This document shows, piece after piece, positions 1 to 64,000 of a stretch of 64,000 nucleotides of DNA. Every line of letters starts with the position of its first letter. Within the stretch, counting starts at the first letter, position 1. The stretch is from assembly GCA_046484665.1 (NCBI GenBank), contig JAWOIN010000069.1, forward strand, positions 7,114 through 71,113, written 5' to 3'. Both the position numbers and the translations under genes were made by a program. The stretch comes from Gemmatimonadota bacterium. Its GTDB lineage: Bacteria > Gemmatimonadota > Gemmatimonadetes > Palauibacterales > Palauibacteraceae. Under the pieces are notes generated by a model. It saw nothing but the letters and a program-made list of their open reading frames with translations, was not told where the DNA came from and searched no databases.

Positions 1-128
1 GCGTGTTCGAGGCCCTGCGCGGAGCGGAGGCTCAGGCCCCGTAGCCCCCGCGTGTCCCGCCCGGGCGTCGGGCGCCCTGGAACCCGGACGCACCGGGAGC
101 GCGGAGGCGGCTCCCGAGGGAACGGCAA

Positions 129-926
129 CTACCCGACGAGGGCGCTCCGGAGGGCGCCGACGTGAGCGACGAAGTCCCGTTCGACGTCGCCGCCCGAGTC
201 CACCAGCGCGTCGACGTCCAGCAGCCAGCGGGCTCCTTCGGCGGCGGAGTCGCCGGAGCCGTCCGGACCGGCTCCGACAGGTTCGGAGACGAAGCTGGAT
301 CCGCCCGCGAGCAGCGCCTCCTCCAGCACGCCGTGGTACTCGTCCGCGGCGAGCATGAACGGGAGGGCGCCCTGCGAGGCGACGTACTCGGCGACGGATC
401 CGTCCGTATCCCGCTCCCCGATCGATCCATCCGCCGCCGGAAGCTCCACCCAGCGCTCTCGCCCCCCGCGCACGATCCGACCGAGCGGATACAGGCGGCA
501 GACGAGCGGCCGATCCGCGTGCACCGTGCAGCCCGAATCGCCAAGGAATACGCACGTCCCGACGGCCGAGCGCCGGAGCGCCACGCGGTCCGCATCGACG
601 AAGCGGTCGATGAAGTCCCCGGTGGAGAGGCCGAGGCCGCGCGCCAGCCGGAGGACCTCGTACGGGTTCACCTGGATCACCCGGTCCCGGCAGCAGCGGT
701 TGCAGCGGCCGCATCGGTAGGAGAACGCCGCCCCGGCGGTGCCTGCGTCCGGGAGACCCTCGCCGGCGAGAGGCAGAGTTTGCGGGCCGCCGGGCTCGCG
801 GTCGGCCCGCCGCGCGGTCAGCGGACTCCTCCGTCCAGGGGCGTGAACTCGATCTTCATCTGCCGGCTCTCCGTGAACCCCAGCGTGGAGAGCGGCAACC
901 GCTCGTCTGCGGCCAGGTCGTGCCAC
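129..926 (-). CDS. YkgJ-family cysteine-cluster protein (CxxCxxCC motif); start codon uncertain
   Basis: ORF track; motif CGRCNRCC followed by GTCVFLGDSGC...CRLYPLG typical of UPF0153/YkgJ zinc/iron-chelating domain. Confidence 0.5.
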   Translation of the reverse strand: MARPGRRRAVAALHAGVHGEPADEDRVHAPGRRSPLTARRADREPGGPQTLPLAGEGLPDAGTAGAAFSYRCGRCNRCCRDRVIQVNPYEVLRLARGLGLSTGDFIDRFVDADRVALRRSAVGTCVFLGDSGCTVHADRPLVCRLYPLGRIVRGGRERWVELPAADGSIGERDTDGSVAEYVASQGALPFMLAADEYHGVLEEALLAGGSSFVSEPVGAGPDGSGDSAAEGARWLLDVDALVDSGGDVERDFVAHVGALRSALVG

Positions 927-1411
927 TTCAGCTGCACGGATGTCGGCCTCCCTCCGAGATACCGGGTCGCCGCATCGCCGACCTCGATCGTCTCGAGGTG
1001 CCGGTCTCCCGCCCAGAACTTGAGCTGGAACCGGGAGGCCCCCGCAGTCGGCCGGGCCAGCGCCGCGGCGGGCACCCCCAGCGAAAGGGCGAGCGCGGCG
1101 ACGGCCCCGCGGCGAAGTCCCTCCCTGCGGTCGATCGATTCCGCCATTCTTCCCTCCCGCGTGTTCACTCCGCGTCCGCCCGGTCCGGCGGGCGGGTCCA
1201 GACGGTAGAGCGCATTCGCACCTCGACTCCCGCCACGCCCGGACCCGGCCCGGAGCGCCACCGGTCGCGCCGGCCGCGCGAGCGCGGAGCGCGCGGCGTC
1301 GCCGTCACCGCTTCCCGACTTCACGGCCGAACCCACCCGGGTTACCGTGGACGGGAGGCCGAGGGCCCCTTAAGGGTCGATCTCCAGAAGAACCCGAACC
1401 GGAGTGCCGTG

Positions 1412-3076
1412 ATGAGCATCCGCATCGCCGCCGGCGTCATCGCCGGCATCGTTCTCGCATTCCCCCTCGCCTGCGCCCCCGTCGACGACGCGGGCCCCGG
1501 GTCCCGCGCCGACGCGGGCGGGGCGGGCGCGGCGGGCTACGGCGAGCGCGTGGGCGCCGTGGACCTGCCCGCCGGTTGCGCCGACGAGGCCGTGCCGCAC
1601 CTCGAGCGCGGGCTCGCGCTCCTCCACAGCATGACCTACGAGGGGGCCCGCGAGGCGTTCGCCGCCGGCGCCGAGGCCGACCCCGGCTGCGCCCTCGCGC
1701 CCTGGGGCGAGGCGATGAGCTGGATCCACCCCCTGTGGAACGATCCCCCCTCCGCGGAGGCGTTCGCGGCCGGGGCCGCCGCTGTCGAGCGGGCACGCGC
1801 GGCGCGGGCCGGGAGCGCACGGACGGAAGCCTGGATCGACGCCGTCGCCGGCTACTACGAGCCGGACCGCGGCGAGACCGAGCGCCCGAACCTCGCCGCC
1901 TTCGCCGCCGGCTGGAAATCGGCGCACGAGCGGTTCCCCGACGACCCCGAGGCCGCCCTGTTCCGCTCGCTCACCGGTCTCGCCCTCGCCGACCCGTCCG
2001 ACAAGAGCTACGGGGTGCAACTCGCGTCCGGGGCCGTGGCCGAGAGCGTGCTCGCCGCGCACCCCGACCACCCCGGCGCCCACCACTACGTGATCCACTC
2101 CTACGACTACCCGCCGCTGGCCGACCGTGCGGAGGCGGCGGCGCGCGGCTACGCCGACCTGGCGCCGAAGGTGCCCCACGCCCTCCACATGCCCAGCCAC
2201 ATCTTCACCCGGCTCGGCCTTTGGGAGGAGTCGATCGAGTGGAACACGCGCTCTGCGGACGCCGCGAAGGAGCACCCGGTGGAGGGCGCCGTCGCGATGC
2301 ACTACCTGCACGCGCTCGACTACCTGGCCTACGGCCACCTGCAGCGGGCGGAGGACGCGGAGGCCGAGGAAGTCGCGGCGACGATGGCGGAACTCGAGGG
2401 ACCGTTCCAGGTCACCCTCGCCGGCGCCTACGCCCTCGCCGCCGTTCCCGCACGGCTCGCGCTCGAGCGCGAGGTCTGGGATACCGCCGCGGGGCTCGAC
2501 CCGCGCGCCGCCGACTTCCCGTGGGAACGCTTCCCCGCGATGGAAGCGATCGGCTGGTTCGCGAAGGGGATCGGGGCCGCGCGGAGCGGGGACGCCGCCG
2601 GGGGAAACGCCGCCGCGGTCCGGCTCGCCGACCTGCGCGACGCGATCCCGTCCGGCTCCGCCTATTGGGCGACCCAGGTCGAGATCCAGCGACTCGCCGT
2701 GCTCGCCTGGACCCGGCTCGCGGAGGGCGACCGCGACGCCGCGCTCGCGACGATGCGCGAGTCCGCCGACCTCGAGGCCACGACGGAGAAGCACCCGGTC
2801 ACTCCCGGCGAGATCCTCCCGGCGCGCGAGCTGCTGGGCGACATGCTGCGCGAGGCGGGACGTCCCGCGGAGGCGATCGCCGCGTACGAGGCGGCGCTCG
2901 AGCGGAGCCCGAACCGCTTCCGCAGCCTGTACGGAGCAGGCCGCGCCGCGGAGGAGGTCGGAGACCGAGAGGCGGCGGCGGAGTGGTTCGGAAAGCTGCT
3001 CGAGGTCGTGGCCCCGGGCGCCGACGGCCGGCCGGAGATCGCGCACGCGCGGGAGGTGGTCGGGGCGCGCGCCTGA
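1412..3076 (+). CDS. secreted TPR-like repeat protein (signal peptide MSIRIAAGVIAGIVLAFPLACA)
   Basis: In-frame ATG at 1412 inside ORF 920..3076; N-terminal signal peptide; Ala/Leu-rich helical repeats; high GC3 codon bias. Confidence 0.45.
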   Translation: MSIRIAAGVIAGIVLAFPLACAPVDDAGPGSRADAGGAGAAGYGERVGAVDLPAGCADEAVPHLERGLALLHSMTYEGAREAFAAGAEADPGCALAPWGEAMSWIHPLWNDPPSAEAFAAGAAAVERARAARAGSARTEAWIDAVAGYYEPDRGETERPNLAAFAAGWKSAHERFPDDPEAALFRSLTGLALADPSDKSYGVQLASGAVAESVLAAHPDHPGAHHYVIHSYDYPPLADRAEAAARGYADLAPKVPHALHMPSHIFTRLGLWEESIEWNTRSADAAKEHPVEGAVAMHYLHALDYLAYGHLQRAEDAEAEEVAATMAELEGPFQVTLAGAYALAAVPARLALEREVWDTAAGLDPRAADFPWERFPAMEAIGWFAKGIGAARSGDAAGGNAAAVRLADLRDAIPSGSAYWATQVEIQRLAVLAWTRLAEGDRDAALATMRESADLEATTEKHPVTPGEILPARELLGDMLREAGRPAEAIAAYEAALERSPNRFRSLYGAGRAAEEVGDREAAAEWFGKLLEVVAPGADGRPEIAHAREVVGARA

Positions 3077-3150
3077 GCCCGGGTCCGGCCCGGGCCGGCC
3101 CGGTCCCGGCGCGTTGACCTCGCGATGACGGCCGCGCCCCGCGACGGGGC

Positions 3151-4151
3151 GTGGTTGACCCGAACTCGTTCCGCCGTTCCGCCGCCCCGCGCGACGAAAC
3201 CCGCGCACTCGACGCGATGCGGAGGGAGATCCGCGCCCGGCAGATGAGCCTGCTGACCGAGGAGGCCTACGTCTCCTGGGCGCGGCGCTACCTCCGCTTT
3301 CACGACGGCCGCGATCCGCGCGAACTCGGCGGCGAGGGAATCGCCGCCTTCCTCACCCACCTCGCCGTTCGCCGAAACGTCGCGCCGTCCACCCAGAGCC
3401 ATGCCTCGAGCGCCCTGCTCTTCCTGTATCGCGAGGTGCTCGGGACCGAGGTGAACCCACCGAAGGGCGTGGTGCGCCCGATGGCGCCGCGCCGGCTTCC
3501 CGTCGTGCTCACCCCCTCGGAGGTCCGGGCCGTGCTCGGTCAGATCCGGGGGGCGCACCGGCTCGCCGCGACCCTCCTGCACGGGAGCGGGCTCCGCCTG
3601 CTCGAGTGTCTCCGGCTGCGCGTCAAGGACGTCGACTTCGAGCGCCGCGAGATCCTCGTGCGGGCCGGCAAAGGCGACCGGGACCGCGTCACCATGCTGC
3701 CCGACAGCGCCCGTACCGCGCTGGGTCGGCACCTGCGCCGCGTGCAAGAGCAGCACGAGCGCGATCTCGCCGCCGGCGCCGGATGGGTAGTCCTGCCCCG
3801 CGCGCTCACGCTCAAGTACCCGAACGCCGGCCGCGAGTGGGCCTGGCAGTGGGTGTTTCCCGCCACACGGATCCACGCGGGGTCGGCTACCGGGCGGCGC
3901 TTCCGATACCACCTCCACGAGTCCGCCGTCCAGCGCGCCGTCAAGGAGGCCGTGCAGCGGAGCGCGTCCCGAAGAGGGCCACATGCCACACCTTCCGGCA
4001 CTCCTTCGCCACCCACCTGCTCGAGAGCGGCTACGACATCCGGACCGTCCAGGAGCTGCTCCGGCACCGTAGCGTCCGCACCACGATGGTCTACACCCAC
4101 GTCCTGAACCGCGGCGGCCTCGGTGTCCGCAGTCCCGCCGACGCGTTCTGA
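3151..4151 (+). pseudogene. intI: integron integrase IntI (tyrosine recombinase), interrupted by apparent 1-nt frameshift near 3961-3970
   Basis: Frame 1 ORF 3151..4107 carries [32 protein letters not shown] and the IntI-specific insert [21 protein letters not shown]; frame 0 ORF 3606..4151 carries [36 protein letters not shown]. The junction reads ..AVQRSASRR in one frame and ..[15 protein letters not shown] in the other. Confidence 0.85.
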
Positions 4152-4390
4152 CCGTCGGGCGGGAAGCCGATCCCCGCCCGCCCCCTCTCCCGCGTCCAGC
4201 CTCCTGCGACTTCTCATGCCCCTGCGGCGTCCCGAAGTGGCGCCCTGCGCGAACCGCGCCTAGATTTTTCCACGCGCCCCACATCACCGAATTGCGTGCG
4301 GTTCGGCACATCGCCCGCACCGCTCGCAAGTCAACATCCCGGCCCGGGCTCCGTGCATCAGCCGCGTACCGTGCGGGAGGGGGCTGGGGT

Positions 4391-4416
4391 GTTGGGATGT
4401 CTGCTAGGAGTTAGAT
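4391..4416 (+). other. candidate attI / first cassette junction (GTTAGAT at 4410-4416, GTTGGGA at 4391-4397) in lower-GC spacer downstream of intI
   Basis: GTTRRRY-type box in the only lower-GC stretch between intI stop and first cassette ORF; position inferred, not proven. Confidence 0.3.
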
Positions 4417-4444
4417 GGCTATCAAACTCTGGGGCTAGACGGGA

Positions 4445-4822
4445 ATGAAGCGGAATATGGACTTGATCAGAGAGCTGCTTCTCTACTTCGAGGAGAAACC
4501 AGACGCCGCAGCCGTTGAGCCCTCTGAAATCTCGATTCCTGGTCCCGATTCCGACGATATCGCCTATCACATAGTCCTCTTGTCGGAAGCCGGCCTCCTC
4601 AGTCATGAGCGAGTCGAAAGCACGACGACGCCGAGCCGTCTCATCAAGTCGATACCATTCCGGCTTACTTGGGAAGGGCACGAGTTCCTCGATTCCGCTC
4701 GAAACCAGTCCACCTGGGAGCGTGCGAAGACCACCCTTGCCGCCAAGGGACTTGCCACTAGCTACGAACTCCTTAAGGCCCTCCTACTCAGCTACGGCAA
4801 ACAGCAGCTCGGTCTCAGCTAG
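4445..4822 (+). CDS. DUF2513-like hypothetical protein (cassette 1)
   Basis: ORF track; N-terminal MDLIRELLLYFEE pattern recalled from DUF2513 family; followed directly by attC. Confidence 0.5.
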   Translation: MKRNMDLIRELLLYFEEKPDAAAVEPSEISIPGPDSDDIAYHIVLLSEAGLLSHERVESTTTPSRLIKSIPFRLTWEGHEFLDSARNQSTWERAKTTLAAKGLATSYELLKALLLSYGKQQLGLS

Positions 4823-4833
4823 TGCGACACGCC

Positions 4834-4919
4834 ATCTAACACACGCCTGGAGCTGACGCGGAGGTGACTGTGGGCGGACGAATGATCGTGTCGCGCAGCT
4901 CAGGCGCTCACCGTCAGGT
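4834..4919 (+). repeat. attC site 1 (R'' ATCTAAC 4834-4840 ... R' GTCAGGT 4913-4919)
   Basis: Shares inner core GCCTGGAGCTGACGCG ... CGCGCAGCTCAGGCG with other attCs; imperfect inverted repeat with bulged bases. Confidence 0.7.
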
Positions 4920-4936
4920 CTGCGGGTAGGGGAGGA

Positions 4937-5260
4937 CTACTTGGCCGGGACCTCGCGGGACCGTTTGCGACGAGGCCGTACGACGTCGAGCACCGCATCC
5001 GGGTGTCGCGCTGCTACCCGCAGCAGCACGCGCGCCGGCCCCCGGGGGGTGCGCCGGCCCTGCTCCCAGTTCTGGAGCGTGCGTACGCTGATTCCGAGCA
5101 ACGAGGCGAACTTCTCTTGCGACAGCCCGTACGCCTCCCGAATCGCGGTCACGTCCTTCTCCGGAAGCTCGAAGGTCCGGACTGCCGCCTCCTTCTCTTT
5201 CAGGATCCGGCCGCCCTGGAGCACACTGGCCTCGAGCTCCGCGAACAGGTCCTTCTTCAC
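4937..5260 (-). CDS. higA: HigA-2-like antitoxin, XRE-family HTH (GTG start)
   Basis: ..AIREAYGLSQEKFASLLGISVRTLQNWEQGRRTPRGPARVLL.. HTH; starts 1 nt after overlapping toxin stop; real start GTG at 5260, not the 230-aa track ORF. Confidence 0.8.
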   Translation of the reverse strand: MKKDLFAELEASVLQGGRILKEKEAAVRTFELPEKDVTAIREAYGLSQEKFASLLGISVRTLQNWEQGRRTPRGPARVLLRVAARHPDAVLDVVRPRRKRSREVPAK

Positions 5261-5574
5261 CTGTATTCCTCCTCGACGATCCGGTGCAGGACCTTCTTCT
5301 GCTCCGGGCTCAGATCGCTGCGCTCGTTCTTGACGAAGACCATGAGCATGAGGATCGTCTCGTGAGACCCGGCCCAGTAGTAAATGACGCGTACGCCGCC
5401 GCGCTTGCCCCTGCCCGGGGTACGCCAGCGGATCTTCCGCAGGCCGCCCGCACCCGGAATCAGGCTTCCGGCCTCCGGGTCGGCGGCGAGACGTAGTTGC
5501 AGAAGCCGGTAGCTCTCCGGGTCCAGCAGCTCCTGGACGCGTCGGGAGAAGACCTCCGTCTCCTGAATCAGCAC
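5257..5574 (-). CDS. higB: HigB-2-like toxin (RelE/ParE superfamily, Gp49-like)
   Basis: GAGGLRKIRWRTPGRGKRGGVRVIYYW...ILMLMVFVKNERSDLSPEQKKVL matches HigB-2 signature GTGGLRKIR..GKGKRGG.R.IYY; toxin-first operon order. Confidence 0.85.
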   Translation of the reverse strand: MLIQETEVFSRRVQELLDPESYRLLQLRLAADPEAGSLIPGAGGLRKIRWRTPGRGKRGGVRVIYYWAGSHETILMLMVFVKNERSDLSPEQKKVLHRIVEEEYR

Positions 5575-5582
5575 CCGATAGC

Positions 5583-5599
5583 ATACGCCATTGGCGTAT
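5583..5599. promoter_or_regulatory. perfect 8-1-8 palindrome ATACGCCA-T-TGGCGTAT immediately upstream of higB start; candidate operator
   Basis: Seen directly in sequence; located 9 nt upstream of the GTG start of higB on the minus strand. Confidence 0.4.
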
Positions 5600-5620
5600 T
5601 CCCGACAAGGAGTGTTCGAG

Positions 5621-5709
5621 ACCTAACACTCGCCTGGAGCTGACGCGATGGGTTCAACGTGCAGACAACAGACAATCCAGGCGCGCAGCTCAGGCGTTCA
5701 CCGTTAGGC
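5621..5709 (+). repeat. attC site 2 (R'' ACCTAAC ... inner repeats GCCTGGAGCTGACGCG / CGCGCAGCTCAGGC ... R' GTTAGGC 5703-5709)
   Basis: R''/R' complementary 6/7; inner repeats complementary with two unpaired bases (extrahelical-base pattern). Confidence 0.8.
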
Positions 5710-5739
5710 GGCAACGTGGACGACACACGTGGAGACGCG

Positions 5740-6141
5740 ATGAGAATAGCCCTGGCACTCTTGGCTACGCTGTTGATCATGTACGTGGTCACCTTCGTGA
5801 TCTACGGCGTCGTAGCCGCCGTAACAGGTCTGGAACCGCCGCAGGATGGCTCGCCAGCGCGGTTCCTTCTCGGTGTCCTGATTACCAAGCTCGGCCTGGC
5901 CCTGGGGTTCGTGTTGTTGTTCGCCCTGGCGCGTGAAGTGTGGCAAGCCCGCTGGCCGGTCTATGCTCTCATCTGGTGGGTTCTCTTCGCTGTTTCGGAA
6001 ATCGGGCAGGCCGTCGCGCCGGGGTACTCGTGGCTTGAGGCCGCGGGCGGGATCATGGCCGAGGCGGTCTACTGCCCCCTTTCCGCGTGGGCGACGGCGC
6101 GCCTGCTGGGTGGCCGCGGCGCGGGACGGGTTGCCGCCTAA
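5740..6141 (+). CDS. small polytopic membrane protein, unknown function (cassette 3)
   Basis: ATG 5740 in frame of ORF 5659..6141; three hydrophobic helices; TAA stop lies inside R'' GCCTAAC of next attC. Confidence 0.5.
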   Translation: MRIALALLATLLIMYVVTFVIYGVVAAVTGLEPPQDGSPARFLLGVLITKLGLALGFVLLFALAREVWQARWPVYALIWWVLFAVSEIGQAVAPGYSWLEAAGGIMAEAVYCPLSAWATARLLGGRGAGRVAA

Positions 6142-6249
6142 CTAGCGCATGCAGCCGACATCCGGCTCAGTCACTCGCGCTGCATTCGGCCTGACGGCCG
6201 GCAGCGCTCGCGCCATCGCCGGCTGCGGCTGATGCGCGATTCGTTAGGC
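6136..6249 (+). repeat. attC site 3, different sequence family (R'' GCCTAAC 6136-6142 ... R' GTTAGGC 6243-6249)
   Basis: Perfectly complementary R''/R'; inner repeats GCGCATGCAGCCG / CGGCTGATGCGC complementary with one bulged base. Confidence 0.75.
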
Positions 6250-6306
6250 GGGCCGCGGTGATACTCCGTATACTCTAGGGAGGCATCCATTCATCGGAGA
6301 AACCGC

Positions 6307-6522
6307 GTGAAGAACGAGTTTACGGCGATCATTGAGCAGGACGGAGACTGGTACATCGCCTACTGCCCCGGGATCCCGGGCGCGAATGGGCAGGGACATA
6401 CACGAGATGAGGCGAGGCGAGTCTCGCCGAAGCTATTGCGCTCATTCTCGATGATCGCCGGGAAGACGGCCTGCGAGGGCTTCCTGCGGACGCCGAGCAG
6501 GATACCGTCACGGTCGATTGAA
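6307..6522 (+). pseudogene. hicB: HicB-family antitoxin, frameshifted near 6412-6425
   Basis: MKNEFTAIIEQDGDWYIAYCPGIPGANGQGHTRDEARR in one frame; ESLAEAIALILDDRREDGLRGLPADAEQDTVTVD in another frame ending TGA ~6520-6522. Confidence 0.7.
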
Positions 6523-6709
6523 GCGTAGCGCGCTTCTTCGTCACCGGCGCCGCCATGGCTGCTATCTCAAGCGGGAAGGTAGCTCTCACTCCCTTCGGAT
6601 CAATCCTCAGACGGGCGAAGTGCAGGCGATTCCCAGGCGCGCTGAGATTCCCGATCGCTTGGCACACCGAATCTGCTGCGGCCTCTCAGTACCAGAGCTC
6701 GGCAGGTGA
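6518..6709 (+). CDS. hicA: HicA-family toxin (YcfA-like), TTG start
   Basis: MKRSALLRHRRRHGCYLKREGSSHSLRINPQTGEVQAIPRRAEIPDRLAHRICCGL matches HicA HGC.L.REG.HS..NP.TG...PRH.EIP..LA..IC pattern. Confidence 0.75.
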   Translation: MKRSALLRHRRRHGCYLKREGSSHSLRINPQTGEVQAIPRRAEIPDRLAHRICCGLSVPELGR

Positions 6710-6718
6710 CTCGCAACC

Positions 6719-6807
6719 GCCTGACACGCGCCTGGAGCTGACGCGATGGGTTCAAAGTGCACACGCCAGCCAATCTGGGTGCGCAGCCCAGGCACTGACC
6801 GTTGGGC
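6719..6807 (+). repeat. attC site 4 (R'' variant GCCTGAC ... R' GTTGGGC 6801-6807)
   Basis: Same inner core as attC 1/2; begins 10 nt after hicA stop. Confidence 0.7.
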
Positions 6808-6822
6808 GGACGAAGCTCTGAA

Positions 6823-7569
6823 ATGACCATTCTCCTCCTGTTCACCTTGTATGCGATCGCCCTGTCAGCCGCGCTGGCACTGACAGGACACCGATCGCAG
6901 ACCTCTCCCTCGGGGGCGGCACCTCGCCACCCTCCCAGGCGGCTGCTGGTTGTGGGAGCGACCGGCGGTACTGGTCGTCAGCTTCTCGTGCAAGCGCTGG
7001 AGCGAGGTTACGAGGTCACGGCATTCGTCCGAGATCCTTCACGGCTTTCGATCGCTCATCGTCGACTGACCGTCGTGCGGGGTGATGTGCTCGACTTCGA
7101 TTCCGTAGACACTGCGATGCGCGGACAAGATGCGGTGCTGTCGGCTCTTGGCCACAAGCGGTTCTTCTACCCGACTCGCATCCTCTCGGAGGGCACTCGC
7201 AATATCCTGCGGGCCATGGAGAGCAAAGGCGTCCGGCACCTGGTGTGCGAGACCGCTATGGGAATCGGAGACAGTGCCGGGCGAATGGGCCTGTACTACA
7301 CGCTCTTCGTCATTCCGGTGATTCTGCCGTTCTACTTCTGGGACAAGACCCGGCAGGAACGGGTGATCGCGGGGAGTAATCTGGAATGGGTGATCGTGCG
7401 ACCCGGGATGCTGACCAACGGCGCCAGGCGGAGTTCGTATCGTCATGGTCGTCGCATCGGCAGCTTCCTCCGGACCGTGCGGATCTCCCGTGCCGACGTG
7501 GCGGACTTCATGCTCAACCAGCTGGAGTCCGACACGTACGCCCGTACTGCAGTGGGCGTGTGTTGGTAG
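6823..7569 (+). CDS. NAD(P)H-binding NmrA/SDR-like protein
   Basis: LLVVGATGGTGRQLLVQALERGYEVTAFVRDPSRL Rossmann GxxGxxG motif; ATG 6823 in frame of ORF 6802..7569. Confidence 0.7.
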   Translation: MTILLLFTLYAIALSAALALTGHRSQTSPSGAAPRHPPRRLLVVGATGGTGRQLLVQALERGYEVTAFVRDPSRLSIAHRRLTVVRGDVLDFDSVDTAMRGQDAVLSALGHKRFFYPTRILSEGTRNILRAMESKGVRHLVCETAMGIGDSAGRMGLYYTLFVIPVILPFYFWDKTRQERVIAGSNLEWVIVRPGMLTNGARRSSYRHGRRIGSFLRTVRISRADVADFMLNQLESDTYARTAVGVCW

Positions 7570-7677
7570 AGCAGCCGGTATCTCGCCGCCGCCCGACAAG
7601 CCGCCGCAGCCGCCGAGCGGCGCGGCTTCGCCCGGCTGATTCCAGATGACCGTGAGCGCCGCTCGCGTCCGAGCGGC

Positions 7678-8223
7678 ATGGCGTCAGGCATCGCCGTTCA
7701 TCAGCGGAACTGGCGAAGAATGAGTCTGGAGGCCGACCAGCGCTCGTTGCTCTCCCGGTATCTGCAGGGGCCGGCGTTGCTCGAGCAGGCGGTTGCTGAC
7801 TTGAGCGACGCCGACCTCGATGCTCCTCCATCGGACGGCGGCTGGACCATTCGGCAGATCGTTCACCACGTCGTTGATGGGGATGATCTCTGGATGACGT
7901 GCATCAAGGCTGCACTCGGGAACGAGGAAGACGACTTCACTTTGGAGTGGTACTGGCAGCTACCGCAGGACACTTGGGCCGAGCGCTGGGGCTATGCACA
8001 CAGACCACTCGACGTTTCCCTGGCTCTGTTCGGGGCGATCCGAGCTCACATCGCCCAACTGGTGGAACGAGCACCTGACGGATGGAGTCGATCGATGCGT
8101 GTCCGGACGCCGCAAGGAACCGAGCGCGTGTCGGTCCGCGCTGTGCTCGAGATGCAGGCTGATCACGTATCGCATCACGTCGAGAGGATTGCCGCCATTC
8201 GCGCGGAGCGTGGTGACGCCTGA
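7678..8223 (+). CDS. DinB/YfiT-like (DinB_2) metal-dependent hydrolase-fold protein
   Basis: HHVVDGDDLW ... HxxxH-type motifs; TGA stop overlaps R'' of following attC. Confidence 0.65.
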   Translation: MASGIAVHQRNWRRMSLEADQRSLLSRYLQGPALLEQAVADLSDADLDAPPSDGGWTIRQIVHHVVDGDDLWMTCIKAALGNEEDDFTLEWYWQLPQDTWAERWGYAHRPLDVSLALFGAIRAHIAQLVERAPDGWSRSMRVRTPQGTERVSVRAVLEMQADHVSHHVERIAAIRAERGDA

Positions 8224-8306
8224 CACGCGCCTGGAGTTGACCCGGTAAACATCGCGGCGAGGAAGCGGAACATCTGGTCGCCCAGCTCAGGCGCTCGCCG
8301 TGGACG
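8218..8306 (+). repeat. attC site 5 (R'' GCCTGAC 8218-8224 ... degenerate R' GTGGACG 8300-8306)
   Basis: Core CGCCTGGAGTTGACCCGG ... CCCAGCTCAGGCGCTCGCCG related to other attCs. Confidence 0.6.
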
Positions 8307-8328
8307 TGCAGGCGGTCCCGTGTCTAGT

Positions 8329-8347
8329 GTATATTGGCGTCATATAC
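8329..8347. promoter_or_regulatory. AT-rich inverted repeat GTATAT-N7-ATATAC upstream of brnT; candidate promoter/operator
   Basis: Seen in sequence between attC 5 and brnT ATG (8355). Confidence 0.3.
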
Positions 8348-8354
8348 TCCTGCC

Positions 8355-8660
8355 ATGAACGGGTCCTCGGAGCAGCTGGAGGCGTGTACCGGCTTCGAAT
8401 GGGACGTCGGCAACGTCGACAGGAACCGGGAGAGTCACGGGGTCTCGAATGCCGAGTGCGAGCAGGTCTTCTTCCAGCGCCCGCTCCTCATCGCCCCTGA
8501 TCTCGAGCATTCCCACGAGGAGCCTCGCTTCGCTGCCCTCGGGCGCATGGCCGATGGCCGGCGACTCACGATCGTGTTCACGATCCGCGGCACGTTGATC
8601 CGCGTGATCTCGTCACGGCTGATGAGCCGCCGCGAGCGGAGGGTCTATGAGCAAGCGTAA
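8355..8660 (+). CDS. brnT: BrnT-family toxin (DUF497)
   Basis: FEWDVGNVDRNRESHGVSNAECEQVF...RLTIVFTIRGTLIRVISSR matches BrnT F.WD..N...HGI pattern; overlaps brnA start. Confidence 0.8.
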   Translation: MNGSSEQLEACTGFEWDVGNVDRNRESHGVSNAECEQVFFQRPLLIAPDLEHSHEEPRFAALGRMADGRRLTIVFTIRGTLIRVISSRLMSRRERRVYEQA

Positions 8661-8967
8661 GAAGCAGCCCAGAGTGCGTGAGCCCGTCCCGGAGTTCCGC
8701 TCCGAGGAAGAGGAGCGGGAGTTCTGGGCCGAGCACGACGTGGTCAACTACTTCGACTGGGAGAACTCCGTTCCGGGCTCGTTCCCCGCTCTCAAGCCCT
8801 CGACCCAGACGATCTCGCTCCGGCTGCCCAAGGCGCTCCTGGAGGACCTCAAGGCGCTCGCCAACGAACGCGATGTCCCCTACCAGAGCCTCCTCAAGGT
8901 CTACCTCGCCGAGCGCGTAGCCCGGGAGCGCGACCGCCGACGCCGACGCACCGAGGCTGACGTCTAA
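8647..8967 (+). CDS. brnA: BrnA-family antitoxin (CopG-like)
   Basis: EEEEREFWAEHDVVNYFDWEN...ISLRLPKALLEDLKALANERDVPYQSLLKVYLAERV; TAA stop overlaps R''. Confidence 0.75.
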   Translation: MSKRKKQPRVREPVPEFRSEEEEREFWAEHDVVNYFDWENSVPGSFPALKPSTQTISLRLPKALLEDLKALANERDVPYQSLLKVYLAERVARERDRRRRRTEADV

Positions 8968-9048
8968 TCCGCGCCTGGAGCTGACACGGAGGGTGACGGT
9001 GGACAGACATGCTCGGTCGTCGCGCAGCCCGGGCGCTCACCGTTAGGC
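8962..9048 (+). repeat. attC site 6 (R'' GTCTAAT ... R' GTTAGGC 9042-9048)
   Basis: Core CGCCTGGAGCTGACACGG ... CGCGCAGCCCGGGCGCTCACC. Confidence 0.75.
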
Positions 9049-9088
9049 GGTACTGAAAGGTTCCCGCGGAAACGAGGGGCTAGCAACC

Positions 9089-9436
9089 TTGGCTCGCGAC
9101 CCAGTTGACGTGGCTCAGGCACAGTTGGATGCGTACAACGCAGGCGACCTTGAGGCATTTCTCGAGTGCTACGCCGAGGAAGCGCAGATCGAGGACGGCG
9201 ACGGGAACGTCCTCATGGGTGATCGCGAGGCGATGCGCTTCTTCTATGAGACGCTCTTCAGCCAGAGTCCGGATCTGCACTGTGAACTCCGGTCTCGGAT
9301 CGACGTCGGCCGCTTCGTTGTGGACGAGGAGTACGTGACCGGAGCGCACCTGGAGGGTCTCCCAACCGAGATCCACGCGGCCGTGGTCTATCGCATCGAA
9401 GACGGGTTCATCCGGCACGTCCGCTTCCTAGTGTAG
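9089..9436 (+). CDS. NTF2-like (SnoaL/ketosteroid isomerase-like) small protein, TTG start
   Basis: ORF track; LDAYNAGDLEAFLECYAEEA..VVYRIEDGFIRHVRFLV pattern typical of NTF2-fold family. Confidence 0.55.
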   Translation: MARDPVDVAQAQLDAYNAGDLEAFLECYAEEAQIEDGDGNVLMGDREAMRFFYETLFSQSPDLHCELRSRIDVGRFVVDEEYVTGAHLEGLPTEIHAAVVYRIEDGFIRHVRFLV

Positions 9437-9443
9437 GTGTACC

Positions 9444-9573
9444 GCCTAGCACGCGCCTGGAGCTGACGGCGCGCGTGCCTGGCACGAGAGGGGTTGACTG
9501 ACTTGGTTCAGATCACTGGCGCGGCGCGCTGCCGGGGCGGCGAATGCCGCAGCTCAGGCGCTCGCCGTTATGC
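9444..9573 (+). repeat. attC site 7, long form (R'' GCCTAGC 9444-9450 ... R' GTTATGC 9567-9573)
   Basis: Core ACGCGCCTGGAGCTGACGGCGCGC ... CGCAGCTCAGGCGCTCGCC; ~130 bp. Confidence 0.65.
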
Positions 9574-9878
9574 CGACTCCCCGCATGGATAAGGACGAAG
9601 CCAGGGCAATACTCGCCGAGTGCCTCGCTTCGTACCGGGCTATGACCTATCCAGAGCTCGCGTTGCGAGTCGACACCGTCGAGACCGCTGAGATCCGGGC
9701 TCCGTCCGGAGTGCAGTATCAGCTTGAAGTCCAGTTCTTCTGGGATTCCAAGCCGAATCACGAGGTCAGAGTTATCGGTTCGGTCGACGACGGGGGTTGG
9801 CGGGCTTTTGTTCCCCTGTCCGACGACTTCATCCTGGCGCCGGATGGCACCTTCGTAGGCGAGCAGCCAGCAGATTGA
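9570..9878 (+). CDS. hypothetical protein (cassette 8), ATG created inside R' box GTTATGC
   Basis: ORF track; no recognisable motif; coding GC3 bias. Confidence 0.45.
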   Translation: MPTPRMDKDEARAILAECLASYRAMTYPELALRVDTVETAEIRAPSGVQYQLEVQFFWDSKPNHEVRVIGSVDDGGWRAFVPLSDDFILAPDGTFVGEQPAD

Positions 9879-9879
9879 C

Positions 9880-9967
9880 AAGCGCTGGCAGCTGACGCGG
9901 ACTGCAGTTGTGGCGTCAGACGCGCCGGCGATCGTGGCTGCGCAGCGGAAGCGCAAGACCGTCAGTC
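9880..9967 (+). repeat. attC site 8, degenerate (GCTGGCAGCTGACGCGG ... GCTGCGCAGCGG ... R' GTCAGTC 9961-9967)
   Basis: Retains GCAGCTGACGCGG / CGCAGCGG halves of the family core; R'' not clear. Confidence 0.4.
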
Positions 9968-9980
9968 GGCTTGAGCGGAC

Positions 9981-10769
9981 ATGATGGACGCGGGAACCTG
10001 CGATCGGTGGTATCAGACGCCGCGCGGCCGGTGGATCGGGCAACGCGAGGTAGCGTTGCTCCTTGGAGAGCTGCAACTTCATCCGGGCGAATCGCTGCTC
10101 GATGTAGCGTGTGGCACCGGCTTCTTCACGCGTGCTCTTGCGTCCGCGATGGGAGCGCCGGTCACCGGCGTCGATATCAGCCCAGAATGCGTGGCGTATG
10201 CGCGTCGTCGAGACACGGACAAGGTGTCCTACGAGGTCGCCGACGCACGTGCCCTGCCTTACGGAGCCGCGAGCTTCGACGTCGTCGTGTCGATCGCGGC
10301 ACTGTGCTTAATCGAAGAGGAACGCGCCGCTGTCCGCGAGATGTGTCGCGTCGCGCGCCGCCGGGTAGCCATCGGTCTACTGAATCGCCGGAGCCTCCTT
10401 TGGCTCCGGAAGGGTAGGAACGGTGGCCGCGGAGGCTACCGCGGTGCTCGCTGGCACACGACCGGCGAGGCCGCGGACCTGCTCAAGGGTCTGCCGGTGC
10501 AGCTTTCTCGGGTGCGGACCGCCATACACCTTCCGGGTGACGGGCGAATCGCGCGGGTCATGGAGCGCCTATGGCCGCCGTGGCTCCACACCGGCGCGTT
10601 CATGCTCGTGGTGGCAGACGTTGCTGCGGTTACCGATGCGCCACCTGACAGCAGCGTGCAGCGGACGGCGCTTCGCGCTGTCGCTGATGCTGAGCGTCAG
10701 GCGGCGTACCTTGAAATGGTACGAGTCCGTATTCGAACCGCGACGACGCTGCCACCCGGGTCAGTGTGA
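9981..10769 (+). CDS. class I SAM-dependent methyltransferase
   Basis: [16 protein letters not shown]...VTGVDIS...FDVVVS motifs I-III. Confidence 0.75.
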
Positions 10770-10779
10770 GGAGGCGTCA

Positions 10780-11271
10780 ATGAGTCCGAAGAAGGCCACG
10801 CAGAAATCCGGCGAGAGCACCACCGCGATCAACAGGAAGTCCAAGGGATTCACGGACGAGGAACGAGCTGCAATGAAGGAGCGCGCCCAGGAGCTGAAGG
10901 CGGAAGCAAGCGGCGGCGCGCGCGCGAGCAAGAACAGGGCGGACGGCGAAAGAGACGTGCTCGCGAAGATCGCCGAGATGCGGGAACCGGATCGCGCCAT
11001 GGCCAAGCGGTTTCATGCTGTCATCCTGGCCAGCGCGCCGACGCTCTCGCCGAACACCTGGTACGGGATGCCCGCGTACGCCAAGGGCGGCAAGGTCGTC
11101 TGCTTCTTCCAAAGCGCGCAGAAGTTCAAATCGAGGTATGCGACGTTCGGCTTCAGTGACGAGGCGAATCTCGACGAAGGCGCCATGTGGCCGACCTCTT
11201 TCGCACTGAAGGACTTGACCGCCGCCGAAGAGGCGAGGATCGGCGCTCTCGTGAGGAGAGCGGTGAGCTGA
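10780..11271 (+). CDS. DUF1801 (YdhG-like) domain protein
   Basis: [32 protein letters not shown] typical DUF1801 core; ATG 10780 preceded by GAGGAGG. Confidence 0.7.
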
Positions 11272-11542
11272 GGAGCGATCTCGGCATCGGGCCCCGACCA
11301 GGGGCCTTCGGTAGCTCCGACAGACCCGGCGATATCATTCTCACTGCTGAAAACGAGGATTCGGCATGGGCACGCCAGCCCATGCAATCGGTCGAGTAGC
11401 GTGAGGCAATCGGGAGAGCCGGCGTCACGGCACCGCCCGAAGTGGCGATGGCCGACCAGGTCCATCCGGTTCCGGCCTCACGGGTCCACGCTTTGGTCTG
11501 GCTTTGGCGGGAGCAGCGAGCGCCACCAGGGCAGTGAGCGCC

Positions 11543-11609
11543 GCCTGACCGGCGACTTCACCTGCCGACGGCCGCCCGGCAACCGCAGCTCCTTCGAGCA
11601 CAGGTGAGC
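11543..11609 (+). repeat. degenerate attC remnant (R''-like GCCTGAC ... CAGCTCCTTCGAGCACAGGTGAGCGG)
   Basis: Resembles 5' and 3' halves of array attCs (compare CAGCTCAGGCGCTCACCGTTAGGCGG). Confidence 0.3.
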
Positions 11610-11656
11610 GGCCCCGCTCGAAAGCCCCATTGCATCAGATGGGAGGACGCGCAGCG

Positions 11657-12169
11657 ATGGATTCGTCGGCACTCGAGTTCCTGCTTCGGTTCAATATCTG
11701 GGCGAACCGGCGTTTGTTGGATGCTATCGAGAGCCTGTCGGGAAACGCGGATCTGACTCCGATCCGAGACATGGTCGCGCACATTGTCGCGGCAGAGTGG
11801 ATCTGGATGGAACGGCTGGAGGGCGTCAGCCCGGGCGAAGTTCCGGCCTGGGTCGACGCAGAGGGACTGGAGCCCCTCCGGGAGCGGTTGGCGGTGGTCG
11901 AGACACGCAGAGCTGCCTTTCTGGAGACTCTGGATGAGAGCGGGACAAGGCGTGTGGTGGAGTTTCGGCTCCTCAACGGCAGTAGCGGAACGGCGGAAGT
12001 CTGGCAGCTGATGGTCCACGTCATCAATCACTCCACATATCATCGTGGGCAGCTGGCGAGACTGTTGCGCGAGGCCGGGGTGACCCCACCCACCACAGAC
12101 CTGATCTCCTTCTGTCCGGAGGGAGGCCAGTATCGGAGTCGAGAGTCGCGACGATCGGACTGCGAATGA
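11657..12169 (+). CDS. DinB-family protein (DinB_2)
   Basis: FNIWANRRLLDAIESL ... HVINHSTYHRGQLARLLREAG characteristic DinB C-terminus. Confidence 0.7.
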   Translation: MDSSALEFLLRFNIWANRRLLDAIESLSGNADLTPIRDMVAHIVAAEWIWMERLEGVSPGEVPAWVDAEGLEPLRERLAVVETRRAAFLETLDESGTRRVVEFRLLNGSSGTAEVWQLMVHVINHSTYHRGQLARLLREAGVTPPTTDLISFCPEGGQYRSRESRRSDCE

Positions 12170-12395
12170 TCGTCGTCCTGAATGGACCGCCTCGCATCGG
12201 AGAGGGGACGCTCGCAGAAGCGCTCGCCGAAAACATCGAGAAGTGCGCCACCTGCCGGGGGTCTGCGGCAGCAGAGCAGGAGTCGCGGGTCCGGAGCCGT
12301 TCGCCTTGCAGCCCGCCGCTCCGGGCAGGCATCATGCTCACGCAGCGGAACGGCATAGTCGGCAGATACGCGACAGCAGGGGAGGTCACTGCCGA

Positions 12396-12746
12396 ATGAA
12401 GAGCTACCTCCTTGTGCTGAACGAGGGCCCCTACGGAAACGAGCGTTCGTACAACGCGCTGCGTTTCGCCGCCGCGCTCCGCAAGCAGCCCGACGCGCTC
12501 GTGCGCGTCTTCCTGCTCGGCGAGGCCGCGTTCTGCGCCCTGAAGAACCAGGAAACGCCCCAAGGAATCTACAATATCGGACGGATGCTCCGGATCCTGA
12601 CGACTCACGGCGCCGTGGCCACGTGAGGCTCCTGCGCCAAGGCCCGCGGGATCGGGCCCGAGCAGCTCCTGGAGAAAGTGGAACTCGCGAGCATGGAGCA
12701 GCTGGCCGGCTGGGCTCACGAGAGCGATCAGGTTCTCGTGTTCTGA
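12396..12746 (+). CDS. DsrE/DsrF/YchN-like protein with in-frame TGA (12624-12626); candidate selenoprotein or nonsense pseudogene
   Basis: MKSYLLVLNEGPYGNERSYNALRFAAAL..HGAVAT-TGA-GSCAKARGIGPEQLLEKVELASMEQLAGWAHESDQVLVF; family-conserved C-terminus continues in same frame after TGA; GGAGG 8 nt upstream of ATG. Confidence 0.6.
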
Positions 12747-12756
12747 TTTCACCACG

Positions 12757-13743
12757 ATGTCCGGCACGGGACGCGAGCTGGCGCTCACCGCTTCATGGAG
12801 CCCCGGGCCCTTCGCATCCGATGCCTTCCATCCGCCGTTGCCAGCATGCAGCGGATTCTCCGCGCTCCCGGTGTCCACGGGAGTCGAGATGGAGCTCGAC
12901 ATGACGGAGGATTGCAAGCGAGCATCGGATCTGGCAGGTCGCTCGCGCGGGGGCTGGAAGCTGGCCCTCGGCGAGCTCGCCATCGTATCGCTCGGCGTCC
13001 TGATCGCTCTCTGGGCCGACCAGGCGATCCAGGCCCGCCAGGAGGCCGCCAGGGAGGTCGGTTACCTCGAGCGCCTCCAGACGGATGTGCGCGCGGACAT
13101 CCGCTCCCTGCGATTCAGCGCCGACCAGGCGCGGAACCGGCTCGCGATCACTCGGCAGGTCGATGCCTGGCTCCACGACCCGGACGGAAGGCCCGATCCC
13201 GACTCACTGGTCTTGAGCGCGCACTTCGCAGGCGTCACGTTCCCGCCCACGATCTCGACGTTCACGATCGACGAGCTGAGGTCCACGGGTGACCTCGGCC
13301 TCCTGCGGAATCAGGCGCTCAAGAGACAGATCGCCGACTACTACAACCAGATCGGCCTGCAGATCGACCGGTGGATCGCCTGGGGTGACGAGGGGCTCAC
13401 CGAGACGTACTTCCGCGAGCTGGCGTTCATCGTGGACCCTGAGCTCAGGATTCGGGCGGGCACGTTCGACCCGGCGCTGATGCAGCGCTTCCTGAGCGCC
13501 TCCGGCGGAGACGCGCCGTCCAGATACGCCGAGATCCAGGGAGCCGCACCGGAGATCGGAGCCACGCTCGCCGACGCGGACCGGATCCTCGGTCGGATGC
13601 GGGCGCGTCCGAACTACGAGGGCTATCTCCGCGACAGCATGTACTGGGCGCATCTGTCGGCCCAGCTGCTGGACGGCGTCGTCCTCACCGCCGAGGAGCT
13701 GGAGGCGACGATCGCGGAGGAGCTCGAGGCTCTCGGCCGATAG
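12757..13743 (+). CDS. hypothetical membrane-anchored protein, unknown function (start uncertain, possibly 12888/12900)
   Basis: ORF track; one TM (LALGELAIVSLGVLIALWA) then soluble domain; strong GC3 bias. Confidence 0.45.
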   Translation: MSGTGRELALTASWSPGPFASDAFHPPLPACSGFSALPVSTGVEMELDMTEDCKRASDLAGRSRGGWKLALGELAIVSLGVLIALWADQAIQARQEAAREVGYLERLQTDVRADIRSLRFSADQARNRLAITRQVDAWLHDPDGRPDPDSLVLSAHFAGVTFPPTISTFTIDELRSTGDLGLLRNQALKRQIADYYNQIGLQIDRWIAWGDEGLTETYFRELAFIVDPELRIRAGTFDPALMQRFLSASGGDAPSRYAEIQGAAPEIGATLADADRILGRMRARPNYEGYLRDSMYWAHLSAQLLDGVVLTAEELEATIAEELEALGR

Positions 13744-13790
13744 CGCCGCGAGCTCACCGATCACGGCCCCCTGTTCGCGCGAGCCGACCC

Positions 13791-14552
13791 GTGAGCCGAG
13801 AACGACGCGCCGTCCTCCCGGAGATGCCGCGACGGGCATGCGAGCGGCTTCGAGACGGGCTCGTGGAGATTCTGGGGCCGGACCTCGTCGGGCTCTGGGC
13901 GTACGGCGCCGAGACCCAGCCAGATCGCCCGGCACGCCTCGGGGATCTCGACGTCCACGCGGTCTTCGCGCGCCCGCCCGCGCCCGGCGTCGCCCGCGCG
14001 ATCGCAGCGCTGCAGTCCCGCTCCGCGCGTGAGTTCGGCGTCGAGTGGGACGCCTGGTACATCGCGGAGCACGACGCCCGGAGCGTAACGCCGCCCCGGC
14101 ACGTGCTGCAGCCACACCTCGTCGACGGCGCGTGGGCGCTGCACCGGGCCCACTGGTTGGCAGGGGCTTTCGTTTCCCTCCACGGCGCCGAGCCCCCGGA
14201 GCTCGTGCCGCCGCCTTCCTGGCCCGAGCTGCTGGATGCCCTGTGCCGGGAGCTCGCCTTCATCGCGAGCCTGCTCGGACGCGGGAGGGCTGGGACCGCC
14301 GAGATCGCCTACTGCGTGTGCAACGCGTGCCGGGTCCTCTACAGCGTGAAGCACCGGGACGTGGTCGTCTCGAAGCGGGCCGCCTCGAGCTGGGCTCTCG
14401 GGAGCGCCCCGGCCGCCTGGCGGCAGGCGATCGAAGCCGCGGTGCGGGTCTACGACGACGCGGAGGTCGGCGGTGATGATGCGGTACTCAGGTCGTCCGC
14501 CGCAGAAATCGTCACGGCGGTGGCGGAGCGGCTGTCCCGCGAGACGAGCTGA
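13791..14552 (+). CDS. nucleotidyltransferase-domain + DUF4111 protein (ANT(3'')/ANT(9) aminoglycoside adenylyltransferase-like)
   Basis: LVGLWAYGAETQPDRPARLGDLDVHAVF (NTase GS..D.D) and C-terminal ..VVSKRAASSWAL.. DUF4111-like motif. Confidence 0.6.
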   Translation: MSRERRAVLPEMPRRACERLRDGLVEILGPDLVGLWAYGAETQPDRPARLGDLDVHAVFARPPAPGVARAIAALQSRSAREFGVEWDAWYIAEHDARSVTPPRHVLQPHLVDGAWALHRAHWLAGAFVSLHGAEPPELVPPPSWPELLDALCRELAFIASLLGRGRAGTAEIAYCVCNACRVLYSVKHRDVVVSKRAASSWALGSAPAAWRQAIEAAVRVYDDAEVGGDDAVLRSSAAEIVTAVAERLSRETS

Positions 14553-14556
14553 GGAG

Positions 14557-15030
14557 TCAGCCTCGGCCGCCGAGCCGATTCCGCCTCCCGTCGACATTCG
14601 ACTCGATCCGCGAGCCGTCGGCGACGAGCGACGCCGGTTCCTCGGCCCGTCGCGCCAGCGCCAGCGAGCCCGCCGCGCAGGCCGCGCTCGCCAGCCCGAA
14701 CACGGCTCCGAGCCCGAGCAGGGCCGCGCCCCCGAGGCCCGCGGACAGGACGAAGACCGCCGCGAACAGCACGCCTCCGACCGCTCCCCACGCCGCGAAG
14801 CGCGGAATCGACATCTGCTCGAAGGTTCTCCGGCGCCCGACGAACCCCAGGACCCCGGAGAAGGACACGCCCGCGAGGAAGCCGAGCGCGCCGAATCCGA
14901 GCGGAAACGGGACGTCGGCGGCGTCGGGACCGACCACCAGGAGCAGGGCCATGCCCGCGCCGAACCAGGCCAGCGCCCAGGCCAGGCCTATCCCGAACGC
15001 GCCGCGGATCCGTCGCAGCCACTTCCTCAT
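14557..15030 (-). CDS. hypothetical polytopic membrane protein
   Basis: ORF track; Gly/Ala-rich hydrophobic helices. Confidence 0.4.
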   Translation of the reverse strand: MRKWLRRIRGAFGIGLAWALAWFGAGMALLLVVGPDAADVPFPLGFGALGFLAGVSFSGVLGFVGRRRTFEQMSIPRFAAWGAVGGVLFAAVFVLSAGLGGAALLGLGAVFGLASAACAAGSLALARRAEEPASLVADGSRIESNVDGRRNRLGGRG

Positions 15031-15109
15031 GCCTGCCTCCCCGTACGTTTCGACCTTCGACTCCGGGTGCCGTTGATCCAGTCCGACGGCCGCGGCGCGA
15101 CGTACGTCA

Positions 15110-16483
15110 TTACCGGAACCGGAACACCAGCGGGAAGATCACCACCACGATCCACGCCCACACGGCGTACACCGGAAGGAACGCCGTCTGCCACCGCTCG
15201 AGGGGCGCGAAGCCCGACCGCCTCCGCAGGAACCTCGCGTAGAGCACGGCGGACACACCCAGGTTCGCCACCAGGATCAGGTTCTCTCCCAGGGCCGCAA
15301 CCTTGTTCGGGCTGAAACCGAACGCGGAGATGCGCGCCACGATCGCCCACAGAGCCATCGCGTCCACCAGGAGGGCGGCGATCACGAGCACGAGCTGCAG
15401 GAGATCGAAGAAGCCGGGCTCCGCCCGGGGATCTCTCGCCGAGATGGAGTAGAGGAGCAGGCCCAGAACGAGGACGAGGAGCAGGTCGAAGCCGATGAGG
15501 ACCTCGCGCTCCACGGCGATCCCGGTTCCCGTCCACGCCATGGTGACCAGGAACGCCAGGAGCAGGAGCGTGAACAGGGGCGTGAACAGCAGGGTGAGCA
15601 CGGGCGCCATGTTCTCGATGACGCTCTGCTTGGCCTCCACCAGCCAACCCGCGACGATGACCGCTCCCGCGGCGCCACAGGGCAGGATCCAGGAATCCAG
15701 GAGCCGCTCCGCGTCCACGCCGATGGCGCTGAAGATGAACATGGTGAACATCATCAGGACGCCGCCGCCCAGGGCGATGAGGACGAAGTAGATGAACCAC
15801 TCCCCGGTGAAGCGCACGTAGTTCATGCGCTGCTCGTGGCTCCGCCAGGCTCCGCCGGCGTACCCGATCCCCACGGCCAGCCAGAGGGCGATAGGTAGAT
15901 GCAGGGCCGCGAGCACCTCCGTGCTTCCCCCGCGTGCGAACGGAAGGAGGTTCAGGGCCAGGGCGCCCGCCAGGAAGGGGACCGCCAGCCGCAGCAGGCC
16001 CGCGGAGTCCAGCCCCCGTTTCCACGCGAAGAACCCGGCGAGGAAAGGGAGGACGAGGAGGCCCGCGTTGCGGGCGTAGAAGGACGCCGCGGCCTCCGAG
16101 CCGTCGAGGCGCAGCCCGAACAGCTCGGGCACCTTGACGGCCAGCGCCGCGGCCACGGCCAGGCCCAGGGCCACCAGGGCCTCCCGGCTTCCGCTCGCCC
16201 CGCCCTCCTCGGCATCCGCCACCACCAGACGCTTCCACAGACGCTCCGAGTGCTCCCGCGCGAACTCCCGGGACAGCGTGTCGAGCTCACCGAGGCGCTT
16301 CACGCCGATGAGAAAGGCCTCCTCCTCGTCGAGCCCCGCCTCCTCGAGGTCGGCCACCTGGCTCCGGAGGTGGTCCTCGAGCTCGTCCACGTCCGCCGCG
16401 TCGATGGTCCGCCGTCGGCGCACCCAGGACCGCCATTCATGGATCCGTTCCTCGAGCACCGGCGCGCCTCCTTCGTGCGCCAT
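15110..16483 (-). CDS. polytopic membrane protein co-transcribed with PadR regulator
   Basis: ATG overlaps padR stop (TGATG); ~10 predicted TM helices; real start at internal Met of the 590-aa track ORF. Confidence 0.6.
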   Translation of the reverse strand: MAHEGGAPVLEERIHEWRSWVRRRRTIDAADVDELEDHLRSQVADLEEAGLDEEEAFLIGVKRLGELDTLSREFAREHSERLWKRLVVADAEEGGASGSREALVALGLAVAAALAVKVPELFGLRLDGSEAAASFYARNAGLLVLPFLAGFFAWKRGLDSAGLLRLAVPFLAGALALNLLPFARGGSTEVLAALHLPIALWLAVGIGYAGGAWRSHEQRMNYVRFTGEWFIYFVLIALGGGVLMMFTMFIFSAIGVDAERLLDSWILPCGAAGAVIVAGWLVEAKQSVIENMAPVLTLLFTPLFTLLLLAFLVTMAWTGTGIAVEREVLIGFDLLLVLVLGLLLYSISARDPRAEPGFFDLLQLVLVIAALLVDAMALWAIVARISAFGFSPNKVAALGENLILVANLGVSAVLYARFLRRRSGFAPLERWQTAFLPVYAVWAWIVVVIFPLVFRFR

Positions 16484-16836
16484 CAGGCCCCCTGCGGCGC
16501 TAGCTGGAACGACATGAATGGGGTCGAGCGGAGGGTCTCGCTCACGACCTTCCACTGCCGCTGCTGGTTCGCCAGCTCCTCGGAGCCCCGGTCGGTGATC
16601 CGGTAGTACTTCCGACGCCGGCCCGACTCTGACTTGCCCCAGGTGGCCTCGACCAGGCCGTTGCGCTCGAGGCGATGAAGGACCGGGTAGAGCATGCCGT
16701 CCGTCCACTGCAGTTCCCCGCCGGACAGCTCGTCCACGCGCTTGATGATGGCGTAGCCGTAGCTCTCGCCCTCGCTGAGGATGGCCAGCACGAGGGGCGT
16801 GGCGGACGCGGCGACGAGGTCCTTGCCTATGTCCAT
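16483..16836 (-). CDS. padR: PadR-family transcriptional regulator
   Basis: LAILSEGESYGYAIIKRVDELSGGELQWTDGMLYPVLHRLERNGLVEATWGKSESGRRRKYYRITDRG. Confidence 0.8.
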   Translation of the reverse strand: MDIGKDLVAASATPLVLAILSEGESYGYAIIKRVDELSGGELQWTDGMLYPVLHRLERNGLVEATWGKSESGRRRKYYRITDRGSEELANQQRQWKVVSETLRSTPFMSFQLAPQGA

Positions 16837-16866
16837 GCCCGGCGGCACGTTCGGGAGGGTCTTCGT

Positions 16867-16906
16867 GCATACATAGAATCACTATACATAATAGGTCTAT
16901 GTATGC
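16867..16906. promoter_or_regulatory. 11-bp perfect inverted repeat GCATACATAGA-N18-TCTATGTATGC in AT-rich spacer upstream of padR; candidate PadR operator
   Basis: Seen in sequence; 30 nt upstream of padR start. Confidence 0.45.
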
Positions 16907-17046
16907 GCAAGTGAGCGTCGCGAGGGCGATTCCATCGACAGGCGCATTCGGGTGACGCGAGGCTACATTCGTTTGCGCCGGGAGCGCCGGTCATCGTCGC
17001 GATGTCACGCAAGCGCTGAGCGGCCGGGCGGCCGAGGAACCGAATC

Positions 17047-17796
17047 ATGGACATCTGGAAGTTCTACGACATCACTCACCGGGAGCACGTGGTGTGCAAT
17101 CCCACGAGCGAGGAGAAGCTCGCGCGCCTGGTGGAGCTCGTGCGGCTCCCGACGGACGCGCGCGCGGTCGACATCGCCTGCGGGAAGGGCGAATTCCTGG
17201 TCCGCCTGACCGAAGCCTACGGTTCACGCGGCGTCGGCGTGGACATCTCTCCGTTCTGCATCGCCGACGCGGAACGCAAGATCGCGGCGCGGGTGCCGCG
17301 GGCGGAAATCGTTCTCACCCGAATGGATGGCGCGGATTTCGAGACCGACGAGGCACACGGCTTCGCGCTGGCTTCGTGCATCGGCGCGAGCTGGATCTTC
17401 GGCGGGCTCGCGGGGACCCTGGACGCACTGATCAGTCTGGTCGAGCCCGGTGGCTTGGTGATCGCGGGGGAGCCGTACTGGTCTCAGGAGCCGCCGGAGG
17501 AGTACCTGCGGGCGTGCGGGCTCACGAGAGATGCCTTCGGGAGCCATGCGGAGAACGTCGAAGCGGGGGAGCGACGGGGACTCGAGCTCGTGCACACGCT
17601 CGTGAGCAGCCAGGACGACTGGGACCGGTACGAGGGTCTCCAGTGGTATGCGACCTCCGAGTACGCCCGCGGGCACCCCGACGACCCGGACCTGCCCGAG
17701 ATCGTCGAGCGCGTCGAGCGCGAGAAGTCGGCCTACCTCCGCTGGGGCCGGGACGTGGTGGGCTGGGCGATCTACGTATTCCGGCGCCGGGACTGA
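17047..17796 (+). CDS. class I SAM-dependent methyltransferase
   Basis: VDIACGKGEFLVRL..GVGVDIS methyltransferase motif I/II. Confidence 0.75.
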   Translation: MDIWKFYDITHREHVVCNPTSEEKLARLVELVRLPTDARAVDIACGKGEFLVRLTEAYGSRGVGVDISPFCIADAERKIAARVPRAEIVLTRMDGADFETDEAHGFALASCIGASWIFGGLAGTLDALISLVEPGGLVIAGEPYWSQEPPEEYLRACGLTRDAFGSHAENVEAGERRGLELVHTLVSSQDDWDRYEGLQWYATSEYARGHPDDPDLPEIVERVEREKSAYLRWGRDVVGWAIYVFRRRD

Positions 17797-17986
17797 CGCG
17801 AACCCGACGTGCCGGGGCCGAGTCTGTTTCGCGGACCTCCATGCGAGCTGCGCAGGCGCCCGGCTTCCGCCTCCCGGGTTCTCCGAGTATGCTGGACCGG
17901 CCGCTCGTCTTCGTGCACGGGGCGGCGATCCGCGTCGGTGCGACCAGCCGCCGCGCGGTCATCATCTCGCCCCGAGCGGAGCGGAA

Positions 17987-18571
17987 ATGGGAGCCTTCGA
18001 ATACGTGATGGTGCTCGTGTCCATCGTGATCGGGCTCGCCATCACCCACCTGCTGAACGCGCTCGCGACCGGGGTGCACCGGATCCGCGGCCACGGGGAG
18101 CCGCTGCGCCTCGAGCCCGTCTATCTCCTCTGGATCGGGTTCGTCCTCATCTGGCTGATCTCGTTCTGGTGGTGGGAGTTCAAGTTCCAGGAGATCGCGT
18201 CGGAGTGGACGTTCGCTCTGTACCTGTTCGTGATCTCGTACGCCGTCGCCCTCTTCCTGCTCGCGGCCGTGCTCGTTCCGAGCCGCCTGGTCGGGGTCGT
18301 CGACTCGTACGCCTACTTCATGGACGGGCGGAAGTGGTTCTTCTGGGGCGTGATCCTCGTCGTCGGGCTGGACACCGTCGACAGTTTCCTGAAGGGAACC
18401 GACTGGGGCCTCCGCCCGATCTACCTCGTCCAGTCCGGGGTCACCCTGGCCGCGGCGATCGCGGGGCTGATCTCGACGCGGCGGAGCGTCCAGCTCGCGG
18501 GAGCGGCCACCGCGTTCAGCGTGCAGATGGCATACATGTTCCGCGAAGTGGGTGTCCTGGGCTCGTGGTAG
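17987..18571 (+). CDS. membrane protein, unknown function (intact copy of duplicated gene)
   Basis: MGAFEYVMVLVSIVIGLAITHLL...; ~85-90% nt-identical paralogue at 27474..28058. Confidence 0.6.
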   Translation: MGAFEYVMVLVSIVIGLAITHLLNALATGVHRIRGHGEPLRLEPVYLLWIGFVLIWLISFWWWEFKFQEIASEWTFALYLFVISYAVALFLLAAVLVPSRLVGVVDSYAYFMDGRKWFFWGVILVVGLDTVDSFLKGTDWGLRPIYLVQSGVTLAAAIAGLISTRRSVQLAGAATAFSVQMAYMFREVGVLGSW

Positions 18572-18620
18572 GCGCGGTCCCACAGGGGTTCGCTCCAGAC
18601 GCGCCAGGAGCCGCGTTGCG

Positions 18621-19136
18621 ATGAGATCTAAGAGCAGGGTCCTGCGGGTCGGAGAGCTGGTCGCCACGCTGGCGGTGGTCCTCTCCGTGATCTTCGTCGG
18701 GATCGAGATCCGCCAGAACAGCGAGGCCCAGATCAGGGCCGCCACCCAGGCCGCGGTCAGCGACTACATCGGCTCGCTGGAGCGGATCACGGACAACGGC
18801 GACGTCGCCTGCCTCTACGTGAAGGGTGTCCAGGACTACCACGCGCTGAGCGGCTCGGAGCGTCTGCGCTTCAGCGCCTTCTACATGTCCTTCTACTACC
18901 AGTTGCAGCAGATGCACCGTCTCGCCGAGGAAGGTTCGATCGACGCCGAGACCTGGTCGGGGTTCGAAGGCCTGCTGCGGGAGACGACGCGGTATCCGGG
19001 GGTCCGGCAGTGGTTCGAGGTGCGGCGTTCCTGGTTCGGCCCGGCCTTTCAGGCTTACATAGACGGGTTGATGCGGGAGAGTCCGCCGCTCGAAGACTAC
19101 CTGTTCGCGGACGTCATGGACCCCGCGTGCTCCTGA
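18621..19136 (+). CDS. hypothetical membrane-anchored protein
   Basis: ATG 18621 in frame; N-terminal TM LVATLAVVLSVIFVGI. Confidence 0.45.
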   Translation: MRSKSRVLRVGELVATLAVVLSVIFVGIEIRQNSEAQIRAATQAAVSDYIGSLERITDNGDVACLYVKGVQDYHALSGSERLRFSAFYMSFYYQLQQMHRLAEEGSIDAETWSGFEGLLRETTRYPGVRQWFEVRRSWFGPAFQAYIDGLMRESPPLEDYLFADVMDPACS

Positions 19137-19208
19137 CCGACCGGCTCCCGGGCGATTCGTGGCAGGCGGTCCGGTTCCCTCTCACTTCATCGAGGCGTGG
19201 AGGACGAC

Positions 19209-19511
19209 ATGTCACATCCCGCGCTGATCCTGCTGGTGCGCGTCCGCTCCTCGCTCCCGCGGGAGGAGGTCCTGCGCGTGATGCGAGAGCGGATGCCGGA
19301 GTTCGCGGCGATCGAAGGCCTCCGGCAGAAGTACTACCTGGAGGATCCAGAGTCGGGCGACTTCGCGGGTCTCTACCTGTGGCGATCGCAGGGGGATCTC
19401 GCCGAGTACAGCGCCTCGGAGCTGCGAGAGAGCATCGCGGAGGCGTACGGCGTGGAGGGAGAGCCGCGCATCGAGGTGTTCCGCGTGGTCGAGGCCCTGC
19501 GAGACGCGTAG
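19209..19511 (+). CDS. small hypothetical protein (possible ABM/YdhR-like alpha-beta barrel)
   Basis: ORF track; weak fold guess only. Confidence 0.35.
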   Translation: MSHPALILLVRVRSSLPREEVLRVMRERMPEFAAIEGLRQKYYLEDPESGDFAGLYLWRSQGDLAEYSASELRESIAEAYGVEGEPRIEVFRVVEALRDA

Positions 19512-19620
19512 CGGTCCGGGCCGCGTGACGGTCCGCTTTGCCGTGCTTCCCTGGGTCGCCAGATTGGACGAGTCAGACCGTCGCGGCCCTCCAGCCGCTC
19601 CCCCTGCCCTGGAGACTCCG

Positions 19621-21618
19621 ATGTCGCTCCGCGCCCGCCGGTCCCTGGTCGTGGCCGTCTGCCTGCTCGCCCCCGTCGCCTGCGACCGTGCCGACGCTCC
19701 CCCCGGGACCGAAGCCGGCTCGGCGCCCGAGCGCCTGGCCGCCGACACTCCCATGGAGACCGTCGAGGGCGCGACCTTCCTCGCGCCCGACGACTGGACC
19801 GTGTCGGTGCGCGGCCCCGCCACGATCCTCGAAGCGCCGGAGGGCGACTCGCGGATCGCGCTCGTCGACGTGCGGGCCCCGGAGGCCGACTCGGCCGTGG
19901 CGCTCGCCTGGGCGGCCTACATGCCCGATCGCCCGTGGCCGCTGAAGGTCTCCACGCCCTCGCCCGACCGGGACGGGTGGACCGACGGACGCAGCTACTC
20001 GTACCAGACCTCGCCCGACGAGAAGCGGGGCGTGGCCGCGTTCGCGCAGCGCGCCGGCGACGTGTGGACGGTCGCGATCTACGACATGAGCGACGCGACG
20101 GGCGGCAAGCGGGCCTCCGCGGTGGCCCTCGTCTTCGACCGGCTGTATCCCGAGGGGTACACGCCGGAGTCGTTCGCCGGGAGGGCGGCCGCGTCCCTCG
20201 ACGACGCGCGGCTCGCGGAGCTCTCCGCGTTCACCGAGACGGCGATGAAGGAGCTCGGCGTCCCGGGCGTCGCCGTCGGGATCGTCCAGGACGGGAGGAT
20301 CGCCTTCGCCGACGGGTTCGGCGTCCGCGAGCTCGGCAGGCTGGAGAAGCCGGACGCGAACACCCTGTTCATGGTCGCCTCGAACACGAAGGCGCTCACC
20401 ACGCTGATGCTGGCCAAGCTCGTCGAGGCGGGGAAGTTCGGGTGGGAGACGCCCGTCACCTCGCTCCTGCCGTCCTTCGCGCTCGGCGACCCGGAGATAA
20501 CCCGGCAGGTGCTCGTGAGGCACCTGATCTGCGCCTGCACCGGGCTCCCGCGGCAGGACCTCGAGTGGCTGTTCGAGTTCGAGGACGCCGACGCCGCGAC
20601 CTCGCTCGCGACCCTCGCCACGATGCAACCCACGAGCGAGTTCGGGGAGATGTTCCAGTACTCGAATCCGATGGCCGCGGCGGCCGGGTACGCGGGCGGA
20701 CACGTGGCCTACCCCGATCTGGAGCTGGGCGCCGCGTACGACGAGGCGATGCGGTCGCTCGTGTTCGAGCCGCTCGGGATGACGTCGACGACGTTCGACT
20801 ACGGGAAGGCGCTCTCAGGGAACCACGCCTCCCCGCACGCGCCGGACATAGATGGCACGCCGGCGGTCGCGGCGATGGAGATCAACTACTCCGTGATCCC
20901 CGTTCGCCCGGCCGGCGCGGCGTGGAGCAACGTCCGCGACATACTGAAGTACGTCGCGATGGAGCTCGCCGAGGGCAAGCTCCCGGACGGTACGGAGTAC
21001 ATCGACCGGGAGACGCTCCTGACCCGGCGCGCGCCGCAGGTCCCGATAGGGAAGGACGCCACGTACGGCATGGGCCTCATGGTGGACACGAAGTACGGGA
21101 CGCCCGTCGTGCACCACGGCGGCGACATGATCGGGTTCCACAGCGACATGATGTGGCTGCCGGAACACGGCGTGGGCGCCGTAATCCTCACGAACGGAGA
21201 CCCGGGCTGGACCCTCCGGGATTCCTTTCGGCGGAAGCTCCTCGAGGTCCTGTTCGAAGGTCGGGACGAGGCCGGCGGCGACGTCGCCTCACAGGCCGGG
21301 AGCTTCTACGCCCGGCTCGCGGCCGAGCGGGCGCTCCTCACGGTCCCTGCTGACCCCGACGCGTCGGCGAAGCTCGCGGAGCACTACGAGAACGAAGCCC
21401 TCGGCGAAATCGAGGTGATTCGGGACGGCGGCCGGACCCTGTTCGACTTCGGCGAGTTCTCGAGCGAGGTCGCATCGCGGGTGAATCCGGATGGCTCGGT
21501 CTCGCTCCTCACGATCGACCCCGGCATCGACGGCTTCGAGTTCGTCGTGGGCGACGGTGCGGAGAAGACGCTCACCATCCGCGATGCGCAGCACGAGTAC
21601 GTGTTCAGCGGGTCGTGA
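19621..21618 (+). CDS. serine hydrolase, beta-lactamase/transpeptidase-fold family with C-terminal extension (secreted)
   Basis: Signal peptide; SxxK motif MVASNTKALT; ~660 aa. Confidence 0.75.
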   Translation: MSLRARRSLVVAVCLLAPVACDRADAPPGTEAGSAPERLAADTPMETVEGATFLAPDDWTVSVRGPATILEAPEGDSRIALVDVRAPEADSAVALAWAAYMPDRPWPLKVSTPSPDRDGWTDGRSYSYQTSPDEKRGVAAFAQRAGDVWTVAIYDMSDATGGKRASAVALVFDRLYPEGYTPESFAGRAAASLDDARLAELSAFTETAMKELGVPGVAVGIVQDGRIAFADGFGVRELGRLEKPDANTLFMVASNTKALTTLMLAKLVEAGKFGWETPVTSLLPSFALGDPEITRQVLVRHLICACTGLPRQDLEWLFEFEDADAATSLATLATMQPTSEFGEMFQYSNPMAAAAGYAGGHVAYPDLELGAAYDEAMRSLVFEPLGMTSTTFDYGKALSGNHASPHAPDIDGTPAVAAMEINYSVIPVRPAGAAWSNVRDILKYVAMELAEGKLPDGTEYIDRETLLTRRAPQVPIGKDATYGMGLMVDTKYGTPVVHHGGDMIGFHSDMMWLPEHGVGAVILTNGDPGWTLRDSFRRKLLEVLFEGRDEAGGDVASQAGSFYARLAAERALLTVPADPDASAKLAEHYENEALGEIEVIRDGGRTLFDFGEFSSEVASRVNPDGSVSLLTIDPGIDGFEFVVGDGAEKTLTIRDAQHEYVFSGS

Positions 21619-21817
21619 GACCAGGAGCGGCGGTCCGGGTTCTCCTGCTCGGGCTCGCCACCGTCGGGCTCGTCGCCGGCGCCGGCGTGTTCGATCTCGC
21701 GCACGCCTATATCGACACGCTGCTGCTCGTACAGATGTATCTTGGCCCTGACGCTTCCGGTGGCGGATAGGGCGGCAGCGAGCACGGGCGGTTCACGGGC
21801 TGAGAACGGGGGGATGA

Positions 21818-22396
21818 ATGCCTAGCATCACGACAGTCGCGCCGGAGAAGGCCAGAGGACTGCGAGGGCTCTTCTTTCGCTGGGTGCGTGGCCAGTACGG
21901 CGGCGTGGTTCCGGGCGTGTTTCAGGTTCTGGCGGTCGATCTCCGAGTCGCCGGCCCCGCGGGTTCCCTGTATCGCCACCTCCACCTCCGCAAGTCGTCG
22001 CCCCTCACCCGACTCCAGCGCGAGATGCTGGCGACGATCGTCAATGGCAAGGTGGGTGGGGCACCGTGACTGGGCCTCCACACGGCGGCCGTGCGTCGCC
22101 TGACCGGAGATGAGCACCTGAGTCACGAGTTCGCGACGACGTGGCCCGAGTACGACCTGGATTCCGGGACGAGAGCGCTGCTCCGCTACGCCAGCAAGCT
22201 GACCGAGACGCCGAGTTTCGTTGACGAGGAGGATGTCGGGCTGCTGCGGAGCGCCGGCTGGAGCGAGAAGGCGATCTGGGAGATCACAGCTCTCGTCGCC
22301 TTCTTCAACTTCAGCGGCCGACTCGAGGCCGCCTCGGGTCTGCCTCCGGACCAGATCCCGGAGGGAGCCGCGTTCGCGGAGGCGCGAGGCTCGTGA
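21818..22396 (+). CDS. carboxymuconolactone decarboxylase (AhpD/CMD)-like protein with in-frame TGA (22067-22069); candidate selenoprotein
   Basis: ..LQREMLATIVNGKVGGAP-TGA-LGLHTAAVRRLTGDEHL..; TGA sits 4 residues before His, the Cys position of AhpD CxxCxxxH; downstream frame continues with CMD-like sequence to 22396. Confidence 0.6.
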
Positions 22397-22413
22397 GAAC
22401 CGCTTGAGGTGCG

Positions 22414-23352
22414 ATGAAAGCCCTGTCTGATGTCACCCGGTCGGTGGGTGGAACGCCCCTGGTGGAGTTGACGCGCATCGTCTCCCGGGGGCACGCCCGG
22501 GTTCTCGTGAAGCTCGAGAGCCACAACCCGACGGGCAGCATGAAGGACCGGATGGCCCTGTCCGTCGTCGATCGCGCCACGGCGTCGGGACGGCTGCCCG
22601 TCTCGGGGACGGTGGTGGAGTACACGGGCGGCAGCACGGGGACGTCCCTCGCGTTCGTGTGCGCGGCGCGGGGATTCGGAATCACGCTCGTGACGTCGGA
22701 CGCGTTCAGCCGGGAGAAGCGCGACCACATGCGCGCGCTGGGGGCCGCGGTGATCGAGATCGCGAGCGAGGACGGCCGGACCACGAAGGCGCTGATCCGG
22801 GGCATGATGGCGAAGGCGGCGGAGCTGAGCGACGCCCCCGGCGCCTTCTTCGCCGACCAGTTCAGCAACCCGGACGCGGCGGTCGGATACGCTCCGCTGG
22901 CCGAGGAGGCCTGGGACCAGGCCGGCGGGAGGATCGACGCCTTCGTGCAGTCCGTCGGCACCGCGCAGTGCCTCTCCGGGATCGCCCGGGTACTCCGGTC
23001 CCGGAACCCGGGGATCGAGATCGTCGCGGTCGAGCCCGCCGAGTCGCCGGTCCTCTCGGGTGGCGCCGCCGGCGCCCACGAGATCGAGGGCGTCGGACCC
23101 GGTTTCATCCCCCCCCTCTGGACCCCGGGTCTCGCCGACGCGGTGCTCGCGGTGTCCACGTCCGAGGCGAAGGCGATGTGCCGGCGACTGGCGCGGGAGG
23201 AGGTGCTGTTCGGCGGGACCTCGACCGGAGCCAACGTCGTGGCCGCGCTCCGGGTGGCGGAGCGCCTCGGGCCCGCCCGGACGGTCGTCACCCTGCTCTG
23301 CGACTCGGGCCTCAAGTACCTGTCGACGGATCTCTACTCGAGTACCTCCTGA
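22414..23352 (+). CDS. cysK: cysteine synthase (PLP-dependent, CysK/CysM family)
   Basis: LESHNPTGSMKDRMALSVV (PLP Lys), GGSTGTSLAFV, GTSTGANVVAA. Confidence 0.85.
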   Translation: MKALSDVTRSVGGTPLVELTRIVSRGHARVLVKLESHNPTGSMKDRMALSVVDRATASGRLPVSGTVVEYTGGSTGTSLAFVCAARGFGITLVTSDAFSREKRDHMRALGAAVIEIASEDGRTTKALIRGMMAKAAELSDAPGAFFADQFSNPDAAVGYAPLAEEAWDQAGGRIDAFVQSVGTAQCLSGIARVLRSRNPGIEIVAVEPAESPVLSGGAAGAHEIEGVGPGFIPPLWTPGLADAVLAVSTSEAKAMCRRLAREEVLFGGTSTGANVVAALRVAERLGPARTVVTLLCDSGLKYLSTDLYSSTS

Positions 23353-23540
23353 GTCCGGGGCGCCACGGTCGGACGGTTCGACTTCGCCCTGGCACCGGAT
23401 GGGGCGTTCTCGGGTGAGCAGCCCGACTCGCGGGGGGAGTTGACGCCGGGAACAGCTCGGAGCGAAGAAGGAGCAGATGAGCGCGCGTGTCGCCAGCCGG
23501 CGCACGTGCCCTGCATACCGAGCAGCAGGAGGACCCGACC

Positions 23541-24203
23541 ATGGCCTCACCGAAGACGCACACCCTCAGCGCAGGCGCGGTTCTGATCGCCGTCGTTCTG
23601 GCGGCCGTGCAGGTCTCCGCCGGAAGGGACTCGGTCGTCGCGCCGACGGCAGGAACGGCGTCGGACGAGCCCGATCTCGAGACCGTACGGGCAGCGACCG
23701 AGCGGTTCCGGGACGTGGACGTCGCCCTCGCGGAGGGTTACATCCGGGATCCGGCCGACATCTGCGACGACGCCACCATGCTCGGGAAGCCCGCGGAGCT
23801 CGGCGCCATGGGCATCCACTACTTCCGGCCGGACCTTCTCGGGATCACCGGGCCACCCGACCCGCGGGTGTCGGGGACCGGGACGTATACGGACTTCCGT
23901 GCGCCCGCCATCCTGATCTACGAGCCGCAGGCGGACGGCAGCCTCGATCTCGTCGCCGTGGAAAACCTCGTGTTCGCCGCGGCCTGGAAGGAGGCGGGCC
24001 ACGAGGACCCGCCCTCGTTCCACGGCGTTCCGTACGACTACATGGTGGACGATCCGTCGACGGAGGTGGACGAGGCGCACATGTTCGAGCCCCACTGGGA
24101 TCGCCACGTGTGGATCTTCCGGGAGAACCCGAACGGGGTGTTCGCGCAGTTCAACCCGGACGTGAGCTGCGAACATCACCAGGGGGGCGCGCACGCCCAC
24201 TGA
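23541..24203 (+). CDS. secreted hypothetical protein
   Basis: Signal peptide MASPKTHTLSAGAVLIAVVLAAVQVSA. Confidence 0.45.
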   Translation: MASPKTHTLSAGAVLIAVVLAAVQVSAGRDSVVAPTAGTASDEPDLETVRAATERFRDVDVALAEGYIRDPADICDDATMLGKPAELGAMGIHYFRPDLLGITGPPDPRVSGTGTYTDFRAPAILIYEPQADGSLDLVAVENLVFAAAWKEAGHEDPPSFHGVPYDYMVDDPSTEVDEAHMFEPHWDRHVWIFRENPNGVFAQFNPDVSCEHHQGGAHAH

Positions 24204-24314
24204 CGACGGGTGGCGAACGGGACCCCCCGGAAACGTCGCGTCCCCGACGCAGGCAGCCGGTGCCTCGGACATGGTCCGTGCCCGCGCGACGGGCGGCCGT
24301 GCGCGGAATCGGGC

Positions 24315-25532
24315 CTACCGGAACAGCGGGAACACCCGGTCGAGAAGGTCGTCCCGAAGCGACGCGAGGATCGCGCCCGCGTCCGGCCGGTCCCGGTCCG
24401 TGCCGCGATCCGTGTTGAGGACCGCGATCGCGGCCGCGCCCGTCGCCGGATCGACGTAGAAGAACGACTGGAACGCCCGCTGGTCGCCGCTGTGCCCGAC
24501 CACGCGCACCGGACCGCGCTCGAGCAGGAAGAACACGAGGCCGATCGCCTCGCGGGTCCCGGCTGCCGGCACCGGTGTCGCCGCGTCCGTCGCGGACGGG
24601 ACCTCGAGCTGCTCCCGCCACATCTCCTCGAGCGACTGGCGCCGGAGCACGACCTCGTACTCCTCCCGCACGGCGGGATCGCCCGCGAGGAACGCAAGGT
24701 ACCTCGCCATGTCGGGGATCGGAGCGTTGAGCCCGCTGTTCGACGCCGTGATTCCGGTGTCGAAGTCGAGCCCGTGCGCGATCCGCTCGCCGTCGCGCAC
24801 GGTGTAGCTGTTCGAGCGGTACGGCAGCAGGTGGACCGGCGTCACGTCGAAGTAGCTGCGGTGCATGCCGAGCGGCTTCAGGATGTTCTTGTCGACGTAG
24901 ACCTCGTAGTCGTCGCCGGTGAGCCGCTCGATGATCCGGCCCAGGAAGATGATGCCGGGATTCGAGTAGGCGTGGCGGCTGCCGGGCTCGAACAGGATCT
25001 CGGTATACGGCAGCATCGCCACGATCTGTGACCAGTTCGTGGGCTCGAACGGCTGCCAGGCCTCGCTCCCGCCCCACGGCCACGTGGCCGCGCGGAACCC
25101 TGCCGAGTGCGCCATCAGGTGCCGGATCGTGACCCCGTCCATCGGGCCGTACGGGTTATGCACGACGCGCAGCTCGGGCAGGTACCTCACCACGGGGTCG
25201 TCCAGCGACAGCAGGCCGCGGTCGCGCAGCTGCATGATTGCGATGCCCGTGAACGTCTTCGTGATCGACGCCCAGTGGAAGATCGTGTTCTCTTCCACGC
25301 GCCGGTCCGCCTCGAGATCCGCGAAGCCGTACAGCTCAGTCGCGAGCGTCTCGTCCCGGAGGAAGAACCACAGGGAGCCGCCCGCCACCCCCTGCTCATC
25401 GAGCGTGCGGTGATAGCGATCGGCGACCTCGTGCCAGGCCGCATCGAAGACGCCCGGCTCCTGGGCATCCGCGGCCTTCGGGACACAGAACGCCAGCGCC
25501 GTTGCCATGGTCACCACGATCCGGGATGCGAC
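24315..25532 (-). CDS. serine hydrolase, beta-lactamase family (class C-like); start uncertain
   Basis: SxxK motif HWASITKTF, YSN motif AYSNPG; N-terminal signal-like segment. Confidence 0.7.
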   Translation of the reverse strand, partial: VASRIVVTMATALAFCVPKAADAQEPGVFDAAWHEVADRYHRTLDEQGVAGGSLWFFLRDETLATELYGFADLEADRRVEENTIFHWASITKTFTGIAIMQLRDRGLLSLDDPVVRYLPELRVVHNPYGPMDGVTIRHLMAHSAGFRAATWPWGGSEAWQPFEPTNWSQIVAMLPYTEILFEPGSRHAYSNPGIIFLGRIIERLTGDDYEVYVDKNILKPLGMHRSYFDVTPVHLLPYRSNSYTVRDGERIAHGLDFDTGITASNSGLNAPIPDMARYLAFLAGDPAVREEYEVVLRRQSLEEMWREQLEVPSATDAATPVPAAGTREAIGLVFFLLERGPVRVVGHSGDQRAFQSFFYVDPATGAAAIAVLNTDRGTDRDRPDAGAILASLRDDLLDRVFPLFR

Positions 25533-25882
25533 GGGACGGCGGCGTTCCTGACGGCAGGGGCTCGGGCGGTCGGTCAAGCGATCCTCCCCGGTCGTGTCGC
25601 CTTCCGGGGCGACGCACGGTCTCAGATCACGCGGACAATTCCATGATACCCGCGACATCGGGTGCCGCGCACGTCTGGTCACGGAGATCCTCGTCCCGAG
25701 CCCACCCGTCTGCGTCGAGGTGCGGGTCCCGACGCAGTCGCCGGGGCGAGGGACCCCGCCCGTGCCCCGACCTGTTATCGTGAGAGTCCGGACGAGAACG
25801 GAATCGCGGGCGTCGATCCGACGCACACGGGGGACGGACTGCCGGGCGACTCGACCGGCGGTCCGGAAAGGAGAGGCTGCAC

Positions 25883-26461
25883 ATGAGCGAGCCCACGATG
25901 GCCACCGAAGGTCACGACGGATCGGGGGGCGGGGAGACGGGACACGGAAGCTACCTGAGGTTCTTCGTGATGATCGCGACGGCGATGATCGCGATGTACC
26001 TGCTGACGTACGTCAACTCCTACCGGATTCTCGACCACGCTCGGTTCAGCGAGACGCGCCTGTTCATGACGCTCGTCATGGGCGCTTCGATGATGGCGAT
26101 CATGCTCGTCTTCATGCTCAAGATGTACCGGAACCGCACGCGCAACGCCGCGATCTTCGTCGGCGCGGGCCTCCTGCTGGCGGTCGGGATCTGGCTCGTG
26201 CGCAGCCAGGCCACGGTGGGCGACGTGGACTACATGGAAGGCATGATCCCGCACCACTCGATCGCGATCCTGACCAGCGAGCGTGCCGGAATCGAGGATC
26301 CGCGCGTTCGCGAGCTCGCCGACGAGATCATCGAGGCGCAGCGCAGGGAGATCCGGGAGATGGACTGGCTGATCGCGGACATCCGGGCGAACGGAGTGGC
26401 CGGCAGCCGGGCGGAGGCAGACGCGAGACCGGTGCCGGACTTCTCCGGCGAGCCGGAATAG
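25883..26461 (+). CDS. DUF305 domain protein (metal-binding four-helix bundle family)
   Basis: MEGMIPHHSIAIL and EIIEAQRREIREMDWL motifs; N-terminal TM. Confidence 0.65.
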   Translation: MSEPTMATEGHDGSGGGETGHGSYLRFFVMIATAMIAMYLLTYVNSYRILDHARFSETRLFMTLVMGASMMAIMLVFMLKMYRNRTRNAAIFVGAGLLLAVGIWLVRSQATVGDVDYMEGMIPHHSIAILTSERAGIEDPRVRELADEIIEAQRREIREMDWLIADIRANGVAGSRAEADARPVPDFSGEPE

Positions 26462-26779
26462 CAGCGCGAGAGTGGCGCCGGCGGAGTGGATGGGGGTGCC
26501 GGTCGTTGACACGAAGAACGAGCCGTGGCGACGCAGGAGTCCGGGCGACCCTGCGGCGGCAACCTTTCCCTGAAGTCCGGAGACGCTTGTGGACCTCGAC
26601 TCCCTCGCAAAGCTCGGCGAGTTCGTGGGCGGCTTCTTCGTCCTCGACTCCCTGGTCTACCTCGCACACCAGGTGCGATAGAACACGAAGTCGCTCCGAA
26701 TCGAGAACTACGCCCGCGTCCTGGAGCGGATGTCGACGCTGCAGTCGCGGCTCGCCATCGGCGAGGCAGGACGACAGGA

Positions 26780-27320
26780 GGGATCCGGATCCGGAACGAG
26801 GCGGACCGCGACGCGGCCATCATCGGCGAGGTGACCGCCGCCGCCTTCGCGCCGCTGGAGATGAGCGACCAGACGGAGCCCTACATCATCGAGGCGCTTC
26901 GCTCCGCCGGGGCCCTGGCCGTGTCGCTCGTCGCAGAGTTCGAGGGCCGCGTCGTCGGGCATATCGCCTTCTCTCGTGACGATCTCCGACGGCACACGGG
27001 ATTGGTACGGACTCGGTCCGGTCTCCGTGCTGCCGGCCTGGCAGCGACAGGGCATCGGCAGGGCGTTGATCCGAGAAGAGCTGTCCCGTCTGGAGGGCCT
27101 GGGCGCCCGGGGCTGCTGTCTCGTCGGACACCCGCAATACTATCGGCAGTTCGGGTTCGAGAACGTCCCCGGGCTCGCCGTCCCGGGCGTGCCGGACGAG
27201 GTGTTCTTCGCGCTCTCGTTCGAGGGCCGCCTCCCGCGGGGCGAGGTCGCGTTCCACGAGGGATTCCGGGCGACGGGCCCGCAGGCGCGCGGAAGGCACG
27301 AGCCCGCGCCGCGTTCCTGA
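26780..27320 (+). pseudogene. GNAT N-acetyltransferase (YhbS-like), frameshifted near 26970-26980 in a CT repeat
   Basis: N-terminal half IRIRNEADRDAAIIGEVTAAAFAPLE..VVGHIAFS in one frame, C-terminal half VTISDGTRDWYGLGPVSVLPAWQRQGIGRALIRE in another. Confidence 0.55.
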
Positions 27321-27473
27321 CTCCCCCGGTTCGTATGCCACAGAGCGCCGGCGCGGGCCCGCATCCGGCTTCCTCGTTTCGCGCCCGCGGGCAATGCTGG
27401 ACCGGCTTCCCGTCTCGGCGCGCGAGGGGCCAGTGCGCCAGGCGGCCGGACCACCGCCCTCACCGGAGCGGAC

Positions 27474-28058
27474 ATGGGAGCCTTCGAGTACGTGACGGTG
27501 CTCGTGTCCATCGTGATCGGGCTCGCGATCACGCACCTGCTGAACGCACTCGCCGCCGGAGTGCACCGTCTTCGTGGACACGGAGAGCCCCTGCGCCTCG
27601 AGGCCGTCTATCTCCTCTGGGTCGGGACCCTCCTGACCTGGCTCGTCTCCTTCTGGTGGTGGGAGTTCAAGTTCCAGGAGATCGAGCCGGAGTGGTCGTT
27701 CGGCCTCTACCTGTTCGTGATCTCCTACACGGTGGCCCTCTTCCTGCTCGCGGCCGTGCTGGTGCCGAACCGCCTGGCCGGGGTCGTCGACTCGTAGGCC
27801 TACTTCCTGGACGGCCGGCCGTGGTTCTTCTGGGGGTTTCTGCTCGTCGTCGGCCTGGACACGGTCGACAGCTTTCTCAAGGGAGCCGACTGGGGTCTCC
27901 GCCCGATCTTCCTCGTCCAGTCTGGGGTGTTCGTGGCCGCGGCGCTCGCAGGGAATCTCTCCACCCGGTGGAGCGTCCAGCTCGCGATCGCGATCACCGC
28001 GTTCAGCGTGCAGATGGTGTACATGTTCCGCGAGGTGGGCGTCCTCGGCTCCTGGTAG
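27474..28058 (+). pseudogene. second copy of 17987..18571 membrane protein gene with premature TAG (27795-27797; TAC Tyr in copy 1)
   Basis: Protein collinear with copy 1 through ..AGVVDS-*-AYFLDGRPWFFWG..; reading frame continues to TAG 28056-28058. Confidence 0.6.
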
Positions 28059-28465
28059 ACGCCGGGCCACCCTCCCTTATGCAAACGCGGTCGCCGCGTG
28101 TCACTCCAGGATCTCGGCACGATCGGCGAGCTCACCGCGGCGGTCGCGACGTTGGCGACCCTGGTCGATCCGGCCTGCACATGAAAGGGTACCGCATGAA
28201 TCCCGCACGCCGTCGTCCGGCGATCGGACCATTCGGCGTCGGCCTCGCTCTCCTGGCGGGCCTGCCCCGCACGCTCCCGGCGCAGACCCCGGCCTCCCGG
28301 CACGGCGTCCTGGCCGCGGCCCGGGCGATCATGGAGGCGGCCCGCTTCTGCGCGCTCGTCACGCTCGACGACGCGGGCGCCGATACCTGACCGGCGGTCC
28401 TGCCGCGTCGGACGGATCCGGCTGCTGAGGCTGCCCGCTCGGGTCGCGGGACCCTGAACCCGCGG

Positions 28466-29521
28466 TCACTCCCGGTTCGCCCGCTCCAGCTCGAGAAGAC
28501 GCTGCTTCCGCCACAGGCCGCCTCCGTACCCGACGAGCCTCCCGTCGGCTCCGACCACGCGGTGACAGGGCACGATGATCGCGAGGGCGTTGTCGCCGTT
28601 CGCGGCTCCGACGGCTCTCACCGCTCCGGGTCGGCCGATCGTCTCCGCGATCTGCCCGTAGCTCCTCGTCTCGCCGTACGGGATCGCGCGCAGGGCGTTC
28701 CACACGGTCCGCTGGAAAGGGGTCCCGGCGAAGGCCAGCGGGACATCGAACGCGCGCCGCGCGCCGTCGAAGTAGTCCGCGACCTGCCCGGCGACCCGCT
28801 CCACGAGAGAGTTCGGGCCCGGGACGAAAGCCGCGCCCAGCCGGGACGCGATGCGGCGGACCTGGGTTTCGAGCGCCCTCCGGTCGACGAACTCGAGCAG
28901 GCACAGCGCCTCGTCCGTGGCGCCGATCAGCATCGGGCCGAGCGCGGTCCCGATCCGGTCGACGTGGATCACCTGTTTCCCGGCCGTCGCCGTGGGGCTC
29001 GCCCCGAACCAGCGCCGGAACGCCTCCTGGAATCCGCTGAGCGACCCGTAGCCGCTCTCGTAGGCCGCGCGCGTCACGTCCGATCCCTCCTTTACCGATC
29101 CGAGCGCCGACCCGAGGCGCCGGGCCCGGCTGTACGCATGGAACGTCATCCCGTGGTGCCGCCGGAACCAGCGGCGGACGCGCTCCGGGGTGAGCCCCCG
29201 CGCCCGGAGATCGGCGTCCGTCCAGCGACGGCTCGGATCCTCGTCCACCGCCCGCAGCAGAGGCCGGAGCCACTCGGGGGGCCGGTCCGCCTGTTCCATC
29301 GGTCGGCAGCGCCGGCAGGGGCGGTATCCCGCGACGAGCGCCTCGCGCGGCGACCGGAAGAAGGCGACGTGCTCCCTCCTCGGCTTGCGCGCCGTGCACG
29401 AGGGCCGGCAGAAGATCCCGGTCGTGCGGACCGCGGTGACGAAGATGCCGTCGAACGAGGCGTCCCCATCGAGGAACGCCTCCAGCATCACGGACTCCGG
29501 GGGAAGCGTGTGCGTCTCCAT
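28466..29521 (-). CDS. ada: bifunctional Ada: methylphosphotriester-DNA methyltransferase/AraC-type regulator + O6-methylguanine-DNA methyltransferase
   Basis: N-terminal Zn CRPSC..C..C and AraC HTH; C-terminal IPYGETRSYGQIA...IIVPCHRVV (PCHR active site). Confidence 0.85.
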   Translation of the reverse strand: METHTLPPESVMLEAFLDGDASFDGIFVTAVRTTGIFCRPSCTARKPRREHVAFFRSPREALVAGYRPCRRCRPMEQADRPPEWLRPLLRAVDEDPSRRWTDADLRARGLTPERVRRWFRRHHGMTFHAYSRARRLGSALGSVKEGSDVTRAAYESGYGSLSGFQEAFRRWFGASPTATAGKQVIHVDRIGTALGPMLIGATDEALCLLEFVDRRALETQVRRIASRLGAAFVPGPNSLVERVAGQVADYFDGARRAFDVPLAFAGTPFQRTVWNALRAIPYGETRSYGQIAETIGRPGAVRAVGAANGDNALAIIVPCHRVVGADGRLVGYGGGLWRKQRLLELERANRE

Positions 29522-29805
29522 GCCCTCGAAGATGGACGCCGCGTTCCCGGCCCGCCACCGAAATCCGGACGTCGAATCCGGACGAGGCGCTCCGCCCGGT
29601 CGAGTCTAGCGCACCGCCTCGCCGACTCCGGACCTTGACGGGAGGAGCGGGCGTTGCGAGTTCGGAACTCGAGCGTCCGGAGCGCCCGACGCTCTCGCGA
29701 CGTTACGCATCCTCGATGCGAAGACTTCTTTCGCAGGCCGGCGGACCGAGTCCGGAGCGGATCCGGGGCCACGGGGCCGGCGCACTCGTTCCGAGCGAGG
29801 CGGAC

Positions 29806-30183
29806 ATGCCCGATCCCGATCCGGTCACGGCCGCGACCCTGGCGGCGGTGCGCGACTTCAACGAAGCCTTCGGCCGGCACGACGTCGACGCGGTGATGGC
29901 GGCGATGACGGACGACTGCGTGTTCGACAACACCCGCCCGTCTCCCGACGGCCAGCGATTCGAGGGCCATGCCGCCGTGCGCGCGTTCTGGGAGCAGTTC
30001 TTCCTCCGCTCGCCCGCAGCCCGCTTCGAGACGGAGGAGATGTTCGCGGCGGGGGATCGCTGCGTCGTGCGCTGGGTTTACCACTGGGTGAGAGACGGCG
30101 AGCGCGGTCATGTCCGCGGCGTGGACCTGTTCCGCGTCCGGGACGGCAAGGTCGCCGAGAAACTGTCGTACGTGAAGGGATAA
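29806..30183 (+). CDS. NTF2/SnoaL-like protein (paralogue of 38158..38541)
   Basis: ~78% aa identity to 38158 product; both end SYVKG. Confidence 0.6.
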   Translation: MPDPDPVTAATLAAVRDFNEAFGRHDVDAVMAAMTDDCVFDNTRPSPDGQRFEGHAAVRAFWEQFFLRSPAARFETEEMFAAGDRCVVRWVYHWVRDGERGHVRGVDLFRVRDGKVAEKLSYVKG

Positions 30184-30203
30184 CGCGCTCGTGGAGACGT
30201 CGG

Positions 30204-30590
30204 ATGGCAGTCCGGATCGTAAGGCTGGGAACCGAGCGGCACATCGACGAGGGACTCCGGATCGGGACGGTGAGACGCCCGCCCCGGGGAGTTCCAAGGA
30301 GCGAGTTCGCCTCGGGGAACTGGTACGACGTCTGGCTCCCGAATCTGGCGCCCGGCCCGGAGCTCGTGAAAATGGGGCGGACCGCGGCGAGCGACGGGGA
30401 ATGGAAGGCGTTCCTCAGGAGGTACCGCACGGAGATGGCCGATCCCGAGAAGAGCCGGGTGCTCGACCTCCTCGCCGCCCTGTCGCACGAGGCGAACTTC
30501 TCGGTGAGATGCTACTGCGAAGACGAGGCGCGCTGCCATCGGTCGGCGCTCCGCGAGCTGCTGGCGGAGCGGGGCGCGCGAATCGCGTGA
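30204..30590 (+). CDS. DUF488 (YeaO-like) protein
   Basis: WLPNLAPGPELVK...WKAFLRRYRTEM..CYCEDEARCHRSALRELL typical DUF488. Confidence 0.7.
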   Translation: MAVRIVRLGTERHIDEGLRIGTVRRPPRGVPRSEFASGNWYDVWLPNLAPGPELVKMGRTAASDGEWKAFLRRYRTEMADPEKSRVLDLLAALSHEANFSVRCYCEDEARCHRSALRELLAERGARIA

Positions 30591-30627
30591 ACAGCCGTCT
30601 CGCCGGACCTGCCGGTCGGGGCGACGG

Positions 30628-31281
30628 ATGACGAGGCGAGACGCCCCGCTCCTCATCGCACTCCCGCTGGCCCTCGTCCTCGCCTGCGGAGAGCGTGGCG
30701 AGGGGCCCGCGGAGGAAGTCGACGCCGACGTCCGGGTCGTCCACGTCGGGGCTTCGCCGCGCGAGCGGATCGACGCACGCTGCAGGCTTCCGGTCGCGCC
30801 GGATACGGTCCGCACGGAGGGGGCCGCGGTCCTCCTCGTCTGGGAGCTGCGACTCGAGGACGTGTTCGATCAGCCGTTCCTCCCGGCGGACGAGGGGTTG
30901 CTCGCGTACCGGGCGGCGATCCGGGCGGACGGGGCGGACCTGAGGCGTCCGCTGGCCGACGAGCCGACTCCGGGCACGGAAGAGGAGGCCGCTCTGTGGG
31001 CCGACGAGCGATTCAACCACGAGCTCGCCCAGAGCGGCGAGGCGGGCAGCATCGCGCCGATCACCTGTCTCGATGCGATGCTGTTCGCACACCAGAACGC
31101 CCGGGTGCCCCAGCTCGAGCGTCCCACCGAGTTCCTGGCTTCCGCGCTGACGAGAGTGGTCGACGGCTCCACCGAGCTCGCGATCGTGTTCGGCGCCGGA
31201 GACGAGATGTTTTCGCCGAAATCCGTCTATGGCTTCGACGTCGTGGACGCGTATCGGGCCGACGGATGGCGCTGGGCGTAG
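30628..31281 (+). CDS. lipoprotein, unknown function; in-frame TAG at 31279 followed by 64 more in-frame codons with coding bias (to 31473)
   Basis: Lipobox LVLAC; downstream segment 31282..31473 keeps strong GC3 bias in the same frame. Confidence 0.45.
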   Translation: MTRRDAPLLIALPLALVLACGERGEGPAEEVDADVRVVHVGASPRERIDARCRLPVAPDTVRTEGAAVLLVWELRLEDVFDQPFLPADEGLLAYRAAIRADGADLRRPLADEPTPGTEEEAALWADERFNHELAQSGEAGSIAPITCLDAMLFAHQNARVPQLERPTEFLASALTRVVDGSTELAIVFGAGDEMFSPKSVYGFDVVDAYRADGWRWA

Positions 31282-31548
31282 GCGCTTCACAACCACACCA
31301 CGCAGCGGAACGGGGAGCGCCTCGCGCTCGGAGCTCCGGCGCTCAGCACCTCCGACGTGCAGCTGGCCCGCGGGCTCGCGGCCGGGCGCGGGCTCGAGAG
31401 CGCGCGTGTGACCAACGGCTTCTACACGTTCACGATCCCCGCGGCCGAGCTGGGACTGCTCCGGTCGCGCTGACCGCACGCGCGGACCACGGGCAGGCTT
31501 CCGGGTCACTACCGGTCCCGGCCGTTCCTGATGAGAAGGGACGACAGC

Positions 31549-32046
31549 ATGCCCCGGCTCCAGAAGATCACGACCTGTCTCTGGTTCGACCGGCAGGCCG
31601 AGGAGGCCGCGGAGCACTACGTGTCCATCTTCCCGAACTCCCGGATCCTCGACATCACGCGCTACGGAGAGGCCGGTCACGAGACCCACGGAATGCCGGC
31701 GGGCACCGTGATGACCGTGTCGTTCGAGCTCGACGGCCACGGTTTCACGGCCCTGAACGGCGGGCCCGTATTCCAGTTCAACGAGGCCGTGTCCTTCCAG
31801 GTCAACTGCGACACCCAGGAGGAAGTGGACCGCTACTGGAAGCGGCTCGCGGAGGGCGGTGACCCGAAAGCCCAGCAGTGCGGATGGCTGAAGGACCGGT
31901 TCGGCGTCTCCTGGCAGGTGATCCCGACTCCCATGATCGAGATGATGAACGATCCCGACCCGGAGAGGTCGAGTCGGGTGATGAGCGCGATGATGAAGAT
32001 GAAGAAGCTCGATCTGGACGAGCTGAGGCGCGCTCGCGGCGAGTGA
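31549..32046 (+). CDS. VOC-family protein (PhnB/3-demethylubiquinone-9 methyltransferase-like glyoxalase fold)
   Basis: KITTCLWFDRQAEEAAEHYVSIFPNSRI...VSWQVIP. Confidence 0.7.
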   Translation: MPRLQKITTCLWFDRQAEEAAEHYVSIFPNSRILDITRYGEAGHETHGMPAGTVMTVSFELDGHGFTALNGGPVFQFNEAVSFQVNCDTQEEVDRYWKRLAEGGDPKAQQCGWLKDRFGVSWQVIPTPMIEMMNDPDPERSSRVMSAMMKMKKLDLDELRRARGE

Positions 32047-32069
32047 AACGCACCCCGGAGGATGGCCTC

Positions 32070-32750
32070 GTGCGGAGAATCCTCGTATTCACGGGCGTTC
32101 TGGTCGTCGGCTTCGCGGCGTTCGCGGCACCGGCGATCCTGCTCCAGGTGGGCTTCGCCGGTGGCTACCGCGGTTCGAACCTCGCGGCCCTGGGCGTCGT
32201 GCAGCTGGTCCTGGTCGGAGCCGTCGTCGCCGCCGGACTCCGGATGCTCGGGCTGCGATTCTCCGACATCGGGTTCGCGTCGCGGCGATGGCGCCGGGAC
32301 GCGCTGCTCGGAGCGGCCGTGGCGGCGGCGTGGGCCGCCCTCCAGTTCGGCTGGCTCTTCCCCGCCACCGGCGGAGCGAGCCGGGAGGACATCGCGGGGA
32401 TCCTGGCCCTGGTCGACGGCAGGTGGATCAACGTGCTCTGGTACCTGCCGCTGGGGATCCTGGGAGGCGGCGTCACCGAGGAGCTGTACTTCCGCGGCTT
32501 CCTGATCACGGCGCTCCGGGACATCCTCGCGACGGTCCCGGGAGCCGCGGCGATCGCGGGTACGTGCTCCGTCCTGTTCTTCGCGCTCGGACACCTGCCT
32601 GCGGACTGGGTCGACTGGATGGACATCGTGATACCCGGCGCGGCGTACGTCGCGCTGTTCCTGGGCACGGGCCGGCTCACGGCCCCGATGTTCGCGCACG
32701 GTCTCTGGAACGCGACCGCCGTGGCCGGCATCCACCTGCTGTACGGCTGA
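32070..32750 (+). CDS. CPBP-family intramembrane metalloprotease (CAAX protease-like), GTG start
   Basis: EELYFRG and FALGH / HGLWN motifs. Confidence 0.7.
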   Translation: MRRILVFTGVLVVGFAAFAAPAILLQVGFAGGYRGSNLAALGVVQLVLVGAVVAAGLRMLGLRFSDIGFASRRWRRDALLGAAVAAAWAALQFGWLFPATGGASREDIAGILALVDGRWINVLWYLPLGILGGGVTEELYFRGFLITALRDILATVPGAAAIAGTCSVLFFALGHLPADWVDWMDIVIPGAAYVALFLGTGRLTAPMFAHGLWNATAVAGIHLLYG

Positions 32751-32766
32751 GGGAGGACGGAATCGG

Positions 32767-33030
32767 GTGGGCGACTACGGGAGCGCGCCTGAGTATTGCG
32801 ATCTCCTGTGCCGGGACGTGAAGGACTACGCCGCCGAAGCGCGCCGGATCCGGGCCGTCATCCTCGCCGCTCGCCCCGGCGCCGGTTCTCTCCTCGACGT
32901 GGGCTGCGGGACGGGGGCTCACGCCCGGGCGCTGAACGACACCGGCTTCCGCGTGGACGGCATCGACATCGAGCCGGCGTTCGTCGAGATCGCGCGCCGC
33001 CGTCGCCGCGACTCCTCGGCGGATCGATGA
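32767..33030 (+). CDS. truncated class I methyltransferase fragment (N-terminal ~85 aa only)
   Basis: LLDVGCGTGAHARAL..GFRVDGIDIEP then stop; no recognisable continuation in any frame. Confidence 0.4.
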   Translation: MGDYGSAPEYCDLLCRDVKDYAAEARRIRAVILAARPGAGSLLDVGCGTGAHARALNDTGFRVDGIDIEPAFVEIARRRRRDSSADR

Positions 33031-33414
33031 TGCCTCCAGTCGCCGCCCGACTTCCCGAGTCGACGCGCTCCGAACAAGGACCGACTGCCTGGACTCCGTT
33101 CTCGACGAGTAGAATCGACACCGGACTCGGAGCCCGGAACGGGCGGCGGGATGTCGCTCTCGGAGTGCCCGTCGCGACGGGGTGATCGACCGGATCGACA
33201 TTCTGATTCAGGCGCGGCGCACGTCGGGCATTGACCGTGCTCGAAGCCACTCGTAGCGCCGTTCGTCGCCCACGGTATCTTGAATACCATCGCGCAGGGC
33301 CGACCGCCGATCGCGGGCTTCGATGACCGGATGGAGAACTCGCCGATCGACGGACACGAGCCGGCGACGCGCGACCGATGACAGCCGCGATTCTGGTCTC
33401 GCAGGGAGGGCCGC

Positions 33415-33840
33415 ATGATCGGAGCACTGATGGCGAGGAAGGCGCTGGCGCATGCGTTCGATGCGTTGAACCGGCATGACCTGCCCGGGTTCATGTCGGC
33501 CTGGCGAGACGACGGGGTGTTCGTCTACCCGGGCGAGATACCCGAGAGCGGAAGGTTCGAGGGCAGGAGCGCCGTGGAGGGCTGGTTTCGCCGCTTCTTC
33601 GAACAGTTCCCGGAAATCCGATTCGTGCTCCGGGAGATCTGCGTCCGGAACATCTTCGACCTGGTGGGCACGAACGTCGTCGCCGTGCACTGGGACATCG
33701 AGCTGACGAACCGGGAAGGGCGCGTCGGGAGGAACAGCGGCGTGACCATCGTCAGCATCGAGCGCGGCAAGGTGTTCCTGGCAAAGGACTTCATCTTCGA
33801 CCTCGGCGACGCCTTCAGGCGAAACTGGAGCGCGGCGTAG
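33415..33840 (+). CDS. NTF2-like/SnoaL-like protein
   Basis: ORF track; ALNRHDLPGFMSAWRDDGVFVYPG pattern. Confidence 0.6.
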   Translation: MIGALMARKALAHAFDALNRHDLPGFMSAWRDDGVFVYPGEIPESGRFEGRSAVEGWFRRFFEQFPEIRFVLREICVRNIFDLVGTNVVAVHWDIELTNREGRVGRNSGVTIVSIERGKVFLAKDFIFDLGDAFRRNWSAA

Positions 33841-34307
33841 CGGCCGCGCGCGGGGCGCGGGCCGATCGGGCACAGCCACCGCAGCCGATCATCGCCCGCG
33901 TCGTCCTCGCGTGGGCGGCGGACTTGATTTCGGTGAGCGGTTCGGCCTTCTTCGCAGGAGGGAGGCGGGTGGTGTTCGGGTCGGAGCGGATGGTGTGGCC
34001 CGGGGCGCGCGTCCTCCTCGCGGACCGAGCGGCGATGCCCTCCGAATGCTCACGGCGACCCTGCCCGAGGATCCCGTCATCGCCGCTCCTCGACGGCGCC
34101 GGGCCGGACGGACCCGTCCGCGGCACCGTGAAGGAGCGGTACTTCTTCCGTCGGGGAGCGGGACCCGGCCGGGCTCTCGTCACCGAGGTACTGCGCCGGG
34201 TGGCGAAGAGCGAGGCGCTCCCGGGTGAGAGCGCCGGGCCCGGGCCGGTGTCGTCGACCGCGGCTTCGGCGAGGACGGCCACGCTTCAGGGTGGACGGGT
34301 GCACGCG

Positions 34308-34682
34308 ATGACGAACCGGAAGACGGTCAGCTCCGTCGACGAGTACGTGGCGGGATTTCCTCCCGGGACCCGGAGAGTGCTGGAGGAGCTGCGGGCCCTG
34401 ATCCGGACGGCGGCGCCCGAGGCGACGGAGACGATCAGCTACGCGATCCCCACCTTCGACCTGAACGGGCACCTGGTTCACTTCGCCGGCTACGCGAAGC
34501 ACGTCGGGTTTTATCCGACTGGGAGCGGGATCGCGGCGTTCAGGGAGGAGCTCGCGCCCTACAGGACCGGGAAGGGCTCCGTGCAGTTCCCCCTCGGCGA
34601 GCCTCTGCCCTCGGATCTCATCCGCCGGATCGTCGAGTTCCGGGTGGAGGAGAACGGGGGAGCGACGGGGAAGTGGCCGTGA
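34308..34682 (+). CDS. DUF1801 (YdhG-like) protein
   Basis: ISYAIPTFDLNGHLVHFAGYAKHVGFYP; ATG 34308 inside ORF 33924..34682. Confidence 0.7.
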   Translation: MTNRKTVSSVDEYVAGFPPGTRRVLEELRALIRTAAPEATETISYAIPTFDLNGHLVHFAGYAKHVGFYPTGSGIAAFREELAPYRTGKGSVQFPLGEPLPSDLIRRIVEFRVEENGGATGKWP

Positions 34683-35230
34683 GCACGTGCATCGCGCTGC
34701 TGCGCGGCATCAACGTCGGCGGCCACAACCGGATTCCGATGGCGGAGCTCCGCTCGCTGTGCGTCGAGCTCGGCTGGGAGGACGTCCGGACCTACATCCA
34801 GAGCGGCAACCTCGTGTTCTCGGCGCGCCGACAGCCCGTCGCCCTCGAGGCGGAGCTTCAGGAGGCGATCGAGCGACGCTTCGACCGCTCGATCCCCGTC
34901 GTCGTTCGTGCGGCGGCGGACTGGCGGGCCTGCATGAACGGCAACCCCTTCGAGGCGGCGTCCGAGAAGGAGCCCCATCTCGTCACGCTCGTGCTCTCGA
35001 AGTCTCCTCCGAGACCCGGCGCCCTGACGGAGCTCAGGGAACGCGCGGCCGGAGGGGAGCGCATCGCGCAGTCGGGGGATGCCCTGTGGATTCACTACCC
35101 CGTCGGCCTGGCACGTTCGAAACTGTCGCCGGCGCTGCTCGACCGGGTGATCGGCTCGCCCATGACCGCGCGAAACTGGCGCACGGTCCGTAAACTCGAC
35201 GAGATGGCTGACGCCGGCTCGCAGGAGTGA
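34673..35230 (+). CDS. DUF1697 family protein
   Basis: CIALLRGINVGGHNRIPMAELR signature. Confidence 0.7.
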   Translation: MAVSTCIALLRGINVGGHNRIPMAELRSLCVELGWEDVRTYIQSGNLVFSARRQPVALEAELQEAIERRFDRSIPVVVRAAADWRACMNGNPFEAASEKEPHLVTLVLSKSPPRPGALTELRERAAGGERIAQSGDALWIHYPVGLARSKLSPALLDRVIGSPMTARNWRTVRKLDEMADAGSQE

Positions 35231-36990
35231 CGATGATCCGACCGACCCGCTTCCTGACCCTGTCGGCCGTCCTGGCCGCCGCGTCCTGCTCCCCCGGCGA
35301 ATCCCCGCCGCCGGAGTCGGACCCGATCCGGAACCCACTTCGCGTCGCGCAGGAGTACGTGGACGGGTACTACCACCAGTTCCCCGAGGAGGCCTACGAG
35401 ATCGGCTATCCCGAGACGCCGATGGACCGGCTCGGCGACCGTGGACAAGCCGCGATGGAGGCCTGGCGGGCCCGCGAGGATGGCTGGCTCGCCGAGCTCC
35501 GGGCGATCGATCCGGCGGAGCTCGAGGGCACGGACGCGGTGATCCCGTACGCGTTCACGCTCGATCGGCTCGAGGCGTCGGTGGCGCGCAGGGTCTGCCG
35601 GACGGAGCTCTGGAACGTGAGTCCGACCTGGACCGGCTGGCAGAGCATGCTGGCCTCCACCTTCGCGCAGCAGCCGGTGGGAACGACCGAGGAACGCGCG
35701 GACGCGCTCGCCCGCCTGCGCTCCGTGCCCGCCTACCTGAACACGGAGGTCGAGAACCTCCGCGCCGGCTTGGCCGCCGGCTACCTGGCGCCGGCCTCGA
35801 ACGTGGAGGGCGTGCTGCGGCAGGTGGACGCGCTGTCGGCGGGCGACCCGGAGTCCTCCCCGTTCCACGAGCCCGCGGCGCGCACGGACGACGAGGCGTT
35901 CAGGAGCGACGTGCGGTCGATCGTCGACGACGGGATCCGTCTCGCGCTGGAGCGTTACCGTGCCTTCCTGGCCGACGAATACGAAGGACGGGAGCTCGTG
36001 GGCATCTCCGCGAACCCGGACGGGGAGGCCTGCTACATCGCGTCGATCCGCTTCCACACATCCCTCGATTTCGACCCCCGCGAGATCCACGAGACGGGCC
36101 TGCGCGAGATGGAGCGGATCCAGGCCGAGATGGCCGCGATCGCCCGGGAGAGCTTCGGCACCGACGACGTGAAGGGGCTCCTCGAGCGGCTCCGGACGGA
36201 CCCCGCCTTCACGTTCCGGTCGGAGGAGGAGGTTCTCGCCTTCGCCCGCGCCGCCGTGAAGCGGGCGCAGGCCGCCGTTCCCGACTGGTTCGGCTACGTG
36301 CCGGACGCGGAGATCGTGGTGCGGCCGTTCCCGGCGTACTTGCAGGCGTCGGGCGGCGGCTTCTACTCGGTCGGCTCTGCCGACGGCTCTCGTCCCGGGG
36401 TCTACGAGCTCGGCACGCACGAGCCCGAGTCGATCAGCCGGGTGGGCATGGAGGCGACGGCGTTCCACGAGTCGTATCCCGGCCACCACCTCCAGATGTC
36501 CATCGCGCTGTTCGGGGCGGGCGTGCATCCGGTCCTCCGCTACATCTACGTGCCGTCGGTGACGGAGGGCTGGGGGCTCTACGCGGAGCGCCTGGCCGAC
36601 GAGATGGGCCTCTACGGCTCCGCCGTCGACCGGCTCGGGATGCTCTCGAACGAGGCGTTCCGGGCCGCGCGGCTGGTCGTGGACCCGGGCATGCACGTGC
36701 TCGGCTGGACGCGCGAGGAGGCGATCCGGTTCATGCTCGACCACACGGCGGAGTCCCGCGGGGGAATCGAGTCCGAGGTCGACAGGTACCTCGCGGTGCC
36801 CGGCCAGGCCACGGCCTACATGATCGGCAGACTCGAGATCCAGCGCCTGCGCGCGAAGGCCGAGGAGCGGCTCGGCCCCCGGTTCGACGTCCGGGAGTTC
36901 CACGACGCAGTGCTCGCCGACGGCGCGGTCACGCTGCCCATGCTCCGTGAGGCGGTCGACCGCTGGATGGCGTCGCGGAGCGGGACGTGA
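35227..36990 (+). CDS. DUF885 family lipoprotein (putative Zn-peptidase-like)
   Basis: HESYPGHHLQ motif; lipobox AASC. Confidence 0.7.
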   Translation: MTMIRPTRFLTLSAVLAAASCSPGESPPPESDPIRNPLRVAQEYVDGYYHQFPEEAYEIGYPETPMDRLGDRGQAAMEAWRAREDGWLAELRAIDPAELEGTDAVIPYAFTLDRLEASVARRVCRTELWNVSPTWTGWQSMLASTFAQQPVGTTEERADALARLRSVPAYLNTEVENLRAGLAAGYLAPASNVEGVLRQVDALSAGDPESSPFHEPAARTDDEAFRSDVRSIVDDGIRLALERYRAFLADEYEGRELVGISANPDGEACYIASIRFHTSLDFDPREIHETGLREMERIQAEMAAIARESFGTDDVKGLLERLRTDPAFTFRSEEEVLAFARAAVKRAQAAVPDWFGYVPDAEIVVRPFPAYLQASGGGFYSVGSADGSRPGVYELGTHEPESISRVGMEATAFHESYPGHHLQMSIALFGAGVHPVLRYIYVPSVTEGWGLYAERLADEMGLYGSAVDRLGMLSNEAFRAARLVVDPGMHVLGWTREEAIRFMLDHTAESRGGIESEVDRYLAVPGQATAYMIGRLEIQRLRAKAEERLGPRFDVREFHDAVLADGAVTLPMLREAVDRWMASRSGT

Positions 36991-37031
36991 CGCGAGCGAA
37001 GCGGCGAGCCGTAATGAGAGGAGGGATCCCC

Positions 37032-38108
37032 ATGACGCGGCGGATGATGCCGATCCTCTGCGCGCTCCTGGCGAGTGCCGGCGCTCTCCGTGCGCAGGAG
37101 CAGGAGCCGGAGCCGGTTCCGCGTGAGCGCTCCGAGCTCATTTACGCCGTGGGGGCCGACCTCTCGTTCCTGAAGGCGGCCGAGGACCGCGGCGTTCAGT
37201 TCAAGGACGGAGGCGCCGTGCGTCCCGGCCTGGACATCTTCCGGGACCACGGGTACGACTGGATCCGACTCCGGCTCTTCCACACGCCGACGGAGCTGCC
37301 CAACGACCTCGCCTACACGATCGCGCTGGCGCGGGAGGCGAAGGCGCGCGGGTTCAGGTTCCTGCTCGACTACCACTACGCCGACGGCTGGGCCGACCCG
37401 CAGAAGCAGCCGACGCCCGCCGCGTGGGACGACACCGACATCGACGTCCTGGTCGACTCCGTCTTCGCGTACACGGCCGCCACGATCCGCACGTTCAGGG
37501 AGGCGGGCGTGATTCCGGACATGGTCCAGATCGGGAACGAGGTCCGGAACGGGATGATGTGGCCCCTGGGCCGGCTCCCCGGGAACTGGGACAACTTCGC
37601 CCGGCTGTTCAAGGCGGGACTGGACGGGATCGACGCGGGTCGCGGCCAGGCGCCGCGCCCGCTGATCATGCTCCACTACGACAACGGGGCCGACGCACAG
37701 GGGGCGCAGGCGTTCTTCGAGAGGTTCGGCGAGTACGGAATCCCCTACGACATCATCGGCTACTCGTACTACCCCTGGTGGCACGGGAACCTGCTCGAGC
37801 TCCGGGACAACCTGCTGTCCACGCTTCACGCCTTCCCCGACAAGGACGTGATCCTCGTGGAGGTGGGCTACCGGCCCCGGGTGTACGAGGAGGAGGGACG
37901 GCTGCCTCCCTACGCGGCGGACGCTCCCGGGGGCCCGCGCAAGGCGTTCCTCGAGGCGGTGAACGAGACCCTGCTCGGGATCCCCGACCGGAGGATCAAG
38001 GGGATCTTCTGGTGGGAGCCGGCCAGCGGCTGCGACCGGGACTTCTTCGACGAGAACTGCGAGGCGCGGCCGGTGATCACCGTGTTCGACAGGTACAGGC
38101 GGAGATAG
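37032..38108 (+). CDS. glycoside hydrolase family 53 arabinogalactan endo-beta-1,4-galactanase
   Basis: GADLSFL, DWIRLRLF, VQIGNEV (catalytic Glu), WWEP motifs; signal peptide. Confidence 0.8.
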   Translation: MTRRMMPILCALLASAGALRAQEQEPEPVPRERSELIYAVGADLSFLKAAEDRGVQFKDGGAVRPGLDIFRDHGYDWIRLRLFHTPTELPNDLAYTIALAREAKARGFRFLLDYHYADGWADPQKQPTPAAWDDTDIDVLVDSVFAYTAATIRTFREAGVIPDMVQIGNEVRNGMMWPLGRLPGNWDNFARLFKAGLDGIDAGRGQAPRPLIMLHYDNGADAQGAQAFFERFGEYGIPYDIIGYSYYPWWHGNLLELRDNLLSTLHAFPDKDVILVEVGYRPRVYEEEGRLPPYAADAPGGPRKAFLEAVNETLLGIPDRRIKGIFWWEPASGCDRDFFDENCEARPVITVFDRYRRR

Positions 38109-38157
38109 AGGGAGGGAATGCGATGCACCCGAGGATCGCAGCGGAGGGCCTGCCGCG

Positions 38158-38541
38158 ATGAGCCCGGCAGCGGCGCCGGACCGGCAAGCTACGACCCTTG
38201 AGGTCGTCCGGCGCTTCAACGAGGCCTTCGGCCGCCGCGACATCGACGCGATCATGGCGCTGATGACTGACGACTGCGCGTTCGACAGCACCCGGCCGCC
38301 TCCGGACGGGGAACGCTTCGAGGGGAAGCAGGCGGTGAGGGCGTACCAGGAGGAGTTCTTCCGGCGCTCGCCCCGCGCCCGCTTCGACACGGAGGAAATC
38401 TTCGCGGTGGGTGACCGCTGCGTCGTCCGCTGGGTGTACCACTGGGTCCGGGAGGGGACGCCCGGACACGTCCGCGGCGTGGACATCTTCCGCATCCGGG
38501 ACGGGAACGTGGCCGAGAAGCTGTCCTACGTGAAGGGTTGA
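38158..38541 (+). CDS. NTF2/SnoaL-like protein (paralogue of 29806..30183)
   Basis: ORF track. Confidence 0.6.
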   Translation: MSPAAAPDRQATTLEVVRRFNEAFGRRDIDAIMALMTDDCAFDSTRPPPDGERFEGKQAVRAYQEEFFRRSPRARFDTEEIFAVGDRCVVRWVYHWVREGTPGHVRGVDIFRIRDGNVAEKLSYVKG

Positions 38542-38591
38542 GGAAGACGGGCGCTTGTTCGCGCGCCCGCACGGATCTAGCGTCCGTTCCC

Positions 38592-40289
38592 ATGAAATTC
38601 GTTCCCGCCCTGCTCGCATCGGTCGTCGAGGGAGCGACGGTCCGCCGCAACATCCGGGTGCTGCTCCGCTTCCTGGCGGTGCTGCTCGGTCTCATCACGC
38701 TGTACTCGGTCCTCTTCCACGTGCTGATGGCGCGGGAGGGACAGGACCACTCCTGGGTAACCGGCGTCTACTGGACGCTCACCGTGATGTCGACGCTCGG
38801 CTTTGGAGACATCACTTTCCAGAGCGACCTCGGGCGCGTCTTCTCGATCGTGGTGCTGCTCTCGGGGGTGCTCTTCCTCCTGATCGTTCTCCCCTTCACG
38901 TTCATCCAGTTCTTCTACGCACCTTGGCTCGAGGCGCAGACGAGGCGCCGGGTGCCGCGCGATGTGCGGGGAGACGTGCGGGAGCACGTCATCCTGACGG
39001 CGTTCGACCCCGTGGCCTCTGCCCTCGCCCGTAGACTCACGGAACACAGCCGACCCTGGTTTCTGCTCGAAGGCGACCTCCAGCGGGCGCTCGAACTCGA
39101 GCAGCAGGGCGTCTCCGTGATCCTGGGCGAAATGGACGACCCCGAGACGTACGGGCGGCTCCGGCTCGAGACCGCCGGAATGGTCGTCGCGACGGCCGAT
39201 GACTTCACGAACACGAACATCGTCCTGACGGTGCGCGAGGTCGATGGTCGCGTACCCGTCACCGCGTTCGTGCGGAGCCCTGCTTCCGTCGACGTCCTCC
39301 AGCTCGCGGGCGCGAGCCACGTGCTGCAGCTGACGGAAATGCTCGGGCGCAGCCTCGCCCGTCGGGTGGTGGGAGGCCTGGGGGGTGCGAACGTCCTGGG
39401 CAGCTTCGGGGAGCTGCTGATCGCCGAGGCCCCGGTCACGGGCACGCCAATGATCGGACGTCGTCTCGGCGAGGGATGGCTGCGTCGCGAAACGGGCCTC
39501 ACGGTGGTGGGCGCCTGGGAGCGGGGCCACTTCCGGACACCGGGCCGCGAGACGACGATCCAGCCCTCGACCGTCCTAGTGCTGGCGGGCACGCGCGAGC
39601 AGCTCACCCGCTTCGACGAGTTCACCGCCATCTACACGTCGTCCGCCGCTCCCGTGCCGATTCTCGGAGGCGGGCGAGTGGGGAGGGCGGTCGCCGCGGC
39701 GCTCTCCGAGCGTGAGATCCCGTGCCGAATCGTCGAGAAGAACCCCGACCGCGTTCGCCTTCCCGAGATCACGATCGAGGGCGACGCGGCCGACCTCGAG
39801 GTGCTCGAGAGGGCGGGTATCCGCGAGGCGCCGAGCGCGCTGGTGACCACCGCAGACGACGCGACGAACATCTTCCTCACGAACTATGTCCGCAAGCTGC
39901 GCCCCGACATCCAGCTGATCAGCCGGGCCACCCTGGAGCGGAACGTCACGACCCTGCACCGGGCGGGCGCGGACTTCGTGATGTCGTATGCATCGATGGG
40001 CGCCAACGCGGTGCTCAACCTCCTCGAGGGGGGCGACATCATCATGGTGGCGGAGGGGCTCGACGTCTTCCGGAGCCCGGTGCCGAGGGAGCTGCGCGGA
40101 GTGCCGCTCGCCGAGTCCGGGATTCGCGAGTCCACCGGCTGCAGCGTGGTCGCGTTCGAGGTCGGCGAGGAGGTGCGCGTAAACCCGCCGGCATCGGCTC
40201 CGCTGCCGGCGGCCGACGGCGCCGAGCTGATCCTGATCGCGACGACGGAGAACGAGCGGCGCTTCGCGGAGCACTACGAGTCGGGCTGA
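38592..40289 (+). CDS. potassium channel (2TM pore, TxGFGD filter) with tandem RCK/TrkA domains
   Basis: TVMSTLGFGDIT selectivity filter; two Rossmann-like RCK N domains (ILGGGRVG). Confidence 0.75.
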   Translation: MKFVPALLASVVEGATVRRNIRVLLRFLAVLLGLITLYSVLFHVLMAREGQDHSWVTGVYWTLTVMSTLGFGDITFQSDLGRVFSIVVLLSGVLFLLIVLPFTFIQFFYAPWLEAQTRRRVPRDVRGDVREHVILTAFDPVASALARRLTEHSRPWFLLEGDLQRALELEQQGVSVILGEMDDPETYGRLRLETAGMVVATADDFTNTNIVLTVREVDGRVPVTAFVRSPASVDVLQLAGASHVLQLTEMLGRSLARRVVGGLGGANVLGSFGELLIAEAPVTGTPMIGRRLGEGWLRRETGLTVVGAWERGHFRTPGRETTIQPSTVLVLAGTREQLTRFDEFTAIYTSSAAPVPILGGGRVGRAVAAALSEREIPCRIVEKNPDRVRLPEITIEGDAADLEVLERAGIREAPSALVTTADDATNIFLTNYVRKLRPDIQLISRATLERNVTTLHRAGADFVMSYASMGANAVLNLLEGGDIIMVAEGLDVFRSPVPRELRGVPLAESGIRESTGCSVVAFEVGEEVRVNPPASAPLPAADGAELILIATTENERRFAEHYESG

Positions 40290-40385
40290 CTCCGGCGAAG
40301 CGGACGGAGAGCTCCGACGCGGGACGGGCGAGCCCGTCCGCGGTCGGGAGCGGATCGTGCAACCCCGAACGACAGGGAGGCTCCG

Positions 40386-40574
40386 ATGCGACCTTCCGCA
40401 CTGGTGACGGTTCTCTTCCTCGCGCTGGTGGCTCTCGCTCATCTGGCGCGCCTGGTCCTGCACCTCGAGATCACGGTCGATCAGGTGACCGTGCCCCCCT
40501 GGGTGAGCTGGCTCGCCGTCATCGGGCCGGGCGCCCTGGCGATCTGGCTCTGGCGTGATCGAGGGAGGAGCTGA
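40386..40574 (+). CDS. small membrane protein
   Basis: ORF track; two hydrophobic helices. Confidence 0.35.
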   Translation: MRPSALVTVLFLALVALAHLARLVLHLEITVDQVTVPPWVSWLAVIGPGALAIWLWRDRGRS

Positions 40575-40577
40575 GCC

Positions 40578-41969
40578 GTGCGTTGCGCCGCGCTCCTGCT
40601 CGTGGCTCTCGTCGGCCCGGGGGGCTGCGCCGCTCCCGACGACGCCACCCATTCCTCAGACCCGTACCAGCCGAGGACCTACGTGCAGATCGAGCACCCC
40701 GAGTGGACCCGTTCGGCCACTCTCTATCAGCTGAACACCCGCCAGTTCACAGAGGAGGGCACGCTTCGCGCGGCGATGGAGCAGCTCCCGCGGCTCGAAG
40801 GGTTGGGCGTCGACATCGTGTGGCTGATGCCGATCCACCCGATCGGCGAGGTGAACCGGAAGGGCACGCTCGGCAGCCCGTATTCCGTCAGGGACTACTA
40901 CGCCGTGAACCCCGAGCTCGGAACGCTGGACGACCTGAAGGCGTTCGTGGGCGCGGCGCACGAGCGGGGCATGCACGTCATCCTCGACTGGGTCGCGAAC
41001 CACACGGCGTGGGACAACCCGCTGGTCGAGGAGCACCCCGACTGGTACGAGCGGGACTGGAAGGGAGACTTCCGTCCCACCCCGTGGTGGGACTGGTCCG
41101 ACATCATAGACCTCGACTACTCGCAGCCGGGCGTGCGTCGGTACATGACGGAGGCGATGAAGTTCTGGGTCGCCGAGGCGGACGTGGACGGCTTCCGCTG
41201 CGACGTCGCGGGGTTCGTGCCGATCGACTTCTGGGAGCACGTCCGGGCCGAGCTCGACGCGATCAAGCCCGTGTTCCTGCTCGCCGAATGGGAGTCGCGG
41301 GATCTCCACGCGCGGGCGTTCGATGCCACGTACGCCTGGGGCTGGTACGACGCCGTGCACCGGATCACGATCGGCGACGCGGACGTGAGCGCCCTCTTCG
41401 TCTACTACTCCTGGAACGAGAGCGCCTGGCCGCCGAACAGCATGCGGATGACGTTCGTGAGCAATCACGACAAGAACGCGTGGGAAGGGACGCAGTTCGA
41501 GCAGTTCGGAGACGGGCTCGAGGCGGCGATCGTCCTTTCCGTGGTCGGTGACGGGATTCCCCTGCTCTACAACGGGCAGGAGGCCGGCAACCCGAAACGG
41601 CTCGCCTTCTTCGAGCGGGACCCGATCGCGTGGCGTGAGCACCAGATCGGAGAGCTCTACCGCCGGCTGTTCGCGCTGAAGCACGAGAACACGGCGCTGT
41701 GGAACGCGAAGTGGGGCGCCAGGATGGTGAAGGTGCCGAACGACGCCGAGGCCGCGGTGCTGAGCTTCGTTCGTCGGAACGACCGCGACCGGGTGTTCGC
41801 CGTGTTCAACTTCTCCGACGAGGCACGCACGGTGGAGTTCCGCGGCGGCCTGCACCGCGGCGACTACCTGGACTACTTCGGCGGCGAGCGCTTGACGTTC
41901 GACACGTCGACCACGCTGCGGCTCGGTCCCTGGGCTTACCGGGCCTTCGTTCGCGCGAGCGGCGGGTGA
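40578..41969 (+). CDS. alpha-amylase family glycoside hydrolase (GH13), secreted
   Basis: GVDIVWLMPI, GMHVILDWVANH, GFRCDVAG, FVSNHD conserved regions I-IV. Confidence 0.85.
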   Translation: MRCAALLLVALVGPGGCAAPDDATHSSDPYQPRTYVQIEHPEWTRSATLYQLNTRQFTEEGTLRAAMEQLPRLEGLGVDIVWLMPIHPIGEVNRKGTLGSPYSVRDYYAVNPELGTLDDLKAFVGAAHERGMHVILDWVANHTAWDNPLVEEHPDWYERDWKGDFRPTPWWDWSDIIDLDYSQPGVRRYMTEAMKFWVAEADVDGFRCDVAGFVPIDFWEHVRAELDAIKPVFLLAEWESRDLHARAFDATYAWGWYDAVHRITIGDADVSALFVYYSWNESAWPPNSMRMTFVSNHDKNAWEGTQFEQFGDGLEAAIVLSVVGDGIPLLYNGQEAGNPKRLAFFERDPIAWREHQIGELYRRLFALKHENTALWNAKWGARMVKVPNDAEAAVLSFVRRNDRDRVFAVFNFSDEARTVEFRGGLHRGDYLDYFGGERLTFDTSTTLRLGPWAYRAFVRASGG

Positions 41970-42419
41970 ACCGATGATCGTGCCCCCGAGCGCTGCGACC
42001 GCCGCGTCGCGCTGCCGGAGTCCGAGCTGTCGGCGCGAGGCGTGACTCCTTGACGGCCGCGCCCGGCGTCCCGGGCGGGCCGAGGGGAACGCCCAACCGC
42101 TTCGAGCGCGGACGTGCGGCCTCCGATGTATGGCACAATGAGAGACGCCGGCGTGCGGGCCCGGAAGGTCGCACGCCAGGTCGAGGCCGTGGTCACAGCA
42201 CCTCCGCGGAGCCGGTCCTCCCCGCATCTTCCGGCAGGGCACGACCCTGCGGACCGTTGACATCGGTGGACCCCCCGGGCGAGAGTGGCCGGGACGGGTC
42301 GTGGCATCCCTCTTGCTCGACGAGGCCGCGAGGGTTCGCGCCGTGGCTGACGGGCACGCCGGCGTCCGACGCGTGGTCGGAGCGCGACCCGTCACCTCAC
42401 AATTCGGGGGGGTCTTCCG

Positions 42420-42992
42420 GTGAACGATCGCCCGTTCGTCGACCACTACGAGGTCCTGCAGGTCAGCCAGAGCGCCGAGATCGAGACGATCGAGCGCGTC
42501 TTCCGGCTGCTCGCGAAGCGCTACCACCCGGACAACGGGGATTCAGGCGAGGAGGAGCGGTTCCGAGAGGTGCACGACGCGTACGAGATCCTGATTGACC
42601 CGACGAGGCGCGCCGAGTACGACGTGCAGTACGACAAGAACAAGAGCATCCAGTGGAAGCTGTTCGAGCAGGGCGCGGCGCTGAACACGCGCGAGGACGA
42701 CAGGCGAATCTTCCACGGCATCCTGTCGCTCCTCTACGTGGCGCGGCGCCGGAACCCCGACTCCGGAGGGCTCGGGTCCGTGAAGCTCGAGCAGATGCTG
42801 GGCGTCCCGCGCGAGCACCTCGAGTTCCCGATCTGGTACCTGAAGAAGCGAGGCTGGGTCGAAACGCTCCCGTCGGGCGAGCTGGCGATCACCGTGGACG
42901 GGATCGACAGGATCAGCACGGAGGAGATGTCGTTCCCGGACACCCGCCTGCTGCCGGAGCCCAGGATGGAGGCGGAGGCCCGGGCGGGTTGA
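42420..42992 (+). CDS. J-domain (DnaJ-like) protein
   Basis: DHYEVLQV...LAKRYHPDN (HPD motif). Confidence 0.7.
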   Translation: MNDRPFVDHYEVLQVSQSAEIETIERVFRLLAKRYHPDNGDSGEEERFREVHDAYEILIDPTRRAEYDVQYDKNKSIQWKLFEQGAALNTREDDRRIFHGILSLLYVARRRNPDSGGLGSVKLEQMLGVPREHLEFPIWYLKKRGWVETLPSGELAITVDGIDRISTEEMSFPDTRLLPEPRMEAEARAG

Positions 42993-43936
42993 GCGGGCGG
43001 CGGGGCGGCCGTCTCGCGGTCCCGCTCGCGATCCTCGCGCTCTCCGGGCCGGGGTCGGCGCCGGCTCAGCAGGTCGCGGACTCGGCGTTCAGGCCGGTCG
43101 TCGGAGCCCCGGCTTATCCCGACGGCGGAGGGCCCGTCGTCCTGATCGACGGCGGCCACCACAACTTCCACACCGTCGACGGCCGCTTCCTCCCGTTCGC
43201 CGAGCTGCTCCGTCGCGACGGCTACGCGGTGCGCGGGTCGACGGGCCCGTTCACGGCCGAGCTGCTCGCGGACGCGGACGTGCTCGTCGTGTCGAACGCC
43301 CTCGCCGAGCGCAATCTCGAGGAGTGGACGCTGCCCACGCCGTCCGCGTTCGCGGAGCACGAGATCGACGCCGTGGAGAGGTGGGTCCGGGACGGCGGCG
43401 GGCTCCTGCTGATCGCCGACCACATGCCGTTCCCGGGCGCCGTGGTGGAGCTCGCGGCGCGCTTCGGCGTGTTCGTCGGGAACGGCTTCGCCTTCCCGCC
43501 GGACAGCTCGGGCCTCGTCCGGTTCCGGCGCGCGGCCGGCTCGCTGCGACCGCATCCGATATCGATCGGACGGGCGGCGGACGAGCGCGTCGACGTCGTG
43601 ATCTCGTTCACGGGCCAGGCGTTCCGACTGGCTGCGGAGATCGACGCTTACCCGCTCCTCGTCCTCGAGCCGGGCTCGACCCTCCTGCTTCCGGTCACGG
43701 CCTGGGAGTTCTCCGAGCAGACGCCCCGCATCGGCGCGGAGGGGATGCTCCAGGGCGCGGCGCTTCGCGTCGGGGCGGGACGGGTGGCCGTGTTCGGCGA
43801 GGCGGCGATGTTCACGGCTCAGCTCGGGGGGCCGGAGCGCCGGCCGATGGGGATGAACTTCCCGGAGGCCGCGCGGAACGGCCAGTTCGCGCTGAACGTC
43901 CTGCACTGGCTCACGGGGCTTCTCCCCGCGCGGTGA
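42989..43936 (+). CDS. secreted hypothetical protein (TTG start overlapping upstream stop)
   Basis: Signal peptide; coding bias. Confidence 0.4.
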   Translation: MSGRRGGRLAVPLAILALSGPGSAPAQQVADSAFRPVVGAPAYPDGGGPVVLIDGGHHNFHTVDGRFLPFAELLRRDGYAVRGSTGPFTAELLADADVLVVSNALAERNLEEWTLPTPSAFAEHEIDAVERWVRDGGGLLLIADHMPFPGAVVELAARFGVFVGNGFAFPPDSSGLVRFRRAAGSLRPHPISIGRAADERVDVVISFTGQAFRLAAEIDAYPLLVLEPGSTLLLPVTAWEFSEQTPRIGAEGMLQGAALRVGAGRVAVFGEAAMFTAQLGGPERRPMGMNFPEAARNGQFALNVLHWLTGLLPAR

Positions 43937-44011
43937 CGCCGGGTCGGTCGAAACGCCCGCGACGCCTCCGGACGGCCCCGCGGGAGGCCGTCCGGCGCGC
44001 CGGGAGACGAC

Positions 44012-45082
44012 TCAGTGGTCGGTCTGGCAGGGCACGACAGGAGCGGGCCCTGCGCCAGCGCCTTCGTCCCACCGGCCCGGCGGCGGGCAGTAGCCGAGCA
44101 TGTACCGCCAGGCGGGCCGCAGCACGGGAACGCCGTCCGCGGTGAAGGGAGTGAACGGGTCCACGCCCGTGCTGGCGTGCGGGAACGGAGCGGCGAAGGA
44201 CCCGTTGGACGGCGTGACGTTCGTGATCAGCATCCGGGCGCCGTCGTAGGGAGGAACGCTCGCCTCCGGGACGACGGGCCCGCCGAAGGCGTCCATCCCG
44301 AGCGCCACCCAGTTTGCCAGCACCCCGGGGCGGAACTGGTTGTCCTGCTGGTGCACGAGCCCGTAGAGACGGCCCGGCGGGGTCACCCCGGGAGTCACCC
44401 AGGCGGCGGCCACGCCGCCGATCGCGTCCGTGACCCCCGACAGCATCACGGCCCGGTCGATCCTCCGCATCTTGGCGAGCATCGCCGCGTATCCGGCCCC
44501 CTGCGACACGCCACCCACGGCGATGTGCGCCCACTTCGGCTCGCCGCCCGCGAGGAACTGGCTCCAGCCGTCCCCGGGGCGGTTCGCGGCCAGGTACTCG
44601 AGCAGACGGGTCAGGCGGTTGTCGATGCTGTTGGCTCGGTCGATCGTCACGAAGGACGAGACGTCCTCGCCCGTGATTCCCTCCAGCCTCGTGGTCTCGT
44701 AGCAGGCGTCAGGGTCCGGGGCCGGACCGCAGAACGAGACGAGGCCCGGGTCGTTGGGATACGAGAGGCCGATCACGAGGTACCCCAGGCGCGCGGCCTC
44801 GGCCTGTACGACCTCGCCCGTCCCCGGTCCGACCCGGCTGCCGGGCAGGAACATGAACAGCCGCCCGTTCCTCCCCCGGGCGGGCACCCGGATGATGTAG
44901 TCGTCGAGGCCGACGTCGATACCCGGGTCGGTGAGATCCGGACGGATGGTCCAGCGCTCGATCGGCGGATCGGCATGGGCCTGCGAAGAGAGCGAGGTCG
45001 TTGGCGCCAGCAGCTCCTCCGTGTCCGCGCACGAGGTCGCGAACACGACGAGCGACAGGGCGAGCGTGAGTCTTCGGGTCAT
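44012..45082 (-). CDS. alpha/beta-hydrolase-fold lipoprotein
   Basis: Lipobox ATSC; GVSQGAG nucleophile elbow. Confidence 0.55.
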   Translation of the reverse strand: MTRRLTLALSLVVFATSCADTEELLAPTTSLSSQAHADPPIERWTIRPDLTDPGIDVGLDDYIIRVPARGRNGRLFMFLPGSRVGPGTGEVVQAEAARLGYLVIGLSYPNDPGLVSFCGPAPDPDACYETTRLEGITGEDVSSFVTIDRANSIDNRLTRLLEYLAANRPGDGWSQFLAGGEPKWAHIAVGGVSQGAGYAAMLAKMRRIDRAVMLSGVTDAIGGVAAAWVTPGVTPPGRLYGLVHQQDNQFRPGVLANWVALGMDAFGGPVVPEASVPPYDGARMLITNVTPSNGSFAAPFPHASTGVDPFTPFTADGVPVLRPAWRYMLGYCPPPGRWDEGAGAGPAPVVPCQTDH

Positions 45083-45220
45083 CGTTGTCCTCCTGTGGAC
45101 GCGGGGGCCTCGGTCGCCGGAATGGCTGGCCCGCGGCCGTCCCCCGGCCGTCGCCCGTCCGTCACCCGGGAGGCCGTCGGCCCCTCACACATCACCGATC
45201 CGTCGGCGTATACTCGGGCG

Positions 45221-47557
45221 ATGATCCGACTCTACGGGCTGGGCGCGGTTCGGCTGCGAGCGGCCGACGGGGAGCTGACGCGGGTTCTCGCGCAGCCGAA
45301 GCGGCTCGCCCTGCTCGCGTACCTCGCCCTCCCGCCCGGCGGCTTCCACCGCCGCGACACCCTGGTCGCGCTCCTCTGGCCCGACGCGGACGATGCCCGG
45401 GCGAGGGCGGCCCTCCGCAACAGCCTCTATTTCCTGCGTCGCCACCTCGGCGACGACGTCGTGGTCACGCGGGGCGACGGCGAGGTCGGACTCGATCCGG
45501 CCAGGTTCTGGTTCGATGCCGCCGCGCTCGAGGCGGCCCTCGAGTCGGGCCTGCACGAGCAGGCGCTCGAGCTCTACGGAGGCGACCTCCTGTCGGGCTT
45601 CTTCGTGTCGGACGCGCCGGGATTCGAGGAGTGGCTCGAGGGCCGGCGCGCGTGGCTCCGGCGTGCCACGGCGCGCGCGGCGGCCGCGGTCGCGGACGCG
45701 AGCGCGACCGCCGGGGATCTGTCGATGGCGGTCGAGGGCGCACGGCGGGCCTGCGTCCTCGACCCGTTCGACGAGGCGTCCGTGCGACGGCTGATCGCGC
45801 TGCTGGATGCTCGCGGCGACCGGGCCGGAGCGCTCGAGACGTACGGTCGGTTCCGCGAGCTGCTGGCCCGGGAGTTCGCGACCGCCCCGTCTCCCGAGAC
45901 GGACGAGATCGTGTCGCGGCTCCGACGCCGCGAGGAGACGAACCCGGAGGTGGTGGCCTCCGCGCTGCGGAGGCCGGGGGCGAGCGTTGCGGGTCGCGGC
46001 GCGGAGGCGGCTCCGTCGGAGGCCCTTCCTGCGGAGGTCGCGGCAGGCAGGGCCGCGAAGACGTGGCGCGGGAGCGGGCGTCGCAAGCTGGCGCTCGGCG
46101 GCCTGGCGCTCGGCGGCCTGCTGCTCGCGGCCGCGATCGCCGCCGGGGGGATGCTGCGCCGGTCGAGCGTCGCCTCGTCGGAGACGGCGGTCGTGCTCCT
46201 GCCTCTGGCGAACGCCACCGGCGACGGGAGCTTCGACTACCTGGCGGAAGGCTTCGCGCACTCCACCGCGGAACGCCTCGCCCGCGTGCCCGGACTGAAG
46301 CTCCTGCCCGGAAGGAGTGCGCCCGACAGCATCCGGGACGACCCGCGTCGCGTGGCGCTGTCGCTCGGCGGATCCGCGGCGCTCTCCTGGTCCCTGGTGG
46401 GCACCGACTCGGCCCTCGTCGTCCGGGCCGAGCTGGTTCGCGCGTCCGACGGCGTCCGGCTTTGGGCCTGCGACTGCCCTCTCCGCCTTCCCGAGCTCGC
46501 GCGAACGGAAGACCCGATCGTCCGCGCCATCTCCGAGCGGCTCGTCCCGGTCCGGGCGACGGCGAGCGCGCCACAGCGGGCCCGGCCGTCATCGACGCCG
46601 GAGAGCCGGCTCCTCTACCTGAAGGCCCGGCACTACTGGACCAAGCGGACGGGCGCCGACTACTGGAGGGCGCTCGCGCTGCTGCAGCGCGCGATCGACG
46701 AGGACCCGGCGAACGCCGAGGCGTACGCCTGGCTCAGCGCGACGTTCGGCGCGATGGCCGTGTACGGCTTCCTCCCGCCGCACGAGACGTTCCGTCGGGC
46801 GGAAGCGGCGGCGCTCCGCGCCGTGGAGCTGGACGAGGGCCTGGCCGACGCTCACAGCGCCGTCGGCGCGATCCGTGCCCTCTACGACTGGGACTGGGAC
46901 GCGGCCGAGCGGGAGCTCCGCAGGGCGCTCGAGCTCGATCCCGGTTTCGCGGAGGCCCGCAACGTCCTCGCGCACGCGTACCGCGCGATGGGACGGTACG
47001 ACGAGGCCCTCGTCGAGGCGCACCTGGCGGCCCGGCTGGACCCGCTCGAGCCCTATTACGAGCACCACATCGGCAAGCTGCTGTTCTGCTCCGGGCGGAA
47101 CGGCGAGGCGATCGGACATTTGCGTCGGTCGATGCGCTGGGATGCCGCCCTGCCGATCGCGCGACGGACGCTGATCGCCGCCCTGGCTCGCCAGGGAAGT
47201 CCCGACTCGGCGCTCGTCGCGTGGCACGAGTCGTCCGTTCTCGCGGGAGACACCTCCGAAGCGCGGCTGGTCGCGGCCCACCGGGAGGAGGGCCTCGCGG
47301 CGACCGTGCGCGCGGCGGGGCGCGCGGAGCTGAAGTCGGCGGAGGCGGCGGTGCTCAGGGGCGAGTACGTCGCTCCCATGCGTCTCGCGGGCGCTCACGC
47401 CCGGGCGGGACACCGCGAGGCGGCGATGGAAGCGCTTCAGCGCGCCGTGGCCGACCGCGACCCGCAGGTCCTCTTCTTCCGATGCGACCCGTCGTTCGAC
47501 GGGCTCCGCGACGATCCGCGGTTCGAGGAGGCGGCCCGCCGGATCGGCCTGCCCTGA
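45221..47557 (+). CDS. membrane-anchored SARP/BTAD-type transcriptional regulator with C-terminal TPR domain
   Basis: Winged-helix (LAQPKRLALLAYLAL..HRRDTLVALLWPD), BTAD (ALELYGGDLLSGF), one TM (LALGGLALGGLLLAAAIAAGG), TPR repeats. Confidence 0.75.
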   Translation: MIRLYGLGAVRLRAADGELTRVLAQPKRLALLAYLALPPGGFHRRDTLVALLWPDADDARARAALRNSLYFLRRHLGDDVVVTRGDGEVGLDPARFWFDAAALEAALESGLHEQALELYGGDLLSGFFVSDAPGFEEWLEGRRAWLRRATARAAAAVADASATAGDLSMAVEGARRACVLDPFDEASVRRLIALLDARGDRAGALETYGRFRELLAREFATAPSPETDEIVSRLRRREETNPEVVASALRRPGASVAGRGAEAAPSEALPAEVAAGRAAKTWRGSGRRKLALGGLALGGLLLAAAIAAGGMLRRSSVASSETAVVLLPLANATGDGSFDYLAEGFAHSTAERLARVPGLKLLPGRSAPDSIRDDPRRVALSLGGSAALSWSLVGTDSALVVRAELVRASDGVRLWACDCPLRLPELARTEDPIVRAISERLVPVRATASAPQRARPSSTPESRLLYLKARHYWTKRTGADYWRALALLQRAIDEDPANAEAYAWLSATFGAMAVYGFLPPHETFRRAEAAALRAVELDEGLADAHSAVGAIRALYDWDWDAAERELRRALELDPGFAEARNVLAHAYRAMGRYDEALVEAHLAARLDPLEPYYEHHIGKLLFCSGRNGEAIGHLRRSMRWDAALPIARRTLIAALARQGSPDSALVAWHESSVLAGDTSEARLVAAHREEGLAATVRAAGRAELKSAEAAVLRGEYVAPMRLAGAHARAGHREAAMEALQRAVADRDPQVLFFRCDPSFDGLRDDPRFEEAARRIGLP

Positions 47558-47651
47558 CGGGAACCGGGCAGCGGCCCGCGTTTACCAGCAGAGGTGAGCG
47601 GCGGCGCGGCAGCCGTCGGTCCCTCTCCCCGTTCGTGCGCGAGGTTCCCGC

Positions 47652-48146
47652 ATGTCTCACCTCACCACCCGGCTCGACCGCGCGGACATGGCCGCCACGG
47701 AGTGGATGGCGAAGCACGGAGTGCGACTGCTCCGTCTCAGCCTGGGCGTGGTCTATCTCTGGTTCGGCATCCTCAAGTTCTTCCCCGCCCTGAGCCCGGC
47801 CGAAACGCTGGCGGGAGACACCATAGCGACGCTCTCCGCAGGGCTCGTGAGCCCGGGCGCCGCAGTCGTCGTCCTCGCGGCCTGGGAGTCCCTGATCGGG
47901 CTCGGCCTGCTGACGGGAGCCTTCCTCAGGGGGACCCTGCTCCTTCTGTGGCTCCAGATGCTGGGGACGATCACCCCTCTCTTCCTGTTCCCGGAGCAGT
48001 GCTTCACGCTCGTGCCGTTCGCGCCGACTCTCGAAGGCCAGTACATCGTCAAGAACCTCGTGCTGATCAGCGCCGGGATCGTGATCGGGGCGACGGTCCG
48101 GGGAGGGCGCCTCACCGCGAGCGCCGGGGACGAAGCGCCGGCGTGA
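47652..48146 (+). CDS. DoxX-like/DUF417 (YkgB-like) membrane protein
   Basis: Four hydrophobic helices; LSLGVVYLWFGILKF motif. Confidence 0.5.
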   Translation: MSHLTTRLDRADMAATEWMAKHGVRLLRLSLGVVYLWFGILKFFPALSPAETLAGDTIATLSAGLVSPGAAVVVLAAWESLIGLGLLTGAFLRGTLLLLWLQMLGTITPLFLFPEQCFTLVPFAPTLEGQYIVKNLVLISAGIVIGATVRGGRLTASAGDEAPA

Positions 48147-48215
48147 GGGGGCTTCGCGCCCGGGCGGGCCCCGAGTTTCCGCGCGGGGCCGCCTCGAGCC
48201 CCGGGCGCGCTCCCG

Positions 48216-49202
48216 TCAGCGCCCTTCGACCACCGACGTGGCGAACGCCTCGATGGGAGCCGCCAGCGCCTGCGCGGGGTCGATCTCCCACACGAGGGTG
48301 TCCCCCTTCACGCTCGCCGCGTTCGAGTCGACCACCCGGCCGGGCAGGATGAGCCGGAGCTCGATCCCCACGGTGCCCGCCAGGTCGAGACCCGGCACCT
48401 TCGTCTTCAGGAACGCGCCGAGACGCTCCTCGTCGTCGACCTCGCGCCGCAGGATCGCCGCGAGGTCCTCCGGGCGGACCTCCGGATGGGCCGGCCGGAT
48501 CGCCGCGGCGGCCAGGTCCGCCGTCCGCGAGACGAACCGCTCCAGCAGGACGGTCTCGTCCGCCTCCGACCCCGGACCGAGCAGTCCCGCGTCGATCACC
48601 GACCACAGGCCGGCGCGCGTCAGGCCCTCGAGCTCCCCGCGCTGCGCCGCGGAGATCCGGGCGTAGCTCGCGGCGATCGCGTCCGTCACGCTCGCGGCGA
48701 AGTACTCCACGATCGGGTCCGGCCCGTTCTTCCAGACGAAGGACTCGCGGTACGTCACCGTGTCACCCCCGGAGGAGCGCGTGCGCCCGACCTCCACCCG
48801 GTTCGAGAAGCCGACGTCGCCGAGGGTCACGCGACCTACGCGCTCGGAGGCGTGCGCCGGCGTCGTGCCGTGCAGCCGGACCGAGCCCGTGAGCCCCGCC
48901 CAGCCCTTCGCGTCCCTGATCCGGTGCGTCCGCTCGAACACGTGCTTCGTGTCGTCGTCCGCCTCGGTGCGGTGGCTCCAGCCGCTCTCCTCGCCGAGGT
49001 CCAGGAGGTACACGTAGTCGTCCGCCGCGATCGACTGCTCGTTCTCGCCGGAAGAGACGCGCAAGACCTCACTGCGCCGCCCGCCGCCGTCCCGGTCGAT
49101 CGTGGTGGTGATGTCATAGTCCGTGCAGCCGGCGAAGCCGACCGCCGCGGCCGCCAGCGCCGCCCGCAGCCCGCGCGGGAGCCTGCTCGTTCTCGCGCTC
49201 AT
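48216..49202 (-). CDS. lipoprotein, unknown function (downstream of anti-sigma factor)
   Basis: Internal Met start MSARTSRLP; lipobox FAGC. Confidence 0.5.
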   Translation of the reverse strand: MSARTSRLPRGLRAALAAAAVGFAGCTDYDITTTIDRDGGGRRSEVLRVSSGENEQSIAADDYVYLLDLGEESGWSHRTEADDDTKHVFERTHRIRDAKGWAGLTGSVRLHGTTPAHASERVGRVTLGDVGFSNRVEVGRTRSSGGDTVTYRESFVWKNGPDPIVEYFAASVTDAIAASYARISAAQRGELEGLTRAGLWSVIDAGLLGPGSEADETVLLERFVSRTADLAAAAIRPAHPEVRPEDLAAILRREVDDEERLGAFLKTKVPGLDLAGTVGIELRLILPGRVVDSNAASVKGDTLVWEIDPAQALAAPIEAFATSVVEGR

Positions 49203-49228
49203 CGTGCGTTCCCTTCCCTCGAACATGT

Positions 49229-50020
49229 TCACGACCGGGCGGACCGTTGCGCCGCCCGGTAGATGTCCAGCACCCTCGTCGCAGGAATCCGCGTCGCGTC
49301 CGCCAGGTCCAGCGCCCGGAGCGCCGTCAGCAGCTCGCCCGCCTGGAGCCCGTCCGTCACGTCGATCGCGTCCCCGATCTCCGGCCGTGCCGCCGTCAGC
49401 CGGAGGGGCGACGCCGGCCGCGCCGACGCGACGGCCTCGAGCTCCGACCTGTCGAGCAGCGTCGCCCCGGGCGGCAGAGCCTCGAGCAGCTCGCGGACGC
49501 GGCCGAGGGTGATCGTCTCCTCCGCCGCGAGGGCGCGCTCCCACGCGGGGACCCCGAGGAGCGCGACCGCGCCCGGACCGGCCGCGGCGCCCGACGTCTC
49601 GAGCGCCGCGAGGCGTCGCTCCTGCCCGGCGAGCCGGTCCGAGAGCTCCGCCTGGCGCTCGAGGAGCCGCCCGCGCTCGACCGCGAGCCCTCCGGCCACG
49701 GCCGCGAGGACGACGCTCGCCGCCGCGAGCGTCGGGACCAGCCAGCGGGCGTGCCGGATCCACCGGTGGTCCTGCGGCGGTCGGGGGCGGGCGTCGCGGA
49801 CGGCCGTCCACATCCCCCGGGCGTGAAGGTCGGGCACGGCCGCCTCGAGCTCGTCCGGCGGCGGCAGCTCGAGCAGGTCGTGAACTCGCAGCAGCGACGC
49901 GCACTCCACGCACTCCGCCGCGTGGAGTCGCACCTGCTCACGCACCCCGGACTCCGCCCCGCCGGAGGACAGCGCGTCCAGCAGGTCCTGAACTGCCTCG
50001 CACTCGGGCCGATCGGTCAT
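49229..50020 (-). CDS. putative zinc-finger anti-sigma factor
   Basis: CxxxxxxxxH..C..C N-terminal pattern (CEAVQDLL..HAAECVEC), single TM, directly downstream of ECF sigma. Confidence 0.6.
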   Translation of the reverse strand: MTDRPECEAVQDLLDALSSGGAESGVREQVRLHAAECVECASLLRVHDLLELPPPDELEAAVPDLHARGMWTAVRDARPRPPQDHRWIRHARWLVPTLAAASVVLAAVAGGLAVERGRLLERQAELSDRLAGQERRLAALETSGAAAGPGAVALLGVPAWERALAAEETITLGRVRELLEALPPGATLLDRSELEAVASARPASPLRLTAARPEIGDAIDVTDGLQAGELLTALRALDLADATRIPATRVLDIYRAAQRSARS

Positions 50021-50586
50021 GAAGCCTTCTCCCTCGCTTGCTCCGTCATCGCAGCCGCCATCTGCCGGCGGGCCGCGTGGAGCGTCGCCCTCAGCGTGCC
50101 GTGCTCGATCCTGAGCTCCCCGGCGACCCGCTTCGGCTCGCCGCCTTCCACGTCCACGCGGAGGAAGACGGCACGCTGCCTCGGGCTCAGCCGTTCAGCC
50201 GCCGCAAGCAGCAGCGCGCGGAGCTCGCGGCGCTCGAGCCGCTCGGCCGGATCGTCGCTCGACGCGGCGGCGTGCCGCTGGACCTCTTCGTCGCCGGGAA
50301 GGCTCTCGTACCGGGCACGACCCGTGCGCAGGTGATCCAGGCACCCGTTGCGGTGGATCGCGACGATCCACGACCGGAACGAGCGGCCGGTCTCGTAGCG
50401 GTCGAGACGCGCGAACGCCTTCATCCAGGTTTCCTGCGTGAGGTCCCGCGCCTCGTCCCAGTCGCGGACGTAGCGCCACGCCATCGCGATCAGTTGGCGG
50501 GTCAGCGCCTCCACGAGCTCGCGGGCGCTCCGCTCGTCGCCTTCGCGGCAGGCCTCCGCCAGTGATTCCAGTCGAGCTTCGTTCAC
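50017..50586 (-). CDS. RNA polymerase sigma-70 factor, ECF subfamily
   Basis: Region 2 (DLTQETWMKAF) and region 4 (LSPRQRAVFLRVDVEG) motifs. Confidence 0.85.
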   Translation of the reverse strand: MNEARLESLAEACREGDERSARELVEALTRQLIAMAWRYVRDWDEARDLTQETWMKAFARLDRYETGRSFRSWIVAIHRNGCLDHLRTGRARYESLPGDEEVQRHAAASSDDPAERLERRELRALLLAAAERLSPRQRAVFLRVDVEGGEPKRVAGELRIEHGTLRATLHAARRQMAAAMTEQAREKAS

Positions 50587-51311
50587 GACTCCTCGCGCCT
50601 TGGCGACCGGAGGACGGGAGCGGCCCCCCTTCGACGTGAATACGTACGGCGTCCCCCGGCTGTTTAGCCCGGACGCGCGACGGCCCGGCGGACGGCCCGG
50701 GACGAGCGGTTCCGAATCGTACCCCGGACCGGGTCGACCTCGCAGATGTGCTGGCAGAGCAGGAGCCGCTGGACGAGCAGTGCACGCAGTTCGAGCGCTG
50801 GCTCGCGGCGCCTTCCTCCATGCCCGCGGACTCGTTCGACGCGACGCCCGATGCCGTCGCCTTCTCGAACCGGACCATGTTCCCCCGCAGAACGGCTCGG
50901 GCCACGATGGTGGCGTCCGGGCAGCTGCGCTTTCTCCGCGACCTGTCCCTGCTGACGTGCCTGCCCAACTTCCAAGCGAACGTGAATCCCCGGCTGGGAC
51001 GCGACGGAGAGTTATACGACGCGAACCAGACCGCCGTCATGGGCGGTATCGCACCGATGGCCAGTGACGCTTTCGACCCTGCGTCCAGTGACCGATGACA
51101 AGGCCGCGATCGGGGGACTCCGGAACCGGCCCTGCTACATGCACATCGCGTAGAACGGCTGATACCGAGGGTACCTCGTGGAGTACGGCGAGCAGCTCGA
51201 GGCTCGGATCCGGGGCGTGAGGGCCTGCCTCCAGGCGCACGGGCACGGCAGCTGACGCGCGGCTACGTTGTTCCGGGCGACCGGCTTCGAGCGTTCTCGA
51301 GGAGGTGACCG

Positions 51312-51584
51312 ATGGCGGGAAGGGAGTTCAGCGCCGACGAGGCCAGGCGAATCGGTGACCGCCTGGGCGTGGCCTGGGACCGGGTTCCACTCGAGGAGTT
51401 CCGAATGGGACTCCGCGTCGAGCTCGAGCACGGCGCGCACGACCCGGAGACCGACGTCACGGCGGATGACCTCGACATGACCGGTAAGATCGCGCTCGCG
51501 CACCTCAAGGAGTTCCCCGACTACTACACGCGCCTCGCGAAGATGGAGGGTGAGGCGGACGAGTACTGGTCCACCCGCAGATAG
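51312..51584 (+). CDS. small hypothetical protein (DUF5661-like)
   Basis: ORF track; GLRVELEHG..IALAHLKEFPDYY. Confidence 0.4.
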   Translation: MAGREFSADEARRIGDRLGVAWDRVPLEEFRMGLRVELEHGAHDPETDVTADDLDMTGKIALAHLKEFPDYYTRLAKMEGEADEYWSTRR

Positions 51585-51635
51585 GCGCGCGCGGTCGGCC
51601 TCCCTCGCGGGGAGGCATCGGGCTAATGTAGCCTC

Positions 51636-53300
51636 ATGCCCCACGGACGACGGACCGACACGCCGCGCCTGCGGCCGGACCGGCGCGACGCCGCAGGGCG
51701 GGAGATCGCATCTCTCGCCTCCGTGCAGCTCCCCGCCGACCTCCTCGAGGCTTCGGTCCGTCGTCTCGGAACCGTCGCGCTCATATACGCGTCCGTCTTC
51801 TTCCTCGCCGGTCCCTTCCCGAACTTGGTCTGCCAGGCGCTTACCCTGGTTCTCCCCGGGGCGGTCTGCCACCCGGGATACTTCACGACCCTGCGCATGC
51901 TCGGGCCGCCCGCGCTTTCGATTCTCGGCGGGCTCGCGATCTACGGGATCGTACGGTGGAGCGGACTCGCTGCGGCGTCGAAGCTCCGGACCGGACTCGC
52001 GTTCGAGGTGCTCGGGAGCTTCGGGATCGCCCTGTCGGAGTACCAGGGCGTGATCTCCCCGATCCGGTACGCCGGAATGGAGACGGTCCCCGACGCCGGA
52101 GGGTTCGGGCTGTCGTGGGTGGCGGTGTGGGTGATGCTGTTCGCCGTCGTCGTGCCGACGCCCCCGCGGCGAACGCTGACGGCCGCGGTGCTCTCCGTGA
52201 GTGCCGTGCCGATCGTGTTCTCGGCGTACACGGCGCTCGGGATCAACACCGTGCCGCTCGGTCCGATCGAGTTCTTCTTCGCGCTCGTCTTTCCGTACTT
52301 CCTGATCGCGGGAATGGCATGGCTCGCGTCCCGGATCGTGTACGGGCTCGGCCGCGAGGTACGCCGGGCCCGGGAGCTCGGGAGCTACCGTCTCGTCGAG
52401 CGGCTGGGCACGGGCGGAATGGGGGAGGTGTGGCGCGCCGATCACCGCCTCCTGGTTCGGCCCGCCGCGGTCAAGCTCGTCCGGCCCGAGATGCTCGGGG
52501 CGAACGACCCCGGGCTGCGGAGGACGAGCCTGCAGCGGTTCGAGCGCGAGGCGCAGGCGACGGCCGCGCTCCGTTCGCCCCACACCGTCGAGCTTTACGA
52601 CTTCGGCGTCGCCGACGACGGGACGTTCTACTACGTGATGGAGCTGCTCGAGGGGTTCGACCTCGACACGCTCGTCCGGCGGTTCGGCCCGCTTCCGGCG
52701 GAGCGGGTCGTGCACCTGCTCCGGCAAGCCTGTCACTCACTCGCCGAGGCGCACCAGCTGGGCCTCGTCCACCGCGACGTGAAGCCGCCGAACCTCTACG
52801 CGTGCCGGCTCGGACGCGACGCCGACTTCGTCAAGGTGCTCGACTTCGGGATGGTGAAGCGGCGGGCGGACGGCGAGATCCGCGACGCGCAGCTCACGGG
52901 CGAGCACGCACTCGGCGGGACGCCAGCATGGATGGCGCCCGAGCAGGCGGTGGGCGGGCCGGTGGACGGACGCTCCGACCTCTACGCGCTCGGCTGCGTC
53001 GGGTACTGGCTGCTCACGGGGGAGCCCGTGTTCTCCGGGCGAACGCCGGTGGAAGTTCTCACCGGCCACGTTCGCGAGACGCCCGTGCCTCCGGGAACCC
53101 GGACGGAGCTTCCGATCCCGGCCGCGCTGGAGGCGGCGATTCTCGCCTGCCTCGCGAAGAGCCCGGACGAGCGCCCGGAATCGGCGGACGCGCTGGATGC
53201 GGCGCTCGCCGCGGTGCCGCTGGATCCGCCATGGACCGCGGACCGCGCTCGGGCCTGGTGGGATCTGCACGCGCCGCACGGCGTGCGGGCTCCGGAGTAG
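51636..53300 (+). CDS. serine/threonine protein kinase with N-terminal polytopic membrane domain
   Basis: GTGGMGEVW (P-loop), AVK, HRDVKPPN, DFG, APE motifs after ~250-aa hydrophobic N-terminal domain. Confidence 0.8.
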   Translation: MPHGRRTDTPRLRPDRRDAAGREIASLASVQLPADLLEASVRRLGTVALIYASVFFLAGPFPNLVCQALTLVLPGAVCHPGYFTTLRMLGPPALSILGGLAIYGIVRWSGLAAASKLRTGLAFEVLGSFGIALSEYQGVISPIRYAGMETVPDAGGFGLSWVAVWVMLFAVVVPTPPRRTLTAAVLSVSAVPIVFSAYTALGINTVPLGPIEFFFALVFPYFLIAGMAWLASRIVYGLGREVRRARELGSYRLVERLGTGGMGEVWRADHRLLVRPAAVKLVRPEMLGANDPGLRRTSLQRFEREAQATAALRSPHTVELYDFGVADDGTFYYVMELLEGFDLDTLVRRFGPLPAERVVHLLRQACHSLAEAHQLGLVHRDVKPPNLYACRLGRDADFVKVLDFGMVKRRADGEIRDAQLTGEHALGGTPAWMAPEQAVGGPVDGRSDLYALGCVGYWLLTGEPVFSGRTPVEVLTGHVRETPVPPGTRTELPIPAALEAAILACLAKSPDERPESADALDAALAAVPLDPPWTADRARAWWDLHAPHGVRAPE

Positions 53301-53306
53301 TGCCAC

Positions 53307-53633
53307 TTGGAGACGAAGCGGTACACGTACATCTGGGAGTATGCCGTTCCTCCCGAGTCCGACGGGCGCTTCCGCGCGGTCTACGGACCCGGCGGCGAGT
53401 GGGCCCGCCTGTTCGAGCGCGGCGAGGGGCACGTGGAGACGCGTCTGTATCGGGATCGGTACGATCCGTGCCGATACGTCACGATCGACGTCTGGGAGAC
53501 GGAATCGGCCTTTCGTCGGTTCCGCGAGGAATTCGCGGCCGAGTTCGACGCGCTCGACGCGGCATGCGAGGCGCTGACGCGGTCGGAGCGGTCGATCGGG
53601 GAGCTTCTCCCGATCGACTCCGACGGGTCGTGA
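53307..53633 (+). CDS. hypothetical protein
   Basis: ORF track; coding bias. Confidence 0.4.
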   Translation: METKRYTYIWEYAVPPESDGRFRAVYGPGGEWARLFERGEGHVETRLYRDRYDPCRYVTIDVWETESAFRRFREEFAAEFDALDAACEALTRSERSIGELLPIDSDGS

Positions 53634-53830
53634 CACACGCGTTGCCGGACTTCATCCGGGCGAGGGGCGCTTCCTCATGGTCGCCGACGTGTACAGGCAC
53701 CCCGGGGGCGACCTTTTTCGGTTAGCCACGGCCTCGCCACAGGGCTATTATCAGGGTCCGGGGGCTCGACCGCTCCCCTCCCCGCGCCGATCGGTGCGGG
53801 ATCATGGCACCCGTTATCGGGAGGCAGGAG

Positions 53831-54079
53831 ATGAACTGGCTCGTCACGATCATCATCGGCGGAATCGTCGGCTGGGTGGGCAGCAAGCTCATGCACACCG
53901 ATGCGCAGATGGGGCTTCTCGCCAACGTCGTCGTCGGGATCGTGGGCGCGATGATCGGGTTCTGGATCGCGGGAGCGCTGGGACTGGCCGCCTCGGGACC
54001 GATTCTCAGCTGGGTCGTCGCCATCGTCGGCGCCATGGTGCTGATCTGGATCCTCAAGGTGCTGGGCGTCTTCAAGTAG
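53831..54079 (+). CDS. GlsB/YeaQ/YmgE-family stress membrane protein
   Basis: MNWLVTIIIGGIVGWVGSKLM typical family N-terminus. Confidence 0.7.
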   Translation: MNWLVTIIIGGIVGWVGSKLMHTDAQMGLLANVVVGIVGAMIGFWIAGALGLAASGPILSWVVAIVGAMVLIWILKVLGVFK

Positions 54080-54258
54080 GAGGCGACCTCCGTCCTCCGG
54101 ACTCGCCATCCGCAGGCTTCCCGCCGGACGGGTGTCCGGGCCTGACGCCGCCATCGGTCGGCGCGGGCCCGGACTCTCGTCTCCGGCGGGAGTCTCTTGA
54201 GCAGGAGTGGCGCCGTGAGCGCGTCCCTTCTCGTGGAGGGCGGCGTGGACGGCGCGAT

Positions 54259-55290
54259 TCACCGCGGCTGCCGCCTCCGGGCCTCACCGCCAGGGCGTTC
54301 TTCCAACCCGACTGACCCGGCCTGCGGCTCCGCGGCCGGTACCTCGAACACCTTCAGCATCCCCTTCTCGTCCGGACGCGGGACCTCCGCGATCCAGGCG
54401 TAGCGGCCGGGCTCCAGAGCGACGTGCACGTACGCGGTCGAGCCCGCCGGCATCTCGTTCGTGCCGCCGACGAAGACGACCGGGGCCGGCGTCTCGAGGC
54501 CTCCGGGGCTGGTCGCGTCCATCCAGGCCGCGAGTGCCTCGAGGTCCGTGTCGCCGGCGAGGCGCGCGAGGTTCACGTCGTGCCAGATCATGTTCTCATG
54601 CGGCCCCTGGCTCTCGAAGTGCACGGCGACGACGTGGTCGCCGGCCGTCGGTTCGCCTTGCACTTCGATGCCCCGCTCGGTCGAGATCGTGAGCCGGATG
54701 TCGGCCTCGGGCTCGGGCGCGTCGGTGACGTCGGAGGTGACCGTCAGCTCGTGGACCATCCCGTACGTCGACGGATCCGGGCTGTAGGAGTGGAAGATCC
54801 CGTCCGTCTTCACGTAGCACTCGACCACGTACGTTCCCGGCTCGAGGAAGACCGTCGTCTCGGCCGTGCGCCCCGGCGCCAGGAGTCCCGGACCGCCCGC
54901 GAACACGACCTGCCCGAACCACTCAGGGATCTCTCCGAACGCGGTCATGGCGGCGTCGACGTCGCCGGCGTTCAGGAGGTCCATCCCCTTCTGGAAGGCG
55001 GGCGCCAGCTGCTCCTGATGCTCGTCGATGCCGTAGCCCGGCGGCATCGCGTCGAACAGGGCGAAGTGGGTCATGCCGGACTCGTTCCGGAACCGGACGG
55101 TAGTCCAGCCCGACGAAATCGTGTCCGGAGCCTCGAACTTGAGGCCACGGGCGACGATCTCGACCACCTCGGCGATGGGATTCAGGCTCTCCGCATCGCG
55201 GGCCGCCGTGTCGGGAGCCTGTTCGGGGGCGCAGCCGGTCCACGCGACGGCCAGGAGGATGACGAGCGTCGTGCCGGGGATCCGCCTCAT
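54259..55290 (-). CDS. lipoprotein, unknown function
   Basis: Internal Met MRRIPGTTLVILLAVAWTGC lipobox. Confidence 0.5.
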   Translation of the reverse strand: MRRIPGTTLVILLAVAWTGCAPEQAPDTAARDAESLNPIAEVVEIVARGLKFEAPDTISSGWTTVRFRNESGMTHFALFDAMPPGYGIDEHQEQLAPAFQKGMDLLNAGDVDAAMTAFGEIPEWFGQVVFAGGPGLLAPGRTAETTVFLEPGTYVVECYVKTDGIFHSYSPDPSTYGMVHELTVTSDVTDAPEPEADIRLTISTERGIEVQGEPTAGDHVVAVHFESQGPHENMIWHDVNLARLAGDTDLEALAAWMDATSPGGLETPAPVVFVGGTNEMPAGSTAYVHVALEPGRYAWIAEVPRPDEKGMLKVFEVPAAEPQAGSVGLEERPGGEARRRQPR

Positions 55291-55526
55291 GCTGCCTCCG
55301 TGTTCGGATCGAGTTCGGGTCCGTCGTGGCATCGGAATGGGCATATTCTGAGGGAAGCTCCGCGGAACGGTCAACGGCTCCGTGCGCGGAAGCGGCTCAG
55401 GACCATGGGTCCGTCGGCTTGTAGAGGACGGGCTCAGTGGCGACACTGGGTCGGAGGCGGTCGACCGGCGCCCGGTGCCGGGCCCGGTCGGCCGGGGGAC
55501 GGCGCGACGGGAAAAGGCGGGGAAAC

Positions 55527-56000
55527 GTGAACGAGGAAGCCGGGGGCGGCAGGGTCGACGGTCGGAATCGGGTGTCCGCCGGGCCACTTAGAGAGTCAGC
55601 CGGCGCCGCGTTCCGGGGCCGCCTGCCCGAGCTCCTCATCGGGGCGACGTTCGTCTTCCTGGCCGTCCTCCCGGCGCTCGTCGCGGACGAATGGCGCGAG
55701 CGGCGTGACCGGGAGGAGCTGGCCGAGCGCGCCCTCGTCGGGATCGTGGATGAGATCCGCTCGAACCGGGACCGGCTCCTCGCGGACGCGGAGCGCAACC
55801 GCGCGCCGCTGGCAGGTCTCCGGGAATACCTGCGCGCACGCGAGGAGGGCGAGGAGCCGGAGGAGCTTTCGGCAGACTACAAGGTCGCCCTCACCTCTTC
55901 CGCCGCCCGGGAGGCGGCCCGGATGAGCCAGGCCGTGCAATCCACGGACCTCGAGGTCGTGCGGGAGCTCGCGCGTCTCCCGGAGGGAGGATCCCCGTGA
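55527..56000 (+). CDS. hypothetical membrane-anchored protein
   Basis: ORF track; start uncertain; overlaps next gene by 4 nt. Confidence 0.3.
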   Translation: MNEEAGGGRVDGRNRVSAGPLRESAGAAFRGRLPELLIGATFVFLAVLPALVADEWRERRDREELAERALVGIVDEIRSNRDRLLADAERNRAPLAGLREYLRAREEGEEPEELSADYKVALTSSAAREAARMSQAVQSTDLEVVRELARLPEGGSP

Positions 56001-56290
56001 CGGCGCGCCAGGTGGAGGTCGAGAACGTGAACCACCCCGGGACCCTGCACCGGGTGGACGCCGCGAAGTACGAGGCCATGCGCCAGGCGCTGCTGAAGGC
56101 GCTGCCGGGGGGGTCGCCCGGTCTGACCCAGGCGGAGATGTTCGAGGCCGTCAGGCGCCACCTGCCGGAGGACCTCTTCCCGGGCGGGGCCAAGGCCGGC
56201 TGGTGGGCCAAGACGGTGCAGCTCGACCTCGAGGCGAAGGGGATCCTCGTCCGCGAGCGAGCGCGGCCGCTCCGCTGGCATCTGACCTGA
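55997..56290 (+). CDS. hypothetical protein
   Basis: ORF track. Confidence 0.4.
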   Translation: MTARQVEVENVNHPGTLHRVDAAKYEAMRQALLKALPGGSPGLTQAEMFEAVRRHLPEDLFPGGAKAGWWAKTVQLDLEAKGILVRERARPLRWHLT

Positions 56291-56547
56291 CGGATGCGGG
56301 GGACGCGACGTCGGCGAAGACGACGCGATCCGGTGGTTCTCGGCGCCGCGGAGGGTCTCCGAATGAGGACGGCCCGGGTTCCCGAGGGGGACTCTTGCGC
56401 AGGGAGGCCTGATCGTGTGCCCGAAAGCACTCGCCGGCTTCATCGTCCTGGCGGCCCTCGCCGCTGGCCGGCCCCTGTACGATGTCGTGTCGTGACCGTC
56501 GGACACCGGCGCTCAGGCCGGCGACCGGTCGAAGGAAAGGAGGGGCC

Positions 56548-57066
56548 ATGCGCAGGCTGCGGTACAGCGTGGCGATGAGCCTGGACGGGTACATCGCGGG
56601 ACCGCACGGCGAGTACGACTGGATCCCCTCGGACCCGACAATCGACTTCGCCGCCATGTTCGACGAGTTCGACGCGTTCGTGATGGGACGGCGGACCTTC
56701 GAGACGCTCCGTTCGGGTACTGCGCCGGACCCGACGGCAGGCCGGGATGTGATCGTGTTCTCACGCACCCTTGACCCGGCCGCGCATCCGGACGTGACGA
56801 TCGTGGCGGAAGGAGCGCGGGACGCGATCGAGGCCCTGAAGGCCGGGCCCGGTCGTGACATCTGGCTGTTCGGCGGCGGGAACCTGTTCGGGAGTCTGCT
56901 CGACGCGGGCGTCGTGGACACGGTCGAGGTCGCGGTCGCGCCCGTGCTGCTCGGCGGCGGCATTCCGCTCCTCCCCGCCGGCCACCGGGCGCACGTGCTC
57001 CGGCTGTCGGCGTCACGGATCCTGCCGAGCGGACTCGCCGTGCTGATCTACGAGGTCGAGCGATGA
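56548..57066 (+). CDS. dihydrofolate reductase-family protein (RibD C-terminal-like)
   Basis: RYSVAMSLDGYIAGPHGEYDW..FDAFVMGRRTFE..IWLFGGGNLF. Confidence 0.7.
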   Translation: MRRLRYSVAMSLDGYIAGPHGEYDWIPSDPTIDFAAMFDEFDAFVMGRRTFETLRSGTAPDPTAGRDVIVFSRTLDPAAHPDVTIVAEGARDAIEALKAGPGRDIWLFGGGNLFGSLLDAGVVDTVEVAVAPVLLGGGIPLLPAGHRAHVLRLSASRILPSGLAVLIYEVER

Positions 57067-57464
57067 GAGCGAATCGACGGGCGGCGATTCTGGCAGGCGG
57101 AGCCGTGAGTCTCTTCGCGCTGGGGGGCTGCCGGACGGAGCCACCACCGTGGGTGGTGCTGTCGGCGCGACCCCCGGAGTCCGGGGAGCTCATCCAACTC
57201 GTCGGCACGGTGGAGTGGAACGAGCTCGAGGGCGGCTTCTTCGCGATCCGCGCCCGGGACGGCACGACGTATGAGCCGATGAACCTTCCCGACCGCTTTC
57301 AAGTGGACGGCCTACCCGTCGAAGCGGAGGCGATTCTTCGGGGGGAGATGGCCTCGATCCGCATGGTCGGCCCGATCGTGGAGCTCGTGCGGATCCGGGA
57401 GCGTGAGGCCGCGGCGGCCGGTGACGGAGCGCCTGGCGACGCGCCGGACGGTCGAGCGCCGTGA
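57063..57464 (+). CDS. lipoprotein, unknown function
   Basis: Lipobox LGGC. Confidence 0.4.
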   Translation: MRANRRAAILAGGAVSLFALGGCRTEPPPWVVLSARPPESGELIQLVGTVEWNELEGGFFAIRARDGTTYEPMNLPDRFQVDGLPVEAEAILRGEMASIRMVGPIVELVRIREREAAAAGDGAPGDAPDGRAP

Positions 57465-58006
57465 GCGCGTGGCTCGACGGCCGGATCGAGATCCTGCTCG
57501 GCGACATCACGAAGCTCGACGTGGACGTGATCGTGAACGCCGCGAACACGTCCCTGCTCGGAGGGGGCGGCGTGGACGGCGCGATCCACCGCGCCGCCGG
57601 GCCGGAGCTGCTCGAGGAGTGCCGCGCGCTGGGCGGCGCCCGGACGGGCGAGGTGAGGATGACCCGCGGCTACCGACTCCCGGCCCGGTTCGTGGCCCAC
57701 GCTGTGGGTCCGGTCTGGCACGGCGGAGGCCGGGGGGAGCCGGACCTCCTGGCCTCCTGTTACACGAACGCGCTGCGCCTCGCCGACGAGCGCGGGCTCG
57801 AGACCATCGCCTTCCCCTCGATCTCCACGGGAGTCTACGGGTACCCGGTCGAGGCGGCGGCACGCGTCGCCCAGGCGACCGTGCGGGATCACCTCGTTGG
57901 CGGCTCCGGGCTCCGCCGGGTCGGGTTCTGCTGCTTCTCGGAGGAGGACCGGGAGACGTACGAGAGGGTGGCGGCCGAGCTGCTGACGGAGAAGGGGGAG
58001 GAATGA
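57461..58006 (+). CDS. ymdB: macro-domain protein (O-acetyl-ADP-ribose deacetylase, YmdB-like)
   Basis: VIVNAANTSLLGGGGVDGAIHRAAG...TIAFPSISTGVYGYP. Confidence 0.8.
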   Translation: MSAWLDGRIEILLGDITKLDVDVIVNAANTSLLGGGGVDGAIHRAAGPELLEECRALGGARTGEVRMTRGYRLPARFVAHAVGPVWHGGGRGEPDLLASCYTNALRLADERGLETIAFPSISTGVYGYPVEAAARVAQATVRDHLVGGSGLRRVGFCCFSEEDRETYERVAAELLTEKGEE

Positions 58007-58953
58007 GCGTCACGGGGTGGAGACGGGCGCTGCCGTGTCTGGCGATCCTGGCCGCCGCGCCGTGCGGCAGCTGCGCACGGGAGGATGGCGAGCGGTCAGC
58101 GGAGCCGCCCGTGACCGAGCGTCCCGCGCCGGAGCTCGCCACGCGGGTGACGAACGCGTACCCCGCGTACTCCTCCGACGGCGCGTGGATCGCGTACATG
58201 TCGAACGCCGACGGCGATTTCGACATCTACGTCATGAACCTGTCGGAGGGCGTGCGCCGCAAGCTCACGCACGCGCCCGGAAGGGACGGAACACCCGCCT
58301 GGGCCCCGGACGGGACGAAGATCGCCTTCCAGTCGTACCGGGACGGCCCGTCGCAGGTGTACGTGATGAACGCCGACGGCTCGAACCCGCGGAACCTCTC
58401 GAACGGCCCGTGGAACGACGAGCACCCGACCTGGTCGGCGGACGGGACGCGGATTGTGTTCGCCTCGGACCGGCAGGCGTCGGAGGGGGAGGAGGGGAAC
58501 ATCGACCTCTACGAGATGCGCGCGGACGGGACCGACGTGCGACGGATCACGAACACGCCGGAGGTGGAGACCTACCCCTCCTGGTCGCCCGACGGGACGC
58601 GGATCGCCTGCCGGAAGATCCTCCCGGACGGGAACTGGGAGGTCGTCGTGATGGACGCCGACGGCTCCGACCCGGTCGTGATCGCGCCGCACGCGGCGGC
58701 GGACGGCTGGCCCGCCTGGTCGCCTGACGGAGCACGACTCGCCTTCGCGTCGGAGCGCGCCGGCTCTTCGGACCTGTACGTCATCGAGCTGGGGACGGGT
58801 GAGATCCGGCGGGTGACGTTCGACGAGGAGGCCGACGACCGGCAGGCCTGGTGGTCGCCCGACGGGCGGTACCTCGCGTTCAGCCGCTACGTCTGGTTCC
58901 GCGACCAGCCGTTCTTCGAGGCGTCGGAGATCCTGATCACGAGGGCGCCGTGA
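58003..58953 (+). CDS. PD40/TolB-like beta-propeller repeat lipoprotein
   Basis: Repeated P.WSPDG.R.AF.S.R.G....Y motifs (five blades). Confidence 0.75.
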   Translation: MSVTGWRRALPCLAILAAAPCGSCAREDGERSAEPPVTERPAPELATRVTNAYPAYSSDGAWIAYMSNADGDFDIYVMNLSEGVRRKLTHAPGRDGTPAWAPDGTKIAFQSYRDGPSQVYVMNADGSNPRNLSNGPWNDEHPTWSADGTRIVFASDRQASEGEEGNIDLYEMRADGTDVRRITNTPEVETYPSWSPDGTRIACRKILPDGNWEVVVMDADGSDPVVIAPHAAADGWPAWSPDGARLAFASERAGSSDLYVIELGTGEIRRVTFDEEADDRQAWWSPDGRYLAFSRYVWFRDQPFFEASEILITRAP

Positions 58954-59432
58954 GCGCGGTGCCGACCTGGTCGGACGTCCGGAGGCTCGCGCGGGACGGG
59001 AGCCCGGCACCTCCCCGGCGCGTCGAACGGACGGACGCGGAGTGGCGAACCGTTCTGACGCCGGAGCAGTTCCGGATCGCCCGCGGCAGGGGGACCGAGC
59101 GGCCGTTCAGCTCGGAGATGTGCAGCCGGTTCGAGCCGGGCCCGTACGCCTGCGTCTGCTGCGGAACGGTCCTGTTCGACTCGGGCGAGAAGTTCGAGTC
59201 GGGGACGGGGTGGCCGTCCTTCACGCAGCCGGCGAGCCCGGACGTCGTGGCGTATCACGAGGATCGCTCGCTCGGGATCGTCCGGGTCGAGACGACCTGC
59301 AACGTGTGCGATGCGCACCTCGGCCACGTCTTCCCGGACGGCCCGCCGCCGGGCGGGCTGCGTTACTGCATCAACGCTCTCGCGCTCGAGAAGATCGGCG
59401 CGGGGAGCGGTCAGTCCGACGAGCGGATGTAA
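58950..59432 (+). CDS. msrB: peptide-methionine (R)-S-oxide reductase MsrB
   Basis: CVCCG...GTGWPSF...RVETTCNVCDAHLGHVFPDGPPPGGLRYCINALAL. Confidence 0.85.
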   Translation: MSAVPTWSDVRRLARDGSPAPPRRVERTDAEWRTVLTPEQFRIARGRGTERPFSSEMCSRFEPGPYACVCCGTVLFDSGEKFESGTGWPSFTQPASPDVVAYHEDRSLGIVRVETTCNVCDAHLGHVFPDGPPPGGLRYCINALALEKIGAGSGQSDERM

Positions 59433-59846
59433 ACGGCCTCGAACGCGGACACCCGGGTCGAGCCGTCGAACGAGATCTCCGAGACCGTGCGCATCGTGAC
59501 GTCGGCGTCCATCGACTGCTCGTACTCGCTGACGAGAAGCGTGTCCCCGGCCGCGAGCCGCGCTTCGCCCCGCCCCGACGCTAAGGCCCGTCCGGCATCG
59601 CCGTAGACGCGGACATTCGCTCGTCCCCCTGCCGGGTCCCGGCGCCCTGCCGGAGCCGCCGTCGGACTTCCACGGGAATGGTCGTCATCGGGCCTCCGAC
59701 GTCTCGAGTCGTGGTGGTCTTCCTGCAGGATTGCCCGAGGGTGTCGACCCGCGGAATTCAGGCCCTCCGTGGACAACACCTTCCCCGTGACCTAATTCAG
59801 GACTCGAGAGCCGCGCTCACTCGCCGTCCGACCGCATGGAGACCTG

Positions 59847-61220
59847 ATGCTCCTCGACACTGGCGCCCCCCGGAAGCTCCCGCTGCGGTGGATTGCGCTG
59901 CTCCTCCTCGGACTGAGCGCGGCCATCGAGCCCCTGCCCGCCCGCGCCCAGGCGCCGTCGCTCGACGCCGGCACCAGGGAGCGAATCGAGGCCGTCGAGC
60001 CTAGCGTGATCGCGTGGCGCCGGGACATCCACGAGCACCCCGAGCTCGGAAACCGGGAAGTCCGCACGGCCGGGCTCGTCGCGGACCATCTCCGCTCGCT
60101 CGGACTCGAAGTCCGTACCGGCGTCGCCCGCACCGGCGTGGTCGGAGTCCTCCACGGCTCCCGACCGGGGCCTGTCGTGCTGCTTCGCGCCGACATGGAC
60201 GCGCTCCCGGTGACCGAGCCGACCGGCCTCCCGTTCGCCTCGACCGTGCGCAGCGAGTACGGCGGAGAGGAGGTGGGCGTGATGCACGCGTGCGGTCACG
60301 ACGCCCACACGGCGATCCTGATGGGCGTGGCCGAGGTGCTGGCGGCAATGAGCGACGACCTGCCGGGGACGGTGAAATTCGTGTTCCAGCCTGCCGAGGA
60401 AGGGCCACCGGCGGGTGAGGACGGCGGGGCCGAGCTGATGGTCCGCGAGGGCATCCTGGACGACCCCGCCGTGGACGTCGCCTTCGCCCTGCACATGGAC
60501 TCGCTCGAACCGGCCGGAGACGTTCTCTACCGTCCGGGCGGCACCTACGCGAGCGCCGACGACTTCCGGATCGTCGTGCGGGGACGCCAGACGCACGGAG
60601 CGTTTCCGTGGGACGGCACGGACCCGATCGTCGCCGCGGCCCACGTCGTTACGGCGCTGCAGTCGATCGTGAGTCGCGAGGTGAACCTGACCGAGACGGC
60701 GGTGGTCGTCTCGATCGGGAGGATCCGGGGGGGCGTGCGCTCGAACATCATCCCGGAGGAGGTGGAGCTGGTCGGGACGATCCGGACGCTCGACCCGGAG
60801 GTACGCGAGCGCCTGCACGAGAGGGTCCGGCGGATCGCGACGAGCGTCGCCGAGGGAATGGGCGCCACAGCCGTTGTGCAGATTCCGATGACCCGCGGGT
60901 ACCCGGCCACGGTGAACGACGCGGACCTCACCGCCCGGATGGTCCCGGCCCTCGAGGCGGCGGTCGGGGCGGAGCGGGTGCGCCTCCGTCCGCCGCTGAT
61001 GGCCGGCGAGGACTTCGCGTTCATCGCCGAGCGTGTCCCGTCGGTCTACATCGGGCTCGGAGGTCGGCCGGCCGGCGTCTCGAGGGCGGACGCGGTCCCG
61101 CACCACGCGCCGGGGTTCTTCCTCGACGAGAGCGGGTTCGGGAACGGGGTGCGGGCGCTCGCTGCGATGGCCCTCGAGACGCTGCGATCCGGCCCGCCCG
61201 TCCCGGGGACGCGCGAATGA
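59847..61220 (+). CDS. M20-family amidohydrolase (M20D peptidase/aminoacylase)
   Basis: GVMHACGHDAHT motif; signal peptide. Confidence 0.8.
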   Translation: MLLDTGAPRKLPLRWIALLLLGLSAAIEPLPARAQAPSLDAGTRERIEAVEPSVIAWRRDIHEHPELGNREVRTAGLVADHLRSLGLEVRTGVARTGVVGVLHGSRPGPVVLLRADMDALPVTEPTGLPFASTVRSEYGGEEVGVMHACGHDAHTAILMGVAEVLAAMSDDLPGTVKFVFQPAEEGPPAGEDGGAELMVREGILDDPAVDVAFALHMDSLEPAGDVLYRPGGTYASADDFRIVVRGRQTHGAFPWDGTDPIVAAAHVVTALQSIVSREVNLTETAVVVSIGRIRGGVRSNIIPEEVELVGTIRTLDPEVRERLHERVRRIATSVAEGMGATAVVQIPMTRGYPATVNDADLTARMVPALEAAVGAERVRLRPPLMAGEDFAFIAERVPSVYIGLGGRPAGVSRADAVPHHAPGFFLDESGFGNGVRALAAMALETLRSGPPVPGTRE

Positions 61221-62896
61221 TGCGATCGCGGGGAAGGTGGGCCCGGTCCGTCCTCCTCGCCGGCATCGTCGGCATCGCGACCGCGTGCGCGCGGGAGGCA
61301 GGCCCGCCCCGGACGGCCGAGGCAGGCGCCGTTTGGCCGTCGGAGCGGATCGAGCGCGTCAACCTCTCGGAGATGTTCGTCGGGATCGACGGCGAGGCGA
61401 CGTTCGTCCTTCTCGAGGGAGAGAGCGGCCGGGTCCGGGTCCACGATCCGGAACGGGCGCGCCGGCGCTTCCCGCCGGCGTCCACCTTCAAGATCCCGAA
61501 CTCCCTGATCGCGCTCGAGACGGGCGTCGCAGACGGACCGGAATTCCCCCTCCCGTTCGACTCGGTCGCGACACCCGCACGGAGCTGGTGGCCGCGGAGC
61601 TGGGCCGGCGACCAGACGATGCGGACCGCGTTCCGGGAGTCCGTGGCCTGGTACTACCAGGAGCTCGCACGGCGCATCGGTCCCGAGCGCATGGCGGAGT
61701 GGGTCGAGCGTCTCGACTACGGGAATCTCGACACCTCCCCGGAGGTGGACCGTTTCTGGCTGGAGGGCAGTCTCCGGATCTCGCCGGAGGAGCAGGTGGA
61801 GTTCCTGCGGCGCCTCTGGGCCGGAGAGCTCCCGGTGTCCGGGCGCACGGCCGCCGTCGTGCGGGAGCTGCTGCGGCTCGAGGAGGGCGACGGCTGGCGG
61901 CTCTCGGGGAAGACCGGAACGGCGGAGCTGACGCCGACCCGGGAGCTGGGCTGGCTGGTCGGTGCCGTCGAGCGCACGGCCGGCGAAGCGGAGTCCGGAA
62001 CCGAGTCCGGCGCCGCGTGGTTCTTCGCCCTCGAGATGGAGGGCGAGCGGGTCTGGGAGGAATGGCCGCCCTCCCGCCGTACTCAGCTCGTGAAGCGGAT
62101 CCTCCGTCGGCTGGCGTCGATCCCGCCGGACCCACCCCCCGGGGCCTCGCGCGGGACGGAGTCGCTCGCGCCTGAGCCGCGCGGCGTGGTCGCGCCGCCC
62201 TTCGTCGCGGCGACCGAGGACGCGCCCGTCGCCTTCGAGCCCCCGACCGCCGATCCGGACCGCTGGCTTCTCGCCTTCCTGGACGTCGAGACCACGGGCC
62301 TCGTTCCCGGCTGGCACGAGATGATCGACCTCGGCCTCGTGATGACGGACCTCGAGGGCGTCCCGGTCGACAGCCTCTTCCTCAGGATCCAGCCGGAGCA
62401 CCCGGAGCGGACCTCGGAGGGCGCCCGGCGGGTCAACGCCTTCGATCCGGCCCGGTGGCGGGAGCTCGGCGCGCTGTCTACGGAGGCCTCCGCGGACAGC
62501 CTCGCCCGCTTCCACCGGCGGGTGGCGGGCGACCGTCCGGTCATGCTCGTCGCCTTCAACAGCTGGTTCGACGCCGCCTTCCTCGACTACCTGTTCCGGG
62601 GGAAGGGCGGCAGCTGGCGCGAGCTCTACCACTACTTCGTGCTGGACATCCCCTCGATGGCCTGGTCGGTGGGATACCGGGGCCTGAACGGCACGGAGCT
62701 GTCGCGGGCGCTCGGCATCCCGGACGAGCCGCACGTGGCCGAACAGCACACCGGACTCACCGGGGCCCGGCTGAACGCGCGGCTGTACCGGGCGCTCCGC
62801 GAGAGACGCCCGCAGGAGACGCGAAGGCGGCGGCATCTTCGCTCTGATCGAAGCGTCTCCGGGGCGGGATGTCCGGCAAGAGGGGCAGACCGGTAA
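61217..62896 (+). CDS. fusion protein: N-terminal class D (OXA-like) beta-lactamase/penicillin-binding domain + C-terminal DEDDh-like 3'-5' exonuclease domain
   Basis: Lipoprotein-type signal; PASTFKIPNSLIALE (STFK), DYGNLD (YGN), SGKTGTA (KTG); then LAFLDVETTGL (exo I), VAFNSWFDAAFLD (exo II), HTGLTGARLNARLY (exo III with Gly where Asp expected); start ATG overlaps upstream stop (ATGA). Confidence 0.7.
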   Translation: MMRSRGRWARSVLLAGIVGIATACAREAGPPRTAEAGAVWPSERIERVNLSEMFVGIDGEATFVLLEGESGRVRVHDPERARRRFPPASTFKIPNSLIALETGVADGPEFPLPFDSVATPARSWWPRSWAGDQTMRTAFRESVAWYYQELARRIGPERMAEWVERLDYGNLDTSPEVDRFWLEGSLRISPEEQVEFLRRLWAGELPVSGRTAAVVRELLRLEEGDGWRLSGKTGTAELTPTRELGWLVGAVERTAGEAESGTESGAAWFFALEMEGERVWEEWPPSRRTQLVKRILRRLASIPPDPPPGASRGTESLAPEPRGVVAPPFVAATEDAPVAFEPPTADPDRWLLAFLDVETTGLVPGWHEMIDLGLVMTDLEGVPVDSLFLRIQPEHPERTSEGARRVNAFDPARWRELGALSTEASADSLARFHRRVAGDRPVMLVAFNSWFDAAFLDYLFRGKGGSWRELYHYFVLDIPSMAWSVGYRGLNGTELSRALGIPDEPHVAEQHTGLTGARLNARLYRALRERRPQETRRRRHLRSDRSVSGAGCPARGADR

Positions 62897-62911
62897 CGGG
62901 CGGCAGGGCTC

Positions 62912-64000
62912 TCAGGCGTCCGCCGGCCGACTTGCCTCCTCGATCTCGCCCTCGACCCGCTCCCACTCCGCGAGCCGCTCCTCGAGCTCCGCGGCCAGCG
63001 CTCCCCGTTCCTCCTCGAGGATGCGGATCGCCTCGGGCCCCGCGGACTCGTAGAAGGAAGGGTCCGCGAACACCGCGTCGATCTCAGCGACCCGCGTCTC
63101 GATCCTCGCGATCCTCTCGGTGACGCGGTCCCGTCGTCCGTCCAGCTCGCGCAGCCGCAGCTGGTCGGCTCGGCGGGCGGGGGTCGGTGCCTCGCGCCGC
63201 TCCTCGACTTTCCCGCGCTTCGCTCCGTTCCCCGCTTTCTCCAGGTCAGGTGCGCTGCCCGTGGCCGACGCGCCCCTCTCCCGCCTCGCCCGCAGCACGA
63301 CGGTGTCGATGTCGAGGTGGTCGTCCCCGCAGGCGTGCACGTAGTCCTCGTAGCTCCCCCGGTAGTCGCGGATCCCGTCGGGCCGGATCTCGACGATCCG
63401 GGTCGCGAGCCGGGAAACGAACCAGCGGTCGTGCGACACGAAGAGGAGCGTGCCGTCGAAGTCGGAGAGGCTCTCGACGAGCGCCTCGATCGCCTCGAGG
63501 TCCAGGTGGTTGGTCGGCTCGTCGAGCACGAGCACGTTCGGTTTCTGGATCGCGAGGCGGCAGAACACCAGCCGCGCGGCCTCGCCGCCCGACAGCGCCC
63601 CGAGGCGCTTCTCCGCCTCGTCGCCCGAGAACAGGACGAGTCCGAGCTCGCCCCGCACGAAGCCGGCCGAGGCGCCGGAACAGGAGTCCCAGATCCACTC
63701 GATCGCCGTCCGGTCGGGATCCTCGAACTGCTCGTGGTGGTCCTGCGCGAAGTAGCCGGGGTGCGCTTCGTATCCCCATTTCACGCTCCCCGCATCGGGC
63801 TCGAGGTCGCCGACCGCGATCTTGAGCAGAGTCGACTTCCCGATCCCGTTCGGGCCGAGGATCGCGACCCGGTCGCCCCGGCGGACCTCGAGGTCGACGC
63901 CGTGGAGGACCTCGTTGTCGCCGTACGCCTTCCGGATCCGCGTCAGCGCGAGGACGTCTTTCCCGCTGTGGCGCCGGGGCACGAACCGGAAGGTCGGCCA
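62912..64000 (-). CDS. ABC-F family ATPase (Uup/EttA-like), 5' end beyond window
   Basis: Second ABC domain: GDRVAILGPNGIGKSTLLK (Walker A), LSGGEAARLVFCRLA (signature), VLVLDEPTNHLD (Walker B), C-terminal coiled coil. Confidence 0.8.
   Translation of the reverse strand, partial: WPTFRFVPRRHSGKDVLALTRIRKAYGDNEVLHGVDLEVRRGDRVAILGPNGIGKSTLLKIAVGDLEPDAGSVKWGYEAHPGYFAQDHHEQFEDPDRTAIEWIWDSCSGASAGFVRGELGLVLFSGDEAEKRLGALSGGEAARLVFCRLAIQKPNVLVLDEPTNHLDLEAIEALVESLSDFDGTLLFVSHDRWFVSRLATRIVEIRPDGIRDYRGSYEDYVHACGDDHLDIDTVVLRARRERGASATGSAPDLEKAGNGAKRGKVEERREAPTPARRADQLRLRELDGRRDRVTERIARIETRVAEIDAVFADPSFYESAGPEAIRILEEERGALAAELEERLAEWERVEGEIEEASRPADA

Follow-up and report, generated by a model that had tools for sequence, protein, structure and literature searches.

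Integrons whose integrase gene reads in the same direction as its cassette array have already been described as an "inverted integron-integrase group" in Cury et al. 2016 (PMC4889954), which refers to Boucher 2007 for the Treponema denticola-type inverted group. In this type intI is co-directional with the attC sites and the cassette ORFs, and attI lies at the 3′ end of intI; the locus described here shares both features. The orientation of the sites relative to replication is a second point of reference. The attC bottom strands are located on the template for the leading strand in 25 out of 30 sedentary integrons (PMC5371416), and this is probably also the case here.

The window (the whole 64 kb stretch of DNA that was analysed) carries a genuine chromosomal integron of the inverted layout, with ten gene cassettes. 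Its host most likely belongs to the Gemmatimonadota, judged by the labels of relatives and not by a marker-gene phylogeny. The nearest IntIs and attC types come from Gemmatimonadota MAGs, in line with the non-proteobacterial host expected in the initial annotation. The intI gene is on the + strand, and the attC top strands and nine of the ten cassette ORF sets, all downstream of it, are on the same strand. This co-orientation had been recognised correctly but was taken as reported only for a minority of chromosomal integrons; within its own clade, 35 of 42 related loci with detectable attC sites share the layout. In a rough neighbour-joining tree, the window IntI groups with the IntIs of 35 other co-oriented loci, and seven divergent relatives fall outside the group. 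The rarity of co-orientation is limited to culture-based surveys; among the IntI relatives it is the normal layout.

The features of the locus are listed below. L081 is the closest sampled relative (IntI 93% identical, intI intact, flanks about 95% identical), and R3 is a covariance model of attC sites described in the next section.

3151..4151, + strand: intI, integron integrase gene (TIGR02249, VchIntIA alignment), frame broken at 3964 as assembled
4152..4409, + strand: intI-attI spacer (attI region), 95% identity with L081 as far as the crossover
4410..4416, + strand: crossover core of attI, GTTAGAT, with the G|TT recombination point between 4410 and 4411
4411..4913, + strand: cassette 1, DUF2513 gene 4445-4822 (PF10711, 95.9 bits); attC1 4834-4919 (R3, 62.7 bits)
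4914..5703, − strand: cassette 2, RelE-like gene 5257-5574 and HTH_3 antitoxin gene 4937-5263 (Pfam); attC2 5621-5709 (R3, 64 bits)
5704..6243, + strand: cassette 3, 133-aa membrane-type ORF, ATG at about 5740, stop at 6141 in R″; attC3 6136-6249
6244..6801, + strand: cassette 4, HicB-like gene 6307-6521 and overlapping 63-aa partner ORF 6518-6709; attC4 6719-6807 (R3, 52.1 bits)
6802..7683, + strand: cassette 5, NAD(P)H-binding/NmrA-like gene, to 7569 (PF13460, 168 bits); attC5 7591-7689 (R3, 27.8 bits)
7684..8300, + strand: cassette 6, DinB_2 gene to 8223, stop in R″ (PF12867); attC6 8218-8306 (R3, 30.3 bits)
8301..9042, + strand: cassette 7, BrnT toxin gene 8334-8660 and BrnA/CopG antitoxin gene 8647-8967 (PF04365, PF12441); attC7 8962-9048 (R3, 46.2 bits)
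9043..9567, + strand: cassette 8, SnoaL_2 (NTF2-like) gene 9089-9436 (PF12680); attC8 9444-9573, 130 nt (R3, 56.1 bits)
9568..9961, + strand: cassette 9, orphan 102-aa ORF 9570-9878; attC9 9873-9967 (R3, 30.6 bits)
9962..10696, + strand: cassette 10, class I methyltransferase gene from 9981 (PF08241); attC10 10643-10702, 60 nt (R3, 32.1 bits)
10703..12771, + strand: attC-less tail of cassette-like composition, with DUF1801-like and DinB genes, part of a P-loop gene, and a DsrE/TusD-like gene containing an in-frame TGA (Pfam/NCBIfam)

Integrase, attC sites and cassettes

The intI gene begins with a GTG at 3151, the start position of homologues called at 333 aa. Once its frame is repaired, IntI scores 413.7 bits against TIGR02249 (cutoff 265), covering 1-310 of 311 aa, and aligns with VchIntIA (PDB 2a3v) at E = 9e-78 with one single-residue gap, which falls outside the IntI-specific domain. 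This additional domain, which the initial annotation had marked for checking, is present as an insertion: its segment LP.AL..KYP.A...W.W..FP is aligned gap-free with VchIntIA, and an alignment with XerA leaves query residues 175-225 unmatched. The XerC and XerD models gave 139.8 and 130.3 bits, far under their cutoffs of 335 and 330, with each match broken in two around the insertion, and the earlier preference for IntI over XerC/D is borne out.

The spacer downstream of intI contains a GC hairpin (4156-4180) and a weak terminator-like element (4247-4269), and blocks of it are partly conserved with the related loci L001 and L002. Homology to L081 stops at GTTAGA (4410-4415), beyond which the first cassettes of both genomes differ, and in each genome the opening bases of the first cassette (here, the first 9) are complementary to the R″ of that same cassette. 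No attC-type hairpin was found in 4327-4418. We infer that attI adjoins intI at 4410 and that cassettes have been inserted there. A scan of 3000-4900 and of the matching L001 and L002 spacers for the E. coli-type consensus found no sigma-70-type promoter.

Ten attC sites of 60-130 nt lie between 4834 and 10702, all in one orientation and only downstream of intI. The initial annotation had seen the palindromes and the array architecture, but gave their length as 86-130 bp, the number of attC-bounded cassettes as at least eight and the end of the array as 9967; the last attC, and with it cassette 10 and the actual end at 10702, was missed. Model R3, a stand-in for the IntegronFinder attC model (Rfam has no attC family), was built from 122 attC sites beside intI in 36 other genomes and contains no window sequence, its training sites having themselves been gathered with models seeded from the window. 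With E values between 2e-13 and 1.7e-4 it recovers the full set of ten sites, the outcome of the covariance-model check proposed for these repeats, and no other locus in the 64 kb; its next match (E = 0.06) falls on one of the ten again, read on its other strand. In the ten sites the named hairpin is 86.5% paired, compared with 28-39% in slid registers, and has 10 compensatory pairs, well outside what chance would produce. Across 82 sites, in an alignment fitted to the model, pairing is 90.7% and 18 of 22 pairs are compensatory. The attC architecture first proposed by eye is upheld by the leave-out covariance model and these covariation counts.

The hairpin comprises an R box, a central spacer that is unpaired, an L box and, on the arm facing the AAC, two extrahelical bases. 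The bulged T and C are both on the L″ arm, with T occupying the distal position in 55 of 82 sites, C usually the proximal one, and a spacing compatible with the published extrahelical-base rules, including the 6-bp rule (PMC5027507). The cores are of the RYYYAAC/GTTRRRY type and the attC family is homogeneous and lineage-specific (GCCTGGAGCTGACGCG ... CGCGCAGCTCAGGCG), although attC6 has a degenerate R′ (GTGGACG) and an unpaired R box, and the R″ of attC7 is GTCTAAT. Folding of the bottom strands, another check suggested at the outset, places the extrahelical bases on the expected arm, but in five of the ten the canonical hairpin is not the unconstrained minimum-energy fold. It is that fold in attC3 (z = −5.7) and in attC10, and the minimum-energy fold of attC5 is also a hairpin.

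The ten cassettes are bounded exactly by G|TT-type cores. Cassette starts match their own R″ at 76/110 positions, compared with 65/110 for the neighbouring R″, and random partner assignment reaches 76 in 34 of 200,000 trials; the own match is 11/11 (R′/R″) for cassette 3 and 10/11 for cassette 8. Cassette 2 is ~85% identical in nucleotides to a cassette in the array of L001 (Gemmatimonadota), and the identity drops to the background level precisely at its two boundaries, 4914 and 5703. The cassettes thus behave as discrete mobile units. Family matches largely bear out the contents first assigned to them (toxin-antitoxin pairs, DUF, NTF2-like, NmrA-like and DinB-like genes); profile searches found no family match for the ORFs of cassettes 3 and 9. 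Stop codons overlapping R″, initially taken as general for the array, occur in four cassettes (3, 6, 7 and 9) and not in the other six. The HicB-like gene of cassette 4 is possibly frameshifted near 6415: as written it has zero family matches, and after frame repair it shows weak ones to HicB_lk/UPF0150 (E = 0.003). Cassettes 9 (96% identical) and 10 are common to L081, where the counterpart of attC10 is at 14451-14510, and the methyltransferase ORF of cassette 10 in the window runs through attC10 to 10769. The tail that follows is 96% conserved in L081, and models R1, R2 and R3 found no attC in it; the L081 equivalent is likewise without attC. It represents either decayed cassettes or ordinary flank.

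Array turnover and the broken integrase frame

At 95-96% identity, the window aligns with L081 as far as attI and then once more from the R′ end of attC8 onwards. Cassettes 1-8 of the window, which lie between these attI and attC breakpoints, stand opposite three different cassettes in L081. The attI-proximal end of the array has turned over since the split from L081.

The initial annotation overlooked a break in the frame of intI. Relative to L001-L004 and L081, one G is missing at 3964, inside a GG run; the homologue-type state at 3963-3964 would be GG (AGCGGCGTC). Frame 1 of the gene covers 3151-4107, while the catalytic C-terminus is read in the frame ending at 4151, leaving the catalytic HxxR, H and Y out of frame, so that R-K-H-R-H-Y does not occur in one frame as assembled. 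With one base restored, all of these residues are present in a single frame. GC3 swaps frame at the same point, from 0.91 to 0.63 in one and from 0.51 to 0.92 in the other. Apart from the frameshift the gene looks to be under selection, with all motifs present and a GC3 of 0.91 in its coding frame.

Slightly better than an even chance is given here to the reading that this is a sedentary inverted-type chromosomal integron at a conserved site, with a truly frameshifted intI and a frozen array. The main competitor, a serious one that falls somewhat short of even odds, is that the same inverted integron is fully functional, the missing G being an error of sequencing or assembly and IntI being made normally. 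The deletion shortens a small homopolymer (GG to G), which is also how an assembly or base-calling error would look; the remainder of intI is intact and codon-biased, the gene is unbroken in the nearest relative, and turnover of the attI-proximal cassettes is recent. The suspected frameshift of 1 nt in the gene for the HicB-like antitoxin also fits an error, as it would be hard to tolerate if real and if the toxin were active.

Against an error stands the low number of indels relative to L081. The deletion at 3964 is the sole frame-breaking indel in intI, and an alignment of ~10 kb with L081 contains one further 1-nt indel only, besides two 2-nt events and three indels of 6 or 9 nt that preserve the frame (the 9-nt one in a TPR gene). 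In nine non-integron ORFs scanned, six of which have family matches (most covering the whole profile), no domain is split between neighbouring ORFs. Two further observations also favour a real lesion. The recombination cores carry an excess of non-canonical triplets, found here in 5/10 R′ (2/73 in relatives; Fisher P = 1.6e-4) and 7/10 R″ (3/73 in relatives; P = 3e-6), the third core base being C/G instead of T/A in half of the ten sites. IntI itself departs from positions conserved at 95% or more at three residues (Q62H, Y122H and G283R); its relatives have anywhere from 0 to 13 such departures, so that three does not set it apart. For these reasons the missing G is probably a real, recent inactivating mutation.

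By the integron paradigm, IntI would bind the folded bottom (minus) strand of each attC hairpin, recombination of attI with attC at G|TT would insert circular cassettes beside attI, and recombination between attC sites would excise them. If the loss of the G is real, the array would be frozen unless an integrase were supplied in trans, and the three toxin-antitoxin cassettes may hold it in place. Any inactivation of intI would have to be young, or else an artefact, because the array has been remodelled recently relative to a relative that is 95% identical.

The unusual cores may be starting to erode. Equally, it may be that G|TC is just a tolerated core, because cassettes 6 and 10 carry compensated G|TC/GAC pairs on the R′ and R″ of their own attC. 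The non-canonical cores of attC9 and attC10 are common to L081, which has an intact intI. On these three grounds (variants in half of the sites, compensation in two cassettes, and two sites kept in a relative with intact intI) it could be supposed that this Gemmatimonadota IntI lineage recombines at G|TC (bottom-strand GAC) besides G|TT, together with read-through of the cassettes from the intI promoter, which is proposed because no separate Pc is detectable; we regard this linked proposal as doubtful. If true, G|TC use would loosen the near-universal 5′-AAC-3′ requirement, and read-through would couple cassette expression to integrase induction.

Chromosomal setting and comparison with known systems

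The genes flanking intI are syntenic for several kb on each side in L081 (a 123-kb contig), and partly so in L003. A sedentary, chromosomal status is indicated indirectly by this shared neighbourhood, the homogeneous attC family and the lack of adjacent mobility genes. The criteria of Cury et al. 2016 for sedentary integrons are species-wide presence (100% prevalence) or >19 attC sites, and the present array has 10. It is very improbable that the integron belongs instead to a mobile element (a transposon, a plasmid or the like) within the contig. The GC content of the cassettes (63.9%) and of the attC-less tail (64.4%) is lower than that of the flanks (69-75%), by ~7-10% for the cassette region, and cassettes are common to other genomes, as a mobile element might show. 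However, intI has a host-like GC content (72%), the flanking genes are the same in L081, the contigs that hold related integrons are 123 kb to 1.5 Mb long, sedentary integrons typically have a homogeneous, lineage-specific attC family such as this one, and no transposase or Tn402-type genes were seen beside the integron. The idea that an XerC/D- or phage-type recombinase lies by chance near REP-like palindromes, which are abundant between genes in high-GC genomes and would suit the five bottom strands lacking a canonical minimum-energy hairpin, is effectively refuted by the integrase and Xer scores, the R3 matches, the confinement of the repeats downstream of intI in a single orientation, their core type and bulges on the expected arm, their co-occurrence with intI in 42 other loci, and the cassette boundaries and L081 breakpoints lying exactly on cores.

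The locus adds one more case to the inverted integron group already described. It differs from the Treponema denticola type in its high-GC, soil/groundwater-type Gemmatimonadota host, its lineage-specific attC sites and the frameshift in intI. With the Vibrio cholerae superintegron it shares the integrase fold, the IntI-specific domain, the parts of the attC hairpin, a homogeneous attC family and toxin-antitoxin cassettes. In Vibrio, however, intI is divergent, there are ~180 cassettes where the present array has 10, and the proximal extrahelical base is G where it is usually C here; half of the cores here are G|TC, not G|TT. The attC array beside a lesioned intI and the recombination cores off consensus recall Xanthomonas-type intI pseudogenes and the CALIN near intI pseudogenes (Cury et al. 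2016), but in the present locus there is one lesion in an otherwise intact gene, and the array has been recently remodelled.

Extent and structure of the attC array

Downstream of the integrase gene, sequence reading and a direct-repeat search revealed ten copies of a recurrent module, RYYYAAC-nnnn-GCCTGGAGCTGACGCG ... CGCGCAGCTCAGGCG-nnnnnn-GTTRRRY, each 60–130 nt long and closing one cassette. The initial annotation of a chromosomal integron with at least eight attC-bounded cassettes was correct and is extended and refined here: its end point, 9967, is only that of the ninth copy, and the tenth reaches 10702. The integrase gene, the attC top strands and nine of the ten cassette gene sets are on the + strand, and attI adjoins the 3′ end of intI.

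Features of the integron region
3151–4151, +, intI, integron integrase gene, one G short at 3964
4410–4416, attI core (GTTAGAT)
4834–4919, +, attC1, closing cassette 1 (DUF2513)
5621–5709, +, attC2, closing cassette 2 (minus-strand genes, HTH_3 antitoxin and RelE-like toxin)
6136–6249, +, attC3, closing cassette 3 (membrane ORF)
6719–6807, +, attC4, closing cassette 4 (HicB-like protein and 63-aa partner)
7591–7689, +, attC5, closing cassette 5 (NAD(P)H-binding/NmrA-like)
8218–8306, +, attC6, closing cassette 6 (DinB_2)
8962–9048, +, attC7, closing cassette 7 (BrnT and BrnA)
9444–9573, +, attC8, closing cassette 8 (SnoaL_2)
9873–9967, +, attC9, closing cassette 9 (orphan ORF)
10643–10702, +, attC10, closing cassette 10 (methyltransferase)

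The composition breaks sharply at this region, with a GC content of 72–75% up to 4150, 63.9% in 4411–10696, 64.4% in 10697–12750 and ~70% beyond.

A covariance model made from the window's sites (R1) found 90 further sites in other intI loci, and a second made from 82 sites (R2) retrieved the same ten sites of the window, with no others. A third (R3), trained without any window sequence on 122 sites from 36 other genomes, recovered exactly these ten sites (E = 2e-13 to 1.7e-4), all on the minus strand; its next-best match (E = 0.06) was the opposite strand of one of the ten. The initial annotation had named an attC covariance model as a test that could refute it, and the repeats therefore pass that test with the models made in this analysis. 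An R1 match at 23421–23526 (23.7 bits), absent with R2 and R3, was treated as chance, and a possible eleventh attC at 11543–11610 (R″-like GCCTGAC) was rejected, its R box being unpaired and all three models leaving it unscored. Rfam, which has no attC family, gave nothing in the whole window (gathering search) or in 4100–13000 (E-value search).

Extrahelical bases, proposed as a check by folding of the bottom strands, were found as a pair of one-base bulges on the 3′ (L″) arm of the hairpin. The canonical hairpin was the minimum-energy DNA fold only for sites 2, 3, 5 and 10, and partly for site 1. With the R box alone forced, sites 1–5, 7, 8 and 10 took the form of R box, unpaired spacer and L box at 0–5 kcal/mol from the optimum; the R′ of site 6 is degenerate (GTGGACG) and site 9 folds in another way. 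The bottom strand was not consistently more stable than the top, so no argument is drawn from strand stability. The bulges lie across from the arm with 5′-AAC-3′; the distal one is T, and the proximal one is C in the window and, in relatives, G or C. A stem of 6 bp is compatible with the spacing, since the bulged C has another C beside it. Published attC geometry is the same: extrahelical bases close to L″, a distal T that is conserved and a 6-bp spacing (PMC5027507). Pairing in the named structure is 86.5% for the ten window sites, against 28–39% in slid registers, and both partners have changed in 10 pairs. Over 82 sites (window and 23 other loci) it is 90.7%, with compensatory changes in 18 of 22 pairs, in an alignment fitted to the model and so favouring the structure.

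Cassette boundaries, contents and turnover

Recombination at G|TT gives a cassette its first six bases from its own attC. R″, taken with five flanking bases, agrees with the start of its own cassette at 76 of 110 positions and that of the next cassette at 65 of 110; a value of 76 was reached in 34 of 200,000 random partner assignments. The match covers 9–11 of 11 positions in cassettes 1, 3, 6 and 8. Stop codons, said in the initial annotation to overlap the R″ boxes, do so in cassettes 3, 6, 7 and 9 but not in the other six. The gene types it listed largely agree with those identified: toxin–antitoxin pairs (RelE, BrnT and HicB-like), DUF (DUF2513), NTF2-like (SnoaL_2), NmrA-like and DinB-like (DinB_2). 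PADLOC gave only a generic methyltransferase-domain match among the cassette proteins. Cassette 2 is ~85% identical in DNA to a cassette within the array of a Gemmatimonadota MAG (L001), and the identity falls to background exactly at 4914 and 5703. The HicB-like antitoxin gene of cassette 4 (6307–6521) seems to require correction of its frame by 1 nt near 6415; once repaired, its product has weak HicB_lk/UPF0150 matches (E = 0.003), the ORF as written has none, and GC3 gives no clear support for the shift.

A protein search located an intact IntI of 333 aa with 93% identity (P0001) on a 123-kb metagenome contig, L081, the closest relative. Comparison by blastn gave three homologous blocks.

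Homologous blocks of the window and L081
Window 1–4415, L081 6846–11265, 94.9%, stopping at the attI core GTTAGA
Window 9548–12771, L081 13356–16577, 96.4%, starting in the R′ end of attC8
Window 14616–17681, L081 17994–21002, two segments (14616–15046, 85.4%; 15104–17681, 96.7%)

Between attI and the end of attC8, the window carries cassettes 1–8 and L081 three unrelated cassettes, the first two of which also open with a sequence complementary to their own R″. In total, five attC sites occur in L081; cassettes 9 and 10 and an attC-less tail are common to both. Insertion and excision at the end of the array next to attI would produce this pattern, which shows that the platform worked after the window and L081 lineages split. 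A second variable spot lies just past the tail, where 1.8 kb of the window (12772–14615; an ORF of 328 aa that matches no family, and an AadA_C-domain nucleotidyltransferase) are replaced in L081 (16578–17993) by an unrelated 1.4-kb segment, with breakpoints that have no attC sites.

The interval 4152–4410 was considered as an ORF-less first cassette, an idea that arose from a 16-nt match to the end of attC4 at 4148–4163, but 4327–4418 contains no hairpin (z = -0.07) and the whole spacer is kept in L081 to 4415; 4152–4410 is therefore the attI region. The 16-nt match, across the intI stop (CTGACCGTCGGGCGGG), is 88% like the 3′ end of attC4 and holds a core-like heptamer, GTCGGGC; it has no partner arm or hairpin, so the resemblance is probably chance. 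A weak terminator-like hairpin lies 3′ of intI. Consensus promoter scans recognised no Pc promoter in the window, L001 or L002 (another related intI locus). A spacer block, TTTAG(A/G)CTGCGCCCC, is common to L001 (~11030–11060) and L002 (~3830–3860) and degenerate in the window (4262–4290); in L002 it is followed by TATAAT. The block, at which the scan made no call, may represent a promoter or an IntI-binding element.

The 2-kb tail 3′ of attC10 has a cassette-like GC content and small genes (DUF1801-like, DinB, a P-loop fragment and DsrE-like) and no attC in either the window or L081, so it may consist of decayed cassettes or plain flank. The P-loop fragment, a 77-aa ORF (12166–12399), matches the 167-aa Gar/GrdA-type ATP-binding family over its first 33 residues only, and looks like a truncated gene remnant. 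The DsrE/TusD-like gene (12399–12746) has an in-frame TGA (12624–12626) at the position of the active-site Cys (T-[TGA]-G-S-C), which either encodes selenocysteine or is a nonsense mutation. Read through, the product matches TusD (2–117 of 127) and TusC (3–116 of 116); a GGCCCG-n6-CGGGCC hairpin 17 nt downstream folds no better than shuffled sequence, and the product called in L081 is the same one, truncated at 76 aa, in keeping with an identical stop. The 64-kb window has no tRNA genes. Far beyond the array, a small gene at 51313–51584 shows 68% protein identity to a cassette gene (19207–19467) in the array of L004 (Gemmatimonadales) and is followed in the window by a terminator-like hairpin only, with no attC; it is therefore a cassette-type gene outside the integron.

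The integrase gene and its frame break

The ORF starting at 3151 ends at 4107, and the C-terminal catalytic motifs are in a different frame ending at 4151. Joining the frames at 3963/3966 gives a protein of 311 aa from ATG 3217 or 333 aa from GTG 3151; calls of the closest homologues have the latter length. The repaired protein matches TIGR02249 (integron integrase) over its full length with 413.7 bits (cutoff 265), and the XerC and XerD models with 140 and 130 bits (cutoffs near 330), both matches being broken in two around the insertion. Its best solved relative is VchIntIA (2a3v, E = 9e-78), with a single one-residue gap outside the IntI-specific segment, while the alignment to XerA leaves out query residues 175–225. 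The recombinase is IntI and not XerC/D, as first proposed, and the IntI-specific domain is present.

DNA alignments with four Gemmatimonadota-type homologues, then with L081, show only one frame-breaking difference, at which the window reads GAGC-GCGTCCCG and L081 GAGCGGCGTCCCG; GC3 agrees with the frame switch. A real and recent inactivation of intI is slightly favoured over an artefactual loss of the G at 3964. Over ~10 kb aligned with L081 there are ~405 substitutions and eight indel events: two of 1 nt (3964, and 4181 in the intI–attI spacer), three of 2 nt (90, 12764 and within 14616–15046) and three of 6 or 9 nt that keep frame, the 9-nt one in a TPR gene. None of nine other ORFs scanned has a domain split between neighbouring ORFs. 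Core triplets deviate in five of ten R′ and seven of ten R″ boxes; in relatives the counts are 2/73 and 3/73 (P = 1.6e-4 and 3e-6). The few indels, the unsplit domains and the excess of deviant cores speak for a real lesion, together with Q62H, Y122H and G283R at positions at least 95% conserved. An artefact would fit the nature of the change (GG to G), the good preservation of the rest of intI and the possible second 1-nt frameshift in the HicB-like gene. Deviations at conserved positions also failed as a pseudogene test, since three is no outlier and lies within the range of relatives. The non-canonical cores are mostly G|TC/GAC for G|TT/AAC (R′ of sites 1, 5, 6, 9 and 10; R″ of sites 4–10), with change compensated on both arms in cassettes 6 and 10. 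This excess could be erosion or a tolerated variant; that L081, with an intact intI, also has the G|TC cores of attC9 and attC10 speaks for an artefact. Programmed -1 frameshifting at 3964 was rejected, the slippery heptamer being absent from the sequence read there. The locus shows an integron caught at the moment of integrase loss, or apparent loss.

Layout, lineage and neighbourhood

The 80 best IntI loci in a species-representative genome set were surveyed, and attC was detected in 42. Of these, 35 share the window's arrangement, with attC sites downstream of intI and their bottom strands opposite to it, and seven have them upstream in the classical divergent layout. The co-orientation of intI and array given in the initial annotation stands, but its rarity does not hold within the relatives of this IntI. 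Co-oriented loci come from Gemmatimonadota, Acidobacteriota, Rokubacteria/Methylomirabilota, Eisenbacteria, Elusimicrobia, Thermoleophilia, Coriobacteriaceae, Ignavibacteria and some delta-proteobacterial MAGs; divergent ones from Beta-/Rhodocyclales, Nitrospinota, Anaerolineae, Verrucomicrobiae and one delta-proteobacterial MAG. A rough NJ tree (VchIntIA root, no bootstrap) puts the co-oriented IntIs in one cluster and groups the window IntI with L001 and L004 (Gemmatimonadota/Gemmatimonadales). The nearest named IntI proteins are from Gemmatimonadota and Candidatus Palauibacterales, and we therefore infer a Gemmatimonadota host. One Eisenbacteria MAG integron (L021, 14627–15671) has three attC matches of identical score and a fourth nearly so, ~316 nt apart, an even spacing that suggests tandemly duplicated mini-cassettes.

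Upstream of intI, two small genes with no family match (166–717, +; 821–1369, -) show 67% protein identity to those directly upstream of intI in L003, and a TPR gene lies between them and intI in both the window (within 1370–3076) and L081; the chromosomal neighbourhood of the integron is therefore conserved. Overlapping ORFs at 45–1208 and 614–3076 were rejected as off-frame shadows of the two small genes.

Cumulative GC skew climbs on the + strand from 6 to 62 kb, which would place the attC bottom strands on the leading-strand template, a 64-kb window being too short to fix the replichore. They are so placed in 25 of 30 sedentary integrons (PMC5371416).

The locus is a clean example of an integron outside the Proteobacteria, with well-marked limits, and cassette turnover is proven, in the comparative sense, between two natural genomes that are ~95% identical, unusually direct evidence of exchange. 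The attC families are lineage-specific, a help in tracing metagenomic cassettes to their hosts. What is known of integron biology is left unchanged and specialists will find no surprise: Gemmatimonadota integrons were already listed in a 2021 review (PMC8618304), and the layout is that of the 'inverted integron-integrase group', which Cury et al. 2016 (PMC4889954) discuss, and is the norm in a large IntI clade from soil, sediment and groundwater phyla, including some Actinobacteriota.

Follow-up and report, generated by a model that had tools for sequence, protein, structure and literature searches.

A chromosomal integron in a Gemmatimonadota genome, with attC sites of several types and one cassette with an attC of a foreign family

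Introduction

Positions 4834-6249 of the DNA analysed here (a stretch of 64,000 nucleotides from a Gemmatimonadota genome, called the window below) carry imperfect inverted repeats near a tyrosine recombinase gene. The question is whether these repeats are the recombination sites of an integron and, if so, whether the cassettes that they delimit all come from the same source. The reading that we favour, and to which we give a probability of about 90%, is that they are attC recombination sites of a chromosomal integron, that the interval is the proximal part of this integron, and that one of the cassettes has an attC of a foreign family.

It should be said at the outset how the terms are to be understood. 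In 2016, Cury et al. reportedly took a complete integron to consist of intI and at least one attC, and they are said to have called an integron sedentary and chromosomal if it is found in all genomes of a species or has >19 attC sites. The 10 attC sites detected here are below that number and, read strictly, the window holds a cassette array and an intI pseudogene, unless a 1-nt deletion in intI is a sequencing error.

Results

The integron integrase gene (intI, 3151-4151, plus strand) lies just upstream of the array and is co-oriented with the cassettes. Once the deletion, located at ca 3964, is repaired, the product scores 411.8 bits against TIGR02249 (cutoff 265), has the IntI-specific insertion and matches VchIntIA (2a3v) with E = 8.7e-78; with such a gene adjoining them, the original prediction that the repeats are attC is borne out. 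In the alignment with VchIntIA, the counterpart of its W219 is likewise a Trp, and the W157/IntI1-R168 position has an Arg (residues as in PMC2095811). What has been lost is a single G, present in the intact homologue (93% identical) of L001, the corresponding locus of a near-identical genome, and the resulting frameshift is situated upstream of the catalytic residues (HxxR, His and Tyr). As it is the only in-gene non-triplet indel in 10.2 kb of homology to L001, it is not general assembly noise.

The attI crossover point, G↓TTAGAT at 4409-4415 (plus strand; the arrow marks the crossover), is the start of cassette 1. The 95% homology with L001 continues through ...GGAGTTAGA and ends here. The TTAGAT of attI is the exact complement of the attC1 R'' box (ATCTAAC), and L001 has TTAGAC at the same position, in agreement with GTCTAAC, the R'' box of the first attC in that locus. 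The arrangement, with intI pointing in the direction of the cassettes and attI located downstream of the intI 3' end, is the same as in integrons with an "inverted" integrase, of which Treponema denticola is an example, and it is found in every related locus with an IntI match (L001-L005, L007, L008, L017) and also in L062. IntIs described as "inverted" make up a sub-clade within the soil/freshwater clade (PMC8352920).

A covariance-model scan of the window gives ten attC sites, all on the plus (top) strand and confined to 4834-10702, three of which are in 4834-6249. They are 60-130 nt long, which is within the 57-141 bp expected of attC sites, each located 3' of an ORF or a toxin-antitoxin pair, and the ten co-oriented sites fall within 6 kb, beginning ca 0.7 kb downstream of intI. 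The scoring is strand-specific, attC2 reaching 91.6 bits on the plus strand vs 11.6 bits on the minus strand with the lineage covariance model R1, which was trained on the window's own sites. A structural scan of 4200-13200 yielded no credible attC beyond 10702. Covariance-model matches at 59590, 27288, 54123, 45257 and others were found to be GC-rich hairpins without AAC/GTT boxes and were rejected.

Following the last site there is a low-GC tail (10703-12771, plus strand) with DUF1801, DinB and DsrE-family ORFs, which is 96% identical to L001. The GC content across 10-13 kb is 0.65-0.66, that is, cassette-like, while the flanks have 0.70-0.77. Neither the covariance models nor the structural scan detected an attC in 10703-12771, and the tail is probably made up of old cassettes with decayed sites. 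A SECIS-like hairpin after the in-frame TGA of the DsrE gene was also considered, and it turned out to be no more stable than shuffled sequence. With gathering thresholds, Rfam gave no match anywhere in the window, and ARAGORN found no tRNA or tmRNA there. Across 3900-5000, one terminator-like hairpin was seen after intI, and no sigma-70-like promoter that could serve the cassettes.

The comparison with L001 (IntI 93% identical) allows cassette turnover to be followed. The flanks of the two loci are 95-97% identical; exactly at attI G↓TTAGA the homology is interrupted, and it starts again at 9548, within the right arm of attC8. The replaced segment holds eight cassettes in the window and three in L001, and since these eight proximal cassettes differ while the flanks are so similar, the turnover must be recent. 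In cassettes 1-6, the R'' box complements the TTRRRY at the start of its own cassette in 39/42 positions, and the R' box of the same attC in 31/42. Chromosomal location and synteny (a TPR gene, then intI) are common to L001, L003 and L004, and a much larger array is present in a related MAG (contig CAWECO010000001.1).

Most of the sites are related through a common core. There are exact copies of its left half, GCCTGGAGCTGACGCG, at 4845, 5632 and 6730, and copies with at most two mismatches at 8229, 8973 and 9455; these 6 matches are to be compared with 0.15 expected, and none of 100 shuffles reached 6. The right half, CGCGCAGCTCAGGC, is exact at 4892 and 5682 and has at most two mismatches at 6780, 8279, 9021 and 9546. 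Every right-half match is the partner of a left half, both halves being exact only in attC1 and attC2. An independent repeat search recovered 7 copies of a 24-nt left arm (the diverged one at 9876-9899 included) and 6 of the right arm. The core halves, of 16 and 14 nt, are complementary except for a G at core position 5 and an A at position 12 of the left half, just as had been described. The claim that seven sites share this core stands as far as the core itself is concerned, which is far above chance, and has to be modified as to the number: there are five clear members, attC1, 2, 4, 6 and 7, and two peripheral ones, attC8 and attC9.

This majority family is a repeat typical of the present Gemmatimonadota lineage. 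It is carried by 16 genome stretches, 14 of them in Gemmatimonadota or Gemmatimonadales MAGs, and in these 16 stretches 63/76 attC matches score at least 50 bits. A further lineage model, R3, was built from outside sites only and thereby avoids the self-training of R1, but its training sites were picked with R1, and this applies to the R3 scores of the clear members: 81.2 bits for attC2, 73.3 for attC1, 64.0 for attC4, 61.6 for attC7 and 53.0 for attC6. Intermediate to low R3 scores are obtained for attC9 (40.9), attC3 (29.2), attC10 (26.4) and attC8 (25.4, from the arms only), and attC5 is under the reporting threshold.

Going along the array, attC1 (4834-4919; R1 86.6 bits) has the extra bases G4849 and A4856, corresponding to C and T of the bottom strand, and belongs to cassette 1, with a DUF2513 ORF at 4445-4822 (Pfam match). 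The extra bases of attC2 (5621-5709) are G5636 and A5643, and its cassette is a RelE-like/HTH toxin-antitoxin pair on the minus strand (Pfam matches). The stem of attC4 (6719-6807; R1 83.6 bits) is eroded; cassette 4 has a HicB-like ORF, which is frameshifted, and a HicA-like one. The most eroded site is attC6 (8218-8306; R1 75.4 bits), with the R' box GTGGACG and possible pairs at 3/7 R-box and 12/15 L-stem positions, in a cassette for a DinB_2 protein. The R'' box of attC7 (8962-9048; R1 79.8 bits) is GTCTAAT, and cassette 7 encodes BrnT/BrnA (Pfam matches). Of the peripheral sites, attC8 (9444-9573; R1 71.3 bits) has majority-family arms and, at 130 nt, a long unrelated terminal structure, and follows a SnoaL_2 protein gene; attC9 (9873-9967; R1 69.3 bits) is a diverged relative, differing from L001:13681-13775 at one position, and its cassette has a 102-aa ORF.

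The third site, attC3, is of another family, with sites of ca 105-115 nt. It is found at 6136-6249 with the boxes GCCTAAC/GTTAGGC, both as originally described, is 114 nt long, and has the arms GCGCATGCAGCCG/CGGCTGATGCGC with extra bases G6151 and A6158. The perfect match of R'' and R' is less telling than it might seem, because the last six R' bases are part of the cassette that follows. The product of cassette 3 is a membrane protein of 133 aa (5740-6141) to which no function is assigned. The core of attC3 had been described as unrelated to that of the other sites, and this has to be withdrawn: the cores had been compared 2 nt out of register, and in register GCGCCTGGAGCTGAC and GCGCATGCAGCCGAC agree at 12/15 positions, both bulged bases included. 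Each of the three core differences (positions 14, 17 and 21) is compensated on the L' arm.

That cassette 3 comes from a different pool, on the other hand, is upheld by several results. The covariance model R2, derived from the outside arrays L034, L050, L062 and L107 with attC3 and the window excluded, scores attC3 at 87.2 bits (E = 2e-20) vs 15.8-39.3 bits for the other attC sites of the window, and the lineage models score it low (38.7 bits with R1). Moreover, attC3 is 92% identical over 115 nt to L050:9288-9402 (minus strand) of an unrelated metagenome contig, and its internal motifs (GTCAC...CTGC...CGCGCC) are common to the arrays in L034, L062 and L107. No site of this family was found in ca 170 kb of loci from related MAGs and metagenome contigs, where the best R2 score is 50.5 bits. 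At least 164 sites of the family occur in at least 120 metagenome contigs, several of which have multi-copy arrays. As attC3 thus represents another widespread family, cassette 3 is best explained as having come from a different cassette pool. Homologues of its protein (70-75% identity) are present in other arrays, two of them (L145, L147) being followed by GCGCATGCA-type attCs; within attC3-family loci, no homologue was found. The donor pool could be another Gemmatimonadota lineage. The named homologues of the L062 IntI are all ca 62-65% identical and come from several phyla (Acidobacteria, Vicinamibacterales, Methylomirabilis, Planctomycetota).

A division into two families, as had been proposed, is too simple, since attC5 and attC10 fit neither of them and the array accordingly has at least four attC types. 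The atypical attC5 (7591-7689; R1 16.3, R2 23.8 bits) has no canonical bulges on the '' arm. Its bottom strand gives a hairpin with a paired R box (-33.6 kcal/mol, z = -2.3), its box sequences agree with the neighbouring cassette boundaries, and cassette 5 encodes an NAD(P)H-binding protein. The short attC10 (10643-10702, 60 nt; R1 24.9, R2 35.0 bits), in a methyltransferase cassette, is identical to L001:14451-14510 and has bulges at positions 16 and 22/23, the hairpin being the best fold of both strands.

As regards the geometry, the '' arm of published attC sites has two or three bases that are extrahelical, located at position 16 and at 23 or 24, a 6-bp stem apart; G16 is usual, T23/24 is conserved, and this geometry governs strand selection (PMC5027507). 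A G as the first extrahelical base is almost universal (PMC2727003). The extra bases in the present sites are on the R''/L'' arm at positions 16 and 23, separated by 6 bp of stem, being C and T on the bottom strand, and this arrangement is found in the 7 majority-type sites and in attC3. The suggestion that they form the extrahelical pattern for strand choice is thus in line with the published geometry. In a set of 83 family members, taken from the window, from several MAGs and from metagenome contigs, column 23 is A on the top strand in 79/83, in agreement with T23, and column 16 is G on the top strand in 79/83, so that the base at position 16 of the bottom strand is C, not G. Of all cells in these 83 members, 91.7% are paired; when an excess of bottom-strand-only G·T pairs was looked for, the paired shares were 92.2% vs 91.7%, which is not a meaningful difference.

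R''/R' boxes are recognisable in all ten sites, the strict RYYYAAC/GTTRRRY form being found in attC1-3. The R'' box ends in GAC in five sites, in AAT in one and in AGC in one, while R' starts with GTT in 5/10, GTC in 4/10 and GTG in 1/10; 74/83 family members have the A-T pair of the triplet. In both families the unpaired spacer is asymmetric, the '' arm contributing ca 2 nt (AC or TA) and the ' arm 5 nt (YGACC or GATTC). The usual spacer has ca 5-6 nt per arm, and what is seen here is a variant of this feature rather than its absence.

The folding of the bottom strands, proposed earlier as a check, gives a divided result. The minimum-energy DNA folds of attC1, 2 and 3 contain the bulged stem, at -17.8, -20.9 and -44.0 kcal/mol (z = -2.0, -3.5 and -5.7), but those of attC4, 6, 7, 8 and 9 are not the canonical hairpin (z from -1.4 to +1.4). 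For the three sites within 4834-6249, the outcome that would have spoken against the observation, a lack of stable bulged hairpins, is therefore not seen. The canonical hairpin is the best bottom-strand fold of attC2, where it is complete, and of attC3, 5 and 10; in attC1 this holds for the L stem, which has a probability of 0.95, while the R box is unpaired in the best fold. For attC4, 6, 7, 8 and 9, the ensemble probability of the canonical hairpin is 0.04-0.48, with canonical stem or L-stem values of 0.14 for attC4, 0.05 for attC7 and 0.04 for attC9, and the canonical fold of attC6 is 9.9 kcal/mol above the best one. The bottom strand is the more stable in only 4/10 sites, whereas the published average favours it by 2.1 kcal/mol.

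Discussion

One could ask whether the repeats are integron sites at all, or GC-rich palindromes of a generic kind (REP-like elements or terminators) located near a tyrosine recombinase gene by coincidence. The genome has 70-75% GC, and weak GC-rich hairpins scoring up to 20.5 bits do occur elsewhere in the window, but they have no AAC/GTT boxes, and chance would also have to account for ten sites that are co-oriented, each placed after an ORF within the 6 kb of the array near intI, that bear bulges at positions 16 and 23, and that coincide with the exact breakpoints of the cassette replacement vs L001; we regard this explanation as refuted. A narrower objection concerns attC3, which might have drifted in place from the majority family instead of having been acquired. 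The in-register agreement of the L'' arms with both bulged bases, the shared spacer geometry, and a repeat search that groups the right arm of attC3 with the majority family at 70% identity (family D5) speak for that view. It accounts much less well for the 92% identity to the attC of the unrelated contig L050, for the internal motifs shared with the L034, L062 and L107 arrays, for the preference of the site for R2 over R1 and R3 (87.2 bits vs 38.7 and 29.2), or for its length of 114 nt vs 86-89 nt in the majority family. Drift in place is therefore very improbable and close to refuted, and attC3 is best taken as an acquired site of the foreign family.

It is a more serious possibility, although short of an even chance, that the array is a fossil, in which intI has been inactivated, several hairpins have decayed and the sites no longer recombine. 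This would agree with the 1-nt deletion upstream of the catalytic residues of intI, with L-stem probabilities of 0.04-0.17 in attC4, 6, 7 and 9, with the degenerate R boxes of attC6 and attC7, with the cassette-like GC of 10703-12771, where attC sites are missing, and with a second frameshift, at ca 6420 in the HicB-like cassette gene. However, the turnover of the eight proximal cassettes between flanks of 95-97% identity is recent, attC1, 2 and 3 are structurally intact, one missing base could be a sequencing error, and the genome may have another integrase that acts in trans. In the chromosomal integron that we favour, intI is frameshifted and several hairpins are eroded, and at present the array is possibly frozen, except where an integrase comes in trans.

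The recombination steps can be outlined by carrying over the mechanism from the Vibrio and class 1 systems. In the single-stranded state, the bottom (minus) strand would fold into a hairpin, in which R' and R'' pair to form the R box and L' and L'' the L box, with the short unpaired spacer between them. The two bases of the '' arm that have no partner, here C16 and T23, would be expelled from the helix. Because the extra bases are on the AAC-bearing arm of the top strand, they are opposite AAC on the bottom strand; as this is the case on the bottom strand only, they would mark the strand for the integrase and fix the orientation of the cassette. The cut is predicted between A and C of the bottom-strand AAC (GAC in four sites and CAC in one), a point at which the top strand reads G↓TT (or G↓TC). 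Recombination of attC with attC would then excise a cassette, and recombination of attI with attC would insert one next to attI at 4409.

Compared with known systems, a close parallel on the level of the array is the VCR of Vibrio cholerae, where the arrays of a lineage are likewise dominated by a single attC family that is met again in related genomes, and where, as in other VCR-type sedentary integrons, the arrays are chromosomal and flanked by housekeeping genes. The differences are that the majority sites are 86-89 nt long here, VCR having ca 120-130 nt, that the host phylum is Gemmatimonadota, and that 10 sites are detectable, as against the rule of >19 attC for such sedentary arrays. The 6-bp stem with its bulge is AAGCCG[A]C in the aadA7 attC of class 1 integrons; the majority family has GAGCTG[A]C, and attC3 has CAGCCG[A]C. 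VCR has three extrahelical bases, G16, T20 and T24 (PMC5027507), whereas there are two here, the first of which is C and not G. The aadA7 site, the experimental reference for two extrahelical bases, has the same positions 16/23, 6-bp stem, T23 and RYYYAAC/GTTRRRY boxes (PMC5027507). It differs in having G at position 16 and 5-6 spacer nt per arm (C and ca 2/5 nt here), and the present sites also have a longer terminal structure and, in half of the cases, R' boxes with GTC or GTG.

On this basis, one can speculate, tentatively and with considerable doubt, that the integrons of this Gemmatimonadota group and the attC3-type soil/sediment arrays represent a distinct structural subclass of attC, with C16, a ca 2/5-nt spacer, frequent GTC and a co-oriented intI. 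If that were true, the integrases would read the hairpin somewhat differently from the Vibrio/class 1 paradigm, and lineage-specific attC models could map the cassette traffic among uncultured high-GC phyla. The use of taxon-specific attC models to trace the origin of cassettes follows the same logic and method as in Ghaly et al. 2021 (PMC8352920), whose models cover 11 taxa, Gemmatimonadota not being among them.

Conclusion

The results show the anatomy of the sequence, how the sites fold, the families to which they are assigned, and a turnover of cassettes between near-identical genomes; the biochemical steps are inferred. This is ordinary, well-documented integron biology, from a phylum that is under-described, and no new kind of system is involved. 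The general understanding of integrons is unchanged by the results. What they provide is a clean and well-resolved case of integron dynamics in a phylum known mostly from MAGs: two near-identical genomes have eight vs three cassettes, the difference falls exactly at the predicted crossover points, and covariance models allow one cassette to be placed in a foreign attC family. Both models could extend taxon-specific attC tracing to Gemmatimonadota, and the C-for-G base and the short asymmetric spacer are small, testable departures from rules that are mainly proteobacterial.

Results and Discussion

A covariance model built from the window's own seven sites of the majority type, that is, the attC repeat typical of this Gemmatimonadota lineage, was run on all 64 kb with filters off. 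This model, called R1, finds ten credible attC sites, all on the + strand: attC1 (4834-4919), attC2 (5621-5709), attC3 (6136-6249), attC4 (6719-6807), attC5 (7591-7689), attC6 (8218-8306), attC7 (8962-9048), attC8 (9444-9573), attC9 (9873-9967) and attC10 (10643-10702). Weaker R1 matches elsewhere in the window were rejected as attC sites, being GC-rich hairpins without AAC/GTT boxes. The score is strand-specific, with attC2 receiving 91.6 bits on the + strand as compared to 11.6 on the - strand. The GC content is 63-66% across about 4.2-13 kb, against 70-77% in the flanks, and the ORFs of this low-GC stretch are of the sort commonly carried by cassettes: DUF2513, a RelE-like/HTH pair, a small membrane protein, a HicB/HicA-like pair, an NAD(P)H-binding protein, two DinB-family proteins, BrnT/BrnA, SnoaL, a methyltransferase, DUF1801 and DsrE.

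We now turn to the core repeat. Its 16-nt left half, GCCTGGAGCTGACGCG, has three exact copies (at 4845, 5632 and 6730) and, with up to two mismatches, six matches as compared to 0.15 expected from shuffles; the 14-nt right half, CGCGCAGCTCAGGC, accompanies every left half, 60-105 nt downstream. An independent repeat search recovers a 24-nt left arm seven times and a right arm six times, the seventh left-arm copy being a diverged one at 9876-9899. As originally predicted, the halves are complementary except for two unpaired bases, one G and one A, both in the left half.

In published attC sites, the extrahelical bases are located on the '' arm, G being usual at position 16 and T conserved at position 23 or 24, the first and the last extrahelical base are separated by an obligatory 6-bp stem, and the spacer is usually 5-6 nt per arm (PMC5027507). 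Here, the extra bases are at positions 16 and 23, counted from the first R'' base, in the majority family and attC3 alike. In top-strand reading these are G4849/A4856 (attC1), G5636/A5643 (attC2) and G6151/A6158 (attC3), so the bottom strand carries C16 and T23, the two being separated by a 6-bp stem; since they lie on the top-strand AAC arm, the bottom strand has them opposite AAC. It is by this geometry that the bottom strand is marked, which agrees with the proposed connection between the extrahelical pattern and strand choice. Of 83 family members taken from the window and from several MAGs and metagenome contigs, 79 have G in column 16 and 79 have A in column 23 (top strand), and paired cells amount to 91.7%, as compared to 20-49% after sliding of the partner columns.

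Some differences from the reference sites should be pointed out. The first extra base is here a C, whereas Bouvier et al. describe it as "almost exclusively a G"; a C16 mutant, however, lowered the activity only 2.7-fold (PMC2727003). The spacer is uneven, one arm having about 2 nt and the other 5 nt, and five R' boxes of the window read GTC (four) or GTG (one) in place of GTT (at 4913, 7683, 8300, 9961 and 10696). Five R'' boxes read GAC in place of AAC, and in cassette 6 the box changes are mutually complementary (TCAGGC, GCCTGAC). The AAC/GTT form is kept in 74 of the 83 family members.

Bottom-strand folds were computed with DNA energy parameters. The expected hairpin is the best fold in attC1 (-17.8 kcal/mol, z = -2.0), attC2 (-20.9 kcal/mol, z = -3.5), attC3 (-44.0 kcal/mol, z = -5.7), attC5 (-33.6 kcal/mol, z = -2.3) and attC10 (-17.8 kcal/mol, z = -1.9), although in attC1 the L stem is present and the R box unformed. 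As the bottom strands of attC1-3 give the bulged hairpin (in attC1 the L stem only), the structure predicted for the interval 4834-6249 is retained for its three sites. In attC4, 6, 7, 8 and 9 the best fold differs from the expected hairpin (z between -1.4 and +1.4), with L-stem ensemble probabilities of 0.14, 0.17, 0.05, 0.48 and 0.04, respectively, as compared to 0.95 for attC1 and 0.96 for attC2. In only four of the ten sites is the bottom strand more stable than the top strand. According to these calculated folds, structural erosion has affected part of the array.

To assign the families, two further models were used, R3, built from 69 sites of other genomes only, and R2, built from 14 sites of the metagenome arrays L034, L050, L062 and L107 with attC3 left out. 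The R1, R3 and R2 scores, in bits, are 86.6, 73.3 and 33.7 for attC1; 91.6, 81.2 and 39.3 for attC2; 38.7, 29.2 and 87.2 for attC3; 83.6, 64.0 and 30.6 for attC4; 16.3, below threshold and 23.8 for attC5; 75.4, 53.0 and 15.8 for attC6; 79.8, 61.6 and 27.9 for attC7; 71.3, 25.4 (arms only) and 36.3 for attC8, the terminal structure of which is long and unrelated; 69.3, 40.9 and 33.9 for attC9; and 24.9, 26.4 and 35.0 for attC10. The window thus holds five clear majority sites, two peripheral ones, one of a foreign family and two of further types. The suggested seven sites with a common core are hence better counted as five plus two peripheral members, and the families are more than the two that had been proposed.

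The description and position of the site at 6136-6249 were correct, but its core is not unrelated to the majority one, as had been claimed. Aligned from R'', GCGCCTGGAGCTGAC and GCGCATGCAGCCGAC are identical at 12 of 15 positions, each of the three differences having a complementary change in the L' arm, and in other genomes the majority-type sites include some with GCGCCTGGAGCCGAC, just two changes from attC3.

We next consider where the two families occur. The exact majority pattern is found in 16 genome stretches, 14 of them in Gemmatimonadota or Gemmatimonadales MAGs, and in these loci R1 gives 50 bits or more to 63 of the 76 attC hits. The remaining two stretches are short contigs, L015 (JAVVDV010000121.1, 560 bp) in a Wenzhouxiangellaceae bin and L018 (JASFLG010000590.1, 3 kb) in a Pseudomonadales bin; their exact majority attCs are due either to contamination of the bins or to transfer of cassettes to Gammaproteobacteria. 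The attC3 left arm, TAACNNGCGCATGCAGCCGAC, is found at no fewer than 164 sites on at least 120 metagenome contigs, often in multiple co-oriented copies per contig, and among the matches listed the corresponding right arm and the GTT box are present at 110 sites. The site L050:9288-9402 shares 92% identity with attC3 over 115 nt, and L034, L062 and L107 are nearly homogeneous arrays of this family, with sites of about 105 nt. L062 has a co-oriented IntI with 62% identity to that of the window, on a chromosomal contig where it adjoins RNase E/G and PFOR genes. An R2 scan of about 170 kb of related-MAG and metagenome loci gave nothing above 50.5 bits. With its R2 score and the L050 match, attC3 belongs to another, widespread family, in line with the idea that its cassette came from a different pool. 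The window comes from a Gemmatimonadota MAG, and the cassette-3 protein is identical (100%) to an NCBI entry from such a MAG. Its homologues (70-75% identity) are likewise encoded by cassettes of other arrays, including one in a Gemmatimonadales MAG; those of L145 and L147 precede a GCGCATGCA-type attC (about 142 nt in L147, cut short in L145), and those of L142 and L146 have other, unrecognised sequence downstream.

Directly upstream of the array, on the same strand, lies the integron integrase gene intI (3151-4151, +). With one missing base restored, its product scores 411.8 bits on TIGR02249 (cutoff 265) and aligns with the crystallised Vibrio integrase 2a3v (E = 8.7e-78); its closest named homologues are from Palauibacterales and Gemmatimonadota. 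Compared to an intact homologue with 93% protein identity, one G is absent at about 3964 (3960-3966), GAGCGGCGTC in L001 (JGI contig Ga0645780_01292) being GAGC-GCGTC in the window. This puts the catalytic HxxR, His and Tyr residues out of frame, and is the sole non-triplet indel within a gene over 10.2 kb of homology with L001. The gene is co-directional with the cassettes and attI lies about 260 bp past its stop codon ("inverted integrase" layout; 3151-4415), as in every related locus with an IntI match (L001-L005, L007, L008 and L017) and also in L062. A search for a cassette promoter found none. At 4247-4259, about 100 bp past the intI stop codon, a hairpin resembling a terminator and having a T run (GCGCGAACCGCGC CTAGATTTTT) is seen, and an inverted repeat CCCGCAC...GTGCGGG just upstream of attI (4314-4377) may be part of attI or of a promoter region.

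The flanks of L001 are 95-97% identical to those of the window. The homology extends through ...GGAGTTAGA, ends at 4415, restarts within the attC8 right arm, at 9548, continues to 12771 and is found again from 14616. The interval from attI to the distal cassettes common to both comprises eight cassettes in the window and three different ones in L001, which is evidence for past activity of the integron. Cassette 1 begins with the six bases TTAGAT, the exact complement of the attC1 R'' box, and in the first cassette of L001 TTAGAC likewise complements GTCTAAC, as predicted for insertion at attI with G|TT cleavage.

The stretch 10703-12771, with its DUF1801, DinB and DsrE ORFs, resembles cassettes and has 96% identity to L001; no attC is detectable in it. 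The window sequence at the homology break 12771/12772 is CGCGAGCTGGCGCTCACCG, a majority-attC right arm in decayed form; the 11-mer GGCGCTCACCG has three matches as compared to 0.30 expected. The following 12772-14615 (GC 70-73%) holds a 328-aa ORF without assignment and an AadA_C-like ORF; L001 has 1.4 kb of unrelated DNA in its place.

Some individual genes deserve comment. The HicB-like antitoxin ORF of cassette 4 (6307-6528) shifts frame past ...TRDEARR, at about 6415-6425, its C-terminal part (SLAEAIALILDDRREDGL...) being encoded in another frame; this lesion, read from a single sequence, is the array's second frameshift. In cassette 10, the methyltransferase ORF (9981-10769) runs through attC10 and stops 67 nt past it; loss of the genuine stop codon is one possibility, the other being that attC10 encodes the last residues. 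The DsrE-family ORF (12396-12746) has an in-frame TGA at 12624-12626, found at the identical codon position in the L001 homologue (16204 onward). The 39 codons past it are conserved and in frame, resulting in a U-G-S-C (UxxC) motif, and the TGA is a candidate selenocysteine codon in the tail of the integron. The stability of a GGCCCG...CGGGCC hairpin 14 nt past it is not significant, and the window has no tRNA-Sec. Finally, 51323-51572, far from the integron, has 71-74% DNA identity to two DUF5661 cassette genes of the L004 array, and a cassette-type gene may therefore lie outside the array.

Conclusions

The anatomy, the family assignment and the cassette turnover are documented in the array and its relatives, and the standard integron pathway is their best explanation. 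Carried over from work on Vibrio and class 1 integrons, the chemistry would involve folding of the bottom strand to a hairpin, binding of the integrase to the R and L boxes, strand choice fixed by the bulges at positions 16 and 23, and bottom-strand cleavage at AA|C, excision taking place by attC x attC and insertion by attI x attC recombination. With intI frameshifted and part of the sites eroded, it is doubtful whether the integron of this genome is still active in cis. The features are those of an ordinary integron, and attC3 is confirmed as a member of the other, widespread family.

Follow-up and report, generated by a model that had tools for sequence, protein, structure and literature searches.

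Cassettes with eroding attC sites at the probable integrase-distal end of a chromosomal integron from a Gemmatimonadota bacterium

Introduction

How far does an integron array extend once the recombination sites between its cassettes have begun to decay? The question was raised by a stretch of 64,000 nucleotides (the window) from a Gemmatimonadota bacterium, which carries a chromosomal integron; the source is a metagenome assembly. An initial annotation had proposed that genes for a methyltransferase, a DUF1801 protein, a DinB-family protein and a DsrE-like protein, located after the last clear attC site, were cassette genes separated by attC remnants, and that the array might continue in decayed form past the DsrE-like gene. 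This core reading was supported. With a probability of roughly 0.85, the region from 9968 to ~13770 is the old part of a sedentary chromosomal integron, at the end distal to the integrase, and consists of cassettes with eroding attC sites.

Integron context of the region

Nine clear attC sites, all of one family, were located after the integrase gene (intI) in the window, up to position 9969. An attC covariance model (R1) was built from these nine sites only, and was searched with filters off at E <= 10.

9871 to 9969, + strand: attC 9; 67.5 bits with R1, whose training set includes attC 9

Many of the clearly intact attCs in the array, attC 5 and attC 9 included, had GAC/GTC variants of the core triplets. 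At least five attC sequence classes were mixed within this one short array, and toxin-antitoxin cassettes were found among the array genes. The integrase gene lies upstream of the cassettes and in the same orientation, an arrangement that matches the 'inverted integrase' group. Its ortholog on contig L131, from a related strain, scored 425 bits against TIGR02249 (integron integrase; cut-off 265). The window intI exhibited ~95% DNA identity to this ortholog and was frameshifted by a 1-nt deletion at ~3963, while intI was intact in the sister strains. GC content fell from 72-79% to 60-67% between ~4200 and ~13400. GC3 was 0.71 in the methyltransferase gene, 0.83 in the DUF1801 gene, 0.73 in the DinB gene and 0.85 in the DsrE-like gene, compared with 0.83-0.96 in core genes.

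attC 10 and its deletion in related contigs

9981 to 10769, + strand: SAM-dependent methyltransferase gene, cassette 10 (Pfam Methyltransf_11, 1.4e-21)
10641 to 10704, + strand: attC 10, intact by sequence, 60 nt end to end (R'' ACCTGAC, R' GTCAGGC)

The clear attC sites had been annotated as ending at 9968. This was incorrect: judged by sequence and predicted fold, 10641-10704 is an intact attC of the methyltransferase cassette, and the methyltransferase ORF reads through it. R1, which was built without attC 10, gave 27.9 bits (E = 1.4e-5). The R'' and R' core sites were inverted and spaced as in an attC, and the structure model was also matched; the site had the best hairpin energy density across 3-16 kb, and the minimum free energy (MFE) structure of its DNA was a single bulged hairpin (z = -3.1). 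In addition, attC 10 was 87.5% identical to attCs of contigs L090 and L032, whose ends are the canonical CTAAC/GTTAGC. The site was kept in L131, and was removed by a precise 66-nt deletion in four related contigs (L124, L125, L129 and L130), in which the methyltransferase and DUF1801 cassettes were fused by this deletion. Besides this intact site, the initial annotation had overlooked one long decayed attC (12246-12372).

Searches beyond attC 10

11543 to 11611, + strand: first 'remnant' of the initial annotation, unsupported (fold z = -0.4)

A relaxed attC covariance search, which had been suggested as a check on the initial annotation, recovered attC 10 and yielded nothing beyond 10704 at E <= 10. 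With R1 and filters off, there was accordingly no match at 11543-11611 or 12770-12796 at this threshold. This result favours an alternative in which the array ends at 10704 and is followed by ordinary chromosomal or island genes, with attC-like strings occurring by chance in GC-rich DNA. Half-site and k-mer statistics, which were at the background level, and the lack of significant folding in the spacers point the same way. At 11542-11560 and 12780-12790, half-site HMMs gave 0.1 bits (E = 110) and 0.2 bits (E = 160), respectively. The 11-mers also present in the attC set occurred 47 times on the + strand outside attCs and 5 times in 9970-12800, versus 2.3 expected (p ~0.14), and no 12-mer of the set was found within 9970-12800. 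When the consensus of the 3' half was aligned with gaps allowed, the score at ~12761 was 26, against a background maximum of 27, and 11543-11611 was outside the top 45.

The strings on which the initial annotation had relied were all present in the window: GCCTGAC (11543-11549), CAGCTCCTTCGAGCACAGGTGAGCGG (11586-11611), GAGCTGGCGCTCACCGCTTCA (12775-12795) and CGAATGATCGT (4879-4889 and 12163-12173). Its gene assignments also agreed with Pfam (values listed with each gene, that for DUF1801 being weak). Of the three similarities cited as attC traces, those at 11543-11609 and of the 11-mer CGAATGATCGT at 12163 were at the background level and found no comparative support. The third, at 12776-12796, was no better than chance by sequence statistics, and was recognized as real from homologous DsrE-like and orf284 cassettes with intact attCs at exactly this position. 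The segment 11543-11611 was rejected as an attC remnant, failing the model, half-site, hairpin and attC-homology tests; it was kept in L124, L131 and L129 with no break in synteny, and no homolog was found outside this strain group.

A probable attC-derived element after the DUF1801 gene

10780 to 11271, + strand: DUF1801/YdhG-like gene, cassette 11 (Pfam DUF1801, 8.4e-4, under the curated cut-off)
11319 to 11466, + strand: probable attC-derived element of the DUF1801 cassette; homology to L148, stem degraded in the window

The DUF1801 protein had more than 8000 homologs at ~80-85% identity. On contigs L148 and L149, the DUF1801 gene is preceded by an attC (L148 1282-1406; R1 15.3 bits; end GTTAGAC), and window positions 10727-11466 aligned with these contigs at 80.8% identity over 743 aligned columns, the homology ending at 11466. 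The L148 element located directly after the stop codon forms one long imperfect hairpin (z = -3.1 for the top and -3.9 for the bottom strand) with the ends GATTGAT and GTCCATC, and a single-sequence profile of it matched window positions 11329-11466 (E = 4e-20). The window copy (11319-11466) folds weakly (z = -1.6 and -1.25), and R1 gave no match to the element. From its position, hairpin and ends, 11319-11466 is probably attC-derived.

A decayed attC after the DinB gene

11657 to 12169, + strand: DinB-family gene, cassette 12 (Pfam DinB, 3.9e-21; GC3 0.73)
12166 to 12245, + strand: possible N-terminal remnant of a P-loop kinase gene, the start of an apparent 'orf77' (MIVVLNGPPRIGEGT)
12246 to 12372, + strand: long 'class F' attC of the DinB cassette, decayed (R'' ACCTGCC, 12250-12256; R' GGCAGAT, 12361-12367)

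A DinB homolog with 98% identity was found in L124 and L125, and the gene was split in L129 and L131. The closest homologs outside the strain group (59% identity) were located in non-integron contexts, which would suit an array ending at 10704; the putative cassette status of the DinB gene comes only from the flanking attC-derived sequence in the window. The sequence MIVVLNGPPRIGEGT looks like a Walker A N-terminus (Pfam CPT, E = 0.055; RuvB_N, 0.06; both below threshold), which weakly suggests that 12166-12245 may be what is left of a P-loop kinase gene.

The class F site, between the DinB and DsrE-like genes, provided evidence against an end at 10704. It matched attCs of L065, L094 and L038 in blastn (E = 1.4e-7) and aligned with them end to end, and an HMM constructed from these three attCs only, excluding the window, matched 12274-12371 with E = 1.6e-13. 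In L140, an intact counterpart (R' GTTAGAC) immediately precedes the same DsrE-like cassette. Whereas the intact relatives adopt the expected attC hairpin, in the window R1 gave no match to 12246-12372 at E <= 10, and the MFE structure was not an attC hairpin (z = -0.6). Because the conserved AAC/GTT triplets were absent, having been replaced by GCC/GGC, the site was classed as a decayed rather than a functional attC. Its altered R'' and R' were 6/7 complementary, and the window copy could keep some recombination activity.

The DsrE-like and orf284 cassettes and the outer limit of the array

12396 to 12746, + strand: DsrE-like gene, cassette 13 (Pfam DsrE, 9.3e-25 with TGA read as Cys)
12759 to 12796, + strand: decayed attC of the DsrE-like cassette (R'' remnant GTCCGGC, arm GAGCTGGCGC, spacer TCACC, R' GCTTCAT)
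12889 to 13743, + strand: orf284, membrane-anchored protein, cassette 14 (~80% amino acid identity to L014, L069 and L041)
13743 to 13766, + strand: possible last remnant (L'-R' half) of the orf284 attC (GCGCCGCGAGCTCACCGATCACGG)
13791 to 14552, + strand: AadA_C-type nucleotidyltransferase gene (Pfam AadA_C, 5e-9; GC3 0.87, core-like)
14557 to 15030, - strand: membrane protein gene, conserved chromosomal flank and outer limit of the array

Homologs of the DsrE-like gene on L132-L141 were attC-bounded cassettes with varying neighbours. The intact attC found at the same place in L132-L139 (GTCTGAC...CAGCTCAGGCTCACCGTTGGAG; R1 45-52 bits) aligned at both of its ends with 12759-12796, from which ~50 nt of the middle was deleted and in which R' GTTAGAT had become GCTTCAT. 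The complete R''-L''-loop-L'-R' architecture was no longer present (fold z = +0.9). Moreover, ACCGCTTCATGGAGC aligned with ACCGTTAGATGGAGC (L014) and GAGTTAGATGAGC (L069), both of which mark where the orf284 cassette starts. By these alignments, 12776-12796 is truly attC-derived, and the DsrE-like and orf284 cassettes were fused in the window. The window alignment ended at 12771 with L131 and at 12780 with L124.

An intact attC follows orf284 in L014 and L069 (72.5 and 63.8 bits, respectively), while in L041 orf284 adjoins the conserved flank that is also found in the window, with no attC. Compared by eye, GCGCCGCGAGCTCACCGATCACGG is similar to GCGCAGCTCAGGCGCTGACCGTCCAC of L014, provided that 8 nt were deleted between two GCTCA repeats; 13743-13766 alone was not significant when aligned with gaps to the consensus of the 3' half, and is a possible remnant of the orf284 attC. 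The nucleotidyltransferase gene sits between this remnant and the conserved flank, and was absent there in L124, L131 and L041. Synteny resumed at 14616 with L124 and L131 and at 14557 with L041. The array extends in eroded form to ~13770 and perhaps to 14556.

The comparison of gene content with other integrons, also suggested earlier, showed that DUF1801, DsrE-like and orf284 genes occur as attC-bounded cassettes on other contigs, with boundaries aligning to the window. Together with the class F homology, the probable attC past the DsrE-like gene in L124 (11708-11809) and the cassette-like GC3 of the methyltransferase and DinB genes, this contradicts an array ending at 10704, which we consider very improbable.

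Comparison among strains

Contigs L124 and L131 were derived from sample 3300076801, L125 from 3300075659, L129 from 3300074328 and L130 from 3300075567. The related strains had the distal block in common and differed in the intI-proximal cassettes. The order from the methyltransferase gene to the DsrE-like gene was identical in the window, L124, L125, L129 and L131, and the stretch from the DsrE-like gene to the flank varied. Neither limit of this divergence fell at a core site: it started inside the DsrE-like CDS (~12485) and ended within the flanking gene (14616). The segment 12485-14615 is a recombinant haplotype, so that part of the structure came from homologous exchange and not from decay in place.

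The same variation between the DsrE-like gene and the flank could instead indicate that the distal sites, though unusual, remain active attCs and that the tail is a working part of the array. The retained 6/7 complementarity of ACCTGCC/GGCAGAT, and the frequency of GAC/GTC variants in intact attCs of this array, would agree with such activity. However, the conserved T of the G/TT cleavage site was gone at 12361-12367 and 12790-12796, stems were broken or deleted with no attC-type fold predicted, the distal gene order was constant in the five contigs while the proximal cassettes turned over, and the position of the strain-difference limits off core sites indicates homologous recombination. A working tail is therefore judged unlikely.

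A mosaic tail might also be an artefact, with strain variants collapsed or misjoined during assembly of a metagenome bin. The source is apparently a metagenome-assembled genome (MAG), the window DUF1801 protein being 100% identical to one named from a Gemmatimonadota MAG, and the single-base deletion in intI is typical of assembly errors. Against this, the same gene order and decayed sites were found on independent contigs from different samples (L124, L131, L125, L129 and L130), and orf284 was seen independently beside the same flank in L041; there is hardly any chance that the tail was produced by assembly.

A proposed course of attC erosion

In the preferred reading, an eroding distal end, each distal gene would have arrived in a cassette carrying its own attC, and the distal cassettes would be the oldest because new cassettes enter at attI, beside intI. 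The attCs would then be lost by two routes: deletions that remove the hairpin wholly or partly, and point mutations affecting the R'' and R' core sites, where the integrase cuts. The sites in the window would form a graded series, in which attC 10 is intact, yet already deleted in sister strains; the DUF1801 site (11319-11466) has a degraded stem; the DinB site (12246-12372) is of full length, with GCC/GGC triplets and a weakened stem; the DsrE-like site (12759-12796) has lost ~50 nt of its middle and carries mutated core sites; and the orf284 attC is nearly all gone. Sites so decayed would be unable to form the folded bottom-strand substrate or to present the cleavage triplet, so that the cassettes would be frozen as ordinary chromosomal genes. 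The homology, deletions and polymorphism were observed here; from them we infer that recombination activity was lost, that the deletions arose by slippage across the hairpin, and in which direction the sites changed.

Relation to known integrons and implications

Sedentary chromosomal integrons of Vibrio and Xanthomonas likewise carry, after an integron integrase gene, a long array of promoterless cassettes on one strand, with largely homogeneous, host-lineage-specific attCs, toxin-antitoxin cassettes, strain-variable proximal cassettes and common distal ones. Unlike those, in which intI is divergent, the window has a co-oriented upstream intI, a Gemmatimonadota host and at least five attC classes in one short array.

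Fused cassettes that arose via partial or total attC loss have been documented in class 1 integrons (PMC4670013). As in the window, neighbours become one immobile unit through deletion of part or the whole of an attC, but the window array is chromosomal and non-clinical, several successive attCs are at different stages, and one event at this locus still segregates in the natural population. CALIN elements have also been described, as have degraded integrons whose intI is a pseudogene (Cury et al., 2016, PMC4889954; Nemergut et al., 2008, PMC2426708). The frameshifted intI of the window, with intact copies in sister strains, follows the described pattern of independent integrase decay, although the attC cluster here still adjoins a nearly intact intI. 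Those surveys do not quantify attC decay, which is the decay at issue here. The attC decay is a good example of known integron ageing and not a new kind of system, and the accepted picture of integrons is unchanged by the present results.

Automated integron annotation would probably end the array at ~10.7 kb, the last scorable attC, and the four or five former cassettes beyond it would then be assigned to the ordinary chromosome. At this locus cassettes are seen losing mobility, with comparative data recovering array limits where covariance models cannot, and naturally occurring attC variants, ranging from intact through triplet-mutated and stem-weakened to internally deleted, are offered for studying integrase tolerance. 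Tentatively, and with more doubt than confidence, the distal end might be regarded as a one-way path along which mobile cassettes become fixed chromosomal genes, attC erosion being the normal fate of old cassettes. If this were true, all stages of erosion would have been caught, still polymorphic in a wild Gemmatimonadota population, with a mobile DsrE-like selenoprotein cassette among the genes being fixed.

A probable selenoprotein gene in the array

The in-frame TGA of the DsrE-like gene (12624-12626) aligned with the invariant Cys of the CGxC motif in Cys-containing homologs, and the ORF continued in frame, as in the DsrE-like selenoprotein family (PMC1088965); this TGA is probably a selenocysteine codon. 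In the window, the hairpin after the UGA was no better than in shuffled sequence (z = +0.6), and a tRNA-Sec search, which covered the window and not the rest of the genome, found none. The UGA was conserved in L124, L131 and L132-L141. The UGA-containing gene with a SECIS-like hairpin was found on at least 15 contigs with differing neighbours, documenting a probable selenoprotein gene that travels as an integron cassette.

Integron setting of the region

The genes following attC 9 (9871-9969) encode a methyltransferase, DUF1801, DinB and DsrE-like proteins, orf284 and a nucleotidyltransferase (hereafter the tail). Comparative evidence supported these genes, the nucleotidyltransferase only possibly among them, as an old array end undergoing erosion in a chromosomal integron. 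The integron was found within the initial 15 kb, where a tyrosine-recombinase gene (~3150-4151, + strand) was followed by short same-strand genes separated by repeats of attC layout. Nine of the repeats were alignable as one family.

attC family consensus: R'' gCCTAAC or CCTGAC; L''/L' stem with two bulged bases; R' GTTAGGC or GTCAGGC

Against TIGR02249 (integron integrase), the recombinase ortholog on a sister contig reached 425 bits. When this attC family was searched for by exact pattern, matches came almost only from Gemmatimonadota MAGs, and a protein 100% identical to the DUF1801 protein of the window carried a Gemmatimonadota MAG name. The attC-pattern collection used for comparison drew on genomes and metagenomes and comprised 123 loci (444 kb); in addition, the contigs encoding homologs of the tail proteins were identified (comparison contigs and loci are designated by L-numbers).

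GC content dropped from 72-79% to 60-67% at ~4200 and recovered only at ~13400-13700. GC3 was 0.83-0.96 in core genes of the window and 0.68-0.88 in clear cassettes; in the tail, it was 0.71 (methyltransferase), 0.83 (DUF1801), 0.73 (DinB), 0.85 (DsrE-like) and 0.87-0.88 (orf284 and nucleotidyltransferase). Judging from this GC and GC3 profile, the foreign-looking stretch therefore extends well beyond 9968.

Compared with the intact 333-aa IntI of L131 and L124, intI of the window (3151-4151) had a 1-nt deletion at ~3963, owing to which its catalytic C-terminus was out of frame; either the gene is a genuine pseudogene or the base was lost in assembly. The intI gene was located upstream of the cassettes and co-directional with them, and attI thus lies 3' of intI (window 3151-4440; L124 1-700; L131 5414-6700), which we take to be the less common 'inverted integrase' arrangement. 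The second cassette contained two overlapping ORFs on the minus strand (4937-5574), opposite to the array, as is usual for toxin-antitoxin cassettes that carry a promoter of their own.

Close relatives and loss of attC 10

Close relatives of the window, with 94-97% DNA identity, were L124, L131 and L129, together with the fragments L125 and L130. They had the same left and right flanks and differed in the cassettes adjacent to intI. A distal block consisting of c9 (plus c7 and c8 in L124 and L129), methyltransferase, DUF1801, DinB and DsrE-like genes was common to them. An array growing at attI would be expected to show such proximal turnover with a common distal block.

The initial annotation had regarded the attC ending at 9968 as the last clear one, which was contradicted by a further site.

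10641-10704, + strand: attC 10, a 60-nt attC within the 3' end of the methyltransferase ORF

A relaxed scan of the whole window (E<=10, filters off) with R1, the covariance model built from the nine clear attCs, found attC 10 at 27.9 bits (E ~1e-5), though it was absent from the model, and gave no match at 11543-11611 or 12776-12796. attC 10 ranked first in energy density among the hairpins at 3-16 kb and had a fold z-score of -3.1, and it was 87.5% identical to canonical-ended attCs of two unrelated arrays. The folding z-score had little power as an attC test, as several undoubted attCs were near z 0 in this GC-rich DNA. Weak R1 matches at 23419-23528, 27286-27371 and 24783-24875 had unpaired R boxes and were rejected as false positives.

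attC 10 was also present in L131 (27.9 bits), and L124, L125, L129 and L130 lacked exactly 66 nt corresponding to window 10629-10694. On these alignments, the difference appears to be an attC loss caught within a population. An IntI-mediated origin of the deletion was considered, but the junction missed the G|TT position by one base, and slippage at the GCG microhomology fits better. The methyltransferase ORF (9981-10769) had no stop before its own attC, reading through attC 10 and ending 65 nt into the next cassette; since the 66-nt deletion was in frame, the ORF survives in the sister strains as well.

Decayed attC sites around the DsrE-like gene

A homolog of the DsrE-like gene was found on 15 contigs with varying neighbours (76 residues as called, because gene callers stop at an in-frame TGA). 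It was flanked by attCs on both sides in L132-L139, and the gene is thus an integron cassette. Its own attC elsewhere read GTCTGAC ACGCGCTTTAAGCTGACGCG ... GCGCGCAGCTCAGGCTCACC GTTGGAG, to which the following segment of the window corresponded.

12759-12796, + strand: decayed attC of the DsrE-like cassette, GTCCGGC ACG GGACGCGAGCTGGCGCTCACC GCTTCAT

Both attC ends were recognisable in this segment, ~50 nt of the middle was absent, and both core sites were mutated; the surviving stem arm was L'' or L'. The adjoining orf284 is likewise a cassette, associated with an intact attC in L014 (72.5 bits) and L069 (63.8 bits). Its cassette start in these two loci was G|TTAGATGGAGC, and the aligned window sequence was GCTTCATGGAGC.

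The initial annotation had proposed attC-like remnants at 11543-11609 and ~12770-12795 and a recurrence of an attC 11-mer at ~12163; all the quoted strings were found in place and the gene assignments were correct. By sequence statistics, the remnant at 12776-12796 was not distinguishable from background: a half-site HMM gave 0.2 bits (E=160), and gapped alignment to the 3' half consensus scored 26 at ~12761, with background scores reaching 27. However, homology to the DsrE-like and orf284 cassettes elsewhere identified it as attC-derived; aligned with the orf284 cassette start, this remnant is therefore real, and visible only through homology. The segment at 11543-11611 did not hold up as an attC remnant. 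The half-site HMM gave 0.1 bits (E=110), the segment was unranked in gapped alignment to the 3' half consensus, and it sits in a 190-nt stretch without a homolog outside the strain group. The 11-mer recurrence carried no weight, as sharing 11-mers with the attC set was ordinary in this GC-rich window (47 outside attCs; five in the region versus 2.3 expected, p ~0.14).

Searching the tail against the locus library by blastn gave a match at 12259-12350, the targets of which were ~120-nt attCs of another sequence class (class F). An HMM built only from the class F members in L065, L094 and L038 matched 12274-12371 of the window (E=1.6e-13), and the alignment ran end to end.

12246-12372, + strand: decayed long attC of class F, detected by blastn, class F HMM and end-to-end alignment

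In L140, the same DsrE-like cassette was immediately preceded by an intact member of this class (R' GTTAGAC). In the window and sister strains, R'' was ACCTGCC and R' was GGCAGAT, with loss of the AAC/GTT triplets, and at 12246-12372 the stem was weakened and the attC-type fold gone. Since this attC occupies most of 'orf77' (12166-12399), 'orf77' is not a gene; only its first ~26 codons (12166-12245) weakly resembled a P-loop N-terminus, and reading the spacers in all six frames revealed no other recognisable gene fragment. On the minus strand, a class F match at 12743-12780 was borderline (E=0.027) and overlapped the DsrE-like remnant already explained. An Rfam search of 9900-14700 gave nothing at E<=1.

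In the DsrE-like gene (12396-12746), as well as in L132-L141, the in-frame TGA (12624-12626 in the window) fell at the position of the invariant CGxC Cys, and a conserved hairpin was located 3' of it. With the gene found as an attC-bounded cassette on at least 15 contigs, its neighbours varying, it would thus be a putative selenoprotein gene carried on a mobile integron cassette. No tRNA-Sec was found in the 64-kb window.

DUF1801 and DinB genes

DUF1801 was a cassette in L148 and L149, with an attC ending GTTAGAC before it and an imperfect hairpin of 150 nt (z=-3.1 and -3.9) after it. The window was 80.8% identical to L148 over 10727-11466, where homology ended, short of 11543-11611. We take 11319-11466 to be a much-altered attC of the DUF1801 cassette; it was not recognised by R1. 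Just 3' of the DUF1801 stop, a 45-nt GC-rich hairpin segment (11277-11321), with GGGCCCCGACCAGGGGCC inside GGAGC...GCTCC, was missing from the L148 homolog; it may represent inserted DNA or else a terminator-like element.

Other contexts were uninformative, as none of those of the DUF1801 homolog P0125 (L142-L147) or of DinB homologs at 59% identity (L126-L128) was in an integron. For the methyltransferase, DUF1801 and DinB proteins, querying by exact sequence returned no record. Inverted ends TGCCGAC/GTCGGCA at 11563-11671 were rejected as an attC: the element extends into the DinB coding sequence and lacks a continuous stem (z=-0.5). DinB, intact in the window, was split by gene calling into 53 + 115 or 120 aa in L129 (5083-5598) and L131 (10860-11390), which suggests that it is turning into a pseudogene in some strains.

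Mode of decay and limits of the array

The changes comprised deletion of a whole hairpin (attC 10, sister strains) or a hairpin middle (12759-12796), plus core-site substitutions. Such deletions would arise from slippage across the hairpin at short repeats, as suggested by the GCG that borders the attC 10 deletion on either side, and the altered sites would no longer be integrase substrates, leaving the cassettes frozen. Fused cassettes produced by partial or total attC loss are described for class 1 integrons (PMC4670013), and integrases commonly decay (PMC2426708, PMC4889954). With its eroding array end, the locus is a clear new example of an already-known process. The initial observation was partly confirmed, and its interpretation, that the array continues in decayed form past the DsrE-like gene, was supported by gene content, DUF1801, DsrE-like and orf284 being attC-bounded cassettes elsewhere.

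3' of the orf284 stop, the window has only GCGCCGCGAGCTCACCGATCACGG (13743-13766), which may be the last piece of the orf284 attC; in L041, orf284 abuts the same conserved flank without an attC. The nucleotidyltransferase gene (13791-14552) had core-like GC3 and no attC, and may or may not have originated as a cassette. In L124, a further probable attC was found past the DsrE-like gene (11708-11809, 20.2 bits), with different genes there.

The window was aligned with L131 to 12771 and with L124 to 12780, and alignment resumed at 14616, a position within the 3' end of a membrane-protein gene on the minus strand. Identity to these strains fell from ~97% to ~85% near 12485, inside the DsrE-like gene. 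Because the breakpoints lie in coding sequence and not at attC cores, the tail segment (3' part of DsrE-like, orf284 and nucleotidyltransferase) is a recombinant haplotype, exchanged via homologous recombination and not by the integrase. The divergent segment (12485-14615) had pS ~0.3 and pN/pS ~0.27 before becoming unalignable until 14616.

In L069 (700-790), the orf284 cassette was preceded not by an attC but by two GTTAGAT repeats, CACGTTAGATCG and GAGTTAGATGAGC, close to a sequence that by eye resembles a tRNA gene 3' end; the repeats may mark attI or a secondary site of insertion. Other decayed attC traces in relatives were a bare CCCCGTTGGAG after a beta-lactamase-like gene in L041 (1870-1895, minus strand) and GACGCGGAGGGTGACGGT, like the L''-loop part of attC 7, after the last cassette gene of L124 (12395-12440).
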